Shown here: positions 1 through 64,000 of the stretch, one piece after another
Layout of the letters: each line of letters starts with the position of its first letter
Numbering within the stretch: the stretch's first letter is position 1
DNA from: a virus
Lineage: Duplodnaviria > Caudoviricetes
DNA: 64,000 bases
IMG/VR virus record: IMGVR_UViG_3300024259_001623
Strand: one strand, 5' to 3'
The notes under the pieces: model-generated
What the model saw: the letters and a program-made list of their open reading frames with translations, nothing else
Database searches by the model: none
Told to the model about the DNA's origin: nothing
Position numbers and translations under genes: made by a program

Positions 1-1968
1 CTCATTATATTTAATCATGTTCTTGACAACTCTTTTTAACTCTTTATATTTCGAGCTAAAATAATATGGCAATTGACTTTCTCGTCTGTCATATCCAAAT
101 GCCGTTTTACTAGTAATAACATTAGGAGGCGACTGAACTCTCTTGAACACATTAATATTCATCAACTTAACAAACCACTCCAAGTCAACGATAAAAACTT
201 GAGGATCATCAATATTCCATCTCTTAATCATCTCCAAGCTAATATTCAGATTATCAGCTAAAGTCCCATCGATATACCATCTCAAAATCTCTTCTACAGA
301 TTTAATCCTATAATCCATAAATGCTTCTAACAAAGCACAATGATAACCGAACTTCATAGGATCAATCTGATCATTCTTCAACTCAGCAGAAGGTTTGATC
401 TGATCATCGTTAAAAACATTCAACGCATCAGGAATCATCTCATTCGGAATAACTTCATCATTGAAAATTTTATCATTCATAAAACGAGCTAATTCAAATA
501 CTTCTGTCTTTGTTAAATCTCCGATAGGAGCAATGGCTCCACCTACATCTCCATACAATGTAGCATAACCTAAAGCAGTCTCCAACTTATTACCATTATT
601 AGTAAACAATGCATTCTTTCTAGCGGCAATACCAGCCAAAACTACAGAACCTCTAATCCTAGCTTGTTCATTTTCTACATTTAAATCACTCGCTTCGCTA
701 CCAGAAGAATCCATAAACATTGAGGATACATCAAAAATATCATTAATAGGTATTACTGTATATTCAATACCCAACTTCTTCGCTATTTTAGCAGCAGCGT
801 TTTTAGTTTTATCTGAATTATATTGAGTTGGCATATTGATAGCTGAAACTTTATCTTTTCCAACTGCCTTAACCAGCAACGCTGCAACAACAGCACTATC
901 AACTCCACCAGACAATCCAATAACCCAATCATTATGGTCTTGTCTTCCCATAATGTCTTTAATATGTTGGATGCCTCTAATAATAGCTTGATATTTCTCT
1001 TTAATTACATTACGTTTTTCTCTTCTCTCTACATCATACTTGACATCAGAATCGATAACCAAAAGGTCTTCTTTATATGGTTCCCTAATCATAGAAAGAA
1101 TTTCACCTTCTCTACCATAATAAGTAGAGCCACCATCGAAGGTTACAACATTCTTTCCGTTATTCTGGGCACCAACGCAGTTAACATAAAAGAAAGGAAC
1201 CATAGCCTGACCATGCTTTTTAGCATTCTCTACCAAGTAATTAACAGCATTATCTCTGGCTTGATTCTTTCCATGAGTCCAAGGAGAAGCAGATATATTG
1301 ATAATAACATCTGCTCCATTTTTTAGTAATTCATTCGTAGGATTGATAGATTCGCCCCTATATCTATAATCTCTACACCACAAATCTTCGCATAATTCCA
1401 AGCCGATATTAACTTCTTTGCCCTCTATCTCTACACAAAAAGGCATAAAATAATCGTTTAATAAACCATAACCATATTCTTCATACAAATCTAATACAGA
1501 GAAAAAATATCTCTTATCGTCAAAAAATCTATAGTTTGGCAATAATGTTTTAGGTTGGATTCCGCTAGGAATAAATGAACTACTTCTGGATGTACATGAT
1601 CTTTTTACTTCTTTTTTATTTTGGTAGATATAAGCTGCATTATATTTTCTTTTCCTACCATCATGGTTCGGTTGCCAACCACGGGTCATTATGTTATGAG
1701 GAATAGATTCTTCCAGATATACATTGCCATAGATAACAATGATGCCGTCAGAAGCTTCTCTTAACTGTTTATTAAAAGACATGAGCCAACGACAATAATC
1801 ATCATCATTGTACTTGTCGCCTAAAAGATAACCACCAACACACATTTCTGGTGCAACTACTATATCACACCCCTTAGTTTTAGCCTTTTCTATAAAATTC
1901 AAAAGATTGCTAACATTTTTATAAGGGTTGCCAGGAACTACATCCATTTGAATTAATCCGACTTTCAT
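1..1968 (-). CDS. nadE: glutamine-dependent NAD+ synthetase (nitrilase + NAD synthase domains), 3' end runs off the window
   Basis: Absent from the ORF track because it has no stop in the window. Read by hand from ATG at 1968 (ATGA overlap with the upstream HNH stop): MKVGLIQMDVVPGN...PEMCVGGY...LCEDLW...SASPW (nitrilase), GLSGGVDSAVV (PP-loop), NNGNKLETALGYATLYGD; frame is still open at position 1. Confidence 0.95.
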   Translation of the reverse strand, partial: MKVGLIQMDVVPGNPYKNVSNLLNFIEKAKTKGCDIVVAPEMCVGGYLLGDKYNDDDYCRWLMSFNKQLREASDGIIVIYGNVYLEESIPHNIMTRGWQPNHDGRKRKYNAAYIYQNKKEVKRSCTSRSSSFIPSGIQPKTLLPNYRFFDDKRYFFSVLDLYEEYGYGLLNDYFMPFCVEIEGKEVNIGLELCEDLWCRDYRYRGESINPTNELLKNGADVIINISASPWTHGKNQARDNAVNYLVENAKKHGQAMVPFFYVNCVGAQNNGKNVVTFDGGSTYYGREGEILSMIREPYKEDLLVIDSDVKYDVERREKRNVIKEKYQAIIRGIQHIKDIMGRQDHNDWVIGLSGGVDSAVVAALLVKAVGKDKVSAINMPTQYNSDKTKNAAAKIAKKLGIEYTVIPINDIFDVSSMFMDSSGSEASDLNVENEQARIRGSVVLAGIAARKNALFTNNGNKLETALGYATLYGDVGGAIAPIGDLTKTEVFELARFMNDKIFNDEVIPNEMIPDALNVFNDDQIKPSAELKNDQIDPMKFGYHCALLEAFMDYRIKSVEEILRWYIDGTLADNLNISLEMIKRWNIDDPQVFIVDLEWFVKLMNINVFKRVQSPPNVITSKTAFGYDRRESQLPYYFSSKYKELKRVVKNMIKYNE

Positions 1969-2732
1969 CTATTTTTCCTTTTTTTATAAATTTTACCACA
2001 TAATTCACAAAAGAAATCTTCATCATGATTGCTCTTCATTATATTAACTATCCTGTGAACCCATTGTACATTTCCTATTTCATAACCTTTAGAACTATCT
2101 ATTCTATCTAAAGATGCTGTTGTTTTTCCTTGTCTAAACTCTTTACTGTTTTTGGCAAAATACAAACTCAAACCTGACAATGCACATTTACGATTTTGTT
2201 TCAAAAATAAATCCCAAATATATTTTAAATCTATTTTCAATTCATGATCATTGTTTTTAGCATTATGTTTTATTCTACACCAAATAGAGCCAGATATGTC
2301 TCCACACCCAGACCAACCTTTACTTTCTTTTCCTTTACGATGTTTAGTTGTTTTTCCAATGGAACATCCACAACCTATATAATGTCCACTTTTTAACTTA
2401 CCAGCATCTACAACTTTTTTATTTCCACAATCACAACGACATAACCATCTGATTTTAATTTGACCACCTTTGGTTCTTCTCCGTCCATATAGTTTTAAGA
2501 CAGTTAGTTTTTTGAATTTTTGACCTGCTAAATCTTCTATATTATCTCGTTGTTTTTTAAGACAACCACAGCTTTTAGTATGTCCGCTTTTTACTCTATA
2601 TTCTTCCAGTATTACTATTTTGCCGCATTCGCAGTGGCATTTACATCTAGCCTTTCCATTCTTACCTTTTTCAGCTTCTTCAACAACAGTTAATTTAGCA
2701 AATTTTTTACCTATAACATTTTCTTTTTTCAT
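1965..2732 (-). CDS. free-standing His-Me/HNH-type homing endonuclease
   Basis: Two KFxKLTV...CxCxCG...SCGC repeats and C-terminal SLDRIDSSKGYEIGNVQWVHRIVNIMK nuclease motif. Confidence 0.8.
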   Translation of the reverse strand: MKKENVIGKKFAKLTVVEEAEKGKNGKARCKCHCECGKIVILEEYRVKSGHTKSCGCLKKQRDNIEDLAGQKFKKLTVLKLYGRRRTKGGQIKIRWLCRCDCGNKKVVDAGKLKSGHYIGCGCSIGKTTKHRKGKESKGWSGCGDISGSIWCRIKHNAKNNDHELKIDLKYIWDLFLKQNRKCALSGLSLYFAKNSKEFRQGKTTASLDRIDSSKGYEIGNVQWVHRIVNIMKSNHDEDFFCELCGKIYKKRKNR

Positions 2733-2761
2733 AAGATTCTCCTGAATAATATTTCTGCTTT

Positions 2762-2792
2762 TATATTCAAGATCACCTATAAAATATCCTTT
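2762..2792 (-). promoter_or_regulatory. putative phage-sigma promoter (AAAGG-N19-GAATATA)
   Basis: Copy of a motif found 10 times upstream of genes; here upstream of the HNH/nadE pair. Confidence 0.55.
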
Positions 2793-2892
2793 TAAAAAAT
2801 ATTCCCGTTAACTGTTTAGAGGTTATTTTACTGGTTTCTCCGCTATAAGTAGAAAAATTATCCGCTGGTTCAGGGACAGGACGGAGGCCAGA

Positions 2893-3405
2893 CTACTTCT
2901 TAGGTTTGATTCTTTTTTCTATATCTGCAAGAATCAATTTAGGATCGCATTCTGGGCAATCATCGAATTGAATATCTTCTAAATCATATCCCTTAAATAG
3001 TTTAGGCCAACGTTTTTTGATATTAACAGCATCAGAACTTTTCTGAGGATTAGAACCATAATCATTACCATAGGCTTTTTTAGTATCTGTATTCCAAGTA
3101 TTACCATCTTTAGGAATGTAGCCTCTCAGGTTTTTGCCATCCCAATATATAATAAAGAAAACTGGCATTTCCCAATCACCACCGGCAACCCAACCCCAAT
3201 ACGGCAGACCATGACTAGTTACATTATAACCAGTTATATCTTTACAACCATTATAGCCGCTTCCCTTAACATATTCATAATTCTCAAAATCAAATTCGAC
3301 CTTAGATATATCTTTCTGTATCTTTTCTGGAAAATCCCATACATTAATATTATCAGTCTTTTTCATTAAAAATGGTAAACTATGACGCTCAAATTTTCTA
3401 GCCAT
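2893..3405 (-). CDS. hypothetical protein within the NAD gene cluster
   Basis: 170-aa ORF with GGAG RBS, between the Nudix gene and HNH/nadE; no motif recognised. Confidence 0.75.
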   Translation of the reverse strand: MARKFERHSLPFLMKKTDNINVWDFPEKIQKDISKVEFDFENYEYVKGSGYNGCKDITGYNVTSHGLPYWGWVAGGDWEMPVFFIIYWDGKNLRGYIPKDGNTWNTDTKKAYGNDYGSNPQKSSDAVNIKKRWPKLFKGYDLEDIQFDDCPECDPKLILADIEKRIKPKK

Positions 3406-3416
3406 TTATTGTCTCC

Positions 3417-3998
3417 TTAAATCCTACCAGACATTTTCAAATACATCCAACATTTAGCCCCAAGATGTGAGCCTTTGTCAATCTCTTGTTGAATTTGACC
3501 TTTTTCTAATGCCAGAACTTCGATATCTTCATCTGCTTCATTGAATTCAGTTGAGATTTCTCCATAAGCTTCCACGAAAACGCATACAACAGATTCATCT
3601 GACAGTCCAGCAGAATTACATAGCGGAGGACTAACATCTAAAACTCTTACCACTCCAAGACCAGTTTCTTCCTTAAACTCTCTAATAGCAGCTTGCCCTG
3701 GAGTTTCTCCTTCATCAATCAAACCGGCAGGGAATCCCAACTCATAACCATTCAGAGGAACCCTGAACTGCTTAATCAGAACAATTTTTTCATGTTCTGT
3801 TTGAACACTTTGAAAATATGTATCTTGTCCTAAAGTTCCAATGATTACTACGGCATCGGGCTTTGTCTTTGCCTCTACATTTTGATTCTTTCTGGAAGCA
3901 AAAATCCATCTTCCTTGACAATCCTTATGAGTATACTTAGACTCATAAAGATTTATGAATTTCTCATCAGTAATTTTTGTTGTTGTTGTAACTCTCAT
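3417..3998 (-). CDS. Nudix hydrolase, ADP-ribose pyrophosphatase (NudF-like)
   Basis: Nudix box GLIDEGETPGQAAIREFKEETG; QFRVP...ELGFPAG and SAGLSDE segments typical of ADPRases; translationally coupled to pncB. Confidence 0.8.
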   Translation of the reverse strand: MRVTTTTKITDEKFINLYESKYTHKDCQGRWIFASRKNQNVEAKTKPDAVVIIGTLGQDTYFQSVQTEHEKIVLIKQFRVPLNGYELGFPAGLIDEGETPGQAAIREFKEETGLGVVRVLDVSPPLCNSAGLSDESVVCVFVEAYGEISTEFNEADEDIEVLALEKGQIQQEIDKGSHLGAKCWMYLKMSGRI

Positions 3999-5218
3999 TA
4001 TTCATTCTCGCATAAAGGTTTATTCTGGAACATCCACTTGGCGACCTTAACAGCATCTTTATCGCCCGTTTCTTTTCCATCATCATCACTCAACTTAACA
4101 ACTTCAATTCCATTAACAGAACGAAGTTTAATAACCATATTCAAAGACTTACTGCCTTCAAAATCATTGGTAAAATTAGTTCCTATACCGAAAGAACATC
4201 TAATACCAATTTCTTTGCAGTAATGTTCTATTTCAATTGCTTTATCTGGATTCAATCCATCGCTGAAAATAATAACCTTACTCATAGGATCAATATTATT
4301 TTTCTTATAATGATAAACTATTTTATCAGCAAATTTAAAAGGATCACCGCTATCATGCCTAACGCCGTCATACAGTTTAGATAGCCTTAGATTGAAGTTT
4401 CCCAAAAACGCATCGGTACCAAAAGTATCAGTCAATGCAATACCAAGATCAGCATTATAAACTCTAACCCAATTTTGCAAAGCAAAATAGTTTGCATTTC
4501 TTAATCCTTCAAGAGCAGAACATCCCATGAACCATTCATGTGCCATCGTCCCGATAGGCTTAATACCATACTTTCTAGCAAAATAAACATTGCTTGTTCC
4601 CATAAATCTCTTGTTCCATTGGGTTAATCCCTGAGCATAAATAGCTTCATTAATAAAATTATCATGGAAATAATGACTTCTTCTTCGCCTAGTCCCAAAG
4701 TCAGCAAAAGTAACATTATTCTGTACTAACTTAGATACTTTTGCGTTAGCCTTGCGGCAGAAATCTGTATAATCTTTTTCCAAATCAGTTTCTACTGTAT
4801 TAAAGTAAATTTCGCTAATTGCTGCCATCAACGGGACTTCCCATAGAATCGTACTATGCCAAGGTCCGCTGACAGTAATAGACAAATTATTGTCATCATC
4901 AAGATCAATTTCAACCTCATCAGGATTGAACCTATAATCTTTAAGGTACTTAAGATAGGACTTTGTGAAGTAAGGACATGTAGCCTCTAAATATTCATAT
5001 TCACCGCTGGTCAACCTTAACGATGGCAAACCATAATTGATATAAGCTTCTAGCTCTGCCATGAACTTGACATTAAATCTTTGATCGCCTCTATTAGTAA
5101 ATCTGTACGTAACTTCTGCATCAGGGAACAGTTCCAAAACTGCTTGCTGCATTGACAGCTTGTAAGTATCTGTGTCTAATAGACTTACAGCTCTAATAAT
5201 TCTTTCATCGTTTTTCAC
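3998..5218 (-). CDS. pncB: nicotinate phosphoribosyltransferase
   Basis: [69 protein letters not shown]: NAPRTase pattern, not NAMPT. Confidence 0.92.
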
Positions 5219-5262
5219 AATATTATTCCTTTTAAATATTTAGAATATTTCTTCTTTAAACT

Positions 5263-5937
5263 CTACAACCTTTCGGTCAACCATCCTTTATGATTTTTTC
5301 TTTCTCCATTTGCAACTTTTATCATATTTGATGGAGTTAAATTATGTTCTTCACAAAAAACAGATAGACCATTTTCTGTTATAAATATATTTCCATCTGG
5401 ATCAGTCACTTTATATTTTTTAATATTTATTTTTCCTTTTGAAGTTTTACTACATTTAATTCTTGTTTCCGGCTTTGTAATTCTTTTTTTTCTAGCAATA
5501 CTTAAATTCTTTTTATGTTTTTTAGAGAACTTCATTCCTTTTCTAGCTTCACTCATTTTTTTACGAGATTCTATTGAACGTTTTTGGCCTCTTCTTTTTT
5601 CAGCAGCTTTTTTTTGTATTTCCGGAGTTAAACCTTTTCCTCCTTCTCCACCGTTTGCTATGTTGCACATTTTAAGACCTTCTTGTCTAAATTTTGCAAT
5701 ATAGAATATTTCTCTGTCATCTACCTCTTTATCATTAAGGTCATTTTCCAAAACTATAAAATCAAAATCTCTACCCTCTTTCCATAATTTTCTTATTTTA
5801 TTTTGTAAATGATATCTACGTTTATAGGATTTAGCATCAGACCTATGATGCCTCATTCTATTATAAGTATTATTAGTTTTTCCAACATAAAAAATTAAAC
5901 GAGTATCAATTTCTATAAGTGCGTATATTGTATGCAT
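5263..5937 (-). CDS. GIY-YIG homing endonuclease with NUMOD3-type repeats
   Basis: TIY...FYVGKT N-terminus, NIANGGEG linker, SRKKMSEARKG-type repeats. Confidence 0.85.
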   Translation of the reverse strand: MHTIYALIEIDTRLIFYVGKTNNTYNRMRHHRSDAKSYKRRYHLQNKIRKLWKEGRDFDFIVLENDLNDKEVDDREIFYIAKFRQEGLKMCNIANGGEGGKGLTPEIQKKAAEKRRGQKRSIESRKKMSEARKGMKFSKKHKKNLSIARKKRITKPETRIKCSKTSKGKINIKKYKVTDPDGNIFITENGLSVFCEEHNLTPSNMIKVANGERKNHKGWLTERL

Positions 5938-5972
5938 ATTTTTTTAATCCTTATATAAGTTATTATCTAACT

Positions 5973-6003
5973 TATATATCGAATGTTTTATATGCTTTCC
6001 TTT
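5973..6003 (-). promoter_or_regulatory. putative phage-sigma promoter (AAAGG-N18-GATATATA)
   Basis: Motif copy upstream of GIY-YIG/pncB. Confidence 0.5.
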
Positions 6004-6042
6004 ATTTAAGATTAAAATTTATATAAATCATTGTCCGAAAAT

Positions 6043-6276
6043 TTATTCTTCCTTTTCTGGGTTAGCTAAGAGTAAAATCAAATCTCTAGCGGCTTGTTTA
6101 TCTCCACCACGGGCTTTTTGGGTTAACTCTTTTAATTTTGCGTCATATTCAGAAGTGACATTAGGATAAAAAATTTCCAATTGCTCTATAGCCCACTTCA
6201 CAGCTTGTATCGTTTTATCATCTGTAGAAGGCTTTTCGACAAATGCCTTGAGCAATGTCATGTTCTTATTTTCCAT
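6043..6276 (-). CDS. hypothetical protein
   Basis: ORF track 6043..6306; ATG at 6276 follows AAGGTGG and is the more plausible start. Confidence 0.6.
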   Translation of the reverse strand: MENKNMTLLKAFVEKPSTDDKTIQAVKWAIEQLEIFYPNVTSEYDAKLKELTQKARGGDKQAARDLILLLANPEKEE

Positions 6277-6297
6277 CTCTGCCACCTTATTCAAAAA

Positions 6298-6354
6298 ATG
6301 CTGCAAAAAATATTATAATCTTCTTGTGAAGAACCACAATATTCCTTGCAGCAT
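6298..6354 (-). other. 57-nt intergenic hairpin (26 bp, 5 G-U, 1 bulge, ACAA loop)
   Basis: ATGCTGCAAGGAATATTGTGGTTCTTC-ACAA-GAAGATTATAATATTTTTTGCAGCAT on the minus strand. Confidence 0.6.
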
Positions 6355-6359
6355 CAGGG

Positions 6360-6377
6360 AAAACCGCATTTTTGCGG
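6360..6377 (-). terminator. weak intrinsic terminator
   Basis: CCGCA-AAAA-TGCGG-TTTT right after the 6380 stop. Confidence 0.35.
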
Positions 6378-6379
6378 GA

Positions 6380-6664
6380 TTAAACGACCTTATAAGTCTG
6401 TCCGTTAAGCTTCAACTGTCTGATTCCCGAAACATTGACATTACGGAAGTTCTTCTTCGTCATGTCAAAAACAGTCATCAGTCCAGTTCCCTTGCGACTC
6501 TTCTTAGTTCCCTTAACTCCCTTACTGACTCCAGTTCGGCAGTTCATAGTTCGCAACTCGTTATTGCTTCGCTTGATAAAACTAACGGTCATAAACTTAC
6601 CCTTAGAATTCTGCATCTTTGTTACAGCTTCTTGAACAGTAATCTTCTTGCTTCTCGTACTCAT
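6380..6664 (-). CDS. small basic phage protein, SH3-like fold family
   Basis: GKFMTVSFIKRSNNELRTMNCRTGV...VFDMTKKNFRNVN pattern seen in small phage SH3-fold proteins. Confidence 0.55.
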   Translation of the reverse strand: MSTRSKKITVQEAVTKMQNSKGKFMTVSFIKRSNNELRTMNCRTGVSKGVKGTKKSRKGTGLMTVFDMTKKNFRNVNVSGIRQLKLNGQTYKVV

Positions 6665-6690
6665 CTTTTTCTCCTTGTTAAGATTTTAAT

Positions 6691-7617
6691 TTACCATGTT
6701 TTATATGCGTCTTTAATTATTTCCAAACTTTCTGAACTTCTTAAACCATAATTGGAACAAGACAAATCAACCATTTGTTTTCCATCGCAATAAGAAGACG
6801 GTCCTGCTTTGCATTCTACAGCATCAATATACATCGAAAATTTACCATCTTCTGTATCGAACAAACGATCAGGAATATCCGCCTCAAGTATCTGCTCTTC
6901 ATAAGTATAAGCAAGAACAGTATCTATTGACAATCTAGGAAGCTTTTCGCTTTCCTTGAGTTCTTTACAAATCTTAATCCAATTGTCGTTGTTTTCTGGA
7001 GTATAACTCGATCCTCTACCACTTTCTTTATATCCTAGCAGAGTAACTCCATAATATAGTTCATGGGCTTTTTCCAGTATCTCTTTTAAATCATGCTCCG
7101 AAGCAGAACCCATAACATAATGCAACTGCTTACAGAGTCTTTTACCCCAATAAGGATTGCTCTCGATACCATTGAACACCATGCATGATTCTAAAAGCTC
7201 AATATCTTCAACGCATTTAACTGAAAAAGCAAATGAACCACAGTTTTCTATGATGCCGGGCCATTTTCTAGCGTCCCTCATCCAATCCATAGATTTTGTA
7301 GTAAAATTAGGAACAACTCCTTGTTTCCTAAAAGCTTTCAGAATATCAACAAAATCTGGATGGCTAGTTGGTTCTCCACCACCTATTGCAACTTCAAATA
7401 CTCTCATTTCCTGCAATATATAAGCTATGTTTTCTATTGTATTTAAATCTGCATGACTTCCTTTAGTATCAGAATTCTGATAACAATTATGAACAAGAAT
7501 ATTATTTGCAAAATAATTATGTTCTGGAGTAGTTCCGATATTATAAACTTTACCTTTATAAGGGATCTTTTTAACAGATTTAACTTTTATTATGAACTTC
7601 GCCTTGTTAACTTTCAT
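6691..7617 (-). CDS. split intein C-part (44 aa) fused to the C-terminal portion of a radical SAM enzyme
   Basis: MKVN...KVKSVKKIPYKGKVYNIGTTPEHNYFANNILVHN|CYQNS (intein blocks F/G, HN/C junction at 7486/7485); then VAIGGGEPTSHP, VPNFTT radical SAM core. Confidence 0.9.
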   Translation of the reverse strand: MKVNKAKFIIKVKSVKKIPYKGKVYNIGTTPEHNYFANNILVHNCYQNSDTKGSHADLNTIENIAYILQEMRVFEVAIGGGEPTSHPDFVDILKAFRKQGVVPNFTTKSMDWMRDARKWPGIIENCGSFAFSVKCVEDIELLESCMVFNGIESNPYWGKRLCKQLHYVMGSASEHDLKEILEKAHELYYGVTLLGYKESGRGSSYTPENNDNWIKICKELKESEKLPRLSIDTVLAYTYEEQILEADIPDRLFDTEDGKFSMYIDAVECKAGPSSYCDGKQMVDLSCSNYGLRSSESLEIIKDAYKTW

Positions 7618-7636
7618 CTTTTTAATCCTTCTTTCC

Positions 7637-8596
7637 TTAATGTCTTTGAAAATCTACTTTTTTATGACAACTAACGCAATAAGTAATCCCTATTGCATTT
7701 TTATGTTCTTCTATAATTTGATCATTCACCCGTTCAAACTCTTCATAACTTAACAAATCCATTATTCTTCCATTTAATATCTTTTCTACAATATTTTGAA
7801 AAGTTGGACTTATATGATGAACTTCTAGACGACCTCCAACTGATCCACATTTACAACAGGTAAAATCATCTCTTTCTAAAATAGGTCTTATCCATGCCTT
7901 ATACAACCTAGATCGTATAACTTGACACCTATCCCTATTTCCTTTCCATAGATGATGATTTTTACCCCTGATATAAACAATTTCACCACTTTTAACTCTT
8001 CTTTTAATTGTTGCTTTTACTTTTGCGACTACATCTTTACGCTTCATAGGATTCTTTTCACCCTTCATCTTGTCAGACGCAAAACTAGAAAATTCTTCTG
8101 GAGTCATTCTTGTTACAGGCGTTTTAATTTTTTCATAATCATCGATATTAACTTCTTTTTTCATAAAAGTGGACGCCATCTTTGCCCTGACTTCTTTTCT
8201 CTTCATTGGATTATTTTGTTTCATTCTTTGCGAAGATTTTTTGTTATTTCCTTTTTTACAGATATCACATACATTGATATCAAATTCAGATAAAGTTTTT
8301 GTTTTCTTTTTTACAACTGTTTTTATAAATTTATTACACTTGCGACATTTCAAATCAATATTAATCTCTTTAAAATTATGAATCTTAATGTTTTTACAAT
8401 TACCACATAAAACTTCGTTTCTTTTACCTATGAATTCTTTATTACAATATTTACATTTTTTTGTTTTATTTTTTTTATGATATTGATCATTTCTTTTTTG
8501 TTTTTTACATTTTTCAGAACAATATTTTCCATTAGTTTTGGCAATAAATTGTTTTTTACATTTTCCGCAATATGCTATATGTCCCATAATGAACAC
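7637..8596 (-). CDS. HNH homing endonuclease between the split intein halves
   Basis: N-terminal CxxC zinc fingers; ILERDDFTCCKCG...LEVHHI...ITYCVSCHKKVD. Confidence 0.85.
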   Translation of the reverse strand: MFIMGHIAYCGKCKKQFIAKTNGKYCSEKCKKQKRNDQYHKKNKTKKCKYCNKEFIGKRNEVLCGNCKNIKIHNFKEINIDLKCRKCNKFIKTVVKKKTKTLSEFDINVCDICKKGNNKKSSQRMKQNNPMKRKEVRAKMASTFMKKEVNIDDYEKIKTPVTRMTPEEFSSFASDKMKGEKNPMKRKDVVAKVKATIKRRVKSGEIVYIRGKNHHLWKGNRDRCQVIRSRLYKAWIRPILERDDFTCCKCGSVGGRLEVHHISPTFQNIVEKILNGRIMDLLSYEEFERVNDQIIEEHKNAIGITYCVSCHKKVDFQRH

Positions 8597-8620
8597 TCCT
8601 TTAAACGAATATATGTATTT

Positions 8621-8652
8621 TATACATTCGCTAACTTAAAAAAGTATCCTTC
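8621..8652 (-). promoter_or_regulatory. putative phage-sigma promoter (GAAGG-N18-GAATGTATA)
   Basis: Motif copy upstream of HNH 7637..8596. Confidence 0.55.
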
Positions 8653-9574
8653 AAAATTTTAAAATATGATCATTTTCTTCAATATTTTCTGCTTTTATCC
8701 AGCCACGATTTAAAGTATATACTTCATGATTCGGAGTCAATTTAATTTCTGAGCCATCTTCTGCTTCAATAACTATTAAATCACCTTCATAATCTCTTTC
8801 AAAGATTTGTTCTGTAACTAATTCAACTCTTTTTTCTTCTTTATTATTATATCCATAAACTATATCATTAATCTTGATATCTTTTATAGCAACTTCTCCA
8901 TCTGGAGTTAAGATCATAGTCTCTGGGACTAAACAGAATTCGCAACCCTTGTCGCACCAATTGGTTATCTTCAAATCAACCAATTCAGGCGATGAAGATT
9001 TTGTATATTCTTCTTTAGTATCTTCAAAAGAGAACTTTACTTTCCCGCCAGTTTTTCTATTAAAAATAACCCACCAGATTCCATCTTTTCTTGCGATAAC
9101 ATCATCGTTGTGAAAATCCGTTTCCAATGGAAGTCTAAATGCTTGACCTTGATCAGTTAATGGATGACTCTCATCAGAATTATCATTACCACCTAAGATA
9201 ACCAAATCTTCTCTTAGCATATATTTTTTGAAATCTGCGAAAAATTCCTCATCAAAATAATCGCCTTTCCAATTAGTAGGAAGAGCTAAAACACTTTGAT
9301 GGTCAATATAAGCAGTTGTCGATTCGATATCAAGACCTGTAACTTCCTTTACAACCAATCTGGCGACTTTATCATTAAAAATATCTCTTAAATTATTGAA
9401 TAACGTAAGAGACAGATAATCTCCTTTAGATTCTTCAGAAGCAGCAGTAAAAAATCCCCATCCGAAATCTCCATCCGTAGCCATGTGATCGTCAGATATT
9501 CCATCTAAGAAAATCAACGAATGACTTGAGCTACTGTTAGTCGCTAAACCCAATCTTACTTTTGCTATATTCAT
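8651..9574 (-). CDS. radical SAM N-terminal portion (TNSSS-motif domain + CxxxCxx) fused to split intein N-part (94 aa)
   Basis: ...ELVDLKITNWCDKGCEF|CLVPETMILTPDG (block A, Cys1 codon 8933-8935)...IKLTPNHEVYT (block B TxxH)...GWIKAENI*. Confidence 0.9.
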   Translation of the reverse strand: MNIAKVRLGLATNSSSSHSLIFLDGISDDHMATDGDFGWGFFTAASEESKGDYLSLTLFNNLRDIFNDKVARLVVKEVTGLDIESTTAYIDHQSVLALPTNWKGDYFDEEFFADFKKYMLREDLVILGGNDNSDESHPLTDQGQAFRLPLETDFHNDDVIARKDGIWWVIFNRKTGGKVKFSFEDTKEEYTKSSSPELVDLKITNWCDKGCEFCLVPETMILTPDGEVAIKDIKINDIVYGYNNKEEKRVELVTEQIFERDYEGDLIVIEAEDGSEIKLTPNHEVYTLNRGWIKAENIEENDHILKF

Positions 9575-10092
9575 TATTCTACCTTTATATCAACTAAAAA
9601 CAGGTTATTAATCCTGAATGTCGGAGGACCATCAGTAGGATTCCGCCAAACAGCAATATAATTTTCATACGTATCAATTTCAAACTTAGAGAACAAAGAA
9701 TTAAACGGCAAATACTTCAAACATGTCTCTCCGATCAAAATCGGTTTATTTAACGTTATTTTAGTCCCTTCAATTAAAACATCACTTTTGTCTACATGGC
9801 AACATTTCAAAAATGAAGATAATTGGACTTTTCCTTGTTCTCTATAGATTTGTGTATGCCGTTTCTTTGGTACAGAAACTTCATTAGAATCGTCAGACGA
9901 ATCAGAGGACTCATCTTCATCTTTTTCATCTTTTTCATCTTCATAAGAAACATATTCGCAGATATAGAAATTACCGTCTTGTCTTTTAACGGAATTTTTT
10001 CTTTGCCTTCCTCTGCCTTTAGATTCTCGTCTTAATTCGTTTTCGTTTTGATCAACCCAAATGTATTCTGCCATCGTTCTTCCTTTCGTCAT
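9574..10092 (-). CDS. hypothetical protein
   Basis: 172-aa ORF coupled to the next gene; acidic/Ser linker. Confidence 0.7.
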   Translation of the reverse strand: MTKGRTMAEYIWVDQNENELRRESKGRGRQRKNSVKRQDGNFYICEYVSYEDEKDEKDEDESSDSSDDSNEVSVPKKRHTQIYREQGKVQLSSFLKCCHVDKSDVLIEGTKITLNKPILIGETCLKYLPFNSLFSKFEIDTYENYIAVWRNPTDGPPTFRINNLFLVDIKVE

Positions 10093-10141
10093 AATTATCC
10101 GTAGATAAGAAATTTTTTGAATCTGTTCAGGGAAAATGCAG

Positions 10142-10177
10142 ACAACCCCCCGCTTTATTTCTAAAACGGGGGATTGT
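10142..10177 (-). terminator. intrinsic terminator-like hairpin
   Basis: ACAATCCCCCG-14nt-CGGGGGGTTGT downstream of the SSB-like gene. Confidence 0.6.
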
Positions 10178-10218
10178 TACTTTCCTAAACTTAATTCTTT
10201 TCTTCGTTTGTTACGGCT

Positions 10219-10785
10219 TTAGATATCTAGCGATGTGACTTTGTTTCCTGCTACTTCTGCTACCGAACCGCTTGTTTCTTCTTTAGCAGTATTAAGACCC
10301 AAAAGTCTGTCTTTCATCTCTTCCAAAGTAGGCAACTCTGCTACTTGATCAGCCAGCTTATTCCAAATATCCGTAGGAATAGGCTTGTCAACAACCTTAA
10401 CGCCTTCGGCATTGTATTCTGTATTCAAACCAGAACCAGTCGAAGTCAACTTAACGAAGCTTAACATATTAAGATTACTAACGGTCTTTTGGACGCTTGC
10501 GATGCCCTTTGCAGCCATCTGACCACAGTTACAGACCTTTACCTTCTTTGTTCCTTCATCATCAATGAAAAGTCCATAAAACAAATAACTTGTTCTAGCC
10601 TTTTCACCTGCTACTGGAGGGCGACTTCTGTTCAGTTCGCTGTCAAATACATTTGCATAAGCAACGATTTCGTTGGAGGGGAGAAAAGTTTGAGGAAGGT
10701 TTTTCGCGCTCAAGAAAACTAAATCATCGTTATTTCCCGAACTCTTTTGATCACCGATACTGTTCCAATCTACTGTTGATGACAT
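10219..10785 (-). CDS. putative single-stranded DNA-binding protein (gp32/gp2.5-like)
   Basis: MSSTVDWNSIG...DLVFL N-terminus, KKVKVCNCG strand, LTSTGSGLNTEY hairpin, LPTLEE C-terminal segment; resembles phage SSBs; own promoter and terminator. Confidence 0.5.
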   Translation of the reverse strand: MSSTVDWNSIGDQKSSGNNDDLVFLSAKNLPQTFLPSNEIVAYANVFDSELNRSRPPVAGEKARTSYLFYGLFIDDEGTKKVKVCNCGQMAAKGIASVQKTVSNLNMLSFVKLTSTGSGLNTEYNAEGVKVVDKPIPTDIWNKLADQVAELPTLEEMKDRLLGLNTAKEETSGSVAEVAGNKVTSLDI

Positions 10786-10891
10786 TTTTGACTCCTATGG
10801 GTATTATACCCGATTAATGGAATTGGCCGTATGCCTTTTCCTAGCGTCTTATGGCTTTATGACTGCTATAAAACAATGTCCTTAGCCATAA

Positions 10892-10923
10892 TACTACTTC
10901 GTCAAAAATGCACTTTCTCCTTT
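10892..10923 (-). promoter_or_regulatory. putative phage-sigma promoter (AAAGG-N18-GAAGTAGTA)
   Basis: Motif copy upstream of the SSB-like gene. Confidence 0.55.
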
Positions 10924-10930
10924 AACTTTT

Positions 10931-11209
10931 TTACTTTTCTGAATATTTTTTTATTAAATCACAAATATTATTTCGTACCTCGCATATATCAATTATACCA
11001 TTAATGATATTTAGTTGTTTAGTATCTAAAGTAGTTATGACCAAAAACTGATGAAGAAATTGTGATTGTGCGTATTGTTCATTTTTTGAATCTAATTTCA
11101 TCAAATATTGAACCCTGGCTTGAGGATCAAATAATATAAGTTTTTCTCTTAAATAATTAGTTGCGAATGCTAAATCCGCACCAAATCTCATTGTAATAAA
11201 ATATAACAT
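10931..11209 (-). CDS. hypothetical protein
   Basis: ORF track starts at 11350, but ATG at 11209 follows AAGGAGG and avoids overlap with 11211..11423. Confidence 0.6.
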   Translation of the reverse strand: MLYFITMRFGADLAFATNYLREKLILFDPQARVQYLMKLDSKNEQYAQSQFLHQFLVITTLDTKQLNIINGIIDICEVRNNICDLIKKYSEK

Positions 11210-11210
11210 A

Positions 11211-11423
11211 TTATGCCTCCTTCTTTTCGAAGAATCTTGCTCCTTTACCGCAAAATCCCATAACTCGACATTTAAAATATCCGCCCTGTCTTTGAAGAAC
11301 ACAATTTTTAAACGTAAGTTCTCCACCAGTTGTAGAGTCTGGTCTACCACATTCCAAACCTAAACTCTTAAAACGAGGATCAGATTCGGAATGTTGACAT
11401 TCTGTACATAATTTCTTGCTCAT
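11211..11423 (-). CDS. small Cys-rich hypothetical protein
   Basis: CxxC...C...C...C...CG pattern, GGAG RBS. Confidence 0.65.
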   Translation of the reverse strand: MSKKLCTECQHSESDPRFKSLGLECGRPDSTTGGELTFKNCVLQRQGGYFKCRVMGFCGKGARFFEKKEA

Positions 11424-11435
11424 CTTAGTTCTCCT

Positions 11436-12053
11436 TTAATAACCTCTATACAATCTATTTTTATTAATATAATCAAAAACTTTTTCATCTAAAAGACGCA
11501 AAATATTATCATTACCATGAATTTTTTCTCTTACTTCTGTAGAAGATACTTCCATAATTGGAGTTTTATCTCCCTCATCATTTAAAAAGATGTGCGGAGG
11601 CTTCAAAAACCAATTTACTCCTGGCTTCATCTCTATTCCCTTCCTTGGAATAACAACAAATCTGATCATTTTCTCAAGATATTCATAATTTACCCATTTA
11701 TCAAAATTGTTAGCATTGTCCTGTCCGATTATAAAAGAAAAATCAAACTTATGCTTTGCCCAATCTTCATTTTGCAACCTTTTGACTAAATTATATGTCT
11801 CCCCGCTAAGACAATTTACTATTTCATAATCAGATACTTTAATCCTACCATCAACCTGAGCAGCTAACTTACACATCTCCACTCTTTTATCAGGAGAAAC
11901 CATTGACTTGCCGTACATGTGTTCATAGGCAGGCATCAACCAAACTTGTTGAGTAATTTTCTTATTAAGAATATATTTTGCAACATCTATATGTCCTTTA
12001 GTAACAGGGTTAAAAGCCCCTCCTAATAATCCTATTTTAATCTTTTTTCTCAT
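11436..12053 (-). CDS. nadD: nicotinate-nucleotide adenylyltransferase
   Basis: IGLLGGAFNPVTKGH (HIGH-like), WLMPAYEH, FIIGQDN, VSSTEVR: bacterial NadD pattern. Confidence 0.92.
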   Translation of the reverse strand: MRKKIKIGLLGGAFNPVTKGHIDVAKYILNKKITQQVWLMPAYEHMYGKSMVSPDKRVEMCKLAAQVDGRIKVSDYEIVNCLSGETYNLVKRLQNEDWAKHKFDFSFIIGQDNANNFDKWVNYEYLEKMIRFVVIPRKGIEMKPGVNWFLKPPHIFLNDEGDKTPIMEVSSTEVREKIHGNDNILRLLDEKVFDYINKNRLYRGY

Positions 12054-12777
12054 GTTTCCCTAAATTAGACTCACTAATTTTCCTTTTCCATTCAGATGAG
12101 ATTTCTCTACCTTTTAATTTTTCACTAATTTTTAAACGAGTTTCTTTTGTTTGTTTTTTTCCTAAACGAGATTTGCCTATTTTAGCTTTGTGTTCTTCTG
12201 ATAATTGCCTGCCTTTTAATGACTGACTTATTTTCTCTTTAGTAGAAGAATTTAATTTTCTTCCTTTCAAAGATTTAGATATTTTATCTTTCCATTCCTG
12301 AGTTATTATCCTACCCTTCAATGCTTCGCTTCTTTTTTCTAAAGTTTCTGGACTAATTATTCTACCGATTTGCCTTTCTCTATTTTGTTTTTTAAATTCT
12401 TCTGATCTTTTTAGCCCCTTAGTTGCTTTACTAATTTTATCCCTGATTTCTTCTTTCAAAGGATGATTAGTAAAATTATCTCCTCCATTTCCACCTTCTG
12501 AGATATTATAACCATTTTTTATTGTATCTAACTGCTTTATATAAAATTTTTCTTGAGTATTTAAATTTACTTCATTTTTGATACCATCTTCTATGATTTC
12601 CCAAGAAAATTTATCAAAACCATATTTTCTTATAGCATTATAAAATTTACTTTTATATCCACGTCCATTATTTTCCGCATTCCATTTGTGTTCATATTTA
12701 CGTTTATCAAGGGATTTTGCACATTTACCAATATAAATTTTATTATTAATAACGTTCGTTGCCTTATAAATAAACAT
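12037..12777 (-). CDS. GIY-YIG homing endonuclease with NUMOD3 repeats
   Basis: FIYKATNVINNKIYIG, GYNISEGGNG, repeated KISxSLKGR units. Confidence 0.88.
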   Translation of the reverse strand: MFIYKATNVINNKIYIGKCAKSLDKRKYEHKWNAENNGRGYKSKFYNAIRKYGFDKFSWEIIEDGIKNEVNLNTQEKFYIKQLDTIKNGYNISEGGNGGDNFTNHPLKEEIRDKISKATKGLKRSEEFKKQNRERQIGRIISPETLEKRSEALKGRIITQEWKDKISKSLKGRKLNSSTKEKISQSLKGRQLSEEHKAKIGKSRLGKKQTKETRLKISEKLKGREISSEWKRKISESNLGKHEKKD

Positions 12778-12823
12778 TTTTTCTTCTCCTATATATAAGT
12801 ATGGCTAATATTAGCCTACTAAC

Positions 12824-12854
12824 ATATATTCAGAGAAAAGATATTATATCCTCT
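12824..12854 (-). promoter_or_regulatory. putative phage-sigma promoter (AGAGG-N18-GAATATAT)
   Basis: Motif copy upstream of GIY-YIG/nadD. Confidence 0.55.
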
Positions 12855-13119
12855 TATTTTCTTTAGCCTTTTTTTGCCTTATAATATCTGCTACATCCAT
12901 AGCTACAACAATCAAAAACAATATAGGAAGAATAATGCCAATCAATGATGCAGTACCAAGACACGCAGTAGCCATACCAAAAATAAAACACAAACTATGC
13001 AGAACAACATGTCCTACTCTAGTTACATACTCATTTCCAGATAAAATATGCCAAATAGCTACAGCAACATTTATAAGATATAACAGTCCAGCTATAACAC
13101 TGATATATGGTAACATCAT
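12844..13119 (-). CDS. small membrane protein
   Basis: Three hydrophobic segments, basic C-terminus. Confidence 0.7.
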   Translation of the reverse strand: MMLPYISVIAGLLYLINVAVAIWHILSGNEYVTRVGHVVLHSLCFIFGMATACLGTASLIGIILPILFLIVVAMDVADIIRQKKAKENKRI

Positions 13120-13133
13120 TTCTCCTATTTTTA

Positions 13134-13177
13134 AAAAAACGGGTTACAGATTCGTTAAAACCCATAACCCGTTTTTT
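13134..13177 (-). terminator. intrinsic terminator (possibly bidirectional)
   Basis: AAAAAACGGGTTA...TAACCCGTTTTTT perfect inverted repeat right after the rIIB stop. Confidence 0.75.
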
Positions 13178-13189
13178 ATCAACTAGTTA

Positions 13190-14398
13190 TTACTTTTCGT
13201 TGACTTTGATACCGTTCATAACATAATCAAAATAAACTCTGAAAGTAGTCGTGCCGACTGTGAATGCCTCATCAACGACCTTCTTCCAAACTCTCAGATT
13301 ACTATCCCTATCGACAGTATACGAAGTTACATAATCTTCATCGCCGGCAACCAAATCGGCTTCCAGATACAGCGTATCTTCGTCTACGTATACATAAGCC
13401 GTATCTCCAGGCTTCAGTCCCATTTCCTTAACGAAACAGTTAGGAATACAGAGTCTTCCATAACTGTCTCTGGAAACGATTCTAGGCTCCAAAAGTTCTT
13501 CATCTTCATCAAAATCATCGTCAGCGTCATCCTCTTCGGCGGTATCTTCGTCAGCATCAGCGTCAAAATCGTCAAAAGGATTGACATCTTCATCGCCATC
13601 TTCGTCAAAAGGATCGACAGCGACTTCTTCATCGTCGTTTACGTAATCCTCATCCTGAGCATCAAACAAAGTATCTTGTCTGGGAGCATCGCATTCCTCG
13701 ATGACATCATAACCGCAAGTTCTCATCTTCTCTTGGGAATAGTCAACCGGAACCGATACAACATCGGCAGGATTAACCTTAACCAAAATCAGCTTGCCCG
13801 TAGAACTATAAAACTCCGAAGCATACTTGAATGCGGCAACGTGAAGACCGCTAGAACAAGTAACATTACGATCAGTATTAACGCTCTCTCTTGGCATTTC
13901 CACTCTGGTACCAGGCGAGTTATCAAACTGATGAGTATGCAAATCCTTGAAATCTGCATCTACCTTCTTATAGGCAACGAAACAGCCATCCTTGGTAATT
14001 GGAATACCATTATGGTTCAGGAAATCATACAAATCCGTAACTGCTTCTGGCAGAGGATTGTCTTGGATATTCTCCCAGAACTTAACCAACGGAGAATAAT
14101 CAAGCCCTGCTTCTGCGAACTCGATAACTCTATTGCTCAACGCATTGGGCATAGGAACGGGTTCAACAGCATCAAGGTAAACAATACCATCCAAAACGTA
14201 GAAATCTCCGCATGGATGCTTTTGCAGCTTCGTAGAAACATCAAAAGTCTCCAATGCTTCAACTGGCTTGTTCTGCATTACCAACTTCTTGATCTTTTCA
14301 AACTCAGGATGAGTATTCTTGACAGTTTTCATCCCATCAGAAAAAACCATTACAATCGATTCATCTGTTACAATCGAGTTCACATACTTTCCAGTCAT
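13190..14398 (-). CDS. rIIB: rIIB-like protein with acidic linker and C-terminal AbrB-like domain(s)
   Basis: LVKFWENI..NP...DLYDFL....PIT.DGCFVAYKKV...CSSGLHVA...VKVNPADVVSVP.DY...KMRTCGY; adjacent to rIIA. Confidence 0.88.
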   Translation of the reverse strand: MTGKYVNSIVTDESIVMVFSDGMKTVKNTHPEFEKIKKLVMQNKPVEALETFDVSTKLQKHPCGDFYVLDGIVYLDAVEPVPMPNALSNRVIEFAEAGLDYSPLVKFWENIQDNPLPEAVTDLYDFLNHNGIPITKDGCFVAYKKVDADFKDLHTHQFDNSPGTRVEMPRESVNTDRNVTCSSGLHVAAFKYASEFYSSTGKLILVKVNPADVVSVPVDYSQEKMRTCGYDVIEECDAPRQDTLFDAQDEDYVNDDEEVAVDPFDEDGDEDVNPFDDFDADADEDTAEEDDADDDFDEDEELLEPRIVSRDSYGRLCIPNCFVKEMGLKPGDTAYVYVDEDTLYLEADLVAGDEDYVTSYTVDRDSNLRVWKKVVDEAFTVGTTTFRVYFDYVMNGIKVNEK

Positions 14399-14430
14399 TT
14401 TTTGTTCCTTTCTTAAAATTGCCTTTATAT

Positions 14431-14459
14431 ATTATAGCATTATTTTACGCAGTTTGCAA
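14431..14459 (-). promoter_or_regulatory. host sigma-70-type (early) promoter TTGCAA-N17-TATAAT
   Basis: Near-consensus -35/-10 upstream of rIIB. Confidence 0.65.
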
Positions 14460-16706
14460 CTCTTTTTTCTCTACTTCATCCTCTTTTCTGTCCTCCAGGT
14501 CAGGGATAATCGCCTCTTGAGACTTTTTTAATTGAGATTCTTTTAACAATTCAATTCCGTTTATATAATCTGCAACCTTTTCAGCCATCTTATTCACTGC
14601 TTTAGCATCATAGCAATAAAAGTTCATATTTCTCAACAACGGATATCTTTGTATAACATAATCGTATAAATCTTTCAAATCTGCTCTGGAATTTTTTACT
14701 TCAATAGTAATACCCAACAAACGAGCCATATTCGTAATCTTCTTTTGCAATGCCACATTCTTCTGGCATTCCAAAGACAATTTAAGATACCTAAAGAGTT
14801 CTGTATCTGTATCATTTAACAAAGCTGGCAAGCACTTAAAAACATCTGAGCCATTATAAAGCTGGCCGAATATACTATATTCTATATTAGTCAAACTCAA
14901 GCATTCATCAACAACCTTCTGGTCTTTGATAAGAAGATCAAACTCTTTTCTCATTTTATCTTCTAGTTTAACCCAACCAGCACCAGCCTTTTTGACAAAT
15001 CTTGTTGGGATACCATGCAAATCCCATTTTCTATTAGTACCAAATATATTTAAATGTGTTTGCAAGGCCGTATAAGAGATTCTCTTCTCATTAATAATCG
15101 CCTCTCTATTTTTGATTTCGACATAAACTCCAGTATCATTTGCCAAATCTTTTTCTGTTTCTAACCAGGCTTCAGACTTATAATAAGAATTAGGATTGAA
15201 TTGCCTAACTCTAGTCATTTTGCAACCGCTATTGTTACCGGAACTGCCGAATCTAGCAACTTTAGATTTATCAATAGTAGACAACTTAATATAATCAAAC
15301 TGCTCAAAATTATCAGACTTATCCAAAGAAGCCAAAGCATCTTTAGCCTTTTTAGGATCAACAGGTAGAATAACAGCATACACAAAAGATGTATCAGGCT
15401 CATCATTGAATAAGGTCTGGACTCTTTGAGAACTACCTCTTTTTGTTCCTGTATCATCTACGCAGATAATACTATCTGTCATAAAATCAATAGCCCAAAT
15501 TTCTTTTTTCTTCAAAGAGAATCCACCGATATTATCGGTTTTCATCTCGAATCTATAAGCATTTACTCCATGTTGCCTTACATTCATATTATCATGAGTA
15601 ATTTTAACACCTTTCCATTCAACAGACAAAATTAACTCATTATAATCGTTTCTTATTTTTTTCCAATTACATTTTGCTTCCCAAAGATTTTTGGAATCCT
15701 TGATCTTGTCTTGCAATTTCTCTCTAATTTCATCGTAAACCTCATCCATCCTTTCTGTGAGCTTTACATTTGTTTTGCTTTCTGGACCTTTTCCATAATC
15801 CAAATCTTCTCTATTAGCGGTAACAGATAACTCTCCGACATCGAAGAACATCCTAATTCTATGACCAGCTAATCTTTTATGCTCAGAAGTCATTGAGAAG
15901 GAATGCTGATTTACAGTATATGGAATACCATCAACAATTGCAACAATATTATCTTGAGAATAATAGTTATTGCTCTTACCTTCTACGAACCAATTATCTC
16001 CCTCAAACTCTCTATTAAACTCTTTCCATTTCCAATTTGGATAGCCCTTAATCTCAGGACGAACTTCCCAATACTTTCCAACATGCCTTACCCATTCTTC
16101 AAAGAGATGGAAATCTTTCTCTAGAGCAGTAATAGAAATCTTTGTTCCTTGAGGCTCATCTGTAACCTCAGAAGACGCACAAATCATCTTGCCAATGCCT
16201 GACTCATCAATATAAGCGATATATTGACGACAAACCAAAACATTCTTATGAACCTTAATGACCTTCCCATCAGGAGACTTCTCTTCATAAGATTCAGATG
16301 GAGTTATACTAACAATAGTAAAGGTATCAGTATAAGCGAAAGGAGTTTTCGCTCCCAAGCCGAATCCACCAGTTTGAACATTGTCTATTCTTTTGGTAGA
16401 TGCCCCATACTTAATGAAAATATCAGTCATTCGTTCTGGCGTGATGCCTGGACCGAAATCTTTGATATAGAATTCAGTATCGACACGATTAGGTAACTTA
16501 ACCTCAATAGGTAAATCGCCCTTTCCTACTTCTCTATGAGCATCTCGACCATTGCTCATAATCTCTTGACAGATAGCTTTAATCGGATTGCTATACATCT
16601 TATCTCTGAGGATACTCATAATAATAGCCTTATCGCCAATATCAAAGTAATCCTCAGAGAATTCGCCGGTCTTCTGAATGTTACGCCTTACATCATCAAG
16701 CTTCAT
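14445..16706 (-). CDS. rIIA: rIIA-like protein (N-terminal GHKL/Hsp90-type ATPase)
   Basis: ILRDKMYSNPIKAICQEIMSNGRDAH, IKDFGPGI, YGASTK, GGFGLGAKTPFAYTD; upstream of rIIB. Confidence 0.88.
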   Translation of the reverse strand: MKLDDVRRNIQKTGEFSEDYFDIGDKAIIMSILRDKMYSNPIKAICQEIMSNGRDAHREVGKGDLPIEVKLPNRVDTEFYIKDFGPGITPERMTDIFIKYGASTKRIDNVQTGGFGLGAKTPFAYTDTFTIVSITPSESYEEKSPDGKVIKVHKNVLVCRQYIAYIDESGIGKMICASSEVTDEPQGTKISITALEKDFHLFEEWVRHVGKYWEVRPEIKGYPNWKWKEFNREFEGDNWFVEGKSNNYYSQDNIVAIVDGIPYTVNQHSFSMTSEHKRLAGHRIRMFFDVGELSVTANREDLDYGKGPESKTNVKLTERMDEVYDEIREKLQDKIKDSKNLWEAKCNWKKIRNDYNELILSVEWKGVKITHDNMNVRQHGVNAYRFEMKTDNIGGFSLKKKEIWAIDFMTDSIICVDDTGTKRGSSQRVQTLFNDEPDTSFVYAVILPVDPKKAKDALASLDKSDNFEQFDYIKLSTIDKSKVARFGSSGNNSGCKMTRVRQFNPNSYYKSEAWLETEKDLANDTGVYVEIKNREAIINEKRISYTALQTHLNIFGTNRKWDLHGIPTRFVKKAGAGWVKLEDKMRKEFDLLIKDQKVVDECLSLTNIEYSIFGQLYNGSDVFKCLPALLNDTDTELFRYLKLSLECQKNVALQKKITNMARLLGITIEVKNSRADLKDLYDYVIQRYPLLRNMNFYCYDAKAVNKMAEKVADYINGIELLKESQLKKSQEAIIPDLEDRKEDEVEKKELQTA

Positions 16707-16780
16707 CTGTTTTCCCTTCTAAAAATATAGTTTTCCTTGCCATCCACCGATTTCATGTCGATTTTCAGGGACTTCTGGAA

Positions 16781-17752
16781 TCAGGCTAAAAATTTATTTG
16801 TTAACTGGCAAGCATTGTTGTAATCTTGGCAAACGTCTAAACAGTTTTTATTACAGATGTTATCCTTTTTGCAGTCATGTTTCTTAGACCATTCCATTCT
16901 TTCTTGTCTCATATTCTCTCCGACTTGACCAATGGCTCTACCTCCTTCTCTAAAGTAGATCACACAAGGATAATGCTTACCTTGAACGATCATCGAGTCA
17001 TCTTTAGCAATGTGGCAAACATTAGTATCAATCTTTCTCAAACCTCTGACGTTTCTGCCCTTTTTGATGTTATTGACTCTATACTTCAAAATAGGATGCT
17101 GATTTAAGATTTCATCGCTTATCTTAGAAGCGGACTCTAACAAGAAATTTTCTTGTGCGGAAGAAATTATTCTTATATCAGCCACACCTAATCCATGAGC
17201 GAAGTCAACAATCTTAATCATATTCTTATAATTTTGGTCTGTTATTACAACGCCAACAGTAACATACGTTAACTTAGACAACATCTTAATGTTATCAATT
17301 ACTGTATTCCCAAAATTCTTTTTGCCAGACATCTCATCAATATCTCCAGAGCAACATCCATCTAAAGATATGGAAAAATCATTTACGCCTGCCTTTACCA
17401 ACTCTTTATACAGATCAGCTTTAGCAGAACCATTTGTAGAGATAGCGATTTTTTCTACACCAGCAGACTTTGCCGCCGATACAATCTCGAACAAGCCCTT
17501 GTGAGTTGTTGGTTCGCCACCAGAATATCGTATGTTCTTCAAACCATCAGAAGCCCATAACTGAGTAATTTCGATAGCCCTTTCAGTAGACAAAACGCCT
17601 TGCGCCCCTTTCTTCATGCCTCTACAGTAAGGACACTTGAAATTACATTTGTCTGTGATGATTAATTCACATCTCCACATAGGAGAGGTAGCGCTTACGT
17701 TAACCGCTCTCTCATCGCATAATGTATAAAATCCTATATCTTCCAATTTCAT
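16781..17752 (-). CDS. radical SAM protein
   Basis: ITDKCNFKCPYC, IRYSGGEPT, ISTNGS, ISLDG, C-terminal Cys cluster (SPASM/twitch-like). Confidence 0.9.
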   Translation of the reverse strand: MKLEDIGFYTLCDERAVNVSATSPMWRCELIITDKCNFKCPYCRGMKKGAQGVLSTERAIEITQLWASDGLKNIRYSGGEPTTHKGLFEIVSAAKSAGVEKIAISTNGSAKADLYKELVKAGVNDFSISLDGCCSGDIDEMSGKKNFGNTVIDNIKMLSKLTYVTVGVVITDQNYKNMIKIVDFAHGLGVADIRIISSAQENFLLESASKISDEILNQHPILKYRVNNIKKGRNVRGLRKIDTNVCHIAKDDSMIVQGKHYPCVIYFREGGRAIGQVGENMRQERMEWSKKHDCKKDNICNKNCLDVCQDYNNACQLTNKFLA

Positions 17753-17832
17753 TGTCTTACCCTTTCTAAAAATATTTTGCGTTGCAGTTACCCAAAAAGC
17801 GATTCAGAATTCAGGGATAAAACAGAAAATTG

Positions 17833-18603
17833 CTATTTCAACCTTTTTTGGGCGAAATCTACATATTTTTCATCTATGTCTATCCCAATTCCATTTACAT
17901 TTAATTGTTTTGCTGCCACCATAGTTGATCCGACCCCAACCATAGGGTCCAATACAACCATATCATCTTCAACGCCGTGAAGTTCTATACATTTTTTCGC
18001 TAATGCTACAGGGAAAATCGCTGGATGCTTACCCTTCTCTTTCTTAGAGTTAATAGTATCATAAGGTATGTACCAGACATCCCCAGCACATCGCTTATCC
18101 TTCTTAACGCTTTTCCATCTGTTTACATTACCTTTGAAGGTATATGGAACTCCAACGGACAACCTATCGATTTCGACTTCCCCAGTATTTGTTAAATGAA
18201 AAATATATTCAAAGTTATGATTCAGATATCTTTTGCTATTGATCGGCTTAAAATGCCCGAAACTTTTTTCCCCAATACTAATATTCTTGACCCACATAAT
18301 AGTATTTTGCAGTATAAAATGATTTCTCAATATACCTGACATATCGTAAGGTAGCCAAGGATCGGAACTGGATGCTCCTATATTAAGGAAAAACGAACCA
18401 TTAAGCTTCATAGTTCTTTTAATCTCTACTAATACTTTTTCTACCCATTTAAGATATTCTTTCCTTGGTTTATCATCTTTATACGTATTGTATTTTATTT
18501 TCAGATTATAAGGAAAGCTCGTTACGACAACATCAACCGATTCTTTGTCAATTTCAGGTAACTTTGTTAGACAATCACCTAATATAATATTTTGATTACT
18601 CAT
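17833..18603 (-). CDS. beta-class N4-C/N6-A DNA methyltransferase
   Basis: VVVTSFPYN (motif IV variant), HPAIFP, VLDPMVGVGST, IGIDID. Confidence 0.88.
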   Translation of the reverse strand: MSNQNIILGDCLTKLPEIDKESVDVVVTSFPYNLKIKYNTYKDDKPRKEYLKWVEKVLVEIKRTMKLNGSFFLNIGASSSDPWLPYDMSGILRNHFILQNTIMWVKNISIGEKSFGHFKPINSKRYLNHNFEYIFHLTNTGEVEIDRLSVGVPYTFKGNVNRWKSVKKDKRCAGDVWYIPYDTINSKKEKGKHPAIFPVALAKKCIELHGVEDDMVVLDPMVGVGSTMVAAKQLNVNGIGIDIDEKYVDFAQKRLK

Positions 18604-18674
18604 AAATAATCTCCTTATTATATTAGATCGTACTTCGACTTAAAAAGTATTAATTAGTAATGAAGTGAAGTGAC

Positions 18675-20393
18675 TTATTTTTGCAAAAATTGTAAAACTC
18701 TTTGGGCGTTATTCATCAAAGAATACCAATTACTATCGCCACATGCCGTTTTAATCATATTGCAAATACTATTAAATGCTAATTCATACTCGCTTTGATA
18801 AGTATCGCTATAATCACCACCCATTCTAGTATATTCACCTTTTGGCAAATGTCCTTGCCTAGAATCTAACCACTCAGTGACTTGTTTTAAAAATCCGCTT
18901 GGTGCATTTCCATAAACTGTATTTTCTGCTAAAGCTAATGATTGCCCCTCATCGTTCTCAAATCTTCTAATTAAAATACGAGCAAGAGGGTGTTCTATAT
19001 CTTCATCATTATCTTCTATCAAATATGCTATCAAACCGCCTTCTGCAACTTCACAAAAAACATTTTGGTGATAACTTCCTTCACCTAATTCCATACAAGA
19101 TTTCCAATCTCTTCCTGTTGACATACTTCCTATATCATGAATATCTTGTGAAATAACAATATTAAGTTTTGATTTCTTGCCAGAACGTCTATTAGTAGAA
19201 TTCATGAAAAGATTTTTAAGATTTTCTATTGTGGAATTAATGTTCACAGACTCTCGTTCAACTTCTTCTGGGTCTTCTGAAGTTTTACGCAATTTTTTTA
19301 TTTCATCACTTCTAATTTTATCTAAAAGTTTACCTATTTTAAAAGTCCTACCATCAAACAAACAATATCCCTTGATATATTCATCAGCAGAAACTTTACA
19401 ATTGTATGATTTCAAAAAATCTGTAACCTGAGAATCATTTTCACTTAGATTTAGGTTAGGATGAAAATCCATATATATTCTATTGCTATCGTTTGTAAAC
19501 CAATCTTTGAAGGGATATTCTTTTCCAACTGCTGCATTTTCTATTTCTCCTTCAAAATCCTCATAATCCACTGTTATATCATCATAACACTTGTCACAAT
19601 ATTCTGCTTCATGATTTTCTACCCAATGCATATTATCTCTATACTCTATTGAACCACACTCAGAACAAATTCCATACTCTCCATTTTCAAAACATTTTTC
19701 ACAGACTAAATCATCATTTGACAGTGTATAATAATTGTCACCTGGCAAAATAACCTCTTCACAATCGTCACATTCTGGATATTTTTTAGAACAATCATCA
19801 CAAACAGGATGGCTTAAAGGTATTTCAAATTTAGAAGCCTTTTCTATATCCTCAAATAAACTGTCTTCTATCTGCTGCGTACTTCTTTGAGAAATCCTAG
19901 ATAATGCATCTACATTGCCACTTTCTATAAACTCTTCTAAATAACGCTTAACAAATAGATAAACTCCATCGCGGCTAGAAAAATAATCCTCTTGACCAAT
20001 GATCTGTGCTAAATTATTAATCTTATCCAGATGAGGTAAAGATTTAATTTGATTAGAAATTATATCTTTAATATTTTCAATATCAGGATTTTCTTTATTA
20101 TATTCAGCAAGATATATATCTATAATATTTTTAACAGCAGCACTAAATTCATGAACATCATTTTCAGTAAAATTTACAGATAGTGAATATGGCAGTCCAT
20201 CACCAGGCTTGTACCAAAAATCTATTTCATTTTCAGAAACAGGTTTTCCACAATCATGACATTTATAAAGAGGAGAGCCTTCCTCATCCTTTCCGACAGG
20301 TTGTTGTTTTTCCTCAACCTGTGAAAAAGGCTTATCAAAAGGATAATAAAGAAGCCTCTGGCGTTGACTGAATTTTATTAAATCAAAATACAT
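18675..20393 (-). CDS. large hypothetical protein with multiple CxxC zinc-finger-like units
   Basis: CHDC, CDDC, CDDC, CEKC, CSEC, CDKC; C-terminal SMSTGRDWKSCM...PLARILIR block. Confidence 0.75.
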   Translation of the reverse strand: MYFDLIKFSQRQRLLYYPFDKPFSQVEEKQQPVGKDEEGSPLYKCHDCGKPVSENEIDFWYKPGDGLPYSLSVNFTENDVHEFSAAVKNIIDIYLAEYNKENPDIENIKDIISNQIKSLPHLDKINNLAQIIGQEDYFSSRDGVYLFVKRYLEEFIESGNVDALSRISQRSTQQIEDSLFEDIEKASKFEIPLSHPVCDDCSKKYPECDDCEEVILPGDNYYTLSNDDLVCEKCFENGEYGICSECGSIEYRDNMHWVENHEAEYCDKCYDDITVDYEDFEGEIENAAVGKEYPFKDWFTNDSNRIYMDFHPNLNLSENDSQVTDFLKSYNCKVSADEYIKGYCLFDGRTFKIGKLLDKIRSDEIKKLRKTSEDPEEVERESVNINSTIENLKNLFMNSTNRRSGKKSKLNIVISQDIHDIGSMSTGRDWKSCMELGEGSYHQNVFCEVAEGGLIAYLIEDNDEDIEHPLARILIRRFENDEGQSLALAENTVYGNAPSGFLKQVTEWLDSRQGHLPKGEYTRMGGDYSDTYQSEYELAFNSICNMIKTACGDSNWYSLMNNAQRVLQFLQK

Positions 20394-20427
20394 AACAATT
20401 CTCTTATAATTAGTAATTTAGTTCTTT

Positions 20428-20459
20428 TATTATTTCCAATACAATTGCCAAATTCCTTG
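20428..20459 (-). promoter_or_regulatory. putative phage-sigma promoter (CAAGG-N18-GAAATAATA)
   Basis: Motif copy upstream of 18675..20393. Confidence 0.5.
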
Positions 20460-20468
20460 TAAATTATA

Positions 20469-20867
20469 TTACTTCTCCTGATATTCTTCTACAAACGACA
20501 ATTTTATATCTAACCAATCCTTAACATTCAAAAAAGACGGGATATCTCTTTCGGTGGCCTGATTTAGCATATTTCTAGTACCTCTGCTATTTTCTATTTC
20601 GGTGGTATAACCCACGACATAATCTGGTTCACCTTCATCCAACATTTGTTTATTTCTTATTGGACCAGCAGATTTTCCATATTTTTTCCAATCAGCAGGA
20701 TATTTTTCGACTATTAATCCTCTTTCGGTGGCACAATTCCTAGCTAAACTATCTGCTCCTTTTGCTTCGCCTTCAATAATTGTGCTGTCATCAGGCAGGG
20801 AATCAATAAACTTTTTTATTGTTTCGGTGTCTGAGAAATTTCTACTTCCGCATATTAATATCTTCAT
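20469..20867 (-). CDS. SLOG-family protein (DUF2493/YspA-like)
   Basis: MKILICGSRNF, IIEGEAKGADSLA, YPADWKKYGKSAGPIRNKQM, SRGTRNM; start taken at ATG 20867 rather than 20906. Confidence 0.82.
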   Translation of the reverse strand: MKILICGSRNFSDTETIKKFIDSLPDDSTIIEGEAKGADSLARNCATERGLIVEKYPADWKKYGKSAGPIRNKQMLDEGEPDYVVGYTTEIENSRGTRNMLNQATERDIPSFLNVKDWLDIKLSFVEEYQEK

Positions 20868-20868
20868 T

Positions 20869-21477
20869 TCAATCTCCATATTTAGACTTAAACTTAGTTG
20901 ACACATATTTTATAGCGTCTTTGCAGTATAGTCTAGCCATTTCCCTTGTCACACTTAACTCTTTTCCCATCACATCGAAAGTCTTATTTTCAAAAAATCT
21001 CTTTTTGATAACTTTTTTGTACTTATCTGGTGCTTCTTTGATAATAGCCATCATTGCCTTGATTTTTTCTTTACCGATCAAGTCTTCCAGTATATTACTT
21101 TCCACAACAGGTACGAATTGATCTGAGGCGCTATCATCTTCGTTATATTTTTCTGCCATAGCCTCCCTAGAAACGAATCTTGCTTTTCTTTTTTGATTGA
21201 TAGCAAAAACCCTAGCCATGTCTCTACGCATAGCTTTGAAAGCATACGTAATAAACTTTACATTTCTAGTCTTATCAAAGTTTCTGGCTGCATGTATTAA
21301 TCCCCATGTACCAGCTTCAATATAATCATCCATATCCTCATTAGCAGAGGGGAATTTAGAACTAAAGAATCTAAAGACCATATCAACGAGTTTCATATTA
21401 TCTACGACTAATTGCCATTTTTCTTCTGATAGGTCATAATCTCTTTTGTTTTTGATAACTTTATTTTGGTCGATCAT
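20869..21477 (-). CDS. phage sigma-70-family RNA polymerase sigma factor
   Basis: Region 2 DDYIEAGTWGLIHAARNFDKTRNVKFITYA; region 4 HTH KTFDVMGKELSVTREMAR. Confidence 0.85.
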   Translation of the reverse strand: MIDQNKVIKNKRDYDLSEEKWQLVVDNMKLVDMVFRFFSSKFPSANEDMDDYIEAGTWGLIHAARNFDKTRNVKFITYAFKAMRRDMARVFAINQKRKARFVSREAMAEKYNEDDSASDQFVPVVESNILEDLIGKEKIKAMMAIIKEAPDKYKKVIKKRFFENKTFDVMGKELSVTREMARLYCKDAIKYVSTKFKSKYGD

Positions 21478-21578
21478 TTTACGTACCTCCCATCATTAAA
21501 CGGTGATTATATTGAAAAATTGATGCACAGATAGTGCAAAGATTGAATGTTTTTATTGTTTGAAACGATAGAATGAAA

Positions 21579-22139
21579 TTAGAAAATCTCTGATGTGTTT
21601 TGTGGCTTTCCGAGATTTTGTTGATTTCTATTTTCATTGTTTTCTGGTTGCGTTGTTTCTTGAACTATTATTCCTTGATTTTCTAAATTTACGAGTCCTT
21701 CGACATTGCCTGTTTCATTAGCTTGCTGTTCAGCTTCACTAATTTGATCCATTATACTAGAATCAATTTCGGCTTCCGGCGATGGTTTTCTTCTATCCAT
21801 AAAATAAGTACCATTTCCCACAGCCCAATCCCTACCGGGCTTCTTGCCTCCCTTATCTGGATGCATAACGCTTCTAATAGCCGGGTTATAATTAGGATTC
21901 CTAATCTTACGACCATCATCAAGCATCTCTGAGCCATCAGGATTCAGCATCCAAGGATTTTGCAACTGGTATAAACGCTGCTGCCATCTAGGGATAGGTT
22001 CTTGTTTGCCTAATTCCCAAGCGGCTCGTCCACGTTCGTACAAGTCTTGTCCTTTCTCCCACATATTCGTCAATGAGGAAAACATACCGGATTCTTTGTC
22101 CATTCTCTCGCTAAATTTTTCGGAAAAAACCAATTTCAT
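21579..22139 (-). CDS. hypothetical protein
   Basis: 186-aa ORF with its own AAAGG-N18-GAA motif. Confidence 0.7.
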   Translation of the reverse strand: MKLVFSEKFSERMDKESGMFSSLTNMWEKGQDLYERGRAAWELGKQEPIPRWQQRLYQLQNPWMLNPDGSEMLDDGRKIRNPNYNPAIRSVMHPDKGGKKPGRDWAVGNGTYFMDRRKPSPEAEIDSSIMDQISEAEQQANETGNVEGLVNLENQGIIVQETTQPENNENRNQQNLGKPQNTSEIF

Positions 22140-22169
22140 TTTAATTCACTTAAAAACAATACGTATAAT

Positions 22170-22200
22170 CTTAATTCGGGATAAAGACAGAAAAGCCTTT
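22170..22200 (-). promoter_or_regulatory. putative phage-sigma promoter (AAAGG-N18-GAATTAAG)
   Basis: Motif copy upstream of 21579..22139. Confidence 0.5.
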
Positions 22201-22214
22201 AGTAAAAAATTATT

Positions 22215-23237
22215 TTATTTTGGATACCAATTTTTATTTTCTTTAGATAATTCTTCAACTTTTTTGAAAGACACTTTCCCGCTGACGTACAAAATATTAA
22301 CATGATCAAAATGTCTAGCTTGTAACATCTCTAAATGAGTCTCGCCACCGGCTCTCACAACAGTAGAATCATACTCTGCTAATAATAATTGACCAGGACG
22401 GATATTCGGTGGAGTTATAAATATATTCATACCATAACTAGAAATACCACCACGATCAGTAAGTATTCTCATATGTTCCCCAGGGAAAGTAGATTGAAAA
22501 TTATGAATAGTCAAAGTTCTCATATCATTTTCTAATGTTATTCTCTCAGCATTATTTTCAAAACCACGGGCATTCTGGCCTACAGGATATTCGGTACCTG
22601 GTTTTCCAAGTACAACATCAGAACGATCTAATTTATTTGTTTTAACAATAATTCCTATAATATCTGCTGAAAAAGTTACGCTACCGCTTGATGTTGCATT
22701 TTGACTACCAAGAGGATCAAAAAACAAAAAATATGAATCTACCACGGTACCAGCAGGTATAGTTGTGGGATTTCTATCATAATTATTTTCGTAATATCCA
22801 GGCTCATATATGTCTACGTCTACACTTGATGGTAATGAAAAACCATCTTGTTCTATAAAACCATGAATGATAGTGCTACTTTCATATTCATTAAAAACTA
22901 CTGATGGTGGAGGATTAATAATAGTTACACCATTCATCCCCAATGCCCCATCGCTTGTTTGATCTTCATCTTTGGGACATATTAAATTGCCGCTACTATC
23001 TGACCCCATGACTTTAGGAATCCAACTTCTAACATTTGGAAATCTAAAGTTTTCTGGATTTGATCCTGGAGTATGCAACACTTCAAACAAATGATGGAGA
23101 TTGGATCTACAAACAGCGTCATAAGCATGTTCTTTTGCTGCACTTAATGCAGGTAATAAAATAGCCACTAAAAGAGCTATGATCGCTACAACTACAAGCA
23201 TTTCTACTAAAGTAAAACCTTTCTTGATTTTGCTCAT
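22215..23237 (-). CDS. type IV prepilin-like (pseudopilin) protein with N-methylation site and H-X9-DG-like C-terminal motif
   Basis: KKG|FTLVEMLVVVAIIALLVAILLPALSAAKEHA...CRSNL; C-terminal RHFDHVNILYVSGKV. Confidence 0.9.
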   Translation of the reverse strand: MSKIKKGFTLVEMLVVVAIIALLVAILLPALSAAKEHAYDAVCRSNLHHLFEVLHTPGSNPENFRFPNVRSWIPKVMGSDSSGNLICPKDEDQTSDGALGMNGVTIINPPPSVVFNEYESSTIIHGFIEQDGFSLPSSVDVDIYEPGYYENNYDRNPTTIPAGTVVDSYFLFFDPLGSQNATSSGSVTFSADIIGIIVKTNKLDRSDVVLGKPGTEYPVGQNARGFENNAERITLENDMRTLTIHNFQSTFPGEHMRILTDRGGISSYGMNIFITPPNIRPGQLLLAEYDSTVVRAGGETHLEMLQARHFDHVNILYVSGKVSFKKVEELSKENKNWYPK

Positions 23238-23240
23238 ATT

Positions 23241-23786
23241 TTATCCCCAAATTTGCCAAAACCTTTTCTTTTTTGTTTTTATAATTTCCCGTTTTTCAGC
23301 TATTTTCTCATCTTGCTCTTTTTTGATTCTGTCAAATACATGTTCAAAATCTTTTTTTATTTCTTCAACAACATCATCATAAAAAACATTTTTATGTGCG
23401 ATATTTAATGTCTCTAAATTACCCATATCCTGGATGAGAATACTATCCACATGTGTAACAATAGGGCCAGCAGAACTAGGTATACGTTCACCATATTTTC
23501 TAACGACATGACCATCAATATCTTTGATTCCCCTTTTTAACTTAATAACATAATACGGTCCATTTATGTTTTTTGTATATTGAAAATGTTTTACAATCTC
23601 TTTTACAACTCTGCCAGGAGTGAATATATGAAACGACTTTTTAATATAAATAACTCCTTTGTCATCATCCAATACAATATCTTCTTTATTACAATAATAA
23701 TAATATTCTTGATTCACGATACGGAACTTCAACATTGTTATGTTTTCGTCATCTAATATCACTGTTAATATCTTATTACTTAACAT
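23241..23786 (-). CDS. hypothetical protein
   Basis: Coupled ORF, no motif recognised. Confidence 0.7.
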   Translation of the reverse strand: MLSNKILTVILDDENITMLKFRIVNQEYYYYCNKEDIVLDDDKGVIYIKKSFHIFTPGRVVKEIVKHFQYTKNINGPYYVIKLKRGIKDIDGHVVRKYGERIPSSAGPIVTHVDSILIQDMGNLETLNIAHKNVFYDDVVEEIKKDFEHVFDRIKKEQDEKIAEKREIIKTKKKRFWQIWG

Positions 23787-24648
23787 ATTTATCTCCTAAT
23801 TTCCTCATACCAGCCAAATCTTTATGATCCAATGTTTCTTTTAGTTTTTCGGCTACTTCTGCAATAACAACATCATATCTTTCTTTAAATTCTTCTGTTC
23901 TACTCCAATCCTCATAACTTTTATTAGCTTCGGCAAATTTAAGTAAATCCTTTTTACCAGAAAAATCCTCTTCCGAAGAAGATTTACATTTACTATGATA
24001 CTCTTCGTCTAATATTGTACGAGTCCATCTGTCTAATCTAACATCAGTTGACGGCTGTTTGTCTGCTAACTCTTTTGAGCTTACAAAATGAATACGATCA
24101 GTAGAAGGGCTAAAAGAAAGACTATTAAATGAAGGAATAAATTCATCTTTCATAGCATCTTCCCATTCTTTCCCTCTAAGTTTCCAATCTTCATAATCCA
24201 TACCTTCTGGCTCATCTGAGTTATCCCAATATGGATATTCTTCTACTTCTTTTATATTCTGCCAATATTCAATAAATTCTTTTTTCTCTGCGAATAATAA
24301 GCATAAAATTTTATCTTCTCTAGGAATAAAATCAACAGAAAAGCCCCAATCGAATAATGGATCTTTTTCCTTCTTAGCTCTTTCTATTGTTTTCCCTAAA
24401 CAAAACTCAGCAACGGACACAGGATATATATGACTCATATCCGAATACATATATTTTTCCCAATAAGCAACGTTAAATCTATCTAATGCTAATGAATCAA
24501 CTATCCCAACAGCTATCCTTGACAGGGCTTCCGTATATAGCTCTCTACTGATTATCCTTAATTCTTTGCCTATCTCCATAAAGAATGAATATAATTCATC
24601 CAGGTCCATCCTGGGCAGCTTATACCCATTGTATATCTTAGTACTCAT
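23776..24648 (-). CDS. hypothetical protein
   Basis: 290-aa ORF; MSTKIYNGYK start and YWDNSDEPEG..W..RGKEW segment resemble other phage hypotheticals. Confidence 0.7.
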   Translation of the reverse strand: MSTKIYNGYKLPRMDLDELYSFFMEIGKELRIISRELYTEALSRIAVGIVDSLALDRFNVAYWEKYMYSDMSHIYPVSVAEFCLGKTIERAKKEKDPLFDWGFSVDFIPREDKILCLLFAEKKEFIEYWQNIKEVEEYPYWDNSDEPEGMDYEDWKLRGKEWEDAMKDEFIPSFNSLSFSPSTDRIHFVSSKELADKQPSTDVRLDRWTRTILDEEYHSKCKSSSEEDFSGKKDLLKFAEANKSYEDWSRTEEFKERYDVVIAEVAEKLKETLDHKDLAGMRKLGDKYVK

Positions 24649-24701
24649 TTCTTACCACCTACACATAGAATTTGTTTCTTCATATCGTTCTTCCTATTCT
24701 A

Positions 24702-24974
24702 TCATAAAAATAAAATAATTAATATTATTATAAATAATAATGTATAATTTATCTTATCTTTTTCTTTAACCACTTTCTTTTCCACTTTTTGTTCCACCTT
24801 TTTTTCTACTTTTTTAACAACCAGTCTCATCTTATTGTCGCAGAAATTACATTTAAAAACTTTTCCTATGTCTTTGTTAGGTGTTCTTACTCTACCTGAG
24901 CATTTTGTACATTTTACAATAATCATAATATCTCTCCATATTATTATATAATACCCAGTTCTATGTAATAACAA
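24702..24974 (-). CDS. zinc-ribbon protein with C-terminal TM anchor
   Basis: CTKC...CNFC and C-terminal LLFIIILIILFL. Confidence 0.6.
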   Translation of the reverse strand: MLLHRTGYYIIIWRDIMIIVKCTKCSGRVRTPNKDIGKVFKCNFCDNKMRLVVKKVEKKVEQKVEKKVVKEKDKINYTLLFIIILIILFL

Positions 24975-24980
24975 AAAATA

Positions 24981-25424
24981 TTATAAATTATTGAAAATAT
25001 TTCTCAATTCTTTAACAATCTCATATTCCTCTTCTTCTGGAGTTAATGTGTTGATAGAAGCAAGCAATAGAATATCTAAAAACGAAGCTTTTAGTTCTTC
25101 TGTGGATTCATCTTCATTATCATATAAATCCATAGCTATCTTACAAGCTCTGACAATGTTTTCCCAAACAATAATTTCTTTTTCTGGATTGCAATCCCTC
25201 ATGAAATCTAATTCAAACTGTTCTAATGTAGCTATATCTAATGAGTCTCGAATATAATCGTATATATCTCTAATTCTGTCTAAGATATCATCATCCAAAG
25301 AATCATGTTGTATACGACCACATTTTAAATCATCTACATCAATTTCTACAATATTTCCATCATCATCCACAACTTTAGCTTTTCTACTCATCAGATATCT
25401 CCATGTTTTAATAATATTCAACAT
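24981..25424 (-). CDS. hypothetical acidic protein
   Basis: ORF in the coupled series. Confidence 0.65.
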   Translation of the reverse strand: MLNIIKTWRYLMSRKAKVVDDDGNIVEIDVDDLKCGRIQHDSLDDDILDRIRDIYDYIRDSLDIATLEQFELDFMRDCNPEKEIIVWENIVRACKIAMDLYDNEDESTEELKASFLDILLLASINTLTPEEEEYEIVKELRNIFNNL

Positions 25425-25755
25425 TCCTGCATATTATTTCTTGTAATTTTTCTATTAACTCATATAAGTCATCTTCTTCAATTTCTTCTGTTATCATGTA
25501 ACATCCATCTTTATCTATATCTATATCTTCAAAATCGAATCTGCCATCAGAAAAATCACTTAACAATAAATCTCCGTACATATATGACAAATCAGCAATT
25601 TCATTTATATATCCTGGTATACTATCTAAATCAGAAATAGCGAATAAAGACAATTCACTTAAATAATGAATATCCCAATCATATTCATTATTATCATTCA
25701 TAATTCCGAGACATAGATAAAACATATTTAAAATCCCTTTTATAGTAAAAATCAA
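25408..25755 (-). CDS. hypothetical acidic protein
   Basis: ORF in the coupled series. Confidence 0.6.
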   Translation of the reverse strand: MIFTIKGILNMFYLCLGIMNDNNEYDWDIHYLSELSLFAISDLDSIPGYINEIADLSYMYGDLLLSDFSDGRFDFEDIDIDKDGCYMITEEIEEDDLYELIEKLQEIICRNVEYY

Positions 25756-25761
25756 TATTAA

Positions 25762-26238
25762 TCATTGATTGATTCTTTTACTAATCCTTTCCAAAAAATC
25801 AAATTGAGCCGGATTTATTTTTCCGACAGAATTTTCTAAAGAAAACCATTTTATTTCGTCTATCTCTGGAATAGTAATTTCGTTATCTGAATTTCTTGGC
25901 CAGAAAATAGTACAAGTATTACTTTCCCATTCATCGCCTTCATCCCATTTACCCTCAAAAGCCCAAGCATGAACTACTTTACCAGACTTTTGAGTTATTG
26001 TTCCTAAACAATAGAACATCTTATGTCCAGGGACAAGACCAGTTTCTTCAGTAAATTCTCTTACAGCAGCCGAGAATAAATCTTCATCTTCTTCTACTTC
26101 GCCTTTAGGTATAGTCCAAGCATCCTCATATCTATTAATCCAACATGGACCGCCAGGATGAGCCAACAGGAACTCTAATATATCCTCATTAAATCTGTAC
26201 ATAAGAAGTCCAGAACTTATTTTCTTTTTCTTAGCCAT
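25762..26238 (-). CDS. Nudix hydrolase (second family)
   Basis: LLAHPGGP.W...AWTIPKGE...AAVREFTEETG...PEIDE. Confidence 0.88.
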   Translation of the reverse strand: MAKKKKISSGLLMYRFNEDILEFLLAHPGGPCWINRYEDAWTIPKGEVEEDEDLFSAAVREFTEETGLVPGHKMFYCLGTITQKSGKVVHAWAFEGKWDEGDEWESNTCTIFWPRNSDNEITIPEIDEIKWFSLENSVGKINPAQFDFLERISKRINQ

Positions 26239-26249
26239 ATATCCTCACA

Positions 26250-26603
26250 TTAAAAAGATATACAAGAAAAAATCTCGTATACCATCCATGCTGCTAAGAA
26301 AAATAAGCCGATCCACAGGGGCGACAGGGCCACATTCAACCAAAAATCACTTGAATCTTTCTCTACAACTTGAACAATAATAGGATTACCATCTTCATCT
26401 CTATCCACATACATAGGCCAAGGCTGAAGTGGTAAATCACCAGCATTATTTTTTTGCTCTCTAATAAAATTCTGCTGTTCAAGAGCAGACTGATTCATCA
26501 TCTCAGTCTGCTTCCTCATTTCTTCATTCCTATCATGCGCTAGCTCATACTCCTTATACTTCGGATCACTAGGGCTATAAGGATTATTCCAAGACGCTCC
26601 CAT
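26250..26603 (-). CDS. hypothetical protein with C-terminal TM helix
   Basis: Hydrophobic C-terminus. Confidence 0.65.
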   Translation of the reverse strand: MGASWNNPYSPSDPKYKEYELAHDRNEEMRKQTEMMNQSALEQQNFIREQKNNAGDLPLQPWPMYVDRDEDGNPIIVQVVEKDSSDFWLNVALSPLWIGLFFLAAWMVYEIFSCISF

Positions 26604-26982
26604 ATTCTCTCTTCTCCATATCTTTATTATACTTCACTATTTCATCTCCAACCGTCCCAAGAGTTTTCATATTTTCTTTCGACCAACCTCTAACAATACA
26701 AGCACAACTATTAACCATATAAGACTTTGCTTGTATTAGTTCAAATCCTTTTTCTGACAAAACAGATGCCAACTCTTCTAAAATATCAAACCATCCTATC
26801 CATATAGGATTAGTATCGTTTTTTGATTCTCTCTCTAAGACATTTCTACCAGCTTTAGGAAGTACAGATTCGCATAAATCTATAAAATCTTCTTTAGATG
26901 TATTGTCGGGGCCATATAATATATATGTCCTACTTTCATCATAATCACTTCCCTCAATAATAAACACATTTTCCTTCGACAT
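26584..26982 (-). CDS. hypothetical protein
   Basis: Coupled ORF with GGAG RBS. Confidence 0.65.
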   Translation of the reverse strand: MSKENVFIIEGSDYDESRTYILYGPDNTSKEDFIDLCESVLPKAGRNVLERESKNDTNPIWIGWFDILEELASVLSEKGFELIQAKSYMVNSCACIVRGWSKENMKTLGTVGDEIVKYNKDMEKREYGSVLE

Positions 26983-26997
26983 TACTTCTCCTTGTTA

Positions 26998-29157
26998 CTA
27001 ATTTTCTATTAACGAAATCAGTTCGTCAATATCTTCTATAATCATTATCTCTTCCCCTTGTCCTTTCAGTTCAAAAGCCTTATCTTTCTTCTTACCGGGA
27101 TCATCTCCCACAATAACAAAATTTGTCTTCTTGCTTACAGAACTACTAATCTTGCCACCTTCATTTTCAATCTGGTCATACCAATAAGTCTTGCCATCTG
27201 CAAAAGAACCAGTAAAGCAGAACTTCTTACCAGTAAACTTACCAGTCTTGGGAAGTTCTAATTCAACGTAATTTAGAATATCATCCAACATAAATCTATT
27301 ACGAGCAAAGAACTCTACCAATACCTTAGCTGTCTTATTGCCGATATCTTGAACCTTTTCTAATGCATCTACAGGCATATTTCTGATTGTAGTTAAATCT
27401 CCATTGTAATGAGAGATTAAAGCTCTAGCAGTTCCCTTGCCCGCACCAGGAATACCTAATGCAGATAAGAATTTTTCTACAGGCACAACTTTCTTTTTCC
27501 CATGAATCTTCATTATCTTTTTCAGTAACAAATCATTATCTTTGATCTTTTCTGGATTTTTAACCATGTGAATTCTAGCAACGACTAACAATGCAGAACG
27601 TTCTGTAATCCCAGCCTTCTTCAAATCATCTAACGTTATTCTGTAAAAATCTGGAATTGTTTTAACCAAATTATTTTCAACCAATTTGTTAACCATGCTT
27701 TCGGCTATTCCCTTGACCTCAATAGAAGAAAGATAATTAACTAGATTGCCAACATTTTTAGCAGGACAATCTGTATTATAACAGAACAATTCAGAAGCAT
27801 TGGAACTGGTTACCATCTCCAATTCGCCATTGCAAGAGCCGCATTTATCAGGAGTAACTACGTTATTAGCCTTTTTGACGACACCTATCATCTTAGGAAT
27901 AATCTTTCCGCTCTTGATAAGCTTGAACTGAGTTCCAATGCCTACGCCTTCATTTATAATGATACCGACATTGTGAGCAGTACACTGACTAACCATAGTC
28001 CCATCTAACTTAACTGGTTTAAATTGCATAACTGGGGTTACTTTGCCAGTTCTGCCTGTCTGCCAAATAATACTTTCGACAGTAGGAACAACTACTTTCT
28101 CTGAGAATTTCCAAGCCAATTTGCCTCTTGGATTACCATTAGCTCTATCTCCATGACGACCATGTTGTTCGGAATCTTCAAGATTGTTTACCGATATTAC
28201 AACTCCATCAATTTCATAATCCAATGCATCTAGGGTCGATTCAACAAAAGCTAAATCTGAATATTTAAAAGGTCTTGCTTGGACGAAAGGAACTCCCAGA
28301 ATTTGATTACACCACTTGGCTCTTTCGATTTCGGTTTTATATGGAGCTTTTTCTAAACCTTCTATAGAATAAGCAGTAAAACTGATCTTCCTATGTTTTG
28401 TAATAGTAGGATCATCGAATTGACGAATGCTGCCAGCAGTATAGTTTCTCGGGTTAGCAGGTTCCTTTTTGATCTTGGCAGGATTTATACCCTTCTTGAA
28501 ATCTTCAACAATCTTTTCAAAAACAGAAATCTTACATTCCAATTCCCCACGAATGGAACATGTAATCTTCTTTGGCAATACTTCAAGAATACCTTTGACA
28601 TGCTTGGCTTGTTCTGTAACGTCTTCCCCATTAACTCCATCTCTGGGTCTTAGACCAGCCTTAGTCAATTTGCCATCTTTATAATACAGAGAAATTGCTA
28701 CTCCATCACGTTTAAGAGATTGGCAGAAGAAAGGAGTTCCATCATTATCCTTATCCCCCTTATAACCAAGTTCATCAGAACATTTTTTGAGCCAATTAGC
28801 AAGAATGTCATTCTTCATGCTCAATGTTCCATTGGCTTTAGAGATGGAAGTCATGGGAGGGTTATGAACAACTTTTTCGACATCAGTATCTATATTAGAT
28901 GCAGTTACACCATCAAATGTCTTGGAATTAGGCTTTAAAGCCGCCAGTTCTCTTCTAAGAGCGTCATATTGATCATTCGATACTTGATCTCCATCCTCAA
29001 TAGTTTGCCCCCTATACTCTTTATCTTCTGTAAAAGTAAAGGTTATAGGGGCAATACATGTATCACCGTCCTCAAAAAGAGAATCAAGAACTGCGATTAT
29101 TGACTCTAATTCTTCTGCCGTGTTCGTTGGTACATCATTTTTCATATCTTTCTCCAT
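26998..29157 (-). CDS. ligA: NAD+-dependent DNA ligase
   Basis: QSLKRDGVAI (motif I KxDG), GEDVT, RNYTAGSIRQ, EIDGVVI, QTGRTGKVTPV, C4 zinc finger, HhH, BRCT (FCFTGS...SSVSKKTNFVIVG). Confidence 0.95.
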   Translation of the reverse strand: MEKDMKNDVPTNTAEELESIIAVLDSLFEDGDTCIAPITFTFTEDKEYRGQTIEDGDQVSNDQYDALRRELAALKPNSKTFDGVTASNIDTDVEKVVHNPPMTSISKANGTLSMKNDILANWLKKCSDELGYKGDKDNDGTPFFCQSLKRDGVAISLYYKDGKLTKAGLRPRDGVNGEDVTEQAKHVKGILEVLPKKITCSIRGELECKISVFEKIVEDFKKGINPAKIKKEPANPRNYTAGSIRQFDDPTITKHRKISFTAYSIEGLEKAPYKTEIERAKWCNQILGVPFVQARPFKYSDLAFVESTLDALDYEIDGVVISVNNLEDSEQHGRHGDRANGNPRGKLAWKFSEKVVVPTVESIIWQTGRTGKVTPVMQFKPVKLDGTMVSQCTAHNVGIIINEGVGIGTQFKLIKSGKIIPKMIGVVKKANNVVTPDKCGSCNGELEMVTSSNASELFCYNTDCPAKNVGNLVNYLSSIEVKGIAESMVNKLVENNLVKTIPDFYRITLDDLKKAGITERSALLVVARIHMVKNPEKIKDNDLLLKKIMKIHGKKKVVPVEKFLSALGIPGAGKGTARALISHYNGDLTTIRNMPVDALEKVQDIGNKTAKVLVEFFARNRFMLDDILNYVELELPKTGKFTGKKFCFTGSFADGKTYWYDQIENEGGKISSSVSKKTNFVIVGDDPGKKKDKAFELKGQGEEIMIIEDIDELISLIEN

Positions 29158-29163
29158 TACCTA

Positions 29164-29191
29164 ATTATACACGTTTTATGCACTTTTGCAA
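29164..29191 (-). promoter_or_regulatory. host sigma-70-type promoter TTGCAA-N16-TATAAT
   Basis: Upstream of the ligase gene. Confidence 0.55.
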
Positions 29192-29229
29192 TTTCTGGTA
29201 ACCAGTCAGGGAGATTTTAAATAATGGAT

Positions 29230-29739
29230 TTAATCTTCGTCCTTATCTTCACTTTCTTCTTCAATATCTTCATCTTCCGGATCACCAAAAGTGTCATAAT
29301 AATCATATCCATATTCTTCTTCATATTCTGCTATAGATTTACGATCATTCTCATTTCTTTCATCATACCATTCTTCTGGACTAAGCTCATCATTATCATC
29401 TTCAAAATCTCTGGCCAAATCTTTGATTTCTCCGAAATCCTGGTCATCAACACTTAATATACTGAGTCTTTCATCATCTTTCAAAAGGAAATTATTAGTT
29501 AATGTAACTATCATTCCTACCAATCTCTTAAAATTGGTTCTAGAAAAGTTATTTAAGGTAGATATGTACTCTGGTAAATCTATTGTTATGCTATAATCTC
29601 CACCATCTATATAATCAAAAGATGCTATAGAAGTCTCATCGCCAGAATCCCATACAAAAAATATCTGAGCCATCTTGTATGGATCATCTTCTTCTGACTT
29701 TAATATTAGATTATCAATTTTTATATTAAAAGAAATCAT
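29230..29739 (-). CDS. hypothetical acidic protein
   Basis: D/E-rich C-terminus. Confidence 0.7.
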   Translation of the reverse strand: MISFNIKIDNLILKSEEDDPYKMAQIFFVWDSGDETSIASFDYIDGGDYSITIDLPEYISTLNNFSRTNFKRLVGMIVTLTNNFLLKDDERLSILSVDDQDFGEIKDLARDFEDDNDELSPEEWYDERNENDRKSIAEYEEEYGYDYYDTFGDPEDEDIEEESEDKDED

Positions 29740-30131
29740 GATTTTTTATCTTCCACAAATTTTTCTATGTCTATTTTACTCATAGCTGACAACTCATAAA
29801 AAGGCAAAACTTTTACATTTTTATGAGTTTTACTTAAACATTCTTTAATCTTTTGTGCCCCTTGACGATTTAAAGAATGAACGATAACAAAACTATTTTT
29901 ATGAAGTCCATCTTTCTTCATAACTTTAGCCAAATCTATACCATCGCCCAACGGGCCTCTGGTATATGGGCCTCCTAAATCATGATCCAAAAAGATGATA
30001 TCAAGATTATCGTGTTTTCTTAAAATCCTTTCTCCCGCCACAGGATCATTAGCGGCTAACAACTGTGCTGTGCCGAACTTTCTACGTATTATTCTGATTC
30101 TACTATTGTCATCATCTAATATAAATACCAT
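29736..30131 (-). CDS. cyclic-phosphate processing receiver-domain protein
   Basis: VFILDDD, IIFLDHDLGG, GIDLAK, IVHSLN. Confidence 0.75.
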   Translation of the reverse strand: MVFILDDDNSRIRIIRRKFGTAQLLAANDPVAGERILRKHDNLDIIFLDHDLGGPYTRGPLGDGIDLAKVMKKDGLHKNSFVIVHSLNRQGAQKIKECLSKTHKNVKVLPFYELSAMSKIDIEKFVEDKKS

Positions 30132-31036
30132 TATATATCTCCTAATAAATCTATCATTAGTAAAGATTTATTTAATTGTTTTTCTTTTTCTTTATTACCA
30201 GAAAAATCGTCTTTGTAATCAGACCAATATACAGTACAAGGTGGACGAGTTTTACTCTTAACAATACCTGTAATAGGATAAATTACAACATTTTCAAAAT
30301 TATCATCGCTCTTGTAATCTTTAGGATCATATAAAAAATCATCTTTGAGATGCTTCGATATAATTAATTCAATTTTCTTGCTCTGTATTTTATCTATAGT
30401 AAAACCTCTATTGCTATACTTAGATATACGCTTAAACAACCTAGCTACTGAATGAACACGATTTATCACCAATTTCTTTTGAATAAGAGACTTAAAAAAT
30501 CCATTCAAAAAATAGAACTTATCTCTGCCGAGGAATATAGAACAATGGAAAAAATCAAAAGAATTAACCAATAATTGTAGATTACTGCAACCATTGATCA
30601 AATCTAGATTCCGCCCATTAACACGACCTCTTACATGTTCAACGCCAGGATCATAATGATCTTCTTTATCATTATCATAAAATGATAAGCCAGACATCGA
30701 TTGGATCTTATTATATTCTGTTTCACCTATTGCATATATATCTATATCTGTTCGCATAGGGTCTAACAAAAAACCATTTTTGCCTTTATTATGATAATTT
30801 TTGTATACAGAATTTGCTATATTACTTCCAGATAATACGAATTCACAATCTTTCAGAATCTTAAACAAAAAATCATATTCTTTTCTTGCTGCGTTGACAT
30901 AACTAATGATGTTTTTAAGTTCGCTAAAATATTTTGTATTTGCTGCATCTCTCATCCTCAGCTTCTTTATATAATCAGGGTCAATCGGTCCTCTCTCTAT
31001 AAGATTCTCTACACCTATGTAAGGATTATAGCTCAT
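30131..31036 (-). CDS. Pol-beta-superfamily nucleotidyltransferase-like protein
   Basis: LSGSNIA...RTDIDIY...LDLIN...VNSFDFFHC. Confidence 0.6.
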   Translation of the reverse strand: MSYNPYIGVENLIERGPIDPDYIKKLRMRDAANTKYFSELKNIISYVNAARKEYDFLFKILKDCEFVLSGSNIANSVYKNYHNKGKNGFLLDPMRTDIDIYAIGETEYNKIQSMSGLSFYDNDKEDHYDPGVEHVRGRVNGRNLDLINGCSNLQLLVNSFDFFHCSIFLGRDKFYFLNGFFKSLIQKKLVINRVHSVARLFKRISKYSNRGFTIDKIQSKKIELIISKHLKDDFLYDPKDYKSDDNFENVVIYPITGIVKSKTRPPCTVYWSDYKDDFSGNKEKEKQLNKSLLMIDLLGDI

Positions 31037-32100
31037 GAGGAAAATACCTTATTTTCTTGTTCGGTGACTCGTATAAAAGTACAACATCTAGAAAAACTCT
31101 TCAAACCCTTGGCTCCTACATAAGTACAAGCACTTCTTAATCCACCTAATATTTGGTTGACTTCATCTTGTACGGGGCCTTTATATTCTACGCTAACTTC
31201 TTTACCTTCCGAAGCTTTGTAATGAAGCATTCCACCGTTCCACATGTCCTGGGCTTCTCTGGAAGACATTCCATGAAACTTTAATGCTACTTTCTTCTCA
31301 CTTTCGTATTCGTATTCCCATTTTCCCTCACATTCGTCAGTTCCAGATAACATACCACCCAACATAACAAAATCAGAACCGCCACCAAAAGCTTTGCAAA
31401 CATCTGCTGGGATTCTACAACCTCCATCAGAACATACCAAACCATTACAACCATGAGCAGCATCAGCACATTCTATGACTGCTGATAATTGAGGGTATCC
31501 TACGCCTGTCTTAGTCCTTGTTTCACATACACTTCCAGAACCGATTCCTACTTTTACAATCTGCACTCCAAGAAGTATTAATTCTTCTACCATATTCGGT
31601 GTTACAACATTACCTGCCATAATAATCGAATTAGGATACTTATCCTTAATTCTTTTGATTCTTTCTAAAAACGATTCGGTGTAACCATTTGCAACATCTA
31701 TACACAGCATCTTGGGAAAAAATGATCCCGTATTCCCCATATTCTTCATAATATAATTTTTGACTTCCCACAACTTATCTTCTTCTTTGTCAGAAATACC
31801 TAATGTATAAAAAACATTATCCCACATATCAGCATTATATGTGAAGAAATGTACTAAATCTTCGACGCTATAATGCTTATGTAATGCTGTTAACATATCA
31901 TTTTCGAATAGAACTTTAGCCATAGCCATTGTACCAACACTATCCATATTGGCACTGATTACAGGTACATATTCCTTATCTATGCCAAGATTCTTAAATG
32001 TTCTTGCCAGCTTAACATCTTTTCTACTAGATAAAACACTACGTTTCGGTGTTATAAGAACGTCATCAAATCCGATCTTTAAACCGCTTTCTATTCTCAT
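31033..32100 (-). CDS. guaC: GMP reductase
   Basis: GFDDVLITPKRS, ANMDSVGT, CIDVANGY, KVGIGSGSVCETR, GVGYPQLSA, VCSDGGC, FHGMSS, GGLRSACTYVGA. Confidence 0.93.
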   Translation of the reverse strand: MRIESGLKIGFDDVLITPKRSVLSSRKDVKLARTFKNLGIDKEYVPVISANMDSVGTMAMAKVLFENDMLTALHKHYSVEDLVHFFTYNADMWDNVFYTLGISDKEEDKLWEVKNYIMKNMGNTGSFFPKMLCIDVANGYTESFLERIKRIKDKYPNSIIMAGNVVTPNMVEELILLGVQIVKVGIGSGSVCETRTKTGVGYPQLSAVIECADAAHGCNGLVCSDGGCRIPADVCKAFGGGSDFVMLGGMLSGTDECEGKWEYEYESEKKVALKFHGMSSREAQDMWNGGMLHYKASEGKEVSVEYKGPVQDEVNQILGGLRSACTYVGAKGLKSFSRCCTFIRVTEQENKVFSS

Positions 32101-32109
32101 ATTAACCTC

Positions 32110-32862
32110 TTAAAATATTTTCTTACTTTCGTATTTATCCAATCGCAATGTATCACCTATGGATTCATAGGTAGGAAGAATATCATGCCTTTCTTCAATA
32201 CCTCTCATAAATGGTTCTAATGCTTCACCACCAACTCTCTTAATCAGAAACGTTCCATTCTTCTCTTGATTAGTTAAATCGGTGGACCAGTTTTTACTTT
32301 TATCATGCAGCATTTCGTGCATATCTTGTCTATTTTTGTTCATAAGTTGCTTATGAGAAAAAATAGAACGGCAATACATCTGCAAACTATTCCTTTCCCA
32401 GTCGTTTGCTCTCCATAGCAAATTATTTACAACTTCTTCTCTAGGAACATTAAAAGCTCTAGAATCAAAAAGAGCCAACCTTCCATCATAGCCCATGCCT
32501 GCTGCTGCCCGCCAAAAAACATTAAAATAAGCAGTCATTAAAGCAGCAGAAACAGAAACCATCTTATTCAATTTATAACCTAACCATCCTTGAGTGTGGA
32601 CATCATCATAATCAGTTAAAACAAAAGTTGCTTCATCAGATTGAACATACCCCGCCTTAAAACCTTGCATTTCTTCTGCCACAGCCTTTGCAGCATTAAC
32701 CATACAATTTATAATACGATCATCGAAAGGTTTATTACATTTTTTGGTAAATGTGTGGAATGCCTTACCATCGACCCTAACTATAACAGGTGCACGTTTC
32801 ATCAATTGATAACGAGACACTTCCTCGTACCCTTTCATACGATTTCCTAATAATAATTTCAT
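32110..32862 (-). CDS. thg1: tRNA(His) guanylyltransferase / Thg1-like 3'-5' polymerase
   Basis: IVRVDGKAFHTFT, YVQSDEATFVL, FDSRAF, WRANDWERNS. Confidence 0.92.
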   Translation of the reverse strand: MKLLLGNRMKGYEEVSRYQLMKRAPVIVRVDGKAFHTFTKKCNKPFDDRIINCMVNAAKAVAEEMQGFKAGYVQSDEATFVLTDYDDVHTQGWLGYKLNKMVSVSAALMTAYFNVFWRAAAGMGYDGRLALFDSRAFNVPREEVVNNLLWRANDWERNSLQMYCRSIFSHKQLMNKNRQDMHEMLHDKSKNWSTDLTNQEKNGTFLIKRVGGEALEPFMRGIEERHDILPTYESIGDTLRLDKYESKKIF

Positions 32863-33059
32863 ATTTTTCTCCTTCTATTTCACATTATGACTTCCCCAAT
32901 TATAATGTATATTACTATGGCATGGACGACATAATGTTTTTCCGTTTTTTCGGCAAAACTATCTTTTAATAATATTTTTTAATAATATTTTTTAAAATAA
33001 ATCGTTATCATTTACAAATAAAAATACCTTTCATGCGATCACCTAAACTGTCTTTAGAA

Positions 33060-33287
33060 TTACTCATCGCCTACTTCTCTCTCAAAAATTGCAATTAATT
33101 TCTTTTCATGTTCTGGAGAACTTCCAGTATCAATAAGAATGACATGAACATCATCTAAGGTAAAACAAGACGAATTCATGCCTCGTAAAACCTTTCTCAT
33201 ACTCTTGCATTTCTCTTGCCTAAATATCAAATCAGTTCCATATACATCAGAAACTCTATTTACATCAGAATATACTTTATTATCCAT
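33060..33287 (-). CDS. hypothetical protein
   Basis: AAGGAG RBS, 75 aa. Confidence 0.6.
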   Translation of the reverse strand: MDNKVYSDVNRVSDVYGTDLIFRQEKCKSMRKVLRGMNSSCFTLDDVHVILIDTGSSPEHEKKLIAIFEREVGDE

Positions 33288-33297
33288 ATTTTCTCCT

Positions 33298-33765
33298 TTA
33301 TGGGGCCAACATCATAATTTCCATAACGCAAGCAGAAACATCTTTACCGTTTATGGTTGTCCCATTAGCTTTGAACAACTTCATAGCTGCTCCAATTGAC
33401 TTACCAGCATGATTGCTAGATAGTATATTATTATACAATTCTTCATCACTTTTTATCATTTCCATGACCTCTTCCTTATTTAGAGATTTTGGAATTAGTG
33501 TTTCCATCAATGTATTTTCATCTACCAGCACTTGATATCTAGCATCTGTTGTTTTCATCACTGCCAAAGTTTCTTTATTGCTTTCTACCAACTTAGAAAC
33601 GATTTTTTGTGATTCTTGTTCAGTTATAGAACCTTTTCTGGATTCCGCAAGTTCTATTTCCCCTAAAATAACTTTCAAAATACTATTAGTGAAAGTATCT
33701 TTTGCCAACGTCGCTTTCCTAATCTGAACTTTTAGTTCATCTTTTAAACTCATCATTTTCTCCAT
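33298..33765 (-). CDS. GatB/YqeY-domain protein
   Basis: MSLKDELKVQIRKA...ILKVILGEI...E...L..LIPKSL..EE...IGAAMK...NGKDVS. Confidence 0.75.
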   Translation of the reverse strand: MEKMMSLKDELKVQIRKATLAKDTFTNSILKVILGEIELAESRKGSITEQESQKIVSKLVESNKETLAVMKTTDARYQVLVDENTLMETLIPKSLNKEEVMEMIKSDEELYNNILSSNHAGKSIGAAMKLFKANGTTINGKDVSACVMEIMMLAP

Positions 33766-33769
33766 TTAT

Positions 33770-34168
33770 TTAATTTACATATACTTGCATAAATACAGCA
33801 TCATAGACTTTTCCAGCCGCAACGAAGTCTTTTTCACTGACCGTAACAGGGATAATTTTTAAATAAGCGCCTCTATTAAAAGGAACTCTTTTTTGACGAG
33901 CTAAATATTCTTTAGCTTTTGGTTTGTTTGTAAAAACATGTATACCTCTATCTATTTGATCGAAAGCTTCTTCAACAGAATTCATTTCTAGATAACATCT
34001 ATTAGATTTCGCCACACAACCTTTTTTGTAATCTTGGTCATATAGAATACTATGATCACTATTTACAAATCCCATTCTGACGACTTTCCACATAATAGAT
34101 TTGCCACCATGTTCTTTTAATGTTCTTCTAACTCTCTTAGTTCTTTTTTCATCAATATCGAGACACAT
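33770..34168 (-). CDS. hypothetical protein (paralog of 34168..34626)
   Basis: Shared KRTxRVRRT.K..GG..IMWKV...SNR...RGIHV.TNK.KA...DFVAAG..YDAVF. Confidence 0.7.
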   Translation of the reverse strand: MCLDIDEKRTKRVRRTLKEHGGKSIMWKVVRMGFVNSDHSILYDQDYKKGCVAKSNRCYLEMNSVEEAFDQIDRGIHVFTNKPKAKEYLARQKRVPFNRGAYLKIIPVTVSEKDFVAAGKVYDAVFMQVYVN

Positions 34169-34626
34169 TATTCTTCCTCCATCGCCTCATCATAATCTAC
34201 TGGATCAAGAAATACTTTATCGAAAACAGCATCATAATCATCTCCTGCCGCAACAAAATCTGTTGAATAAACTATAACAGGAACAACCAGCCACCATTTA
34301 TAAAAACATGCATCTAAAGCTTTTGTCTTATTTGTATATACATGTATACCTCTATATACATCATCACCAGATTGATGTTCTGTATAACCATATCTGTTAG
34401 ATTTATTCCACCCAAAAGTATAAACACTGTCACGATAAGGAGACATTAAAGATTTTTCAAGTTTCCCGCTAACAGGATTGACATGACTAAGCTTTAAAAC
34501 TTTCCACATAATAGTTCTTCCACCATTATCTTTGAATGTTCTTCTAACTCGTCTGGTTCGCTTTTTATCAACATAGCAACACATTACAAATATCTCCTTA
34601 ATTTTTTCCTGTACACGGCCACACAA
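34168..34626 (-). CDS. hypothetical protein (paralog of 33770..34168)
   Basis: Same shared motifs; real start likely MCCYVD. Confidence 0.7.
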   Translation of the reverse strand: MCGRVQEKIKEIFVMCCYVDKKRTRRVRRTFKDNGGRTIMWKVLKLSHVNPVSGKLEKSLMSPYRDSVYTFGWNKSNRYGYTEHQSGDDVYRGIHVYTNKTKALDACFYKWWLVVPVIVYSTDFVAAGDDYDAVFDKVFLDPVDYDEAMEEE

Positions 34627-34654
34627 TTATACAATTAACTTCATATTTTTGCAA
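34626..34654 (-). promoter_or_regulatory. host sigma-70-type promoter TTGCAA-N17-TATAAT
   Basis: Upstream of the paralog pair. Confidence 0.6.
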
Positions 34655-34662
34655 TTACCAAA

Positions 34663-35520
34663 TTAAATTTTGTCGTAATTGGTGATAACTATTTCTCTTC
34701 CGATTTTTTTCTTCTTATTAGATGTGCCGCAATAAATCCATTCTTCTTCATAGATATTGAAACCATCATATAAGTCCCTGATGAAATTTTCATCGTCATC
34801 ATCATAACTCATGAGGATTTTATGTTTACAATTTTTGATATCTTTAGCTAATTTGATATGTTGAGCTATAGTAAAATTATTCTTATATAGCTTAGAAGAT
34901 TTAGACAATTTACTATTTACATAGTACGGTGGGTCAAGATAAATCCAAACATCATCTCCATCCTCTGACAAAACTTCTTCATAACCTTGAGAAGTTATTT
35001 TTGTATCTTTAATAGCGTCAGCAGCGCGATCTAAAGTATTCTTATCAATTATATTCCATCCATTAGGATTAGAATAATATAATCTCGAAGGCATGTCGTA
35101 ATTAACTCTACCTTCCCAAACTGTTCTATTGATAAAGAAATATTTCAACGCTTTATCTGAATCAGGATTGGCGATCAACTCATCAAAAACTTCTTTTAAT
35201 CTGGCATTATAAATCTTTTTACCGCCAGGCTTTGCAGAAGTCAGAGGTTCTCCGTCCTTCGCTGTCTCTATTGCTCTACATTTTGCTATGAACTCTTTTG
35301 GACGATCACGCAGGGCCATATAAACGGCAATAAGATCATCATCGATATCATTAATCCATCTTTTGATACCTGGGTCTATTGTCCAGAAAATACCGCCACC
35401 ACCTACAAATGGTGATCTAAATTCAGAATAGAACATCGGGGCATAAGATAATATCTTTTCTCTTACACTGATTTTAGATTTACCGCCTGGATAACGAAAC
35501 AACGAAATATACTTACTCAT
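34663..35520 (-). CDS. Dam/D12-class N6-adenine DNA methyltransferase
   Basis: FRYPGGKS, SPFVGGGGIF, INDID, YLDPPY. Confidence 0.9.
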   Translation of the reverse strand: MSKYISLFRYPGGKSKISVREKILSYAPMFYSEFRSPFVGGGGIFWTIDPGIKRWINDIDDDLIAVYMALRDRPKEFIAKCRAIETAKDGEPLTSAKPGGKKIYNARLKEVFDELIANPDSDKALKYFFINRTVWEGRVNYDMPSRLYYSNPNGWNIIDKNTLDRAADAIKDTKITSQGYEEVLSEDGDDVWIYLDPPYYVNSKLSKSSKLYKNNFTIAQHIKLAKDIKNCKHKILMSYDDDDENFIRDLYDGFNIYEEEWIYCGTSNKKKKIGREIVITNYDKI

Positions 35521-35531
35521 ATAATCAAACC

Positions 35532-36479
35532 TTAATAATCAGTGGTAACAGTCAAATGGAAATTATCAGAACATTCTTTTCTTGATTGCCATAGATAATT
35601 ATCTACTATCATTGCGTTAGTTCCAGACATATTAGCGATTTTATCACAAGCAATTATAGTAGCTGCCCTTATCTCAATTTCTTCAAGAGAATTTTTTGCT
35701 AAATGTTCAGAATTTCCTATTTTATTAGTCAAAATGGCGTCATATTTTAAACAGCCTTTATAGCGTAAAATCTTCGGAATCTGATAATCGGCCGGCACTG
35801 TCAGTTTTTCTATCTCTGAAACAGGGAAAATCCCTAATTCTCGCTGAATTTGCATAATAAATAATTGTGCCCTTTTCAAAAACATATCAGAAGCAAAACC
35901 AGGAAAAGTCTCGCACAAATACGATACAGTTTGCTCAACGTTTTTGCATTGCAGTATAGAATCGATTATATTACTCATAATATATTTATGATTTAACAAC
36001 TCATATAAATGTTTATATCTCTCTTCTAACATTGGAAAACGATGTAAAACCAGTAGTTGATAAAAATTACGTATTAGTGGTTCATTAAAAACAACCTCGC
36101 CAGGTGCCCCAGGAGGCCCTGTAAACATGATTGGCGACGAGCTATCTACATATATTCTTATATCATAAACAGATTGTAATACGGCTGCACGTAATAAATC
36201 ATACATTTTAGTAGAACTAGAACCTAAAGGTCTAACCTTAGAAGAACCGTACCAATAACAATAATTAATAGAACTAGCAATAATTTCGCAAAGAATAATA
36301 TATTTTGCTTGAATCTTCTTACCATCAAATTCCCAATTGCTAAATGACCAATCAGTTAAAACATCTTTTTCTTTTTGCGCGAAGACAAGAGCTAATTCTT
36401 CTATTTGTTCTTCACAAAGAAACACATGCTTAGGATGAGCCATTATCTCTTGAGAGATATCTAAAACACTTTCAATCAT
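35532..36479 (-). CDS. queuosine-salvage family hydrolase (DUF2419/QNG1-like)
   Basis: SSINYCYW, FPGFASDMFLKRAQLF, LTVPADYQIPKILRY, EIEIRAATI, VDNYLW. Confidence 0.82.
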   Translation of the reverse strand: MIESVLDISQEIMAHPKHVFLCEEQIEELALVFAQKEKDVLTDWSFSNWEFDGKKIQAKYIILCEIIASSINYCYWYGSSKVRPLGSSSTKMYDLLRAAVLQSVYDIRIYVDSSSPIMFTGPPGAPGEVVFNEPLIRNFYQLLVLHRFPMLEERYKHLYELLNHKYIMSNIIDSILQCKNVEQTVSYLCETFPGFASDMFLKRAQLFIMQIQRELGIFPVSEIEKLTVPADYQIPKILRYKGCLKYDAILTNKIGNSEHLAKNSLEEIEIRAATIIACDKIANMSGTNAMIVDNYLWQSRKECSDNFHLTVTTDY

Positions 36480-37065
36480 CTTTATTCTTCCTTTTAAATA
36501 TATGAATTTGGGTTTTTACTATTTTTTGAACATCGTCATTCCATTTGCGATACTGTATCATGCCATAATTAACCAAAGTTTTTATCTCTGAATTGTTCAG
36601 TCTAACAGAAATGTCATTAGGAGAAAATGATTTATATATTCTAAAATCAAAATTCTTACAAATATGATCTATCGTTTTGGTGGTAATAATATAATATCCA
36701 TTCTCTCTAATAATTAAGATATTAGACTTTTCTTTTTTATAACGTAGAAGATTACTTTTCTTAAATGTCATACATTTGAATTGCTCAGAATGTACTTTGA
36801 TCTCAAATAAGATATTCTTCCCATCGATAATAAATAGATAATCTGGTTTTGCATTGACTTTTCTAGATTTTATTATCAGACTTCCATCATTATCCATCCC
36901 ATAATCTTTTATATCTACTTCATGACCTTTACTTTGTAAATCTTTTTGTATCAATTCTGCTGCAATTCTTTCATGTTCCGTGTATTTAGAGATATCATCT
37001 TTGAAGTCTTTAATACTTCTATCATCTCTACGATGCTTCAAACTTTTTACATCTCTGTTTTCCAT
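36472..37065 (-). CDS. putative PD-(D/E)xK nuclease
   Basis: E...AE...KPDYLF...FEIK pattern. Confidence 0.5.
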   Translation of the reverse strand: MENRDVKSLKHRRDDRSIKDFKDDISKYTEHERIAAELIQKDLQSKGHEVDIKDYGMDNDGSLIIKSRKVNAKPDYLFIIDGKNILFEIKVHSEQFKCMTFKKSNLLRYKKEKSNILIIRENGYYIITTKTIDHICKNFDFRIYKSFSPNDISVRLNNSEIKTLVNYGMIQYRKWNDDVQKIVKTQIHIFKRKNKDD

Positions 37066-37067
37066 CT

Positions 37068-37382
37068 CTACTTCTTATCTTTAGCGTCTTCGATTTTTTT
37101 GATAACGTCAAGATTATCAACAACTTCAATCTTTTTAGCTGCTTTCTTAGCCTTCTTAGCTTTCTTCGCTTTCTTCGCTGTTTTTACTTCTTGGTATTCT
37201 TTGACTTCTGGGGTATCTAGATCAATATTTACTTTAACAGTAAATTTTGCTTGTATCTTATTTCTCATCAGTACCTCTTTGATCATTAGATGGACTTTCT
37301 CCATCTCATTAGAATCATGTATCTCTTGATGGACATCTCTCATCGCGTCATTATCACATTCTATTTTAATCTCATCAGGCAT
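37068..37382 (-). CDS. hypothetical protein with AKK low-complexity tract
   Basis: TAKKAKKAKKAKKAAKK. Confidence 0.65.
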   Translation of the reverse strand: MPDEIKIECDNDAMRDVHQEIHDSNEMEKVHLMIKEVLMRNKIQAKFTVKVNIDLDTPEVKEYQEVKTAKKAKKAKKAKKAAKKIEVVDNLDVIKKIEDAKDKK

Positions 37383-37962
37383 TGCGAAGTACTCCTTTTA
37401 TTTGTTTTTCTAGTTTAATGTTCGATCTGCCAGCACATATTTCTCTGACTTCTGGCTTTTCTTGAAACAAAGCCTCATCATATCGAAAACGTTTTATTTC
37501 TATACATATTCCCATCAAAAGCTCTTTATAAGCCGCTATGTAGTCCTTATCTTCTGACATCTTTGCTGTCAAAGGACCATAAACAATTTTTTTAGATCCA
37601 ACTTGTACAATTCCCCTCAAACAATCTACGCAAGGAAAACCAGTTACATAAAAAACAGAATTGTTTAATGCAGTTCCATTTCTGGCTGCATTATAAATAG
37701 CATTTCTTTCTGAATGTTCAAAAAATAAATACTTCTCTGGCCGAGTCTGAGGAACATTATCATCTATAGACCCTTTCATCGGGCTATTATATCCTGTTGT
37801 AAGTATTCCACCTTCTTGATCAGTAACAACGCATCCACATTTACTACTTTTATCTAAAGATTTAGTGCTTACTTCAAAACATAATTTCATAGCATATAAA
37901 TCTTTAGTGGGTCGCCCAAGACGGTCATACCCAAACCCGAATCTACCTCTAATATCTTCCAT
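37375..37962 (-). CDS. dCMP deaminase-family protein
   Basis: KCGCVV...TGYN...HSERNAI...PCVDC. Confidence 0.88.
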   Translation of the reverse strand: MEDIRGRFGFGYDRLGRPTKDLYAMKLCFEVSTKSLDKSSKCGCVVTDQEGGILTTGYNSPMKGSIDDNVPQTRPEKYLFFEHSERNAIYNAARNGTALNNSVFYVTGFPCVDCLRGIVQVGSKKIVYGPLTAKMSEDKDYIAAYKELLMGICIEIKRFRYDEALFQEKPEVREICAGRSNIKLEKQIKGVLRNA

Positions 37963-37967
37963 ACTAT

Positions 37968-38495
37968 TTATCCTTTTATATTTTTAATAACTAAATTATA
38001 GATATCTGCTTTATTAAAAGCTGGGATACAATGCAATTCATCTAACTGATCTTGCAAAAAAGTCTTCATGTCGTTGTCAACCTGCAAAGCTTCTTCATAC
38101 GTTTGAAATCTTCCAGTAGTGTCATATTCTTGATCTTCTCTATCCAAAAATATATTTAAAGACTCATGATCACTTTCAAATTTATTTGATATGCTTATCA
38201 GTTCATCGTATATAGGAACTTTGTATAAAATTGAATAAAAACAACCCACCAACAAAGGAGAATCAGTTACAAGATGTTTATATCCTGCTCTAATAACTAA
38301 ATCTTCTCTATGTAATTGATTAGCCAAAATCAACATTTGTTCGAAACCTACTGGCAGTCTTTTGGTATACGTCCACTGTTTTACATATTCAGTTACCAAT
38401 TCTATGTCATAGTCCTGCATTTTCAATTGCGAAAATAACCATGCAGCAGTTGTACTCTTCCCGGCACCTGGACCAGCATATAAACAGATTCTCAC
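37968..38495 (-). CDS. NadR/Ttd14-like P-loop kinase/ATPase (AAA_28-like)
   Basis: ICLYAGPGAGKSTTA, ELVTEYVK, VTDSPLL, GRFQ. Confidence 0.75.
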   Translation of the reverse strand: MRICLYAGPGAGKSTTAAWLFSQLKMQDYDIELVTEYVKQWTYTKRLPVGFEQMLILANQLHREDLVIRAGYKHLVTDSPLLVGCFYSILYKVPIYDELISISNKFESDHESLNIFLDREDQEYDTTGRFQTYEEALQVDNDMKTFLQDQLDELHCIPAFNKADIYNLVIKNIKG

Positions 38496-38498
38496 AGT

Positions 38499-39410
38499 TT
38501 AGACTCCTATCATAGATTGCTTGCGAGTCAATTCTCGCTTCTTATACTCTTCTATATCATAAAGCTCGTTACTTGGTAGTTTATCTACTAAAATACCACT
38601 ATGGGTGGTTACTAAAAATTGTTTATCGCTAAACACTTCTTTGATCTTATTAATCATGTTTAGATGTCTTTTGAAATATACATGCATTTCTATATTATCT
38701 ATCAATATAATATCAGAATTTGCCATCTGTTCTGGATTACATAAGTTTCTTAACAAAGTAGCTATTTTCTTTTCGCCAGCGCTCATCCTTTTGAAGTGAA
38801 CTTTAACATCACTATATTCTTTGTATAAAACAAAATTAGTGTAAAACAGTTCATCAGTTACATAATCTTCTGATTTTGTGCTATCGACCATTTCCCCTAA
38901 AGCGTTTACTTCATCTCTCAATTCACATTTATAACCCAAAATAACTTCGGCCATATCTAAAAACTTATCTTTCATCCCACATTGTAATTGAAAACTATTT
39001 ACGCTAATAGGTTTATCTACATCTATATAGTAAATAGAACCCCAAGGATTATCAGACAACTCATTAATTATTACACCGTCTTTAGAGGACAAAACAACTT
39101 TCTTTTCCTCTCCATCCTCATCAAATACTCCATGAAGAAAAAGAATCTCTTTGGGTTTATCAAATGCAGCGTAGGCGGGGTTATAATCTCTGTTAAAGAT
39201 TAATTTTCTAAACATGGTTTCGGTGTTAAATTTGTTGATTCTTTTAGCCATAGACAGAAAGTTTATGGCTGACAGGACTGTACTTTTACCGATGCCGTTT
39301 GGCCCATAAAAAGCACAGAAATTTTTGATACTTCCATTTTGAGTAAAATCAAAGGCCATATCCTCATAGCCACAATAATTTTCCATTCTTATTCGTTTTA
39401 TTTTAACCAT
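38499..39410 (-). CDS. compact ABC-type (AAA_21/SMC-like) ATPase
   Basis: IRMENYCGY, YGPNGIGKST (Walker A), MSAGEKK (signature), ILIDNIEMH (Walker B/D-loop), VTTHS (H-loop); no coiled coil. Confidence 0.85.
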   Translation of the reverse strand: MVKIKRIRMENYCGYEDMAFDFTQNGSIKNFCAFYGPNGIGKSTVLSAINFLSMAKRINKFNTETMFRKLIFNRDYNPAYAAFDKPKEILFLHGVFDEDGEEKKVVLSSKDGVIINELSDNPWGSIYYIDVDKPISVNSFQLQCGMKDKFLDMAEVILGYKCELRDEVNALGEMVDSTKSEDYVTDELFYTNFVLYKEYSDVKVHFKRMSAGEKKIATLLRNLCNPEQMANSDIILIDNIEMHVYFKRHLNMINKIKEVFSDKQFLVTTHSGILVDKLPSNELYDIEEYKKRELTRKQSMIGV

Positions 39411-39474
39411 TTACAATTCCTTCCAAAGATAATATCTTTACATATCTTTTCGTCACTTTGTCGATATTATAAAC

Positions 39475-39762
39475 ATGAAAAACTCAGTATCTAAAAATAA
39501 TATTGTCCAAGATAAAAAGACTTTCAAAAAGTCTGCCGGCAAATGCAGAATATGCGACAATGACAATTATAGTACTTTATCCGTTCATCGTATAAAGCCA
39601 GGATGCGAAGGTGGCAAATATACTGAAATGAACGTTGTTGTTTGTTGTGAGAACTGCCATAGAAGAATACATAATAAAGAAATAGAAATAGACAGATATT
39701 ATGATTCTACTGGTGGAACTCTTTTACGTATCGTAGAAGACGGTAAAGAAAAATTTGTTTAA
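39475..39762 (+). CDS. minimal HNH endonuclease (95 aa), antisense to the surrounding genes
   Basis: CRIC...VHRIKPGCEGGKYTEMNVVVCCENCHRRIH. Confidence 0.8.
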   Translation: MKNSVSKNNIVQDKKTFKKSAGKCRICDNDNYSTLSVHRIKPGCEGGKYTEMNVVVCCENCHRRIHNKEIEIDRYYDSTGGTLLRIVEDGKEKFV

Positions 39763-40031
39763 CGATTGTTGAATGGATAGCTTTATCGGGATCTTAGTTA
39801 CATGCGTCACCTACTGTCTGGCCAATAGACACATGGAATGGGGCCAACCGGATAAGCCTTCATTCTCTCCTGACCGACAGACGTAGCGGTGTTCTCTTTC
39901 GAGTCTTTATGCTCCCTCTACATCACCCGCATTAGCGATTTCAAGGTCATGTTACAGGCGTGTCTGCCCGCTGCTATCTCACCGCACTTCCTACCAGATA
40001 AACTCTGGCCGTTTTCAACAACCGTTAAACA
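39756..40031 (-). ncRNA. candidate structured non-coding RNA, unclassified (~276 nt)
   Basis: 18-bp closing stem (one G-U on the minus strand), about 50% GC (120 of 240 nt counted at 39781-40020) in an AT-rich genome, internal hairpins incl. CUC-GAAA-GAG, no ORF. Confidence 0.7.
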
Positions 40032-40264
40032 TTATTCTTTTTATCATTATTAAACAAAGACTGTATCAACTTTGGCCCCCACATAACCCCAGTTATAACA
40101 CAAGACAGAAATATAGTAAGTCTCACAGAAAAATTGCTTGTACCAATCCCCATTTCAGACATAATTTTTATCAATGCATCTACACTTTCTTGAAAAGAAA
40201 ACGCAAATACTGCTAACAAAAAACCTATGGCAAAATATATACCCAACAACCATATCCAAATCAT
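40025..40264 (-). CDS. small two-TM membrane protein
   Basis: Two hydrophobic helices; stop codon lies within the ncRNA 5' arm. Confidence 0.65.
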   Translation of the reverse strand: MIWIWLLGIYFAIGFLLAVFAFSFQESVDALIKIMSEMGIGTSNFSVRLTIFLSCVITGVMWGPKLIQSLFNNDKKNNV

Positions 40265-40265
40265 A

Positions 40266-40910
40266 TTAACTTCCTTTCATATCTTTGATTTTTTCTACAA
40301 GTTCATCAATAGTATTATCTACATCTAAGTCTCCATCCAACATTTGATATGCGCTAGGCCATAAAAAAGCCTCTCCACCCCATTCCTTAAAAGCATCAAC
40401 TTTCTTTTTAGAATCATCTATAAGAATAGAATCTTTATTTGCACAAAAATGTTTTGAATGCGTAACTATCATGGCAGGCTTTTCTTCTTGGTAATTATCA
40501 TAAATACATTCCATCTTACCTTTAGCTCCATCAGCAGCTACTTTTGGATGCTTAAAAAGATTACCATTAGAAGTTAAGAAAGATACTTCGCCCAGCTTAT
40601 TCATTGCATTGTATAACTTTTTGTACCAAGGGAACATTGACATATTCTTCCACCAGTCGCTACCGGCTTTTTCTATTGCCTTCCACATATCTTCTTCATT
40701 TGTATGCTTAGTATCTTCTAGCTTAGTACCAGACTTCAATTCATCTCTAAGTTCTTTTTCAGTATCATCTATTCCCAAGAGATCACAAGCAGCTTTCTCC
40801 CAATTGCTAACTACTCCATCCATATCTATAAAAATTCTGATCTTTTTATCTTTTTTCTCAGATAATATAATTTTGTCTGGTGAATTAATACTAATTCGAT
40901 TCTTTTCCAT
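40266..40910 (-). CDS. HAD-family 5'(3')-deoxyribonucleotidase-like protein
   Basis: IFIDMDGVV, FLTS, GK..C, ILIDDS. Confidence 0.85.
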   Translation of the reverse strand: MEKNRISINSPDKIILSEKKDKKIRIFIDMDGVVSNWEKAACDLLGIDDTEKELRDELKSGTKLEDTKHTNEEDMWKAIEKAGSDWWKNMSMFPWYKKLYNAMNKLGEVSFLTSNGNLFKHPKVAADGAKGKMECIYDNYQEEKPAMIVTHSKHFCANKDSILIDDSKKKVDAFKEWGGEAFLWPSAYQMLDGDLDVDNTIDELVEKIKDMKGS

Positions 40911-41178
40911 TTTCAGGTTCCTTTATATCTATAACTTTTGACTTTTCTACAAATTTTGTAGTTCCGCCAAAAATAAACTCTTTGTCTTTTTCGGGTTTTA
41001 ATTGAAATAGTTTTTTAAATTGAGACAATTTAATAGAGATAACTGCTCTATTCGATATAGTATTAGATTCTATAATCCTCATTCCCCACATTGTGGTTAA
41101 TTTCACTACAGTCTCAAAAGATGCATTATATGGCGATTTAAGAATCAATTCTACATATACTTCGGTAGGCTTAGGCAT
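40891..41178 (-). CDS. hypothetical protein
   Basis: Coupled ORF. Confidence 0.6.
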   Translation of the reverse strand: MPKPTEVYVELILKSPYNASFETVVKLTTMWGMRIIESNTISNRAVISIKLSQFKKLFQLKPEKDKEFIFGGTTKFVEKSKVIDIKEPENGKESN

Positions 41179-41204
41179 ATACTTTTTATCTACATTTTGG
41201 TATA

Positions 41205-41396
41205 TTACTTTTTTCTTTTTTTTTCTATTTTCTCTATTAGTAGCAATAACTCTGCCCTTCTCTTTTTACTTATTTTACCAAAACCCAATTCCCATCTCAA
41301 ATCTAATTCTTCTTGAGATATACTGTATGGTCTAGGAGAATCACCCTTCCCCGCTCCAGCATCTTTCTTTTTAATAGGTTTCTTTTTCTTCGCCAT
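41205..41396 (-). CDS. small basic hypothetical protein (GKGDxxRP motif)
   Basis: AGKGDSPRP..S.EE.DLRW..GFGK; GAGG RBS. Confidence 0.6.
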   Translation of the reverse strand: MAKKKKPIKKKDAGAGKGDSPRPYSISQEELDLRWELGFGKISKKRRAELLLLIEKIEKKRKK

Positions 41397-41432
41397 TTTT
41401 AAAACAACCTCTTTATTTTAAATTTATTTTTA

Positions 41433-41466
41433 AAAGGTTTTTACCTCTCAATCATGTAATATTATA
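41433..41466 (+). promoter_or_regulatory. putative phage-sigma promoter (AAAGG-N18-GTAATATTATA)
   Basis: Motif copy on the plus strand upstream of the plus-strand gene 41505. Confidence 0.45.
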
Positions 41467-41504
41467 ACGAAAGTCTTGCACTTTTTGTCTATATGGAGCA
41501 AAAA

Positions 41505-42086
41505 ATGAATTGGTATAAAACAGCAATAGCCGTATTAGGACCAGTAGACCCAATTGTACAACAATATCAAGAATCATATGAAAACGAGCCATACGATGTA
41601 AATATTACAGGTCCAGGCGTTAACCAAATTATTTCCATATCAGGACAAACAATATCAGCGAGAGACTTAATCAATGAAGCCGTTAAAAGAATCAGACCTC
41701 TTTTGATCCAAAACGGTGTTAGAGAAATAGATACAAGTCCTATTGGCCGCTCTGATGCTCAGGGCTTGGCTGTTTCTTCTAAACCAGGCATTGTATTTGT
41801 AGATATTCAAAAAATATTTAACTTACATCGTCAAGCACTTCCTCCCACCGCACAACTTGATGGAACTGAAATTGATCCTGATATTATTAAAGATATAATT
41901 AATAAAATCGTGCAATCTATTTCTGGAGAAATAGGAGAGACAAGCCTACATGAGAGCCAACATATGCATGATTACATGTCTGCTATTCAAGAAGGACAGC
42001 CTTTTAGCTCAGTTCAAGAAACTCCAGCACAACAGTTCGGGCAACAAATGCGTAGCCGATATTTTCCTGAAAGTTTTAATCAATAA
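41505..42086 (+). CDS. MNWYK-tagged protein with HExxH zincin-like motif
   Basis: Start MNWYKTA (GGAG RBS at 41495-98); SLHESQHMHD. Confidence 0.7.
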   Translation: MNWYKTAIAVLGPVDPIVQQYQESYENEPYDVNITGPGVNQIISISGQTISARDLINEAVKRIRPLLIQNGVREIDTSPIGRSDAQGLAVSSKPGIVFVDIQKIFNLHRQALPPTAQLDGTEIDPDIIKDIINKIVQSISGEIGETSLHESQHMHDYMSAIQEGQPFSSVQETPAQQFGQQMRSRYFPESFNQ

Positions 42087-43083
42087 AATTATTAATATTA
42101 AAATTTTCGACATTTTCTTTGTTAATATTTTTTTCAAAACCATTGTCTTTAAGAAAATCTAATATAAATGTCAAAAAGTTTTTAAGTTTTAAAAACTCAT
42201 CAGGATATAAAAGTTTAATTCCTTTTGATGAAGTTACTTTCTTTTTAATAACATCATGCTCTTGCCGTTTTAAGAATTGTTCTCTATTCTCATGGAATCT
42301 ACCTGGTATAAACTTAAAATGTTGTCTACCTTGGTACTCAAATCCTAATTTTAATTCATCATTATAGCCATCTATTTCTAGTCTATTCCCTTTTTTATTT
42401 TTTAACCATTCAGGCTTAACTTTATTAAATTTGTAACCTGTTATATATTCTAGAATTTTTCTAAATATTCTTTCTCCTTTAGATCCTAAACATGTTGGAC
42501 ACCAGTGATTCCTTTTTATGTCATGTGCGTTAATTGTCCATTGATGCCCTTTACGACATTGTACAACAAATTTAGAATAAGCATTTTTATAATCTCCAGA
42601 TACTAATATACCTTTTCTCATCTTTATAATTTTTTTTATATTTTCTATATTTCCAACATGATATTGACCTGCTACATAAGTGTTATGACAAACACGACAC
42701 CATGTTCCGCGTCTAATATGACTAAAATTAGCCTTCCAAACATGACCTTTATCACATTTCCAAATCATAAGTTCTAATGAATTTTTATATCCACTAGATA
42801 AACATTCGCCTCCCCTTTCAATAGCTGCTATCCTAGCATCTTCTAAGGTTAAGCGCTTTCTTATTCCCTCTAAACGTACTTTTTCTTTTGAACACACAGG
42901 ACACCAATGTCCTCTCTGAATTACATCTGGTACTGCGTTCCATTTATGCCCTTCTGCACATTCCCATTCGAGATGGGTCTTAGCGTTGATATATTTTTCA
43001 GAAACACATTTGCCATTTTTAAAATTAGCCAACTTATTCATATCGTATATAGTTTTTCTTTTCATAAAAAGTTCTCCGAACAA
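42076..43083 (-). CDS. homing endonuclease: three zinc-ribbon repeats + Vsr/PD-(D/E)xK-like nuclease
   Basis: Three CxxGHxW...WCxxC repeats; LEIDGYNDELKLGFEYQGRQH. Confidence 0.8.
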   Translation of the reverse strand: MFGELFMKRKTIYDMNKLANFKNGKCVSEKYINAKTHLEWECAEGHKWNAVPDVIQRGHWCPVCSKEKVRLEGIRKRLTLEDARIAAIERGGECLSSGYKNSLELMIWKCDKGHVWKANFSHIRRGTWCRVCHNTYVAGQYHVGNIENIKKIIKMRKGILVSGDYKNAYSKFVVQCRKGHQWTINAHDIKRNHWCPTCLGSKGERIFRKILEYITGYKFNKVKPEWLKNKKGNRLEIDGYNDELKLGFEYQGRQHFKFIPGRFHENREQFLKRQEHDVIKKKVTSSKGIKLLYPDEFLKLKNFLTFILDFLKDNGFEKNINKENVENFNINNFID

Positions 43084-43099
43084 AGATCAAACCATGTAG

Positions 43100-43131
43100 A
43101 TATATTTCTCATATTCATACAAAAATCCTTT
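43100..43131 (-). promoter_or_regulatory. putative phage-sigma promoter (AAAGG-N18-GAAATATAT)
   Basis: Motif copy upstream of the endonuclease 42076..43083. Confidence 0.55.
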
Positions 43132-43245
43132 TAAAAATAAAAATCGACCACAACGGTCCAGGATCATTGCAATTAATAAAGAAGGGGGAATATCATATTT
43201 TATAGATAAATCGCTCTAATTACCGACAGCGGACGATGTATGCTA

Positions 43246-43893
43246 TCAGAAATGCCTAAAGTAGCCTTGTTCCTTAGTGACATCTTTTTTAGACATGAAA
43301 TCTTTAATTTGAGCAAAAGATACTGGTCTATAGTCCCAACTATCCACTCCAACATCACATGATAAAGTTCCTGGTAAACTATGTAATCCATCATGTGTGT
43401 GTCCGAATAAATGAAATTGGGAGTGATGTGAACGATCCCAAACCATCATAGCAAAATGATTTAATGTAATAGCATACTTTGTTCCATTATCATTAATTCT
43501 TAAAATATACTGATCATAGCATTTTTCAAATACGCTATAACTAATATGTCTATCATCATGGTTTCCCATAATAAAAATAATTTGACAATGGATTCTATAT
43601 CTATATTCCGCCCACGCATCTTTATCACGAGAAAAACAAAAGTCTCCCAAAATGCACAAGGTATCGTCGGGAGATACACATTTATTGATATTATCAATAA
43701 TAGTATCATCCTGTAACTTCACGGTTTCAGGGCTGATACGAATATTCCTTATTGCCTGTTCTCTAGCCTCTTTATGTTCAATCTTCTTTGCATTTTCAAA
43801 AAGAGTTTTTTCTTGTTCGTTCATAAATGGTCTGTTGCAGTGCTTGATAATATTGCCATGACCAAAATGTGTGTCAGCAGTAAACCAATACAT
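43246..43893 (-). CDS. calcineurin-like metallophosphoesterase
   Basis: FTADTHFGH, ILGDF, MGNHD, LNHF, LFGHTH, DVGVD. Confidence 0.9.
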   Translation of the reverse strand: MYWFTADTHFGHGNIIKHCNRPFMNEQEKTLFENAKKIEHKEAREQAIRNIRISPETVKLQDDTIIDNINKCVSPDDTLCILGDFCFSRDKDAWAEYRYRIHCQIIFIMGNHDDRHISYSVFEKCYDQYILRINDNGTKYAITLNHFAMMVWDRSHHSQFHLFGHTHDGLHSLPGTLSCDVGVDSWDYRPVSFAQIKDFMSKKDVTKEQGYFRHF

Positions 43894-43895
43894 AT

Positions 43896-44261
43896 TTATT
43901 CTTCCCTTTCGCTTAATTCTCTAAAATAGTTCGTATAACTCTTATGTGGAGTTTGTTCTGGATCGTTTGCCAAAACGAATTTAATATTATAAAGGATGGC
44001 AAAGGCATATGCCATACCAAAATCAAAATGACTTCCCTTACTATCTGGGTCCCACCAAGCATGAACTTCATCAGTCAATTCCATAGCATCTCTATGAGCT
44101 TGACAAATTTCATCAGCAGTTCCACTTTGATCTACATCTCTAGGAGGATAATGAACACAATAATCCCCCTTCTCAAGATTATCTACATATTCATCCATCT
44201 GCTTCTTAACATCTTCGCTGCAACCTCTAACCGGACAGATCAAATAAACCTGCTTAATCAT
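43896..44261 (-). CDS. nucleoside 2-deoxyribosyltransferase-like protein
   Basis: VYLICPVRG, VHYPPRD, SKGSHFDFGMAYA. Confidence 0.7.
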   Translation of the reverse strand: MIKQVYLICPVRGCSEDVKKQMDEYVDNLEKGDYCVHYPPRDVDQSGTADEICQAHRDAMELTDEVHAWWDPDSKGSHFDFGMAYAFAILYNIKFVLANDPEQTPHKSYTNYFRELSEREE

Positions 44262-44310
44262 TTTCTTCTTCCTTTTGAAATTATATGTCTTTTGCGTCGG
44301 CGGTGCAATA

Positions 44311-44406
44311 TTAATTCTTAACTCTGGCCCGTTTTCTATTTCTTCTTTTATTGGACCCGATTTTTCTTCTTCTTCTACTCTTTTTATGTATACCTTTTCG
44401 TGACAA
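44311..44406 (-). CDS. 31-aa Arg/Lys-rich peptide (below the ORF-track cutoff)
   Basis: AAGGAG RBS, TTG start; MSRKGIHKKSRRRRKIGSNKRRNRKRARVKN*; fills the intergenic gap. Confidence 0.65.
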   Translation of the reverse strand: MSRKGIHKKSRRRRKIGSNKRRNRKRARVKN

Positions 44407-44430
44407 AATTATTCTCCTTTTCTAGATATA

Positions 44431-44859
44431 TTATTCATCGGCAGAAACAATGTCATATTCGTATTCATCGGTGCCGGTCCAATAAATACCTAGAGAACTA
44501 TTTTCCAGAATATTTCTTGTTATTTTAGTTCCATCAGGAAAATGTTTCTTCTCTAATGCGGATACATCAACAACTTTAGGCGAGTCTCCAGAAAAAGAAG
44601 CTATCTGTGTAGTGCTACCGTCATTATTTTCTACAGATACTATCGAAACAGTCTCAGATACTCTAACTTCTCTATGACACGATGACTGGTATAACCAGAC
44701 AGGAACTCCTATCATATAAATAGCTCCCAATAGGCCAATCAACCATGCTTTATACGTTTTATTATCATCTGTATAACGATCAAAACACGACTCTAGACCA
44801 AAAAGTGTTGCAAAAAAACATACGATCAACGACAATATTAAAACTATTTCAGGTATCAT
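44431..44859 (-). CDS. two-TM membrane protein (paralog of 44856..45293)
   Basis: Shared MIP..., IGxPxWL, DGS.TQ..SFS, K..PxG, SxLGI.W. Confidence 0.7.
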   Translation of the reverse strand: MIPEIVLILSLIVCFFATLFGLESCFDRYTDDNKTYKAWLIGLLGAIYMIGVPVWLYQSSCHREVRVSETVSIVSVENNDGSTTQIASFSGDSPKVVDVSALEKKHFPDGTKITRNILENSSLGIYWTGTDEYEYDIVSADE

Positions 44860-45293
44860 TTTTTCTCCTCATTATTTACAATAATTGTATATATATGATC
44901 AGTCTTATTGGCGTGAGAACTCCAACTTATTCCCAGATTACTCTCTTCAAAAGTTCCTCTCTTAACCGAACTTCCTTCTGGCAAAACTTTTCCGACCTCT
45001 TTTGACACATTATAAATCTCAGAATCAGAAAAAGAAACGACTTGCGTAATGCTTCCATCTGGACTGGTTATAGATTCAACTAGAGCGATTTCTTCTTTTA
45101 CTATTGCTCTACTATAATATGAACTACATAGCCATATAGGTGATCCAATAGCCATAATCAAACACAATGATCCACAAATTACGAATCTTTTGATCGCAAA
45201 AGGTCCATAATCACTAAAAGATGACAATGCTGCTATAAACAACCCTATACTCCCGAAAACAGCCAACATGATTAAAATAAGACTAGGTATCAT
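44856..45293 (-). CDS. two-TM membrane protein (paralog of 44431..44859)
   Basis: Same shared motifs. Confidence 0.7.
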   Translation of the reverse strand: MIPSLILIMLAVFGSIGLFIAALSSFSDYGPFAIKRFVICGSLCLIMAIGSPIWLCSSYYSRAIVKEEIALVESITSPDGSITQVVSFSDSEIYNVSKEVGKVLPEGSSVKRGTFEESNLGISWSSHANKTDHIYTIIVNNEEKK

Positions 45294-45313
45294 TTTTCTC
45301 TCCTTAAAAGATT

Positions 45314-45350
45314 ATGCCTACTCCGCTATCATAAGTAACGGAGTAGGCAT
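45314..45350 (-). terminator. intrinsic terminator-like hairpin
   Basis: Perfect 12-bp stem ATGCCTACTCCG/CGGAGTAGGCAT after the SPFH gene. Confidence 0.7.
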
Positions 45351-45369
45351 CAACCTTATTTACAATACT

Positions 45370-46527
45370 TTACTCAACCTCTGGCATCTGCATCAACATC
45401 GAAGGAGCATCCGCGCCGCCCATAACGATCTTAGGCATAACTCCATCCCATTTCGACCAACGAGCTTTCTCAACTTCGATTTGCTGCATCTTCAAGAAAA
45501 TCGGGTTCTTAGCAGCCTTTTCAGCGACCTCAAGCAACTTTGCTTTACCATCAGCTTCGGCAGTAGCGATAGACAACTTAGCATCAGCCTCTCCCTCAGC
45601 TTCCTTCCTAATAGCATCTCTCTTAGCATCTGCTGCCAAAACGATTCTGTTGTTTTCGTCTTGCTGGGCGTCAAACAGATTTCTATTGATAACCTTCTGC
45701 TGTTCAGCCTTGAAGACCTCATTCAACTTCGCCTGGATATCTTTATCTCCATACTTAAAACCGCCGGACATGCCGCAAGTAGTAATGGTAATTCCGCTTT
45801 CAGAAAAATGATCAACGATATCTGCTTTTACTGCAAGAATAATCGCCAGTTTCTTAGGTCCGCTAAGAATCTTAGTTCCTTCTTCATTCAAAACTACACC
45901 TTCGGCCTTAGTTCTTTTGATAACCTTCTTGCCATTTTCATCTACAGTTTCTACTTCAAGATCTTTTCCTCTAAGCAAATCATTCAATGTATACTTAGCT
46001 GCGATTGTGCTAAAAATAGATTGAATTCTCGATCTAACTTCGGAATCCATTACATCTGCCAGACTGCTACTAGGATACTTGTATAGAAACTTAGCCGCAT
46101 TCTCTTCTTCAATCTTAGCCGTAACAGAGAAGCCTGTGGAGAACTCAATACTATCAGCAGATTCAGCCCATAATCCCTCGTTCTTACCGCTTGTTCCTCT
46201 ATCTGCATCAGCAACCCATTCTCGGCTTACAGGAGTTCTATCGACCTTGTATACTTGAACAGCCTCTCGCCATTCACCAGAATACCACATACGCCCTGTA
46301 TCATAGAAGAACTGAGGAATCTTAATACGCTTACCAGCGACTTGCAACTTCTTTAGAGCCTCTTCTGAATCGAATTTAACCGATTCGGAATCGCCATCCA
46401 TCTTGACAACGAAAGCTGTCTCGTTAGCCGCTACATCAACGTACTTATCTTCTTTGAAATCCTTACAACCGCCCAAAACTGCTACAGATACTACGACCAC
46501 AAATAACATCATCTTCCAACGTTTCAT
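45370..46527 (-). CDS. SPFH/band-7 domain membrane protein (lipoprotein-like signal)
   Basis: Hydrophobic N-terminus ending VLGGC; VDRTPVSREW, ESADSIEFSTGFSVTA, EAEGEADA coiled coil, KWDGVMP. Confidence 0.8.
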   Translation of the reverse strand: MKRWKMMLFVVVVSVAVLGGCKDFKEDKYVDVAANETAFVVKMDGDSESVKFDSEEALKKLQVAGKRIKIPQFFYDTGRMWYSGEWREAVQVYKVDRTPVSREWVADADRGTSGKNEGLWAESADSIEFSTGFSVTAKIEEENAAKFLYKYPSSSLADVMDSEVRSRIQSIFSTIAAKYTLNDLLRGKDLEVETVDENGKKVIKRTKAEGVVLNEEGTKILSGPKKLAIILAVKADIVDHFSESGITITTCGMSGGFKYGDKDIQAKLNEVFKAEQQKVINRNLFDAQQDENNRIVLAADAKRDAIRKEAEGEADAKLSIATAEADGKAKLLEVAEKAAKNPIFLKMQQIEVEKARWSKWDGVMPKIVMGGADAPSMLMQMPEVE

Positions 46528-46553
46528 ACTTCTCTCCTTAATTAAAGTATTTT

Positions 46554-46871
46554 TTATTCAGGTTCGCATGTTGACTTAACATACTTTTTTACATGTTTGT
46601 TCCAAACGTATTGCTTGAACGTCTTTTTCCAAAACGCCACAGTAACAAGAATCAGAACAATAACTCCAACAACATCCACAATTGTTTGGTTATTGAGGAA
46701 ACTTTCTTCTGCTTCGTATTTGACTAAATCTTCATCAGTCCCATTGACCGTTTTTAGTGCGTTATCTACATTATGTATTTTCTTTGAGGCGTCGATTTGA
46801 CCGCCTATATACAGGTATCCAGATATGATGATGGATACGGTCAAAACATACAGTAAAATCCTATTAATCAT
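46554..46871 (-). CDS. two-TM membrane protein upstream of SPFH
   Basis: Two hydrophobic helices. Confidence 0.65.
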   Translation of the reverse strand: MINRILLYVLTVSIIISGYLYIGGQIDASKKIHNVDNALKTVNGTDEDLVKYEAEESFLNNQTIVDVVGVIVLILVTVAFWKKTFKQYVWNKHVKKYVKSTCEPE

Positions 46872-47095
46872 TTTATCTCCTTATCAAATGCCATTGTTAC
46901 TCTTATTTGGGTCATGTGTTCTAAAATATCACTGCACGAATCAAATATATTACCCAATAAATTATCATTTAATACTTGTATCGCTTCCGTGAAGTTTTTA
47001 GCATTATTGACAATATAAACATTATCATGTCTATTGTCAAAAAAAACGAATTGTCGTTTTCCTACGGTTGATTCATCGTTGACAATTTGTATCAT
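46868..47095 (-). CDS. hypothetical protein
   Basis: First gene after the sigma-70 promoter. Confidence 0.6.
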   Translation of the reverse strand: MIQIVNDESTVGKRQFVFFDNRHDNVYIVNNAKNFTEAIQVLNDNLLGNIFDSCSDILEHMTQIRVTMAFDKEIK

Positions 47096-47125
47096 CTTTG
47101 CTCCATCTCATGTGATTTCTGATAA

Positions 47126-47154
47126 ATTATACAGGGAGAAATAGGGAAATGCAA
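47126..47154 (-). promoter_or_regulatory. host sigma-70-type promoter TTGCAT-N17-TATAAT
   Basis: Upstream of the SPFH operon. Confidence 0.6.
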
Positions 47155-47189
47155 TTTACTTTTTTAAAATTATTTTCGCATTTTAAAAA

Positions 47190-47756
47190 TTATAAATCGG
47201 ATGTAGCTAAATACCAATTTGTATCTACTCTAACAGCATCTAAGGATATTCCTCCTAAATCAAAATATCCTACTTCATCTATATCATTTAAAGTATAAGC
47301 GCTGTCTACCATAAGCAACTCATTATCAGAATTGATAGCCAAAGGAATACCAGATACATTTGTACCTGTACTCGCCTCTCCGCTATCATCTAGTAATGCT
47401 GGAGAGTCATTAGACGAAGATGTGTTCTCACTTATGACAAAAATATTTCTTGTCATACCAGAATTTTCATATATGAAAAAATTTGAACCAAACCAAACAT
47501 ATAATTGATTTACGCTACTAACTGATGGAACCGTAAAACCAGATAATCTTACAACCATTAGGGAGAATTGTCCATTAGACATCCTAGCTAATGTTAAAGG
47601 AACACCGCCCAGGAATAATTTCTCTGTTCTGGTTATATCTATTTCGGTATCTACTGCTGGATCAGCAAATACTACTCTAACGGCATGTTTACCATTGTCA
47701 TCATCTACATAAGATGATAACATTTGGGTTCCTAAGAAAATATCTTCTATCGCCAC
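47190..47756 (-). CDS. hypothetical protein, possibly virion-associated
   Basis: Beta-rich composition; two LGGxxL..R segments; in the fibre operon. Confidence 0.6.
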   Translation of the reverse strand: MAIEDIFLGTQMLSSYVDDDNGKHAVRVVFADPAVDTEIDITRTEKLFLGGVPLTLARMSNGQFSLMVVRLSGFTVPSVSSVNQLYVWFGSNFFIYENSGMTRNIFVISENTSSSNDSPALLDDSGEASTGTNVSGIPLAINSDNELLMVDSAYTLNDIDEVGYFDLGGISLDAVRVDTNWYLATSDL

Positions 47757-47768
47757 AAAAAATCTCCG

Positions 47769-48311
47769 TTAAGTAATAGTCGAATTCGTTCTGTTACCAT
47801 CTGCATCGAAATCAACATTAGATGTTTCGGTGGCTCCATCTCTACCTTTCCAAGAAACATTATCGCCAGCAACAACAGAATCTCCTATCAATACTGCCAA
47901 CATCACTTCTACAGCCTTCTTCATAGAAATAACTTCTGTTCCTGTGCTGTCTGTATCTATTCCAGCGCTACTAGGATAAATATTATCAAGATCCCAATAA
48001 ACCTCATTAATAGCCAATAGTGTATCAGTCAAAGCTGGTGCACCGGCAATACGTAAATACATATACAAAGTATAGTTACCTTCTGTTACCCCGGCGTTGG
48101 TAGGAAAGGTGCCTTGATAATTATACGACCCTGCAATTTCTGTCATTACAGTATCGAAATTATCTGGCAACGCTGCCGGAGCCGCTTGCCACGTATTATC
48201 GCTAACTCTCCAATATTTACTATAATCCGCACTTTCTGGTATATTATTTTGCAAAAAGAAATATAGATTTACGCCAGTAACAGTATGTCTAAACTGAACT
48301 TCATTAGCCAT
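47769..48311 (-). CDS. hypothetical protein, possibly virion-associated
   Basis: Beta-rich N-domain and C-terminal AVLIGD...KGRDG...DADGNRT motif. Confidence 0.6.
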   Translation of the reverse strand: MANEVQFRHTVTGVNLYFFLQNNIPESADYSKYWRVSDNTWQAAPAALPDNFDTVMTEIAGSYNYQGTFPTNAGVTEGNYTLYMYLRIAGAPALTDTLLAINEVYWDLDNIYPSSAGIDTDSTGTEVISMKKAVEVMLAVLIGDSVVAGDNVSWKGRDGATETSNVDFDADGNRTNSTIT

Positions 48312-48325
48312 AATTGATTATCCTA

Positions 48326-49135
48326 TTATTTGTATCCGAAAAATTGATTATAAAAACCAAATTTTTCCATTATTAAATTAGCTATATCATCAGAAACATA
48401 TTTTTTCCATTCTTCTTGATCAGATGGCTCTACCTTACCTTCTCCCTTATGAGGATATTTATTAAGATAGAATCCATCAGGATCATTAGCCGTATTTTCT
48501 ACATTATCAAAATCGTGCTTAAATCCTTCTTCATTTAATTCAGAATAAATTCTTTCCATGACCATTGCTGGGTTTTTTGCAAAATATTCATAATTAACAT
48601 ATATAACACCATCTGGTTTTCTTCTCATTAGGTCTTCTATGCCAACTAGTGATCCACCAACCAATCCTTGTGGCCCAAACATAACATCTGCCCTATTATA
48701 TAATGTTTTTTCTACCGGGTCTACGCTTTCTACGACCAGAGGACTTTTACTATTTTGCTTTTCTATTGATGAGAAAATATTACGTAAATCTCTAACCATA
48801 ACAATCATCTTAGATTCAGGGAATAATTCATGAAGAATTGGCTCATTACTATTCCATCCTCTAGATTTGTCGAATACAACCTCTTTACCGTCTTGTTTAT
48901 GCCAATTTTGTACAAATGCTGACAAACTATCTTGCATTCTTTTTTCTGTTTCTTCTTTTTTGATATTTAATAAATTTTTAACTTCTAAACTACTTGACCA
49001 AACACTAACAACAGAATTAAGCATCATAGGTAAAACGCTAGTAGATGTTGCATGAAATTTAGGATTCTGGTTCAATACGTTGCACATCAATGTAGACCCG
49101 CTCCTTGGCAGTCCTGTTACAACATTCATTTTCAT
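48326..49135 (-). CDS. sulfotransferase-family protein
   Basis: VVTGLPRSGSTL (5'-PSB), FDKSRGW, MVRDLRNIFSS (3'-PB), VNYE. Confidence 0.85.
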   Translation of the reverse strand: MKMNVVTGLPRSGSTLMCNVLNQNPKFHATSTSVLPMMLNSVVSVWSSSLEVKNLLNIKKEETEKRMQDSLSAFVQNWHKQDGKEVVFDKSRGWNSNEPILHELFPESKMIVMVRDLRNIFSSIEKQNSKSPLVVESVDPVEKTLYNRADVMFGPQGLVGGSLVGIEDLMRRKPDGVIYVNYEYFAKNPAMVMERIYSELNEEGFKHDFDNVENTANDPDGFYLNKYPHKGEGKVEPSDQEEWKKYVSDDIANLIMEKFGFYNQFFGYK

Positions 49136-49161
49136 ATTATTTTCCTTTTTTGTACGAAAAA

Positions 49162-49509
49162 TTAAAGTACATCCATTTCAGTACCGATTGCTTTAACTTG
49201 TAATAGAAGACCTCCCAAAACTTGAGCTAAATCTGCATTAGTCTCAGCCATTGTAAATATATCTTCTATAATAAATTCTTTTTTACTCCCATTTTTACGA
49301 GATAATACCCAAGAACCATCCTCCAATTTAGCACCTTTCTGCAAAACTACTCTTACAGAAACAGGCTTATTGGGACGTTCGGCCATCACTTCTAGATTCA
49401 ATAACCACCATTTATCAAAAATAATTTCTGGTTTTGCACTAACTGTTCTTCCTGGTTTTCCAGGCTTAACATCTGGTTTTGTCGCAGGTATTTTAGGGAA
49501 TTCTGCCAT
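49162..49509 (-). CDS. hypothetical protein
   Basis: Pro/Lys-rich N-terminus; GGAG RBS. Confidence 0.65.
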   Translation of the reverse strand: MAEFPKIPATKPDVKPGKPGRTVSAKPEIIFDKWWLLNLEVMAERPNKPVSVRVVLQKGAKLEDGSWVLSRKNGSKKEFIIEDIFTMAETNADLAQVLGGLLLQVKAIGTEMDVL

Positions 49510-49556
49510 TTCATATCTCCTTGCATATTTATATTACATTATACTGTCTATTATAA

Positions 49557-50183
49557 TTATTTACTGCAATTCCTACAACTATTACAACATTTATCTTCAT
49601 CATACCATTTTGCAGTTCCATCTATAACCTTTATAGGACTGAAATCCAACCCTAAATTGTCCATCAAAACTTTAGGAGCAGTCTTCCTAGAGACTAAACT
49701 ATCATAACTGACTACTATAAAAGAATTAAAATCTAAAGTAGAATCAAATATATATTGATAAGCTTTTTGTATTCTAGTCATAGCATCTTTTGCGTCTACG
49801 GCCATTTTCCTAGAAATTTGTGATTTAATCATAGCATAATGATCTCTCACACAAATAACCAAAACGGTGCTACAATATCTCTTTTTAAACTGTAAAGAAA
49901 TATTTTTTAAATCAGGAAACATTTCATCACATGGATGGTCAGGACCAATTTGGTGAAAACCATCTGGGACTGATCTATGCATAACAACCTTGTCATAATA
50001 TTGAGCATCATCAAAAGAAAATTCTTCTTCTTCCTTAAATATTTCATTCTGTCTGCCATCATGCGGGAAAGTAAAATTATACTTAACCCCTTCACAACCA
50101 GCAGCTTGTATCAAATTATGAACAAATCTCGATCCACTAGATTCTGGTCCAACAACAACATATGCTTTCCCTCTATTCTCCAA
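49557..50183 (-). CDS. sulfotransferase-like P-loop protein
   Basis: VVGPESSGSR, ICVRD...IKSQ, VSYDSLV. Confidence 0.65.
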   Translation of the reverse strand: MENRGKAYVVVGPESSGSRFVHNLIQAAGCEGVKYNFTFPHDGRQNEIFKEEEEFSFDDAQYYDKVVMHRSVPDGFHQIGPDHPCDEMFPDLKNISLQFKKRYCSTVLVICVRDHYAMIKSQISRKMAVDAKDAMTRIQKAYQYIFDSTLDFNSFIVVSYDSLVSRKTAPKVLMDNLGLDFSPIKVIDGTAKWYDEDKCCNSCRNCSK

Positions 50184-51138
50184 TTAAAATCTCCTTCTTG
50201 TCATTTTCTTCTTCTTTTCCAGTCAAAGCTTTCATAATAGCCTTTACATCATGTTGTCTACACTTTTCTTTATAAGGACATCTCCATCCCTCATGATCGG
50301 CGAATGAATCATATATAAAAGTAGAAGGTCTATGACATTCTGGAGTTGGACAAGATTCATTTCTGATATTACTATGCAATTCATATCCTAAACAATCTGG
50401 AGAAGTTCCCGACCAACAAACAACACTTGGAATATTTAGTGCTGCCGCTGCATGTTGTAGGAAACTATCTATCAATAAAACCTTATCTGCATGCTTTAAT
50501 AAAGAAGAAAATACTTTTGCCTTGGATTCTAAAACATTAACATTTTCCAATGTTGGCTGATTTTTTGTTTTTACTTGTATAATGGCATAATCTTCCATCA
50601 TACGATTGACAACTTTTTGAGCCACTTCAAAATCTAAATCTCTTTTATGACCAGTTTCCCTAGACTTAATATAAGCAAATTTAGTTTGATTTTCTGGATT
50701 TGCTCCACCCGTGACCTGAATTAAGAACAGTGGCTTATTTAATTGATTTTTATAAAATAAAGCCTCAGCCTCTTCTGCTGCGGAAAAATAAATATCTGGA
50801 ATATAAGTTTTACATTCTATTCCTATTTTATCGCACCATGCTTTTATGATATGTTTTTTCCCATGAATATATTCAGAATCCATGTATGGATCTTCTCTTA
50901 TAATATAAACTTCATCATCATCAATAATATCATCATACAGATTTTCCGCTCCCATTCTGTAAACTTTTTTTACATTGGGATTTCCCCAAAAAACATTAGG
51001 CCAACTGGCGACAACAGATATTTCCTTATCTGGATATTGATTTTTGATGTTTTTGATTACCGCTGTAGATACAATATTTTTTCCCAGACCACCAGACACA
51101 AAAAAAGCTATTTTACTGAAATCACTTATAGATGCCAT
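50173..51138 (-). CDS. glycosyltransferase (GT9/heptosyltransferase-like)
   Basis: FVSGGLGKNIVSTAVIKNIK, LIDSFLQHAAAALNIPSVVCWSGTSP...GY. Confidence 0.78.
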   Translation of the reverse strand: MASISDFSKIAFFVSGGLGKNIVSTAVIKNIKNQYPDKEISVVASWPNVFWGNPNVKKVYRMGAENLYDDIIDDDEVYIIREDPYMDSEYIHGKKHIIKAWCDKIGIECKTYIPDIYFSAAEEAEALFYKNQLNKPLFLIQVTGGANPENQTKFAYIKSRETGHKRDLDFEVAQKVVNRMMEDYAIIQVKTKNQPTLENVNVLESKAKVFSSLLKHADKVLLIDSFLQHAAAALNIPSVVCWSGTSPDCLGYELHSNIRNESCPTPECHRPSTFIYDSFADHEGWRCPYKEKCRQHDVKAIMKALTGKEEENDKKEILIGE

Positions 51139-51202
51139 TTATCAATCCTTTATTATCAGTGCTACGATATACTAATAATATCGTATTTTTGATAATAAAG
51201 TA

Positions 51203-53062
51203 TTATGATGCAGCAGTAACAATTCCATTTACAACAGTCAGATTAGAAATAGCCCCAGAGAAAGAAGCCAAGCCTTGAGTACCAGCAGAATAAATTTTAC
51301 CATCACCCTGTACTCTAACGCCAGCAGCAGCCGTTCCAACCTGCAATGATAAAGCATTTGCATTAGTTCCTGGTCCAATCTGAACTGTATTATGACATTT
51401 TGCCAAAACATCAGCGGCATCAGTAAATCCTAAAGCAAAAGATCCATTACCAGTTGCACATATATATGGACTAGCTGTTTTAGCACATGAATATCCAAAA
51501 GCTATACTACCTATTCCCTTACTGATAATTCGTGAATAATAACTACAGCAAGCATTTGATACACCACCTGCAAGAGAACCATCTCCAGAAGAGTTTATAA
51601 AACCAATTGTATTTGCCGACCCAGAAACAGACTTAACAAGACCAAAAGCTAATGAAGATACACCAGAGGCATTAATTTTTGCACATCCCTGATAATGATC
51701 CCAACAATCAGCCCCGGTTGGCGATGCAGATATTGCATAAACTCTTCCGAAAGCCATTGATCCTTCGCCACAACTAGTAATACTAGATACGGTATAACAT
51801 CCAGTTGTGCAATTGGAACCACAAGCAGAATAAGCGGAACCGAATGCTTGTGATCCATTTCCTATCGCATTTATCCAACTACATGATGTATATGAGTTAG
51901 TGGAACCATGAGCCGATGAACCGACGCCTGCACTTTTGACAAAAGATAGGCTCTTCCGGCAACAATAGCTTGCAGCAGCAAGTGTACAAGAAGAAACTGA
52001 GCCTGTAGCAAAACTACCAGCACCCGCAGCAAAAATATTTCCTCTAGGATTACCACAAAAATTAGGAGTACCTGAGACTACATGACCATTAGCCATTGCC
52101 CCAAAACCAGTAGATTTGATTCCAGAAGTTGAATCAGCCGCATATACTGATGATGCTTGGCAAACACATTGAGATACATGCCCAGAAGCCGTAGATCCCT
52201 TATTAGATGCTAATATATATGAACAACAAGCATCTCCTAAAGCCTCTACCATACCTCTAGAAGAAGCTCCCTGGGCTGAAGATTTAATAGAACCCCATAT
52301 ATCATATGCAGTAAGGCTATTTTCAACTAAAACATAACCTGATGATGATGTACCAGAGTCTCGGCTCTCTATCGAACCTCTAGACTGGTAAACACTTACA
52401 ATATCTCCAAACGCGATACTTCCCCTGGCGTTAGCGTGAGTATATATATTTGAAGTAACAGCACAATTTGGACCACTACACAATGTTCCAAAAACTAATG
52501 AACCAGCCCCTTTATTATGCAAACTTGAGGCACCTGAATAATTACTACTCATTTCCGAATGTCCAAAAGTTACAGTACCAGAGCCAAAAGATGTTATCGT
52601 TGATGTTCCATCCTCATAAGCTTTTGTATATCCATTAGCAAAAGAACCCTTACCGGAAGCGTAAATGCCAGAATATGCTCCAGGTAACCCTGCACCTATA
52701 ACTCCAGTTACACAAGCCATTCCTCTAGCAAATGCACCCTTACCGCTGGCATTTATTCTTGCAAAAGAACAATATCCAGCAGGCGAATCATTAGATAATA
52801 TACCTCCAGCTATTCCTCCGCAATTTGCGGACAACAAAGTACAATCACCAGCAGAATAAACCTGACCAGATAAAAATCCTCCATCTTTAGAACTAAGCGT
52901 ATAACAACCAGAACCTGATATATTATGTATCTTATTTATATCTACCGTTGTAGCGCACATATCTGCGGCACATATTCTATATCCATTAGCGTCTAAATCT
53001 CCACCTAATTGGGGAGATGTATCATTAATAAGATCAGTATCAACTATTCTTGCCCAACCCAT
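51203..53062 (-). CDS. Cys-rich repetitive fibre/adhesin-like protein (YadA-head-like GxGSxAxG repeats)
   Basis: DTSPQLGGDLD N-terminal fibre motif; ~17 IxxxGxGSxAxG units; C-terminal VVNGIVT. Confidence 0.7.
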   Translation of the reverse strand: MGWARIVDTDLINDTSPQLGGDLDANGYRICAADMCATTVDINKIHNISGSGCYTLSSKDGGFLSGQVYSAGDCTLLSANCGGIAGGILSNDSPAGYCSFARINASGKGAFARGMACVTGVIGAGLPGAYSGIYASGKGSFANGYTKAYEDGTSTITSFGSGTVTFGHSEMSSNYSGASSLHNKGAGSLVFGTLCSGPNCAVTSNIYTHANARGSIAFGDIVSVYQSRGSIESRDSGTSSSGYVLVENSLTAYDIWGSIKSSAQGASSRGMVEALGDACCSYILASNKGSTASGHVSQCVCQASSVYAADSTSGIKSTGFGAMANGHVVSGTPNFCGNPRGNIFAAGAGSFATGSVSSCTLAAASYCCRKSLSFVKSAGVGSSAHGSTNSYTSCSWINAIGNGSQAFGSAYSACGSNCTTGCYTVSSITSCGEGSMAFGRVYAISASPTGADCWDHYQGCAKINASGVSSLAFGLVKSVSGSANTIGFINSSGDGSLAGGVSNACCSYYSRIISKGIGSIAFGYSCAKTASPYICATGNGSFALGFTDAADVLAKCHNTVQIGPGTNANALSLQVGTAAAGVRVQGDGKIYSAGTQGLASFSGAISNLTVVNGIVTAAS

Positions 53063-53146
53063 ATTATTTTCCTTATTTAATCTTTAAAAAGATTGTACAT
53101 ATCTCTTTTGGATACAAAAATAATAGTCTTATTCCTTTTTTATATT

Positions 53147-53494
53147 TTATTCTACATTTTCTACATTATCAACAACTGCTTCTTCAAAACCTCCATCATT
53201 ATTCATATCATCGTTCATAAGCATTTTTTCTGGTATATTATAGAAATTAGCTATAATTGTTTGTATATACGGAGCCAATGGTGTTACATCGCTAAGACCC
53301 AAGGATACTGCTGCTAAAGAAGCCCCATTTTGTACTGCGTTATCTAACGTATCTTTATCAGTTATCATCATCATTACGCCATTATCAAACAAAGTATTAC
53401 CTTTGTATAAGTTGACTAACCATTCTGCCATCTTTAATGATACATCATCAGTAGGAGTCTGCATTGTTTGAGATTTTTTATACCAGTTATTCAT
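53147..53494 (-). CDS. hypothetical protein with NWYKKSQ tag
   Basis: MNNWYKKSQT. Confidence 0.7.
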   Translation of the reverse strand: MNNWYKKSQTMQTPTDDVSLKMAEWLVNLYKGNTLFDNGVMMMITDKDTLDNAVQNGASLAAVSLGLSDVTPLAPYIQTIIANFYNIPEKMLMNDDMNNDGGFEEAVVDNVENVE

Positions 53495-53756
53495 AATCTC
53501 TTACCTCCCATTCTGACTTTTCTTCATCAGTCATATTTTCTTCCAAAATAGGAAAAACTCTATTAAAAACTTTTAACCATATATCACTACGTCTTAAATC
53601 TCTTTTTTCTATTTTTTTAACTGCACAAATAGAATCAGTCAATCTATCAACAATCTGTTCTATATTTAAACCAGAATTACTCAACTGTTTCGCTTTGTCA
53701 TCAACATACGTTTCAAACTGATTCTTTAAAGATATTGCTTTTTTATACCAATTCAT
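53487..53756 (-). CDS. hypothetical protein with NWYKKA tag
   Basis: MNWYKKAIS. Confidence 0.7.
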   Translation of the reverse strand: MNWYKKAISLKNQFETYVDDKAKQLSNSGLNIEQIVDRLTDSICAVKKIEKRDLRRSDIWLKVFNRVFPILEENMTDEEKSEWEVRDYE

Positions 53757-54468
53757 ATCTGTATCTCTCAGGGATTATGATATCTCCTAATCCCAAAACG
53801 GTCATTAACTTTTCCCAAGAAATCTTGTAAAACCCTTTTCTGCAATAAGTTATATCTCTATTGTTATGTCTATCATTATGAGGATCAGCTAGACAAACAT
53901 ATTTTTGATCATATCCTACGCATATAACCATATGTCTTTCTGACTCTCCTAGTATAGGGTCTTGTTTATCATTTTCATTATACTTAGGTTTTCTAAATAA
54001 AACTGTCCAATTTATTGTTAATAAAACTGGATTTCTGTTATCTATATTCCTTCTTATATGATAACCAAAATTGTTATCTATAATAATTTTATTAATTCTT
54101 TGTTTTTCGCAAAGAAATTTATATAGACTATAGGCAGAACCAGAAAAATCCGCTTCCGAATCTTTTCTATATTTCTTCATCAATTCTTTTTTTATTGCAG
54201 TTTTATTTAATCTTGACCAAGTAAAATCTACTATATTAAGATCGCTAGTAACTATTGAGACTTTTTTAAATCCCAATTTATTTAATAAAATTCCTATTTC
54301 TCCGGTGTCCATCCCTTCATCTGAAAAATCGCTACTTATTTTCTTAGCTAATTTTCTAGTCAATTCATAACTTATTTCATTATTATAATAGTTGGCAACA
54401 GAAGCCGATGCAGCAACACCGCATTCCGCCATGTTTTGTTTAAATATCGTTATAGGCAAAACTCTCAT
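53743..54468 (-). CDS. C39-like cysteine peptidase
   Basis: FKQNMAECGVAASASV, ERHMVICVGYD, LADPH (Q-C-H-D arrangement). Confidence 0.7.
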   Translation of the reverse strand: MRVLPITIFKQNMAECGVAASASVANYYNNEISYELTRKLAKKISSDFSDEGMDTGEIGILLNKLGFKKVSIVTSDLNIVDFTWSRLNKTAIKKELMKKYRKDSEADFSGSAYSLYKFLCEKQRINKIIIDNNFGYHIRRNIDNRNPVLLTINWTVLFRKPKYNENDKQDPILGESERHMVICVGYDQKYVCLADPHNDRHNNRDITYCRKGFYKISWEKLMTVLGLGDIIIPERYRYELV

Positions 54469-54493
54469 TACTAAACCTCTAAACGATGACTTT

Positions 54494-54524
54494 TAAACTT
54501 CTATTGTATACATTTACAACCTTT
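54494..54524 (-). promoter_or_regulatory. putative phage-sigma promoter (AAAGG-N18-GAAGTTTA)
   Basis: Motif copy upstream of the peptidase operon. Confidence 0.5.
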
Positions 54525-54539
54525 AACAAAACATTTTAT

Positions 54540-55046
54540 TTAACGAAGTTGTTTAGCTTTCTCCTTAGCCCTATAAAATAGAACCTTTAATAGCTTTTTT
54601 GCATCCTGTTCTTCGCTAAAATGATCTTCTATTATAGGCCGATAAATTTCAGATATCTCTTTCGCCTTTTTCCCCCTTAAAATCTCATAAGCCATTCCCA
54701 TAGAAAAAGCGTCTATTTCTTCTGGGTCAGCAAAATAAAAATTCTTTTCCTTCTGTCTTGTCAACCAATGATGTAATTCATGAACAACATAATGAAGACC
54801 ATTCTCAAAAAAGTCTCCTTTCTCAATTATTTTTTTATTTAAAATAATAGTTTTACTGTCCGATTGAGCCTTCTTTCCATCTAACTCTTTAACCTCAAAA
54901 GTCAAATGATCATCAACCCTGTCTAGTGGAACAGAATGTGCATTAAACATATCTACAAAAAATTTATTACTCTTTATGATCTTTTTAAGTCTAGAATTAA
55001 TATCTTTTTGAGATAGTTTAGTTTTTGCAGTAATATACCAAGTCAT
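54540..55046 (-). CDS. WY-tagged protein with HExxH zincin-like motif
   Basis: MTWYITAK; VVHELHHWL...EEIDAF. Confidence 0.7.
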   Translation of the reverse strand: MTWYITAKTKLSQKDINSRLKKIIKSNKFFVDMFNAHSVPLDRVDDHLTFEVKELDGKKAQSDSKTIILNKKIIEKGDFFENGLHYVVHELHHWLTRQKEKNFYFADPEEIDAFSMGMAYEILRGKKAKEISEIYRPIIEDHFSEEQDAKKLLKVLFYRAKEKAKQLR

Positions 55047-57613
55047 TATATAATGTCCAATTTAGCTAAAGATATAGTATCTGTCAAGTCAAATGCCTTC
55101 TTAGTGCCTTTGTATTTGCTATTTGTCCATTCAACAATAATTGCATTATCCTTTAGAGAAACTATTCTTCCTTCAATTGGTTCAAAAGCTAATCCCATTA
55201 CATACCTAACTCTTTGTCCTTCCTTGTACTGAGACTGCATATCTCTATTCATCCTCACAACGCCGTGACTTCTCTCTAAGGCTGGTATTCCTTCTTCATA
55301 TCCATCATATCCTTCTGGTCCTTGACCAGAACTGGCATCAGCCTGTTTGATATTGGCTTGTTTATCTGTTTCTTTCATTTGCTGTCTCCAAAGGTTAGCA
55401 AACTGTTTCGCAATACCTTTTACCTGAACTTCCGCCTGCTCTGCGGTCATAACTCTTTGCATCCACTGCTGTTCCTTCAATGCGTCTATAATATATGTCA
55501 TGAAATGAACTGGTCTATTCCCATATCTACGTGTAGACATGATAGTAGCATTTTGTGCTACCATCTCAGGCTCAATCTCTTGAACTAGTTGTTTTATTTT
55601 TACGCCATCTATTACAGGCTTATGAACTAAATCTCCCATCTGCTCTCTATATTCTTCTATTGCCTTCAACTGGCGTTCTCTATTCTGCTTTATTTCTGCT
55701 GTCTCTGCTTCAGATAAATCTCCCTTACTCAAAGAATCTGCGTAAGCGTGATCTAATATATGCTTGTAAAACTCATTCGTTTTAGCTAAGAATTTTCCTA
55801 TAGTTTTAGGTTTCATACCAGAAAAATTATGAGGAGCCATATGATGACGAATAACAGTTTCAACAAACTTCTTTTCATGAGGCTCAAATCCCATTGAGGT
55901 CATCATACGTTTAGCGAAATCAGCAGATTCAAAATCATGCTTCATATACATCTTTCTCTCTATTGGTGTTTCGCCTCTCTGGAAAGTAGCTGGTACGCCC
56001 TGCTTATCCTTTTTACTCACTCTAACTTTAGGATTCATCTTACCAAAGTCATGAAGCATAGTTGACAACATCATCAACCCTCTTTCTTTTGCAGGGATAC
56101 CAGTTTCCTTAGCCACATCATTATAGTGTTCCATAACTTTCAAAGTATGTTCCATAAGCGTCAAATTGTGGAACGGACTTTGCTGGTCCATATCAATATC
56201 TAACCAATCTTCTGGAATTTGAAAAGCATGTCTATATAATCCAGTCTCGAATAACAATCTAGCTCCATCTACCGATCTATCGCTTTCCATGATCTTTCTG
56301 ATTTCTTTTGCTGCTCTAGATGGATGAACCTTACTTTTATATATTTTAGACAATTCAGATTCAGGATCTTTTAATGTCTTCATAACATCAATGATAGCTG
56401 GATCAATCTTAGCATTAGGATATCTAGAGTAGAACCTTAAAACTCTTAACATTCTTAATGGGTCTTCTGAAAAAGTCTTCATAGGATCTACAGGTGTTTT
56501 TAATTCCATATTCTTCAAATCTTCTTCTCCACCTACATAATCTTCTACTTGTCCAGTTTCTACATTATAATATAAAGCGTTTATTGTTAAATCTCTTCTA
56601 ACTACATCTTCTCTTACATCATTGGTTGGTGCTACGATAGGCTTTCTAGACTCTGGCGTATACTTTTCAGTTCTGAATTGTACAAATTCTATTTTATCGC
56701 CAAAAATATTAATCCCGCCAACAGAAAGATTTTCGTCTGGAGATTCTTCGGTCTTATCAACAACCTTATCTAGGCTAACCTGATATGGTTCTCCTACATT
56801 TGGTATACTATTAACTTGCGCATATTGACCGATGTATTTTGCGAAATCATATCCTGTCATATTATTGATAGCGATATCAATATCATCGCTTTCCAATCCT
56901 AACAGTTTATCTCTAACCCAACCGCCAGCTACTCTTAACTCAACATCTTTTGTTTCTGAAAAACTATTTTTTACGCTCAATAGGAAACTAAATATCTTGT
57001 TTTCTTGGTCTGTTAACTGTATTTGAGTCTCTGACTGTGCGTATTTTTTCAGGTTAAAAGACTTATTAGCTTTAGTTAATCTCATAGCTGGGATTTCAGT
57101 GATAATACTAGTTTCTATATTTGGTGTTTCATCCTTTACTATATCAAAAATCTTTTGTTTATTTTCAAAATCTTCTCTAACGAATACATGAGCTAACTCT
57201 GCTTGATCACGAGAGTCATCATCTATTATATATAAACCGCCAATATGATCACGATTAGCAGGATATCCTATCAAAATAGGATGATCCAACAAATGCTTTT
57301 TGATAAACTTTAAAGAAAATAGATATTTACTTATTGGTGGAATACCATTTTTCAATATGTGTCTTAGATCTATTACATCAGACGGGATATATACATAACC
57401 ACAGCTTCCTTCTTCGCTAAAAAGCTCTTCCAATACTAAATCTGGATAGTACATAAATTCTTCTTTTAAGTATCTGTATGATGCCAAACACTTAAATATA
57501 TCTTTAACTTCACAAGGACAAAGAGATCTATTAGAGATCTCTTGTGCCTTTTCTTTTATTTTTCTTTTATATATTAATGACATTTTATTATCTCTTTTTT
57601 CTTCCGCATCCAC
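55046..57613 (-). CDS. cca: CCA-adding tRNA nucleotidyltransferase with HD domain and extra N-/C-terminal domains
   Basis: RVAGGWVRDKLLG..SDDIDIA, DVVRRDLTINALYY, EDPLRMLRVLRF; HD domain EHTLKV...LHDFGK...RHHM. Confidence 0.88.
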   Translation of the reverse strand: MDAEEKRDNKMSLIYKRKIKEKAQEISNRSLCPCEVKDIFKCLASYRYLKEEFMYYPDLVLEELFSEEGSCGYVYIPSDVIDLRHILKNGIPPISKYLFSLKFIKKHLLDHPILIGYPANRDHIGGLYIIDDDSRDQAELAHVFVREDFENKQKIFDIVKDETPNIETSIITEIPAMRLTKANKSFNLKKYAQSETQIQLTDQENKIFSFLLSVKNSFSETKDVELRVAGGWVRDKLLGLESDDIDIAINNMTGYDFAKYIGQYAQVNSIPNVGEPYQVSLDKVVDKTEESPDENLSVGGINIFGDKIEFVQFRTEKYTPESRKPIVAPTNDVREDVVRRDLTINALYYNVETGQVEDYVGGEEDLKNMELKTPVDPMKTFSEDPLRMLRVLRFYSRYPNAKIDPAIIDVMKTLKDPESELSKIYKSKVHPSRAAKEIRKIMESDRSVDGARLLFETGLYRHAFQIPEDWLDIDMDQQSPFHNLTLMEHTLKVMEHYNDVAKETGIPAKERGLMMLSTMLHDFGKMNPKVRVSKKDKQGVPATFQRGETPIERKMYMKHDFESADFAKRMMTSMGFEPHEKKFVETVIRHHMAPHNFSGMKPKTIGKFLAKTNEFYKHILDHAYADSLSKGDLSEAETAEIKQNRERQLKAIEEYREQMGDLVHKPVIDGVKIKQLVQEIEPEMVAQNATIMSTRRYGNRPVHFMTYIIDALKEQQWMQRVMTAEQAEVQVKGIAKQFANLWRQQMKETDKQANIKQADASSGQGPEGYDGYEEGIPALERSHGVVRMNRDMQSQYKEGQRVRYVMGLAFEPIEGRIVSLKDNAIIVEWTNSKYKGTKKAFDLTDTISLAKLDII

Positions 57614-57779
57614 AAGATTTTTTCTTTCTAATAGTGCTTGGTTTAACGCCTGACAACTTGGCTTCAGCAGCCATTTTCTTCAAGAATTTAATCTTTTTCT
57701 TATATTCAGGTGTAGACATAATTTTTTGCTGTCTTTTTCTTCTTGTCTTATATCTTGCATAAACACTTTTCTTAGCCAT
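57588..57779 (-). CDS. small basic protein ending in CGCG
   Basis: K/R-rich, KKSCGCGRKKR. Confidence 0.6.
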   Translation of the reverse strand: MAKKSVYARYKTRRKRQQKIMSTPEYKKKIKFLKKMAAEAKLSGVKPSTIRKKKSCGCGRKKR

Positions 57780-57791
57780 AGAAGTTACCTT

Positions 57792-58436
57792 TTATTGTTG
57801 TAAACCAATTTCTAAATCTCCCACGCTCTTAGAAAGGTCTTCCAATACTGACATCAATTCTCTCTTAACTTCTTCAGAAGTGCTTTTCTTAATTCTAGAA
57901 GATATAATATTTTTGAGATTCTCTATTAAAATATAAACAGGTTCCATTCTTCCTTCAATCTCATCTTGCTTATCTTCCAAACCTGTTATTGTATCACTAA
58001 TCTTTTTAATTGCATCTACGCTTCTTCTACGCTCGTCTAAGCTCAAAGGTACAGTCTCAGCAGCGATAAGAACCATTTCATTACTTAGTATAGCTATTCT
58101 TCCTTCGATAGAAGCTCTTCTATCCTGACGCATAGCAAGCCATTTCTTTAACTCACCAGAATATTCTTGTAACTTTAAAGCTCTTTCTTGCTTCTTATAA
58201 TGGATAAGTATATGATTTCTCACGGCCATATAAGAAATCTCTTCACCTTTACTTTGTAAAAACTTATGAACAATTTTCATATTGTTTAATTTGTCATATT
58301 CATCTTCGGCCTTTTGCCTGAATTTAGACTGGCAAAATTTACAATTACTTTTGTTGACTACTCCATCAAATCCATCTATGAAGTCTACAATAACGTTACA
58401 CTTTTCTGCTTTTTGTATTTCTTTCGATTCTGACAT
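57792..58436 (-). CDS. hypothetical protein, CxxC + HTH-like N-terminus and coiled coil
   Basis: NCKFCQ...EISYMAVRNHILIH; could be terminase-small-subunit-like (unverified). Confidence 0.55.
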   Translation of the reverse strand: MSESKEIQKAEKCNVIVDFIDGFDGVVNKSNCKFCQSKFRQKAEDEYDKLNNMKIVHKFLQSKGEEISYMAVRNHILIHYKKQERALKLQEYSGELKKWLAMRQDRRASIEGRIAILSNEMVLIAAETVPLSLDERRRSVDAIKKISDTITGLEDKQDEIEGRMEPVYILIENLKNIISSRIKKSTSEEVKRELMSVLEDLSKSVGDLEIGLQQ

Positions 58437-58440
58437 CTCA

Positions 58441-58806
58441 TTACTTCCTTTCTTTTATCTGATTAGGCAAAAATTTCTGTACAAAATCCGACCTCTCTTG
58501 TTCCATTTCTTGAACTTTTAAGTACAATATATCAAAAGCCTGCTCACAAGCTTGAGCAAAAGCATAATAATTATCTAATGCACGATCAGCACCCATCAAC
58601 AATACCTCTTTCGCCCTTGGATGTGAAGACATTTTTTTATCATGTGCTATTTGCAAAGCAATTAATCTGGCATGAGGAGCATTTTGATAGACATATTTCT
58701 TCAAATAATTAATAATTCCAATAACTTCCTTGAAATCTTTAATCTTTGCGTTTAAGTCGTTCCTTTCTTTGAACGATTCTATTTTGGAAAGCTTATACCA
58801 GTCCAA
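58441..58806 (-). CDS. hypothetical protein with DWYK tag
   Basis: MDWYKLSK. Confidence 0.7.
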   Translation of the reverse strand: MDWYKLSKIESFKERNDLNAKIKDFKEVIGIINYLKKYVYQNAPHARLIALQIAHDKKMSSHPRAKEVLLMGADRALDNYYAFAQACEQAFDILYLKVQEMEQERSDFVQKFLPNQIKERK

Positions 58807-59106
58807 TTAAAATCCTCCTCTAGCCTCTGGAGGGACGTTGATGCCTCTTTCTTGGATAATCTTTAGTATGGTATGTACGTCATCTGCTCTCCATCCAGCG
58901 TCTTTGTCAACCCCTCTACCGCCTTGATCTTCTATCTCGGACTGAGCCTCATAAGCTTCTTTAGCATCCTTTAAATTGAAAATAAGCTGTTCTGGCGTCA
59001 TAGCTCTATATTTTGCTTCCTTTTCCGCGAATGGATATCCTTTGATACCATAGTTGCCATAACCAAAAGCAAATTTCTTAAATAAATCAGTCTTAATCTT
59101 TTTCAT
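58807..59106 (-). CDS. hypothetical protein
   Basis: MKKIKTDLFKKFA start. Confidence 0.65.
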   Translation of the reverse strand: MKKIKTDLFKKFAFGYGNYGIKGYPFAEKEAKYRAMTPEQLIFNLKDAKEAYEAQSEIEDQGGRGVDKDAGWRADDVHTILKIIQERGINVPPEARGGF

Positions 59107-59761
59107 TTATATCTCCCTTACAATATTCTTTTACTGAATACAAACAAATCAATACTGCATCAGAGCGTCCATCATGACAAACATTCTTAAACATATCCTT
59201 TATAGAAGGATACATCTCAGCAACAATCTTCCTAGACATCATTTTAGCTTCTTTTTTAACTAATAGATTATTTTTGTCTATCTTTTTTTTATTATCACTT
59301 TTTTCGGTCGCATCCTTCAATTTTTTACTTATTTCACGAAGCTTCTTGTTTTCTTCTTTATATTCCTTAATTTCATCACTAATTAGTTCTGGGAAAGACT
59401 TTTTCCATCTTTGAGGAGAAACTTCAACTAAATCGAATCCCATAGATACAATTATCCCCAAATAGATTCCATATCCAAACCCGAAATTGAACATAGAAAC
59501 GTTCCCCTGTTGCTTCATAGAATGAACTTTCTCTATACAAACCAATACATTTTTATCTTCATATTCTTTGAATATGAGGGATAATTCTTCTATGTCAGGT
59601 ATTTTTTTGAATTTAGACTTGACTTTTTTATTAGGATTAGGGATTTTCTTGGTAGGCATATCATATATTTTGGGAACTCCATCAAGTTCCTCAAAAACGC
59701 ATATAGCCCCGGTTAAGCCTGGGTCAACTCCTATTACAATGTCATATTTATCTGAGTACAT
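59093..59761 (-). CDS. ruvC: RuvC-like Holliday junction resolvase (phage type)
   Basis: IGVDPGLTGA, CIEKV, SMFNFGFGYG, VSPQRWKK, DGRSDAVLI. Confidence 0.85.
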   Translation of the reverse strand: MYSDKYDIVIGVDPGLTGAICVFEELDGVPKIYDMPTKKIPNPNKKVKSKFKKIPDIEELSLIFKEYEDKNVLVCIEKVHSMKQQGNVSMFNFGFGYGIYLGIIVSMGFDLVEVSPQRWKKSFPELISDEIKEYKEENKKLREISKKLKDATEKSDNKKKIDKNNLLVKKEAKMMSRKIVAEMYPSIKDMFKNVCHDGRSDAVLICLYSVKEYCKGDINEKD

Positions 59762-59811
59762 ATAGATCCTCCGAATGTTAACTATCTATATGTACTATCG
59801 ACAGATATTAT

Positions 59812-60195
59812 CTATATTTCTTCATAAATATCTATATATTTCTGTGGTCTATTCGACAATATAGCAGCGATGACTTGATGATAACCATCTAATAAAGTTT
59901 GATTAGCAATAACAACGATTCTAGTGCTGTCCCATCTATCAATTTTGTTTTGTACTATTTGTTTTTGTTCCTCTGTAGCAAAATCATTAAATACATCTAA
60001 TACTGTATCTTCCCCCATATGCGTCTTTAAAGTTTTTAATTGATCTGAATTAGCTAAACGCACAGTAAATTTAGTATTAAAATCATCTTCACTAACAAAT
60101 TCATGCAAAGCTTCAGAAGTGTCATTCAATTCAGATTCATCATAGAAATCCGTTAATGAAACTGTTTCTGTTTGTGATTTTTTATACCAATGCAT
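59812..60195 (-). CDS. HWYKKSQ-tagged protein with ParB/Srx-like motif
   Basis: Start MHWYKKSQ (GGAG RBS at 60205-08); IVVIANQTLLDGYHQVIAAI. Confidence 0.65.
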   Translation of the reverse strand: MHWYKKSQTETVSLTDFYDESELNDTSEALHEFVSEDDFNTKFTVRLANSDQLKTLKTHMGEDTVLDVFNDFATEEQKQIVQNKIDRWDSTRIVVIANQTLLDGYHQVIAAILSNRPQKYIDIYEEI

Positions 60196-60259
60196 TTTAA
60201 AAGACTCCAATTATATTAATTTATTTTATATAATCAAAATCCCTTTATTATTGATTATT

Positions 60260-60448
60260 CTATCCGCATAGACCTTCTTCGCCTATAATATGTTTTATAA
60301 GTTCTTCACTAGAAAAAAATTCCTCTAAGTCAGAATAGTTCTCTACTCCCAACTCTTTAAGGAATTCAGTCATGCCATTATTAGATTCTACATCTTTCCT
60401 AGATAGCCTAAGTTCGCCACTAGGCATTAGATCAAATTCTATGTTCAT
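60260..60448 (-). CDS. hypothetical protein
   Basis: 62-aa acidic ORF ending LCG. Confidence 0.6.
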   Translation of the reverse strand: MNIEFDLMPSGELRLSRKDVESNNGMTEFLKELGVENYSDLEEFFSSEELIKHIIGEEGLCG

Positions 60449-60450
60449 CT

Positions 60451-60792
60451 TTAGTCCTTTATGAGAATAATATCTTTGTAGCCCAAATCATCTTGCAACG
60501 TTCTAAGGGTTCTTATTTCTAAATCTCCATTAGTACAAGACATTTGACGCATATCAGTATTATCAGTATGGATTTCTTCGGTGATAGTCCATAACTCTCC
60601 ATCCGACATGAATTTAGTGCCAACCAGAAACTCATTAACTTCTTTTTCACTAGAAAGAACTTCTGGTTCGACAGCCTTCATCAACTTCTCGTCCAACATG
60701 AATTTAGTGCCAACCAGAAACTCATTAACTTCTTTTTCACCAGAAAGAACTTCTGGTTCGCCAGCCTTCATCCCCTTTTTAATCATAGACAT
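60451..60792 (-). CDS. hypothetical protein with internal 30-aa duplication
   Basis: EPEVLS.EKEVNEFLVGTKFM twice. Confidence 0.65.
   Translation of the reverse strand: MSMIKKGMKAGEPEVLSGEKEVNEFLVGTKFMLDEKLMKAVEPEVLSSEKEVNEFLVGTKFMSDGELWTITEEIHTDNTDMRQMSCTNGDLEIRTLRTLQDDLGYKDIILIKD
60602..60772. repeat. direct repeat, 81 bp, period 90, 3 mismatches
   Basis: 60602-60682 vs 60692-60772. Confidence 0.9.
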
Positions 60793-61880
60793 TATACTTT
60801 ACTCCTATTTTGTTTAATATTATCAAGATACTTATTTATATCGTTTTTTTCTCTGAAATCTAAATCATCTTCGATTTCACTTAATTGTTTCATTAATTCT
60901 ACATAATCTGATGTTGTTTCATCAGGGGAAACAATATTTAGGACAATTTTTAAATCCCCTATTCTTTTATTATCTTTTACATCAGGACAACCTAAATTTT
61001 TCAATACGACTTCATCTAGGTTTTTGATGTTAGGTTTAATTTTTATTTCAATTATATTTCCATATATGGTAGGAATCTTTATAAATCCTCCCAAAACTGA
61101 TTTTGAGAACGATATAGGATAAAGCATATATAAATCATTTATACGCCTTTGGTATATATCATGTTTCAAAACATGTACCTGAACATTCAAGTCTCCATTG
61201 GGACCACTATGCTGACCAGGATCACCTTGACCTTTTATATTTATAGTGTTCCCGTTTCGTATACCTCTAGGTATTTTAATTTTCTTTGTAGAGGCTTCAT
61301 TCACAGAACCAGAACCAAAACATGTTTTACATTTATCCTCATTTTTTATAACCTTACCAGACCCCATACAATGATTACAATGAACCATACCCATTATACC
61401 AGGGAATTCTTGGAATTGCAATTTCCCTCTACCTCTACATTTCACACAGGTATCAGTAGTTTTTCCTTCTTCGACTCTTGTGCCATTGCAAGTTCCACAC
61501 ACAACTTTTGTATTAACTGAAATCTCTTTAGTTATCAATTCTTTTGAGCATACTTCTTCTAGTGTTAGAGAAACACTCGCAAATTTGTTTTTTCCTCTTA
61601 TAGGTCTAGGATATGGATTGACGTATGGAGATGTCCTAGCATTAACAAAATTCCTTCCATTAGGAACTGATCCAAATCTATCATATTGATTTTTAGTGTT
61701 AGGATTAGACAAAACTTCATACGCGGTTGATACTTCTTTAAACTTTTTCTCGCCTTCTTTTTTTTCACCCTTATAATTATCAGGATGATATTTTAAGGCT
61801 TTTTGCCTATATCCCTTCTTAATGTCATTTGGACCTGCTTTTCTATCTAGTCCTAGTATAGAATAATAGTCTTTTTGCAT
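60792..61880 (-). CDS. dnaJ: DnaJ chaperone (J domain, zinc finger, C-terminal domain)
   Basis: KDYYSILG...KYHPD...YEVLS; four CxxCxGxG repeats; GQGD..GPNGDL. Confidence 0.92.
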   Translation of the reverse strand: MQKDYYSILGLDRKAGPNDIKKGYRQKALKYHPDNYKGEKKEGEKKFKEVSTAYEVLSNPNTKNQYDRFGSVPNGRNFVNARTSPYVNPYPRPIRGKNKFASVSLTLEEVCSKELITKEISVNTKVVCGTCNGTRVEEGKTTDTCVKCRGRGKLQFQEFPGIMGMVHCNHCMGSGKVIKNEDKCKTCFGSGSVNEASTKKIKIPRGIRNGNTINIKGQGDPGQHSGPNGDLNVQVHVLKHDIYQRRINDLYMLYPISFSKSVLGGFIKIPTIYGNIIEIKIKPNIKNLDEVVLKNLGCPDVKDNKRIGDLKIVLNIVSPDETTSDYVELMKQLSEIEDDLDFREKNDINKYLDNIKQNRSKV

Positions 61881-61882
61881 AT

Positions 61883-62074
61883 TTACTTTCTTTGATTGAT
61901 TTTTACTTTTTGTTTCTTGTAGTATTCAGCCTTCTTAACATTTTTAATTTCTTTTCCCAAAATCTTCATTAGTTCATTAATTGCCCCAGCACAATCTTTG
62001 CCCTGGAAACCCAACTGATCTAAGCTGATTTCTCCATCAGTTCCTATTGTAACATCAATTTCCTTCTGAGCCAT
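61883..62074 (-). CDS. DUF2997-like small protein
   Basis: IDVTIGTDGEISLDQLGFQGKDC. Confidence 0.7.
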   Translation of the reverse strand: MAQKEIDVTIGTDGEISLDQLGFQGKDCAGAINELMKILGKEIKNVKKAEYYKKQKVKINQRK

Positions 62075-62124
62075 TTTAAAATCTCCTGTTCTTAAATTAT
62101 ACTCTGCATGTCACGGATATGCAA

Positions 62125-62394
62125 TTACATTTTATGTCCGTTTTCAGTTTCTACGACATCTACTTCATCACTCTCGGCTCCAACGGCTTCTTCCAATAAG
62201 GTCTTCAAAGAGTTCTTTAAAATCACAAAACTTTCATCCAAATTCTCTACGAAAGCAACGATCCTTTCCAAATCTTCTCTCTCTTCCGTATTAATGAATT
62301 TATGAGTAACTCTATATAAGTTGGATAAAACGAATATAGTTTCTAATAGCTTTTCATTAGTTCTATGCCAATTAAATAACTGTTTTTCACTCAT
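62125..62394 (-). CDS. hypothetical protein
   Basis: Coupled to the holA-like gene. Confidence 0.65.
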   Translation of the reverse strand: MSEKQLFNWHRTNEKLLETIFVLSNLYRVTHKFINTEEREDLERIVAFVENLDESFVILKNSLKTLLEEAVGAESDEVDVVETENGHKM

Positions 62395-63511
62395 CAGACA
62401 TTCTCCTTAATCTGGATAATTCTTTATCATCCATTATATTGCAGATAAACATGAAGAAATTATCTGCCATCATTAAACATTCAACTTTGTCATTCGAATT
62501 CCTTATCTTTAACAAACATTCATCTAGAACCTTCATAGATTTAAATAACTCTGTTCTAGAATATAAATCGATAACAGGAGTCTTTCCATAAAACCCCTTT
62601 AAAGCATTGAATCCTATTTTCTCAGAATATAGTGGCTTTCCATCTGTGGTAAAAATAGAATATTCTCCCGAACCTTCTCTTGAGAATCTATGCAATTCTT
62701 TAAGATTTTTCAGAATATCTTCATCTTTTAACCCAGATATCTTTTGTTCTTTCAAAAAGAACAATAATCTATATCTCCAAGACAATTGATGGAACAATCC
62801 TTCTACGGCCTCTTTTGCTGTATTTTTAGATAAAATAGATCTATACAGCAACTTCTGACAACCATCATAATCTCTTTTGTCTATCAGGTCAAAAATAGCC
62901 CAAGTAAGAACATTACTATTATTAGGCAAACATTTAATTATATCTGCCCTTGTCATATTCTTTTTCTTATTACCTAAGAAACTACAGATAAGATCATGAT
63001 ACATTATCATTCTATCGACATCAAACAAATTACCCTTGTCAGATTCACAATTATCAACTATTAGCCCAACATCTGAATCTTCAACATGTTTACCAGACTT
63101 CTCAAATATATCTATGACATAACTACAAGCTTCTGGTCTTTTTAAATAAGCTGGCGGATTAAATATTTTGCCTATTTTTTTAACATGATTGTATAATACT
63201 TTCTTCTTATTCGGGTCTACTCCATCGACAATAACAGTACAATCTTCTGGTATATTAGAAAAAACTTCTTTCCACTTCTTATTCGATTTTTGTGCAGAAC
63301 CCTTAAAGCTAGGAATATCTTTTATGATGACAACTCTACTTTCAGAAAATAACTCATTACCAGATATTTTCATTTCTATGTATTCCGCAGAATACTCGTC
63401 ATCATATATTAATACTTTATGGTCTTCCAGAGAATTCTTCACAGCATCAACTATTTTCCGCTTATGAAAAAAACTTCCGGATATCCAACATATCCTAGCT
63501 TTGTCATTCAT
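62387..63511 (-). CDS. holA: DNA polymerase III delta-like clamp-loader subunit
   Basis: ELFSESRVVIIKD, VIVDG, WAIFDLI, LFHQLSWRYRLL, KVLDECLLKIR: HolA-type layout. Confidence 0.65.
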   Translation of the reverse strand: MNDKARICWISGSFFHKRKIVDAVKNSLEDHKVLIYDDEYSAEYIEMKISGNELFSESRVVIIKDIPSFKGSAQKSNKKWKEVFSNIPEDCTVIVDGVDPNKKKVLYNHVKKIGKIFNPPAYLKRPEACSYVIDIFEKSGKHVEDSDVGLIVDNCESDKGNLFDVDRMIMYHDLICSFLGNKKKNMTRADIIKCLPNNSNVLTWAIFDLIDKRDYDGCQKLLYRSILSKNTAKEAVEGLFHQLSWRYRLLFFLKEQKISGLKDEDILKNLKELHRFSREGSGEYSIFTTDGKPLYSEKIGFNALKGFYGKTPVIDLYSRTELFKSMKVLDECLLKIRNSNDKVECLMMADNFFMFICNIMDDKELSRLRRMSDE

Positions 63512-63531
63512 GATTCAATATCTTCCATCTA

Positions 63532-64000
63532 TTAAGAGGACAACTGTACTAAAATAATAGCAAACTTCTCTGAGAAACCAGTAGAAACGTTTGTCTTGCA
63601 CAAAGTTGAACCTTTAGCAACAGTATCAGAAGCATTGAAGTATACCAAGATAGGCTTTCTGCCAGATTCTCCACAAAATTCTATTTGGATATTACCTTCT
63701 TTTTCCCAACATTCTGGAATAGGTTGAATGTAATTAGTATAAGTAGAACTTAAACAAATATTCTCTCCATCTGGACTAGAAGAATCAATTACTTTAATCT
63801 TTCTATAAGACTTCAAAGTTTCTTCTGCCTTAACTTGTAATACCTTTTCTCCGATATCCAAATTAAATCTAGACTTATGCATTCTCTTTTCTCTAATCAT
63901 CTCTTTTGTATGAGTAGCAGAAACACCCTTACATGCGTAAGCCCAATCTTCAATAGAAGTCACAACCCTATAAGAATAATCGCTATCTAGAAGCTTATTC
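63532..64000 (-). CDS. C-terminal part of a probable beta sliding clamp (5' end outside the window)
   Basis: Frame is open from 63999 (NKLLDSDYSYRVVTSIEDW...), so it extends beyond the window; beta-rich clamp-like C-terminus; adjacent to holA-like gene. Confidence 0.5.
   Translation of the reverse strand, partial: NKLLDSDYSYRVVTSIEDWAYACKGVSATHTKEMIREKRMHKSRFNLDIGEKVLQVKAEETLKSYRKIKVIDSSSPDGENICLSSTYTNYIQPIPECWEKEGNIQIEFCGESGRKPILVYFNASDTVAKGSTLCKTNVSTGFSEKFAIILVQLSS

Follow-up and report, generated by a model that had tools for sequence, protein, structure and literature searches.

The NAD+ genes of this locus lie on the minus strand at one end of the window, by which we mean the whole stretch of 64,000 nucleotides that was analysed. 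NadE, a Nudix hydrolase, PncB and NadD were found where a preliminary description of this DNA had placed them, all on one strand and with intact catalytic motifs, together with the following neighbouring features.

1..1968, minus strand: nadE, glutamine-dependent NAD+ synthetase, 657 aa (PF00795 and PF02540, TIGR00552)
1965..2732, minus strand: HNH homing endonuclease (phrog_374, E = 1.6e-33), between the 170-aa gene and nadE
2893..3405, minus strand: uncharacterised 170-aa gene, possibly part of the pathway, preceded by a separate AAGGAG and packed 8 nt behind the stop of the Nudix gene
3417..3998, minus strand: NUDT5-like Nudix, candidate ADP-ribose/ADP-sugar pyrophosphatase, 193 aa (PF00293)
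3998..5218, minus strand: pncB, nicotinate phosphoribosyltransferase (NAPRTase), 406 aa (TIGR01514, PF17767 and PF04095)
5263..5937, minus strand: GIY-YIG homing endonuclease (PF01541, E = 1.1e-9), upstream of pncB
11436..12053, minus strand: nadD, nicotinate-nucleotide adenylyltransferase, 205 aa (TIGR00482)
12037..12777, minus strand: GIY-YIG/NUMOD3 homing endonuclease (PF07460 and PF01541), overlapping the nadD start
26998..29157, minus strand: NAD-dependent DNA ligase, a phage-encoded NAD+ user (phrog_3869, E = 6.2e-125)
37968-38495: AAA_28 P-loop protein, 175 aa, without an adenylyltransferase domain
outside the window, L005:12827-13435 (95-703 nt beyond window position 1): pncA, nicotinamidase, 202 aa

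The clearest assignment is that of PncB, which exceeds the cut-offs of TIGR01514 (446.9 versus 269.55 bits) and NF003704 (474.2 versus 379 bits), and matches the phage NAMPT family phrog_448 with only 70 bits. All six solved relatives at E<=1e-5 are NAPRTases, none being a NAMPT, and all motifs named in the preliminary description, including LLDTDTYK, are present. In the alignment with yeast Npt1 (1vlp), the segment GTMAHEW is matched to GTVAHEW, including the His residue that we take to be the one autophosphorylated in the ATP-coupled NAPRTases, such as the Salmonella and yeast enzymes. By these profile matches PncB is a true NAPRTase and not a NAMPT, as had been proposed, with a predicted preference for nicotinate. 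The parallel proposal of a bacterial NadD rather than an NMNAT/NadM is borne out as well: NadD passes the TIGR00482 cut-off (124.2 versus 112.45 bits), its best solved relatives are bacterial NadD without exception, and its GGAFNPVTKGH and SSTEVR segments align with the (H/T)xGH and ISSTxxR nucleotidyltransferase motifs of these solved proteins. It is 53% identical to NadD of the 735-kb phage LR756501. The protein appears to be of the bacterial NadD type, for which the name of the TIGR00482 family allows NaMN as well as NMN as a substrate.

NadE has the two-domain layout of an N-terminal CN-hydrolase domain (PF00795, CN_hydrolase, 37.5 bits versus a cut-off of 23.2) and a C-terminal PP-loop synthetase domain (PF02540, NAD_synthase, 162.2 versus 21 bits, E = 1.6e-47). 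It exceeds the cut-off of TIGR00552 (141.6 versus 63.65 bits), falls under that of the NF010588 (PRK13981) equivalog (307.7 versus 479 bits), and groups with NAD(+) synthase proteins of 645-690 residues from Woesearchaeota, Asgard archaea and Maribacter (50-58% identity). Alignment to 5kha shows that the positions of the glutaminase Glu/Lys/Cys triad (PE..., K..PNY, CED) and the GLSGGVDS motif are kept. The nadE frame leaves the window at its left edge, with 656 residues inside and the final codon and stop outside. Three contigs (L005, L006 and L007) are 100% identical to window positions 1-12732 and extend beyond position 1, and on these contigs pncA follows 88 nt downstream of nadE. A nicotinamidase gene had been expected just past position 1, and it starts 95 nt beyond that edge. 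PncA exceeds the cut-off of NF008623 (242.8 versus 174 bits) and is related to the Acinetobacter baumannii nicotinamidase 2wt9 (E = 8e-55), the segments VDVQNDF, QDWHPQNH, QKG and ATDYCV being aligned; both the Asp-Lys-Cys triad and the Asp/His/His metal site are present in this alignment. Because of this gene beyond the window edge, the predicted PncA-PncB-NadD-NadE route is fully encoded.

The Nudix protein matches PF00293 (54.2 bits), and its best solved relative, over the full length, is the human ADP-sugar pyrophosphatase NUDT5 (E = 8e-19), which would fit the ADP-ribose type suggested in the preliminary description. The Nudix box GX5EX7REUXEEXGU is intact (GLIDEGETPGQAAIREFKEETGL), and QFRxP and FPAGL are kept in the alignment with NUDT5. 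The Pro of the NUDT5 motif 'DPGLS', downstream of the Nudix box and presumably a mark of ADP-ribose pyrophosphatases, is replaced by Ala, and the protein scores under all bacterial ADP-ribose pyrophosphatase cut-offs (NudE 46.4 versus 169, NudF 31.6 versus 248, and TIGR00052 30.1 versus 79.55 bits). The last base of the pncB stop is also the first of the Nudix ATG (TAATG), and orthologues of the Nudix adjoin PncB or NadE in four other loci (L067, L077, L021 and L053).

The NAD gene set is a loose grouping and not a single tight operon. NadD and PncB are separated by 6.2 kb, containing a split radical-SAM gene, an SSB-like gene and homing endonucleases, and given this distance of about 6 kb and the unrelated genes in between, co-regulation of NadD with the other genes lacks support. 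A promoter scan performed no better than on shuffled sequences. The HNH gene and nadE share 4 nt, at the stop of the former and the start of the latter. The 170-aa protein has no matches in Pfam, NCBIfam or PHROG; with 1333 representative relatives it belongs to a large uncharacterised family. Its AF2 model has a pLDDT of 96, and no relative of the predicted fold was found among solved structures. A relative with 56% identity is encoded in L088, where its gene overlaps a NAPRTase gene at the stop of the latter.

Relatives of these enzymes were identified in few of 50,697 phage records (PncB in 13, NadD in 21, NadE in 15 and PncA in 11). Among 82 related loci, in contrast, PncA (34/82), NadE (27/82) and NadD (22/82) are frequent within 10 kb of PncB. 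Since the relatives are rare in phage records and frequent near PncB, the grouping of NAD genes is not due to chance. All four genes lie inside 10 kb in L029, L041, L058, L082 and L084, with phage genes flanking L041 and L082. In IMG/VR, about 300 viral stretches encode PncB relatives. Close relatives of PncB are found on phage-like contigs of 219-461 kb that have a short NadE.

Phage-borne Preiss-Handler pathways are already known from sequence, and the idea is not new. 'NAD-jumbo phages' with pncB-nadD-nadE clusters, e.g. Kuafu_71 and Kuafu_19, have been described (Li et al. 2024, Microbiome, PMC11662467), and a link to NAD+ depletion has been speculated on in a Xanthomonas phage paper (PMC13384950); the novelty that the preliminary description had claimed for a third route therefore does not stand. 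Like those phages, which exceed 200 kb and encode every enzyme of one NAD+ pathway, the present phage combines a 434,625-bp contig with pncB, nadD and nadE close together, and it has the phage hallmarks rIIA/rIIB; they too carry NAD+-consuming genes, with NAD+ self-supply as the proposed role. Judged by the published description, they differ in coming from animal guts and having Bacteroidota hosts, whereas the present phage is from seawater, and its gene group includes pncA and the NUDT5-like Nudix, has the long glutamine-dependent form of NadE, and is interrupted by homing endonucleases and unrelated genes. A literature search found no experiments or biochemical data on phage enzymes of the PncA-PncB-NadD-NadE route.

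The route as predicted differs enzymatically from NARP1, NARP2 and NARP3; for the first two, this distinction had already been drawn, based on a NAPRTase and NadD in place of NAMPT and NMNAT. NARP2 and NadV/NatV of Vibrio phage KVP40 (Nampt and Nmnat-Nudix) likewise lead from nicotinamide and PRPP to NAD+ with a link to an ADP-ribose-type Nudix. Theirs, however, is an amidated pathway of two steps via NMN, whereas the present route would take four steps via nicotinate, NaMN and NaAD; PncB and NadD are found here instead of Nampt and a NadM/NadR-type Nmnat. NARP1 (Adps and Namat) has the same proposed purpose of rebuilding NAD+ from NADase products, but there ADP-ribose is pyrophosphorylated and then coupled to nicotinamide in a direct step, while the present phage would hydrolyse ADP-ribose and not reuse it intact. 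No PRPS-like/Pribosyl_synth gene (NARP1 Adps, Prs) was found among window ORFs of at least 120 aa or in the L005 extension, and the sole phosphoribosyltransferase in window and extension is the NAPRTase. NARP3, a name already in use for PnuC and NadR, is also a phage system that restores NAD+, and acts against Sir2-HerA (PMC13464706); it differs in importing nicotinamide riboside, which is then converted by NadR, and neither PnuC nor NadR was found within the window.

The cultured Agrobacterium jumbo phage Atu_ph07 (MF403008, 490 kb) is annotated with a similar set, in which a nicotinate phosphoribosyltransferase and an ADP-ribose pyrophosphatase are 3 kb apart and an NAD synthetase is found at a distance of 89 kb. 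The PncB proteins of the two phages share only 30% identity, and no relative of NadD or PncA was detected in Atu_ph07 with the present queries. Bacterial pncA-pncB-nadE operons (e.g. PA4918-4920 of P. aeruginosa) have the same enzymes and a link between ADP-ribose and nicotinamide salvage; the regulator of PA4918-4920 is ADP-ribose-dependent according to a reference cited in PMC7318152. Compared with this regulator, the phage Nudix looks like an enzyme, as it has the full catalytic box and with 193 aa leaves no room for a DNA-binding domain.

In the proposed pathway, PncA would hydrolyse nicotinamide to nicotinate, which PncB would convert with PRPP to NaMN in an ATP-driven reaction. NadD would then adenylate NaMN to NaAD, from which the two-domain NadE would make NAD+ by amidation at the expense of glutamine and ATP. 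The NUDT5-like Nudix, translationally coupled to pncB, would most likely split ADP-ribose into AMP and ribose-5-phosphate, and PRPP synthesis would be left to the host. The pathway costs several ATP in addition to PRPP and glutamine, and no Prs was found in the window.

With a probability close to even, the pathway mainly feeds the heavy NAD+ use of the phage itself and increases the pool of the host, irrespective of any host defences. The same view has been published for 'NAD-jumbo phages' (PMC11662467), and the upregulation of the pncA-pncB1-nadE operon of the host by jumbo phage PA5oct (PMC7318152) shows a general demand. The window itself contains an NAD+ user in the form of the NAD-dependent ligase, as the preliminary description had noted in naming this enzyme as a client of the pathway. 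NAD-dependent ligases release NMN, not nicotinamide, and therefore PncA and PncB would not recycle the ligase product; it could be recycled by NadD only, provided that NMN is accepted. Supply of the phage's own NAD+ users is also compatible with a role in defence and does not exclude it.

Such a role, to which we give a tentative place somewhat below an even chance, would be that of a dedicated counter-defence of the NARP type, in which the products of SIR2, TIR or SEFIR NADases are rebuilt to NAD+, nicotinamide via PncA-PncB-NadD-NadE and ADP-ribose via the Nudix toward PRPP. It is plausible, as the group offers an enzyme for either product of an NADase, with the Nudix gene coupled to pncB and with pncA next to nadE; moreover, rIIA/rIIB adjoin the NAD gene group, PncB-Nudix-NadE arrangements are seen again on other viral contigs, and NARP1-3 show that phages do rebuild NAD+. 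On the other hand, the route takes four steps and much ATP, compared with two genes in NARP1-3, the gene layout is scattered, the Prs that would close the ADP-ribose branch was not found in the window, and the literature search returned no published experiments on this route. Phage-encoded NAD+ users yield the same products, and hence defence is not required to explain the genes; supply of these users is an equally good reading. A pool kept as NaAD might in addition escape the NADases, as the preliminary description had speculated.

It is rather unlikely that PncA and the Nudix chiefly serve to remove nicotinamide and ADP-ribose or related signalling nucleotides, with PncB, NadD and NadE secondary. 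Nicotinamide inhibits sirtuins, PARPs and ARTs, PncA is intact and the Nudix is of the ADP-sugar type, but this would leave three costly downstream enzymes, with intact motifs and joint recurrence, unexplained.

As the preliminary description had assumed, the source is a phage and not a host flank; it is a huge marine phage. The window has rIIA/rIIB, many homing endonucleases, the NAD-dependent ligase, a single coding strand and even composition, and exactly the same PncB is found on the 434,625-bp contig. At least half of the words of this stretch occur in 9 seawater metagenome runs, and a share of at least 0.24 in 16 runs; among the runs listed, none was an RNA run. A host-derived flank, bacterial contamination or an amidated NARP2-like pair was rejected as highly improbable: the nearest named PncB and NadE relatives are cellular (Methanosarcinales, Woesearchaeota, Maribacter; 50-58%), but none exceeds 66% identity, the NAD genes have the GC and GC3 of their phage neighbours, homing endonucleases and phage genes are interleaved on both sides, the contig is of the size given above, and PncB and NadD pass their family cut-offs with the NAMPT match remaining weak.

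The computed gene identities, intact catalytic motifs, phage context and recurrence of the gene sets on other viral contigs make it likely that this phage has a full deamidating pathway of NAD+ salvage of its own. We infer that the enzymes are active on the named substrates and that NAD+ is raised or maintained during infection. Together, we propose, these genes would make the NAD+ supply of the infected cell independent of the salvage enzymes of the host.

In the first 14,000 nucleotides of the window, every long ORF lies on the minus strand, and the GC skew is negative over the entire window. This region carries genes for NadE, a Nudix hydrolase, PncB and NadD, as the preliminary description had stated.

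Genes of the NAD region, in coding-strand 5' to 3' order
14445-16706, minus: rIIA
13190-14398, minus: rIIB
12037-12777, minus: GIY-YIG/NUMOD3 homing endonuclease, between rIIB and NadD
11436-12053, minus: NadD
10931-11350, 10219-10785 and 9574-10092, minus: three small genes without family matches, 3' of NadD
8651-9574, minus: first half of a split radical-SAM gene
7637-8596, minus: HNH gene, between the two halves
6691-7617, minus: second half of the radical-SAM gene
Two small ORFs, minus: between the radical-SAM second half and the next gene
5263-5937, minus: GIY-YIG homing endonuclease, directly before PncB
3998-5218, minus: PncB
3417-3998, minus: Nudix gene
2893-3405, minus: gene for a 170-residue protein, between the Nudix and HNH genes
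1965-2732, minus: HNH homing endonuclease, before NadE
1968-1, minus: NadE, running off the window edge

PncB scores above the curated cut-offs of two models (TIGR01514, 446.9 versus 269.55; NF003704, 474.2 versus 379) and matches six solved nicotinate phosphoribosyltransferases (NAPRTases), the best being yeast Npt1 (E 1e-91). The His of the GTMAHEW motif is conserved in the alignment to these structures, and the protein reaches only 70 bits against the phage NAMPT family, in line with the original assignment as NAPRTase rather than NAMPT. Phage and cellular relatives of PncB are about equally distant (51–63%). NadD exceeds the TIGR00482 cut-off (124.2 versus 112.45) and aligns end to end with solved bacterial NadD structures, including GGAFNPVTKGH and SSTEVR. 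NadE combines a CN-hydrolase domain with a PP-loop synthetase domain, and comparison with 5kha shows the Glu, Lys and Cys of the glutaminase site as well as GLSGGVDS; it scores below the NF010588 equivalog cut-off, and its kin are NAD(+) synthases of 645–690 residues from Woesearchaeota, Asgard archaea and Maribacter (50–58% identity). The start of the Nudix gene has one base in common with the pncB stop codon (TAATG), and its product has a complete Nudix box. The term 'ADP-ribose type' is the best reading of this protein rather than a demonstrated activity, because human NUDT5 ADP-sugar pyrophosphatase is the closest solved relative (E 8e-19), but all bacterial ADP-ribose pyrophosphatase models score below their cut-offs.

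A nicotinamidase had been expected just past position 1, and this is where it was found. Fourteen contigs of public assemblies encode the HNH protein of the window. The DNA of three of these places (L005, L006 and L007) was compared with the window; identity is 100% across all overlap, and all three extend beyond position 1. On these contigs NadE stops one codon past the window edge, giving a protein of 657 residues, and 88 nt downstream lies an isochorismatase-family gene of 202 residues, the spacer containing a TTGGAA-16-TATAAT match and AAGGAG. The product scores above the cut-off of nicotinamidase model NF008623 (242.8 versus 174) and resembles the nicotinamidase of A. baumannii (E 8e-55); the alignment shows the residues of both the catalytic triad (Asp, Lys, Cys) and the metal site (Asp/His/His). 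The observation is confirmed and extended by PncA: with PncA, PncB, NadD and NadE found, all four predicted steps from nicotinamide to NAD+ are therefore phage-encoded. The search for Prs, PncC and further NAD genes covered the window and 2.6 kb beyond. No PRPP synthetase (Prs), whose absence from the window had been noted previously, and no NMN deamidase (PncC/CinA), PnuC, NadR or NAMPT was detected among window ORFs of at least 120 residues.

Downstream of PncA there are two uncharacterised genes, followed by an AAA_33 P-loop kinase (L005:14199-14690, about 1.5–2 kb beyond window position 1), which is possibly a nucleotide or nucleoside kinase; no solved relative of it was found. In another contig (L001), PncB/NadE have a 37% relative nearby, and in a further locus (L088) an AAA_33/APS-kinase gene is divergent from PncB.

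The possibility that these genes sit in a bacterial flank can be dismissed. The contig is of phage origin. The NAD genes are flanked and interleaved by phage genes (rIIA/rIIB, NAD-dependent ligase, tRNA nucleotidyltransferase, Thg1, a sigma factor and, within 13 kb, four homing endonucleases) and match their neighbours in composition (GC 0.31–0.37, GC3 0.25–0.30). The exact PncB sequence is present in a 434,625-bp contig, and the closest phage-database relatives are in the LR7565xx huge phages (PncB 42–46%, NadD 53%, PncA 49% identity). The stretch occurs in many seawater metagenome runs, of which nine contain at least half of its words and 16 have a share of at least 0.24. None of the runs listed is an RNA run, and near-identical DNA was absent from the 50,697 phage records searched.

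Several other genes of the window were also identified, all on the minus strand where a position is given. The genes for a YspA/SLOG-family protein (PF10686) and a sigma-70 region-2 protein overlap (20469-21477), a pseudopilin of 340 residues, recognised by the prepilin-type methylation motif (PF07963) at its N-terminus, is encoded at 22215-23237, and a second Nudix gene, unrelated to the first, is found at 25762-26238. A GMP reductase (NF003470, above cut-off) adjoins a Thg1 tRNA-His guanylyltransferase (31033-32862), a cREC_REC cyclic-phosphate processing domain lies within 25.7–43.9 kb, and a tRNA nucleotidyltransferase of 855 residues is encoded at 55046-57613; together these last four look like an RNA-repair set.

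Four homing-endonuclease genes (two HNH, one GIY-YIG and one GIY-YIG/NUMOD3) occupy 1965-12777 on the minus strand, a span of 11 kb, and three of the four either adjoin or overlap an NAD gene. Such insertions may be the reason why the pathway is scattered here, compared with the tight block PncB-NadE-PncA-NadD in locus L041 of another contig. The two radical-SAM ORFs carry intein pieces on either side of the HNH gene, an N-part at the end of the first and a C-part at the start of the second, so that 6691-9574 looks like a split intein within a split gene. The genes between NadD and PncB were considered as hidden pathway members and rejected: the 188-residue protein (10219-10785) has an Atlas model resembling phage ssDNA-binding proteins of the gp32/DUF5895/Pam3_gp34 type (TM 0.5–0.6), an OB-fold, and the others have no matches. 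Terminator-like hairpins occur on the minus strand at 10142-10177 and 6364-6377, each followed by TTTTCCCTG(A); the TTTCCCTG motif behind them has 5 copies in the window versus 2.2 expected, which is not significant. A promoter scan was uninformative (71 sites versus 66 expected).

The NAD gene set is a recurring module. A profile of PncB relatives retrieved 300 stretches in IMG/VR, and among 82 PncB loci inspected, the genes at a distance of up to 10 kb included PncA in 34 loci, NadE in 27, NadD in 22 and a NUDT5-like Nudix in five. All four salvage genes occur together within this distance in five loci (L029, L041, L058, L082 and L084). The neighbours of the L041 block are Thg1, an RNA-binding protein and an RNA ligase; L082 has a dNMP kinase and homing endonucleases on its flanks. 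In L067 and L077 Nudix orthologues lie between or beside PncB and NadE. The nearest PncB relatives (57–63%) are on phage-like contigs of 219 kb and 461 kb and on a 36-kb contig (L008); in all three a macrodomain, a sigma factor and ribonucleotide reductase adjoin PncB, and in the two larger ones a short NadE lies a few kb away. Relatives of each enzyme were found in just 11–21 of the 50,697 phage records. In the 735-kb phage LR756501 (L086, LR756501.1 418275-443420) PncB and PncA are 6.6 kb apart and NadD is also present, with no NadE relative detected at E 1e-5; Li et al. 2024 (PMC11662467) credited this phage with nadD alone.

The 170-residue protein has no match in Pfam, NCBIfam or PHROGs, and belongs to a large family of 1333 representative relatives, with 15 positions invariant across 50 aligned sequences (core GGDWE...YWDG...RGYIP...GN.WN). 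A Foldseek search of the PDB with its AlphaFold2 model (pLDDT 96) gave no match at E 0.001 or better; an exhaustive aligner likewise found no solved fold relative (best Z 3.8), and the sole match in the AlphaFold database was one unnamed cluster. A PncC-like enzyme was rejected on the lack of Pfam and fold matches. On another contig (L088), a NAPRTase gene overlaps at its stop with the gene for a 56% relative; a 47–48% relative follows RtcB, and a copy is present in just one of the 82 PncB loci. A role in the NAD pathway is a lead, not a finding.

Judging from family membership, on which the whole mechanism is based, PncA would take the amide off nicotinamide, PncB would condense the nicotinate with PRPP, NadD would add AMP to the product, and NadE would complete the route by glutamine-dependent amidation. 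The Nudix protein may convert ADP-ribose to AMP and ribose-5-phosphate, the host being needed to turn the latter into PRPP. Reversal of NADase defences and supply of the phage's own NAD+ users fit equally well as purposes and are mutually compatible. The NAD-dependent ligase, put forward as a client of the pathway, is indeed an NAD+ consumer in the window, but its product is NMN, not nicotinamide, so that PncA and PncB would not recycle it. No evidence was found for the earlier suggestion that keeping the pool as NaAD conceals it from NADases. We consider it rather unlikely that PncA, PncB, Nudix, NadD and NadE jointly form a genuine fourth type of phage NAD+ reconstitution system. Such a system would defeat NADase defences by drawing nicotinamide irreversibly into the deamidated branch, while the coupled Nudix converts ADP-ribose to AMP and ribose-5-phosphate; the 170-residue protein would be a new accessory factor.

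The preliminary description was right about the biochemistry, a deamidated set enzymatically distinct from NARP1 (Adps and Namat) and NARP2 (Nampt and Nmnat), and the set differs likewise from NARP3 (PnuC and NadR; PMC13464706). Its claim of a new third route does not hold, as the concept of a deamidated phage route predates it. Li et al. 2024 defined 'NAD-jumbo phages' with clustered pncB, nadD and nadE completing the Preiss-Handler pathway, and mentioned phage pncA (PMC11662467); for Xanthomonas phage X1, a paper of 2026 names pncB, nadM, nadD and nadE and ties them to NAD+ depletion (PMC13384950). Iyer et al. 2022 described the amidated phage route only. The cultured jumbo phage Atu_ph07 has had PncB, ADP-ribose pyrophosphatase and NAD synthetase annotated since its release. 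Neither a 'NARP4' nor an experiment on the deamidated route of phages was found in the literature searched, where the route has so far been proposed from sequence alone.

As a discovery, this gene set offers little that is new: the same sets are already in the literature and occur commonly on large viral contigs. Should the predicted activities hold, the phage could produce NAD+ from nicotinamide independently of host salvage enzymes, which bears on the productivity of huge phages in NAD+-depleted cells, and on whether the longer, deamidated route bypasses the many NADase-based defences.

Follow-up and report, generated by a model that had tools for sequence, protein, structure and literature searches.

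In a marine giant (jumbo) phage, the gene for a radical SAM enzyme is carried as two co-oriented genes, each fused to one part of a predicted class-1 intein that is naturally split and sits at the third cysteine of the cluster motif, with a putative HNH endonuclease gene lying between them. We put the probability at roughly 85% that this is a genuine fractured phage gene, the halves of which would be reunited by trans-splicing, with a homing nuclease and a timed expression of that nuclease. The anatomy, homology, conservation, recurrence and DNA contiguity of the locus are described here from direct observation; splicing, the activity and target of the nuclease, and the timing of its expression are what we infer. 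Within the 64,000-nucleotide stretch of DNA that was analysed (the window), three co-oriented ORFs occupy the minus strand at 8651..9574 (307 aa), 7637..8596 (319 aa), and 6691..7617 (308 aa), and are made up of the following features:

8936..9574, minus strand: N-extein, residues 1-213 of the radical SAM enzyme, aligning with Arash gp146c 1-209
8651..8935, minus strand: IntN, 94 residues from Cys214, carrying blocks A (CLVPET) and B (TPNH) (Pfam Intein_splicing)
8651-8653, minus strand: stop codon of IntN, TGA
8591..8649, minus strand: spacer hairpin preceding the HNH gene (RNA fold)
7637..8587, minus strand: putative free-standing HNH homing endonuclease gene, 316 aa from the ATG at 8587 (PHROG)
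7486..7617, minus strand: IntC, 44 residues, ending ...NILVHN (Pfam Intein_splicing)
7486-7590, minus strand: family core of IntC, its last 35 residues
6691..7485, minus strand: C-extein, 264 residues plus stop, first residue Cys45 (Pfam Radical_SAM, PHROG 16999)

Both halves of the host gene are full-length and free of internal stops, and each has its own ribosome-binding site, that of the IntC-C-extein gene (GAAAGAAGGA) lying inside the 19-nt spacer after the HNH stop. The junctions read as the first-pass annotation had quoted them: the N-half runs ...NWCDKGCEF|CLVPET...TPNH... and ends 94 residues past Cys214, and the C-half starts with 44 residues that end in VHN, followed by CYQNS. Two of its details needed amending. 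The frame at 7637..8596 is indeed open from a GTG at 8596, but the likelier start is the ATG at 8587, because an AGGAG lies 8 nt upstream of it and the resulting 316-aa length matches that of homologs. Similarly, IntC is 44 residues long in the window, but its normal length in the family is 35, the nine additional N-terminal residues arising here because the usual Met codon reads ATA.

The host enzyme belongs to the radical SAM superfamily, as indicated by its cluster motif, a match of the C-half to Pfam Radical_SAM PF04055 above threshold (31.3 bits, cut-off 29.5), and a GGGEP SAM-binding motif, which the C-extein carries along with the remainder of the radical SAM barrel. The C-half also matches PHROG 16999 'Fe-S oxidoreductase' (E 9.4e-28), and the model of a homolog (pLDDT 89.5) gives Foldseek matches to SuiB, SkfB, CteB, and anSME (E 1e-10 to 1e-6). 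The similarity is that of a generic radical SAM protein, with no NCBIfam model of a named functional subfamily near its cut-off (best 49 bits vs 650). The N-extein is a phage-specific N-terminal domain with the motifs ATNSSSSHS, DHQS, and GGNDN, followed by C207 and C211, and 29 N-halves and 60 intein-less homologs all keep these motifs and cysteines unchanged; the domain resembles viral hypothetical-protein clusters alone, none of them informative. Since only three cysteines are invariant in the 60 homologs, the enzyme has no conserved auxiliary cluster.

The point at which the two halves would be joined is fixed by uninterrupted relatives. The exteins sum to 213 + 264 = 477 residues and are collinear with the 476-aa gp146c of Salmonella phage Arash, where N-half residues 1-214 align to 1-209 (E 3e-24) and C-half residues 45-284 to 209-455 (E 3e-32), so that both halves abut Cys209, within CDLACKFCYQDS. 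Excising the insert gives a host protein collinear with gp146c, with no residues lost or gained, and 79 of 80 IMG/VR loci have the exteins joined in a single frame, exactly at residue 213|214. These comparisons agree with the ~477-aa spliced enzyme that had been proposed, and they supply intein-less homologs of the kind that had been called for. They also agree with the idea that the +1 residue, Cys45, doubles as the third ligand of CxxxCxxC: the exteins meet at the third cysteine of the uninterrupted homologs, so that the motif would be composed of C207-x3-C211-x2-Cys(+1) after splicing. Before splicing, the N-half already has a complete C-x3-C-x2-C made up of C207, C211, and the intein's own C214.

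The two intein halves match complementary parts of a single domain, Pfam Intein_splicing (PF14890): the N-half covers model positions 11-93 (E 6.5e-8, 33.0 bits) and the C-half positions 121-155 (E 8.4e-6, 26.1 bits), each below the curated cut-off of 35.8. All residues of class-1 splicing are present in the window, namely Cys1, the block B T..H pair, the terminal His-Asn, and Cys+1. Cys1 (Cys214, after ...GCEF) is found in 30 of 30 N-halves and is invariant in the 29 that were aligned (35-45% identity), as are T280 and H283 of block B TPNH (residues 280-283), and all IntN copies of the family share one end point. On the other side, where the window reads ...ILVHN|CYQNS, HN|C is kept in all 28 family C-halves. 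Splicing is the only role of the block B His and of the terminal Asn. This invariance across about 30 diverged relatives indicates that the splicing residues are under selection. A possible role as cluster ligands accounts in part for why Cys1 and Cys+1 are conserved.

The charges of the halves are opposed as first described, IntN having 22 acidic and 10 basic residues (net -12) and IntC nine Lys and one Glu (net +8). This opposition holds across the family, with IntN ranging from -7 to -17 in 30 copies and IntC from -1 to +8 in 28, mostly +2 to +8. Docking of IntN with IntC gave a score of 0.56, against 0.00 for the best control, with runs agreeing in at least 90% of contacts and a partner pLDDT of 61. 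In the benchmark, 51 of the 78 solved complexes attained the mark, as did 2 of 108 mismatched pairs, and scores of 0.60 or below were held by only five of the 78 solved complexes and by all four mismatches that passed. The docking is weak support, may reflect the model's memory of solved split inteins, and is not counted as evidence of binding. When MAFFT aligned the contiguous intein with the split halves, it paired the second half of IntN with IntC, reflecting the pseudo-symmetry of the HINT fold, and the alignment was set aside as unsuitable for structure prediction. Taken together, the domain matches, collinearity, conserved residues, recurrent cassette, and independent contigs across the junctions agree with the earlier proposal of a naturally split intein, and point to a class-1 intein at the third cluster cysteine for which splicing is predicted.

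The gene between the intein halves forms an ORF distinct from both and is preceded by a ribosome-binding site of its own; it matches PHROG HNH families, consistent with the endonuclease that had been read there. Its protein resembles PHROG 1271 'HNH endonuclease' (E 7.6e-15) and PHROG 8446 (E 6e-8). It carries the CxxC pairs of a zinc ribbon near its N-terminus and two NPMKRK-type repeats; towards its C-terminus is a CxxC...EVHH...CxxCH core, of which CxxC...EVHH...H...CxxCH is invariant in three homologs. Pfam yields no HNH match at E<0.1, and NCBIfam matches the HNH region of IscB no better than E 8.6e-4; the assignment as a nuclease, which we regard as probable, derives from the PHROG families and the conserved Cys/His motifs. 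Neither the GIY-YIG nor the Vsr-like families are matched by the ORF in Pfam and PHROG. No tblastn match was found at E 1e-5 in 50,697 deposited phage genomes.

The spacer ahead of this gene folds into a hairpin (-21.2 kcal/mol, z -5.7, none of 200 shuffles as stable) in which the AGGAG ribosome-binding site (8596-8600) is base-paired. Inside the hairpin lies TATAAAATA (8616-8624), a sequence similar to TATAAATA, the late promoter box of T4 type. Analogous strong hairpins cover the ribosome-binding site or start codon in loci L003, L005, L008, and L088, and those of L003 and L005 hold CATAAATA, the ribosome-binding site, and the AUG. TATAAAATA equals TATAAATA with one extra A, and TATAAATA is of T4 type and may not be the promoter type of this phage. 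In the window, L003, L005, and L008, the HNH gene is in frame with IntN, and a recently broken in-frame HNH intein, or read-through, was considered on that account; this was dropped because the two frames differ in L089, L091, L093, and L096-L098.

The IntN-HNH-IntC cassette forms a family in metagenomic phages, from which 30 N-halves and 28 C-halves were retrieved. The same HNH family sits between IntN and IntC in the window and in L003, L005, L008, L101, L102, and L103, as well as in loci of other host genes (L086, L088, L089, and L091-L098). Over its full length, the window protein shares 36-37% identity with the ORF in that position in L003 and L005, and it is 28-45% identical to the HNH ORFs of L101-L103. 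Every fractured locus with DNA retains an HNH ORF between the intein parts, and the cassette is one heritable unit. It occupies the homologous cysteine in at least two further radical SAM gene types, at least three in all. Shorter HNH relatives are also found free-standing in intergenic positions of L087 and L090.

Other inteins also occur at or near this site. A contiguous-intein allele, such as had been sought, is P0134 (locus L104), which has the same intein at the same site as a contiguous mini-intein with the HNH gene not nearby. Its intein passes the PF14890 cut-off (58.1 bits vs 35.8), and its phmmer matches among solved inteins are the bacterial intein-like domain 2lwy (2e-11), NrdJ-1 (1.5e-10), and Pho RadA (3.5e-9). 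The same enzyme family also has a LAGLIDADG intein at the third-Cys site; further inteins interrupt it at its second cysteine or at the GGGE motif for SAM binding. The cassette may have moved between host genes, as suggested by inteins that are more alike than their exteins: between the window and L088 the intein is 55% identical and the C-extein 23%, with only a 40-residue HSP aligning. An intein tree (96 columns), in which 21 of 36 inner branches are open, is compatible with a single origin of the window-family group, and was rejected as proof of host-gene transfers, being unresolved at depth. Among deposited phages, the window has no megablast match, and the closest inteins belong to helicases and other genes, none of them a radical SAM gene. 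In cellular genomes 12 loci were found, nearly all in MAG bins, with none of the 12 fractured.

Could the arrangement be something other than a working fractured gene? The simplest objection, named in the first-pass annotation as its refutation, is that 7637..8596 was wrongly joined into a contiguous intein gene during assembly, to which we assign practically no chance. No evidence in its favor was found. Separately assembled contigs from X7 (covering 7049-8282 and 8453-9060) and X8 (6600-7790 and 8400-8908), runs not flagged as the source, cross both junctions with zero differences, and loci from unrelated samples and sequencing centres, with proteins 30-50% identical, show these three genes in the same order. 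Because these independent seawater-run contigs bridge both junctions without a difference, mis-assembly is excluded. A contig from X6 covers 6840-8685, also with no differences, and this run is flagged as a possible source, hence it is not independent. In all, the stretch is present in at least eight seawater runs at 90% or more of sampled words; among the runs listed, none carrying the locus is an RNA run. A direct joint 7662->8739 seen in X7 and X8 was considered as an HNH-less allele and rejected, as it rests on 21-24 letters per side, in 15-kb contigs of other organisms.

It is also conceivable, albeit unlikely, that the intein halves no longer splice and serve as a charge-driven dimerisation module, the enzyme being a non-covalent complex of two chains in which Cys214 could complete CxxxCxxC. 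Such an enzyme has a precedent in Aeromonas phage Aeh1, where NrdA split by the HNH gene mobE reportedly reassembles without splicing (PMC3045599), and the intact C-x3-C-x2-C of the N-half alone would suit it. Against this, the block B Thr/His and the terminal His-Asn, residues needed for splicing only, are invariant in 28-30 copies at 35-45% identity, Cys+1 is kept in every copy, and the contiguous mini-intein allele P0134 cannot yield a working enzyme without splicing. Very unlikely, in our view, is a decaying remnant, in which a selfish insert killed the radical SAM gene and deletion is pending. The enzyme may be dispensable, since it is absent from most deposited phages (only 23 records have a C-extein relative), yet the halves are full-length and stop-free, keep every family-invariant motif, and have their own ribosome-binding sites. 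Moreover, the split state persists in ~30 lineages at 35-45% identity with exteins still conserved, which requires that both halves be under purifying selection.

The layout has been known since 2009, when fractured genes such as gp41-1, gp41-8, NrdJ-1, NrdA-2, and IMPDH-1 were described (Dassa, London, Stoddard, Schueler-Furman & Pietrokovski 2009, PMC2677866). The seven named hosts were gp41 helicase, IMPDH, DnaE, NrdA, NrdJ, DNA ligase, and terminase, the free-standing nucleases were GIY-YIG or Vsr-like, and a hairpin, often with a TATAAATA late-promoter box, was a frequent but not defining feature before the endonuclease start (PMC2677866). Like these loci, the one in the window is of environmental phage origin and has a host gene interrupted at a catalytic motif, whose two pieces keep the order and orientation they had originally and are each fused to one intein part. 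Also shared are a canonically split class-1 intein (~90-100 + ~35-45 residues) with oppositely charged halves, a putative free-standing endonuclease gene between the intein parts, and, before the start of that gene, a hairpin containing a late-promoter-like TATAAATA box. The locus has the fractured-gene layout that had been proposed for it. In contrast to the published loci, its host is a radical SAM enzyme, its putative nuclease is an HNH protein of zinc-ribbon type that finds no match among deposited phages, and its cassette occupies the homologous Cys in three or more radical SAM gene types. Neither the radical SAM family nor the HNH family is among the published hosts and nucleases of the layout. 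The earlier description of the host as unusual holds for the literature searched, in which the 2009 study names seven other hosts and no paper joining inteins, exteins, and radical SAM was found, but the arrangement is not rare in metagenomes, and a contiguous MoaA intein has been published.

That MoaA intein, from Pyrococcus abyssi, interrupts an oxygen-labile radical SAM enzyme, and, as relayed in later accounts, a disulfide between the native N-extein Cys at -3 and intein Cys1 blocks its splicing until reduced (Callahan et al. 2011, via PMC3922620, PMC10663303). In the window, C211 and C214 reproduce this Cys(-3)-x-x-Cys1 geometry and, by analogy, may play a similar redox role. As described in those accounts, the MoaA intein differs in being contiguous, archaeal, and cis-splicing rather than split with a free-standing nuclease. 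A second parallel is Aeh1 nrdA, which is likewise reported to be an enzyme gene of a T4-like phage split into two co-oriented genes by a free-standing HNH-family gene, mobE (PMC3045599; cited in PMC3322345, PMC3653736), with mobE translation controlled by a hairpin with a late promoter (PMC2677866). The Aeh1 gene reportedly has no intein and its halves reassemble non-covalently, whereas in the window no splicing residue is missing. By sequence, NrdJ-1 (PDB 8ubs/9omb) is the closest naturally split intein of known structure. Common to both are a HINT fold, the canonical position of the split, and the motif pattern ...TP(D/E/N)H...NRG(W/Y)(I/V)(K/R)A...H(N/A); NrdJ-1 differs in its host, a class II ribonucleotide reductase, and in its insertion motif, and the sequence similarity is remote.

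Under the preferred reading of a fractured gene, an ancestral ~477-aa radical SAM enzyme would have carried a mini-intein just before the third Cys of its CxxxCxxC [4Fe-4S] motif, and a free-standing HNH homing-endonuclease gene would have landed inside it at the canonical endonuclease site, leaving one gene for the N-extein with the acidic IntN (94 aa) and another for the basic IntC (35-44 aa) with the C-extein. The charge-complementary halves would associate and fold into a HINT domain, and class-1 splicing would begin with an N-S acyl shift at Cys214; Cys45 of the C-half would then attack, Asn44 would cyclise, and an S-N shift would complete the reaction. The predicted product, ...NWCDKGCEF-CYQNS..., would be the sole form with all three cluster ligands from the enzyme. 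The HNH enzyme would cut intein-less alleles of co-infecting relatives, and repair would copy the whole IntN-HNH-IntC cassette. Its translation would be restrained by the hairpin masking its ribosome site, and freed on transcripts starting at the late-promoter-like box inside that hairpin.

A broader proposal, which we consider speculative and rather doubtful, combines a motif-specific mobile cassette with Fe-S/redox-gated splicing and a conditional, possibly orthogonal split-intein library of ~30 pairs. Here, the cassette would recognise the DNA encoding the C-x-aromatic-C end of the cluster motif and hop between unrelated radical SAM genes. Prior to splicing, intein Cys1 would stand in as the third ligand of the N-half CxxxCxxC. 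The first acyl shift would be prevented by a disulfide between Cys(-3) and Cys1, or by bound metal or a bound cluster, such that the oxygen-labile enzyme would be completed only under reducing, iron-replete conditions.

The advance is incremental, because the known splicing mechanism is unchanged; what is new is the metagenomic cassette family, the other radical SAM gene types, the further allele types, and the hairpin over the ribosome site of the HNH gene. The ~30 natural IntN/IntC pairs (35-55% identity, strong charge complementarity) are candidate fast or orthogonal trans-splicing tools, being Cys-dependent and perhaps in need of the native CY at +1/+2. In the window, the +1 nucleophile is also an Fe-S ligand, with a further Cys at -3, and since the Cys(-3)/Cys1 geometry is, according to the accounts cited above, a known redox trap in P. 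abyssi MoaA, conditional maturation of the enzyme is directly testable. The class of fractured genes gains a new host superfamily and a new family of free-standing nuclease, and one cassette at the same catalytic Cys in several radical SAM gene types offers a compact case for studying change of host gene. With empty, mini, full, and split alleles comparable within one protein, the whole life cycle of an intein is represented.

The split-intein locus comprises three adjacent open reading frames, all on the minus strand, which are arranged as follows:

8651..9574, minus strand: N-half ORF, 307 aa
7637..8596, minus strand: middle (HNH) ORF, 319 aa; its PHROG matches call it an HNH endonuclease (E 7.6e-15)
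6691..7617, minus strand: C-half ORF, 308 aa; PHROG Fe-S oxidoreductase (E 9.4e-28)

The N-half reads ...ITNWCDKGCEF and then CLVPET..., with TPNH close to its C-terminus, while the first 44 residues of the C-half finish ...NILVHN and are followed by CYQNSDTKG.... The Pfam intein splicing model matches the N-half over model positions 11-93 (E 6.5e-8) and the C-half over positions 121-155 (E 8.4e-6), so that the two matches are complementary ends of a single domain. The C-half also scores above the curated cut-off for Pfam Radical_SAM. The intein portions, IntN and IntC, carry net charges of -12 and +8, respectively. The first-pass annotation had proposed a split intein in a radical SAM gene with an HNH gene between its halves; the complementary matches on two ORFs together with the Radical_SAM match support the former, the PHROG call bears out the latter, and its residue counts and charges are correct. 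A second mobile nuclease lies less than 1 kb from the fractured gene, a free-standing GIY-YIG homing endonuclease gene at 5263-5937 on the minus strand (Pfam GIY-YIG E 1.1e-9; PHROG 314 E 2.2e-25), placed between a phosphoribosyltransferase-like gene (3998-5218) and small ORFs.

The point of insertion can be read from homologs that lack the interruption. Salmonella phage Arash has one of 476 aa, gp146c. The N-half aligns with its residues 1-209 (E 3e-24); from Cys45 onward, the C-half aligns with residues 209-455 (E 3e-32), and the two alignments meet at one Cys of CDLACKFCYQDS. Among 80 IMG/VR loci with relatives, 79 have contiguous exteins in a single frame exactly at residue 213/214. Collinearity with Arash and these contiguous loci place the insert immediately before the third Cys of the CxxxCxxC motif, as had been proposed, and its removal would restore 213 + 264 = 477 residues, matching the enzyme of about 477 aa that was expected. 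Directly at this point, at 8941-8956 on the minus strand, the Cys-Asp-Lys-Gly-Cys codons make a 6-bp inverted repeat (TGCGAC AAGG GTTGCG) flagged by a terminator scan, and this position makes it a candidate; it could be part of the nuclease recognition site, or chance.

The structure modelled for a homolog without the intein (pLDDT 89.5) is similar to SuiB, SkfB, CteB, anSME and further members of the radical SAM group, and an NCBIfam search of the host enzyme found no subfamily near its cut-off. The only invariant cysteines among its homologs are the three of the motif, and the N-domain of about 200 residues has likeness to viral hypothetical proteins only. The enzyme family is phage-borne, occurring on IMG/VR contigs of up to 608 kb, and cellular genome bins contributed only 12 loci.

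A split gene of this kind could also arise where a contiguous intein gene is mis-assembled, as the first-pass annotation recognized. Many seawater metagenome runs contain the stretch, at least eight of them with no less than 90% of its sampled words. Two runs that were not flagged as its source and were assembled separately yielded contigs with zero differences, covering 7049-8282 and 8453-9060 in one (X7) and 6600-7790 and 8400-8908 in the other (X8). The IntN-stop/HNH junction and the HNH/IntC junction are thus each bridged independently, and the insert is not a mis-assembly. A contig from a third run (X6) covers 6840-8685, also with zero differences; this run, flagged as possibly the source of the DNA, is not counted as independent.

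The window intein belongs to a wider family. With the N-half as query, a word-indexed search returned about 30 clusters of 284-361-aa proteins with the same IntN at their end (34-47% identity), together with hundreds of 460-500-aa enzymes without an intein. In the N-half alignment, Cys 207, 211 and 214, T280 and H283 are invariant, and the stop position is common to all copies. HMMER, run exhaustively with the C-half as query, returned 2292 matches. These include about 25 clusters of C-halves that start at query residue 10-11 and are 274-398 aa long, all but one of them being shorter than 320 aa. The 266 retrieved proteins that were classified include 30 N-halves, 28 C-halves and 2 proteins with both intein parts; the search for intein-less or contiguous-intein orthologs that had been suggested thereby found 194 intein-less proteins, and a contiguous mini-intein (P0134) as well. 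Charge ranges from -7 to -17 in IntN and from -1 to +8 in IntC. The latter is usually 35 aa, starts MK(I/V)K and closes in every case with HN then Cys; the window IntC has nine additional N-terminal residues. Residue -1 is F, Y, W or M across the 30 N-halves.

The expected fractured layout, with an HNH gene in the gap, is likewise shared. Contigs of 460 kb (L003) and 340 kb (L005) carry an N-half, a 316-aa ORF and a C-half in that order, and the same order is found in L008, L101, L102 and L103. The 316-aa ORFs of L003 and L005 are 36-37% identical to the window HNH protein over the full length; zinc-ribbon CxxC pairs, repeats of the NPM(K/H) type and the core CxxC...EVHH...CxxCH are common to all three. 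A search of metagenome contigs for relatives of this protein identified 14 loci, 11 of them with IntN upstream and IntC downstream. Two shorter relatives (L087 and L090) are free-standing in ordinary intergenic positions, and one on a 1-kb contig (L099) has too little flank to assign its context. Against 50,697 deposited phage genomes, tblastn gave no match for the window HNH protein.

Several of these loci have features of their own. In L097, the HNH region that separates IntN from IntC (3007-4398, about 1.4 kb) matches the N-terminal part of the window HNH twice in succession, first over residues 7-158 and then over 15-315, a pattern suggestive of partial tandem duplication. L003 has a second fractured gene (2639-5422), some 600 bp upstream of the radical SAM one: a 338-aa ORF that joins the N-part of a DEAD/ResIII helicase to an intein N-part is followed by a 302-aa ORF containing NUMOD3 and then by Helicase_C (279 aa). 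The related contig L005 has this helicase intact at 3340-4797, and a NUMOD3 ORF lies nearby on the opposite strand. On the contig of the relative P0019, the fractured radical SAM gene is followed about 400 bp further downstream, past a single 93-aa ORF, by a TROVE/Ro60 gene.

In the window, the spacer of 54-63 nt from the IntN stop to the HNH start folds into a hairpin (-21.2 kcal/mol, z -5.7) in which the AGGAG ribosome site is paired and TATAAAATA is enclosed. L003, L005 and L008 have a hairpin with CATAAATA on the 5′ arm, AGGAG in the loop and AUG on the 3′ arm, and L088 also has a strong one. Such hairpins with a late-promoter element have been reported in fractured genes, where a role in silencing the Aeh1 nuclease is cited (Dassa 2009, PMC2677866). 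The C-half has its own ribosome site, within the 19-nt spacer past the HNH stop.

Several loci retrieved with the HNH protein have exteins outside the window enzyme family, with an identical insertion point.

Extein-intein junctions in HNH-derived loci (slash, junction)
L088: N-extein end/intein start ...KCVTGKCNF/CLVPET; intein end/C-extein start ...HN/CYVSS
L089: N-extein end/intein start ...ECNGRCKF/CSPDGT; intein end/C-extein start ...HN/CYKDN
L095: N-extein end/intein start ...GCAVGCRF/CFLPGE
L096: N-extein end/intein start ...GCVHNCQF/CFLPGT
L098: N-extein end/intein start ...YCDLGCSF/CFLPSS

Every HNH-derived locus read has Cys at -3 and Phe at -1, and the host protein of L097 has a SPASM domain at the Pfam threshold. 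The window intein is 55% identical to that of L088 and 50-53% identical to those of same-host relatives, whereas the C-exteins of the window and L088 are 23% identical and align in a single BLAST HSP of only 40 residues. This difference suggests that the IntN-HNH-IntC cassette moved between radical SAM genes, the intein tree being too poorly resolved to serve as proof; extein switching has been described for actinophage inteins (2025 actinophage survey). The window enzyme has the 'TNSSSSHS...DHQS' N-terminal domain fused to it; L098 encodes this domain in an upstream ORF of its own (1958-2494), and a similar ITNSSSE motif occurs in two small upstream ORFs at L088:1261-1975, which suggests that the domain is a modular partner of these radical SAM enzymes.

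Other intein alleles occur in the window enzyme family, at three insertion points less than about 40 residues from the active site. In P0134 (624 aa), the window-family intein is unsplit, a mini-intein occupying the same site, and the protein is above the Pfam thresholds for both domains; no HNH gene was found in its neighbourhood. P0141 (825 aa) carries an unrelated LAGLIDADG-type intein at the same third Cys, P0200 an intein at the second cluster Cys (HYCPYS/C...HN/CEFC), and P0182 and P0212 one of LAGLIDADG type where the GGGE motif binds SAM (...YEIA/C...HN/CGGGE). These alleles, with the free-standing HNH relatives, fit a published model in which a mini-intein is split by the entry of a free-standing nuclease gene (Dassa 2009, PMC2677866; 2025 actinophage survey). 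Here, such a gene would have entered the mini-intein and divided it into IntN and IntC. In one alignment (A4), MAFFT paired the second half of IntN (YEGDLIVIE...LTPNHEV) with IntC (YKGKVYNIG..TPEHNYF), a visible sign of the pseudo-two-fold repeat within the HINT fold.

The hosts of fractured genes described by Dassa 2009 (PMC2677866) are gp41, IMPDH, DnaE, NrdA, NrdJ, ligase and terminase, and the nucleases are GIY-YIG or Vsr-like; in contrast, the window host is a radical SAM enzyme and its nuclease is HNH. The literature searched contained no paper combining inteins with a radical SAM extein. According to reviews, the contiguous intein of Pyrococcus abyssi MoaA is blocked from splicing by a Cys-3/Cys1 disulfide until reduced (PMC3922620, PMC10663303), and the window intein shares this Cys-3/Cys1 geometry, at a cysteine that may correspond to the MoaA site. 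Splicing of the window intein may be gated by redox state or metal. Taken at the sequence level, it is well supported that the locus is a real fractured radical SAM gene with predicted splicing and homing.

Follow-up and report, generated by a model that had tools for sequence, protein, structure and literature searches.

The locus and its neighbouring genes

The stretch of DNA analysed here (the window) comprises 64,000 nucleotides of a phage contig of 434,625 bp recovered from metagenomes of seawater. It is AT-rich, with a mean GC content of 33.6%, and almost all of its genes are encoded on the minus strand. Among the few exceptions is the gene for a minimal HNH nuclease of 95 amino acids (39475–39762, plus strand; Pfam HNH E 4e-5, with matches to PHROGs HNH families), which converges on the non-coding element that is the subject of this report. 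From the other side, the element is met by the gene for a hydrophobic membrane protein of 79 amino acids (40025–40264, minus strand), which is a real gene; an exhaustive protein search of 1.84 billion representatives yielded one homologue (55–58% identity, taking the search and an alignment together). The region is bracketed by a PtuA-like AAA_15/AAA_21 ATPase of 303 amino acids (38499–39410, minus strand), divergent from the HNH gene, and by an NT5C-like 5'-deoxynucleotidase (40266–40910, minus strand). A dCMP deaminase and a kinase-like P-loop protein also lie in the neighbourhood and, like the nucleotidase, belong to nucleotide metabolism. The best PADLOC matches of the ATPase were PtuA models (E 2.7e-21, partial coverage), while the HNH protein matched a type IV restriction model only and no PtuB model. 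In a scan of ten ORFs at 36.5–43.1 kb there was no match to the reverse-transcriptase families of Pfam and PHROGs, and no recombinase gene was found near the element using these two libraries.

The 95-residue HNH protein and the 303-residue PtuA-like ATPase are also neighbours in several distantly related phages (loci L024, L026, L028–L030 and L045). The pair is usually divergent and is co-oriented once, in L045; beside the HNH homologues of L015 and L031–L036 the ATPase is absent. Together, the two proteins are more reminiscent of a nuclease module of two genes than of a simple homing endonuclease.

An ORF-free, GC-rich element between convergent stop codons

The element is bounded by an inverted repeat with arms of 18 nt at 39756–39773 and 40014–40031. 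A preliminary description of this DNA had proposed that its ends form an 18-bp stem, and this is borne out: the arms are complementary at 17 of 18 positions, the sole mismatch being a G-U pair when read on the minus strand and an A-C on the plus. The arm pair ranks first among the inverted repeats of the window and is the only 18-nt repeat there with at most one mismatch and a spacing of 50–600 nt; of 40 dinucleotide-shuffled versions of the window, 2 contain an equivalent repeat. There is no longer repeat, as the local alignment score of the two halves, which would reveal an imperfect extension of the arms, falls below the shuffle mean. The first 7 nt of the left arm contain the HNH gene's final Val codon and its TAA stop; in the right arm, the last 7 nt contain the Val and stop codons of the membrane-protein gene in minus-strand reading. 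The two stops (39760–39762 and 40025–40027) thus occupy mirror positions within the arms, in line with the same description.

The arms enclose the highest GC island of the 64 kb, with a 150-nt peak of 0.53 against a mean of 0.336 (sd 0.052); the remaining GC peaks inspected in the window are coding. The core itself (39774–40013, 240 nt) is ORF-free and 50.4% GC, matching the interior of about 50% GC in AT-rich surroundings that had been noted before; its minus strand is rich in purines and in G (G 70, A 69, C 51, U 50). Stop codons occur in all six frames of the element and its ORF fragments have no Pfam match; recoding of TAG would open merely one junk-like frame. A micro-ORF of 18 codons, MKAYPVGPIPCVYWPDSR, lies inside the GC-rich core (39807–39863, minus strand) with an AGGAG upstream at a spacing of just 3 nt. 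It is too short for testing and is probably a chance occurrence.

In AT-rich genomes, stable RNA genes typically appear as GC-rich, ORF-free spots, and among the GC islands of the window the element alone is free of ORFs. The reading that we place first, tentatively and with less than even confidence, is that its minus strand carries an inserted RNA module whose defining feature is the long stem. Against this reading, no promoter-like site is present at the element, neither a sigma-70-like site nor the phage TCCCTGA motif, and neither its interior nor its ends carry a hairpin with a U tract that resembles an intrinsic terminator. U-rich tracts follow the stem on both strands.

Comparison with known RNA families and a search for further copies

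The element was compared with the 4227 models of Rfam 15. These include group I and II introns, RNase P, tmRNA, SRP, 6S, Y RNA, HEARO and the small ribozymes. At the gathering score there were no matches in the whole window. A search of 39600–40200 returned four chance-level hits only; all of them leave the GC-rich core untouched, and one reaches into the right arm. At E ≤ 10 the interval 39745–40042 gave no match on either strand. The preliminary description had been unable to name a class for this RNA candidate and had put forward Rfam as the refuting test; that test was negative at both the gathering score and E ≤ 10, so the element is not a member of a known family. ARAGORN found no tRNA or tmRNA gene in the window. 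A group I intron likewise has no Rfam match here, and the element comes after both stop codons, leaving no exon beyond it on either strand.

Among described RNAs found near HNH-domain genes, the closest comparison is with HEARO and the omega RNA of IscB, which resemble the element in being non-coding and about 250–300 nt long, the structure here being only predicted. The element differs from them in its lack of an Rfam match, in its neighbour (a stand-alone HNH protein of 95 amino acids without RuvC or guide-binding parts) and in its placement, which is 3' of the HNH gene and convergent with it rather than 5' and co-oriented.

Further copies were sought at several levels. No second copy exists within the 64-kb window, and a blastn search with the element found no match in phage or plasmid records. 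BLAST, nhmmer and a covariance model of a 100-nt sub-domain found nothing in 38 related loci and five whole huge-phage records. Exact scanning of IMG/VR with two interior 18-mers and the two-repeat pattern returned nothing, and both terminal repeats at a spacing of 215–245 bp occurred neither in IMG/VR nor in 185,579 species genomes. A 20-mer had two matches in the species genomes, both of them chance matches inside coding regions of GC-rich genomes.

Related loci point to a lineage-specific insertion

HNH homologues provide a view of the junction in other phages. The family always ends in EKFV-stop, including in homologues without the element, so that part of the left arm is native HNH sequence. 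The element is absent after the HNH homologues of more than 20 loci (L015, L028–L036, L037–L044 and L045), several of which also carry the same ATPase family, and none of the compared HNH loci has a GC-rich gap 3' of the HNH gene. More distant HNH loci in a metagenome scan, among the matches listed, were all without it. The surrounding gene order varies: L027 and L046 have the ATPase gene immediately next to NT5C, L045 has only a co-oriented HNH gene between the two, and the HNH gene is divergent from the ATPase gene in L028–L030, where it is complete, and in L024 and L026, where HNH ends lie upstream of the ATPase. In L015, L031–L036 and L037–L044 the HNH gene has other surroundings. In L028–L030 the HNH gene and the gene converging on it overlap by four bases, TTAA.

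The same arrangement can be reconstructed for the window. A proposed inserted segment of 262 bp (39763–40024, 49.6% GC) has terminal inverted repeats of 11 bp, CGATTGTTGAA on the left and its inverted copy CGGTTGTTGAA on the right, and is flanked on both sides by TTAA (39759–39762 and 40025–40028). Excising 39763–40024 together with one TTAA yields GTTTAAAC, in which both ORFs keep their stops in a 4-nt TTAA overlap, the same kind of HNH end as in L028–L030. The 18-bp stem would then decompose, on each side, into the 11-bp repeat of the insert (10/11), TTAA (or TA) and three more bases of a palindromic target. The absence of the element from related loci and this empty-site reconstruction make it well supported, from sequence comparison, that the element is a real, lineage-specific insertion rather than an obligate partner of the HNH protein or of the HNH–ATPase pair. 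The preliminary description had listed a partner of the HNH among its options; an obligate partnership is not supported. The ends look like an 11-bp terminal inverted repeat with a TA or TTAA target duplication; TTAA is itself palindromic, and a duplication of it is indistinguishable from an extension of the repeat.

One further sequence deserves mention. The spacer between the NT5C and HNH genes of L045 (1355–1403) contains a short palindrome, AATTGTT A AACAATT, which loosely resembles the arm sequence. We judge this likeness to be chance in AT-rich DNA.

Terminal inverted repeats with a possible target duplication are equally the signature of a transposon remnant, which counts against the RNA module as a reading of the ends. 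The element could instead be a MITE-like relic, a functionless non-autonomous DNA transposon or captured foreign fragment lodged in the TA or TTAA of overlapping stops, with the long stem merely a terminal inverted repeat plus a palindromic target. We regard this as doubtful, though a serious competitor; the preliminary description had named such a relic as its fallback. It gains support because the empty site reconstructs so cleanly: the 11-bp terminal repeats (10/11, or 17/18 over 18 bp when TTAA is included) have TTAA at each side, and the 262 bp between are of foreign composition and contain no ORF. MITEs are usually defined by terminal inverted repeats of at least 10–15 bp, target duplications of 2–10 bp and a size of 50–800 bp (PMC11602168), and the dimensions of the element fit. 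Several observations run the other way. Only one copy is present in the window, no element with both terminal repeats at the 215–245 bp spacing was found in IMG/VR or the 185,579 species genomes, phage and plasmid records hold no match, and no transposase was seen nearby. A GC content of 50% is odd for a transposon of an AT-rich phage–host pair, the palindromic TTAA leaves the target duplication ambiguous with repeat extension, and MITEs are rare in viruses, having been reported in 0.2% of 5170 (PMC11602168).

Small mobile elements of this general kind are familiar from prokaryotes and their viruses, and MPMEs are ultra-small mobile elements of mycobacteriophages. The element shares with these elements, and with the viral MITEs surveyed in PMC11602168, a short ORF-free insert (262 bp), terminal inverted repeats of at least 11 bp, a possible target duplication of 2–4 bp, a seat in a phage intergenic junction and a reconstructable empty site. 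It differs from them in being known as a single copy, with no family members or transposase found and with a GC content far above that of its carrier genome.

The company of a PtuA-like ATPase and a small HNH protein also invites comparison with retrons. Retron type I-A, or Retron-Septu, consists of an msr-msd RNA with a1/a2 repeats, a reverse transcriptase, a PtuA ATPase and a PtuB HNH protein. The arms would in that case be a1/a2-type repeats of an msr-msd-like RNA working with the PtuA-like ATPase and the HNH protein. The resemblance consists of a non-coding element bounded by inverted repeats of 18 bp, a feature that is not retron-specific, beside an ATPase matching PtuA models (E 2.7e-21) and a small HNH gene. 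We consider a retron-like or Septu-associated partner very improbable: the ten ORFs scanned in 36.5–43.1 kb contain no reverse-transcriptase match, the HNH protein is not PtuB-like in PADLOC, and gene order and orientation are different. The absence of any Rfam match at E ≤ 10 means that none was obtained to any retron msr model in the library, and homologous HNH–ATPase pairs occur without the element in L028–L030 and L045, as do the HNH ends in L024 and L026.

The closest relative and the phage population

The closest HNH homologue (P0122, 83% identical) lies on the same ENA contigs as the membrane-protein homologue (P0126), in assemblies ERZ23498360 (2230 nt) and ERZ23498365 (822 and 1392 nt). 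This relative has the same gene order, and 242 nt without a called gene separate the two stops, compared with 262 nt in the window. P0126 ends in ...LLLFGK, unlike the membrane protein of the window, so the right-hand boundary is not identical in the relative. The protein clusters of P0122 and P0126 have no other members, and the relative was not found in IMG/VR. That a gap of similar size persists although the HNH proteins are 83% and the membrane proteins 55% identical favours the RNA module and counts against a functionless relic, since the proteins have diverged by 17–45%. Keeping the gap at the same junction of a compact genome in a diverged relative argues for retention under selection, a view that we take from the comparison of these two phages.

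Within the phage population the locus is uniform. Seven contigs with an identical membrane protein, drawn from different samples in ENA, JGI and Logan, agree with the window (100% identity) at every position of 39300–40500 that they include. Four of them span the whole element, and all seven have it in the same orientation. Contigs from four seawater runs contained no variant and no joints, low word shares reflecting patchy coverage only. The phage population is clonal at this locus.

Inverted repeats of this length flanking a segment of about 240 bp would also suit an inverton, a DNA segment flipping between its 18-bp repeats, and with both stops inside the repeats an inversion would keep both ORFs intact. 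The population data give us scarcely any reason to credit this, since the 7/7 contigs from different samples are identical and in one orientation and the contigs of the four runs contain no joints. Moreover, no recombinase gene lies nearby, and the flanking genes point into the segment, so that it offers no promoter to switch for them.

A 329-nt contig of another organism in one run (X14) matches the right arm and the tail of the membrane-protein gene (40013–40048) with 6 differences in 36 positions; the sequence preceding the matching part is unrelated and AT-richer. This contig may represent a third lineage with a different arrangement at the junction. A 22-mer taken from it had no matches in IMG/VR.

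Folding is dominated by the arms

Folding of the whole element gave −93 kcal/mol on the minus strand (z −3.9) and −75.8 kcal/mol on the plus strand (z −2.0). The minus-strand signal comes from the arms, as the 240-nt core alone lies close to its shuffles (z −0.82 minus, +0.68 plus). On the minus strand, 120-nt sliding windows within the element ranged from z +0.8 to −1.5, and parts of the adjoining ATPase gene gave stronger signals. The numbers of possible core stems of at least 5, 6 and 7 bp (103, 45 and 16) resemble those of shuffles (101, 35 and 12). These core values count against the RNA module and agree with a relic. The preliminary description had leaned chiefly on internal structure. 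All of the internal helices that it listed exist in the sequence, yet the stem counts and core stability are at chance level, as are the sliding windows, and the internal structure therefore cannot serve as the main evidence. The pseudoknots that it proposed carry no weight, because core stability and stem counts match those of shuffles. Ornate-looking internal 'helices' are what any sequence of this size and 50% GC yields.

Two local predictions on the minus strand may be recorded. The first is a four-way junction at 39886–39985, closed by a helix of 6 bp (GCGGUG/CACCGC) and containing three hairpins, of which one has a GAAA loop. In this 100-nt sub-domain the minimum free energy structure equals the centroid and z is −3.4 for limits that were picked after folding; the predicted junction is only a lead. 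The second is a predicted 6-bp hairpin, GCCAGA/UCUGGU (39993–40009), just inside the 5' arm.

The strongest local fold of the 1.8-kb region scanned lies elsewhere, in the 5' part of the ATPase gene (39180–39389), and is present on both strands, with z down to −4.7 on the plus and −4.3 on the minus strand in 120-nt windows. A terminator-like hairpin (39354–39371, minus strand) falls within it.

The arm duplex is predicted at −26.2 kcal/mol on the minus strand against −21.6 kcal/mol on the plus strand, and extends to about 24 bp when flanking pairs are included. This difference joins others in the same direction, namely the G-U pair in the arms, the excess of G over C (70 vs 51) and the whole-element z-scores (−3.9 vs −2.0). 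Such strand signals are weak, and the strand that they favour is that of nearly all neighbouring genes, as would suit an RNA module on the minus strand.

The arms could nevertheless pair in the transcript of either strand, which brings in a cis-acting role without any function in trans. The element might be a stable 3'-end structure common to both convergent units, protecting the mRNAs from exonucleases and limiting read-through and antisense transcription. Its exact position between the convergent stops, the U-rich tracts after the stem on both strands and the lack of a promoter of its own all agree with this, and a structure of that sort needs no specific fold, matching the chance-level interior. 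We nonetheless think it distinctly unlikely, given that the terminator-like hairpin with a U tract that one might look for is absent from the element and its ends, that other phages keep the HNH gene convergent in a 4-nt overlap without any such element, and that 240 nt of GC-rich sequence far exceed what a 3' stabiliser needs.

A possible route from insertion to a released RNA

The RNA module on the minus strand, which we continue to place first, can be put in terms of a putative pathway. A cassette of about 262 bp, ORF-free and GC-rich, would have inserted at the overlapping TTAA stops of the convergent HNH and membrane-protein genes, probably in an ancestor of the phage and its closest relative. 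It would most likely be carried in a putative minus-strand transcript running from the NT5C gene through the membrane-protein gene into the element. In this transcript the arms would pair into a helix of 18 bp, lengthened to about 24 bp (−26 kcal/mol) by flanking pairs, closing the G- and purine-rich core of about 240 nt.

Duplexes of about 18–24 bp are the kind of substrate that RNase III-type enzymes cut, and the arm duplex, at about 24 bp and −26 kcal/mol, fits a site for a double-strand-specific RNase. An enzyme of this type could cut the duplex and free a stable RNA of about 250 nt; the cleavage would also separate the upstream mRNA from the downstream part, and the released RNA might then act in trans. 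RNase III is known to cut long flanking helices to release stable RNAs, as in bacterial rRNA precursors, and also acts at sites in T7 early mRNA. The element resembles such excised RNAs in its predicted flanking helix of about 18–24 bp around a GC-rich core, its putative polycistronic transcript and the lack of its own promoter. Unlike theirs, its core belongs to no known RNA.

As a functional structured RNA the element is a candidate only. What can be described is a small insert bounded by inverted repeats that possibly carries an RNA and that falls in no described RNA family. A bolder version of the RNA reading would make it the founding member of an undescribed class of stable RNAs of about 250 nt in marine megaphages: a mobile RNA cassette that inserts at TTAA with its own closing helix, is excised from an operon transcript at the long stem and has a trans-acting role such as that of a decoy or regulator. 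We hold this version to be speculative and unlikely. The support for a new RNA class is composition and one stem.

Either of the two foremost readings would say something about the biology of these phages. Should the element be a transposon relic, it would be a rare case of a MITE-like insertion in a huge phage of lytic type and would show how an insertion into overlapping stop codons leaves both genes intact. Should it be an RNA, the megaphage would gain an unclassified RNA of about 250 nt, which would also point to small inverted-repeat cassettes as a form in which RNA genes can move.
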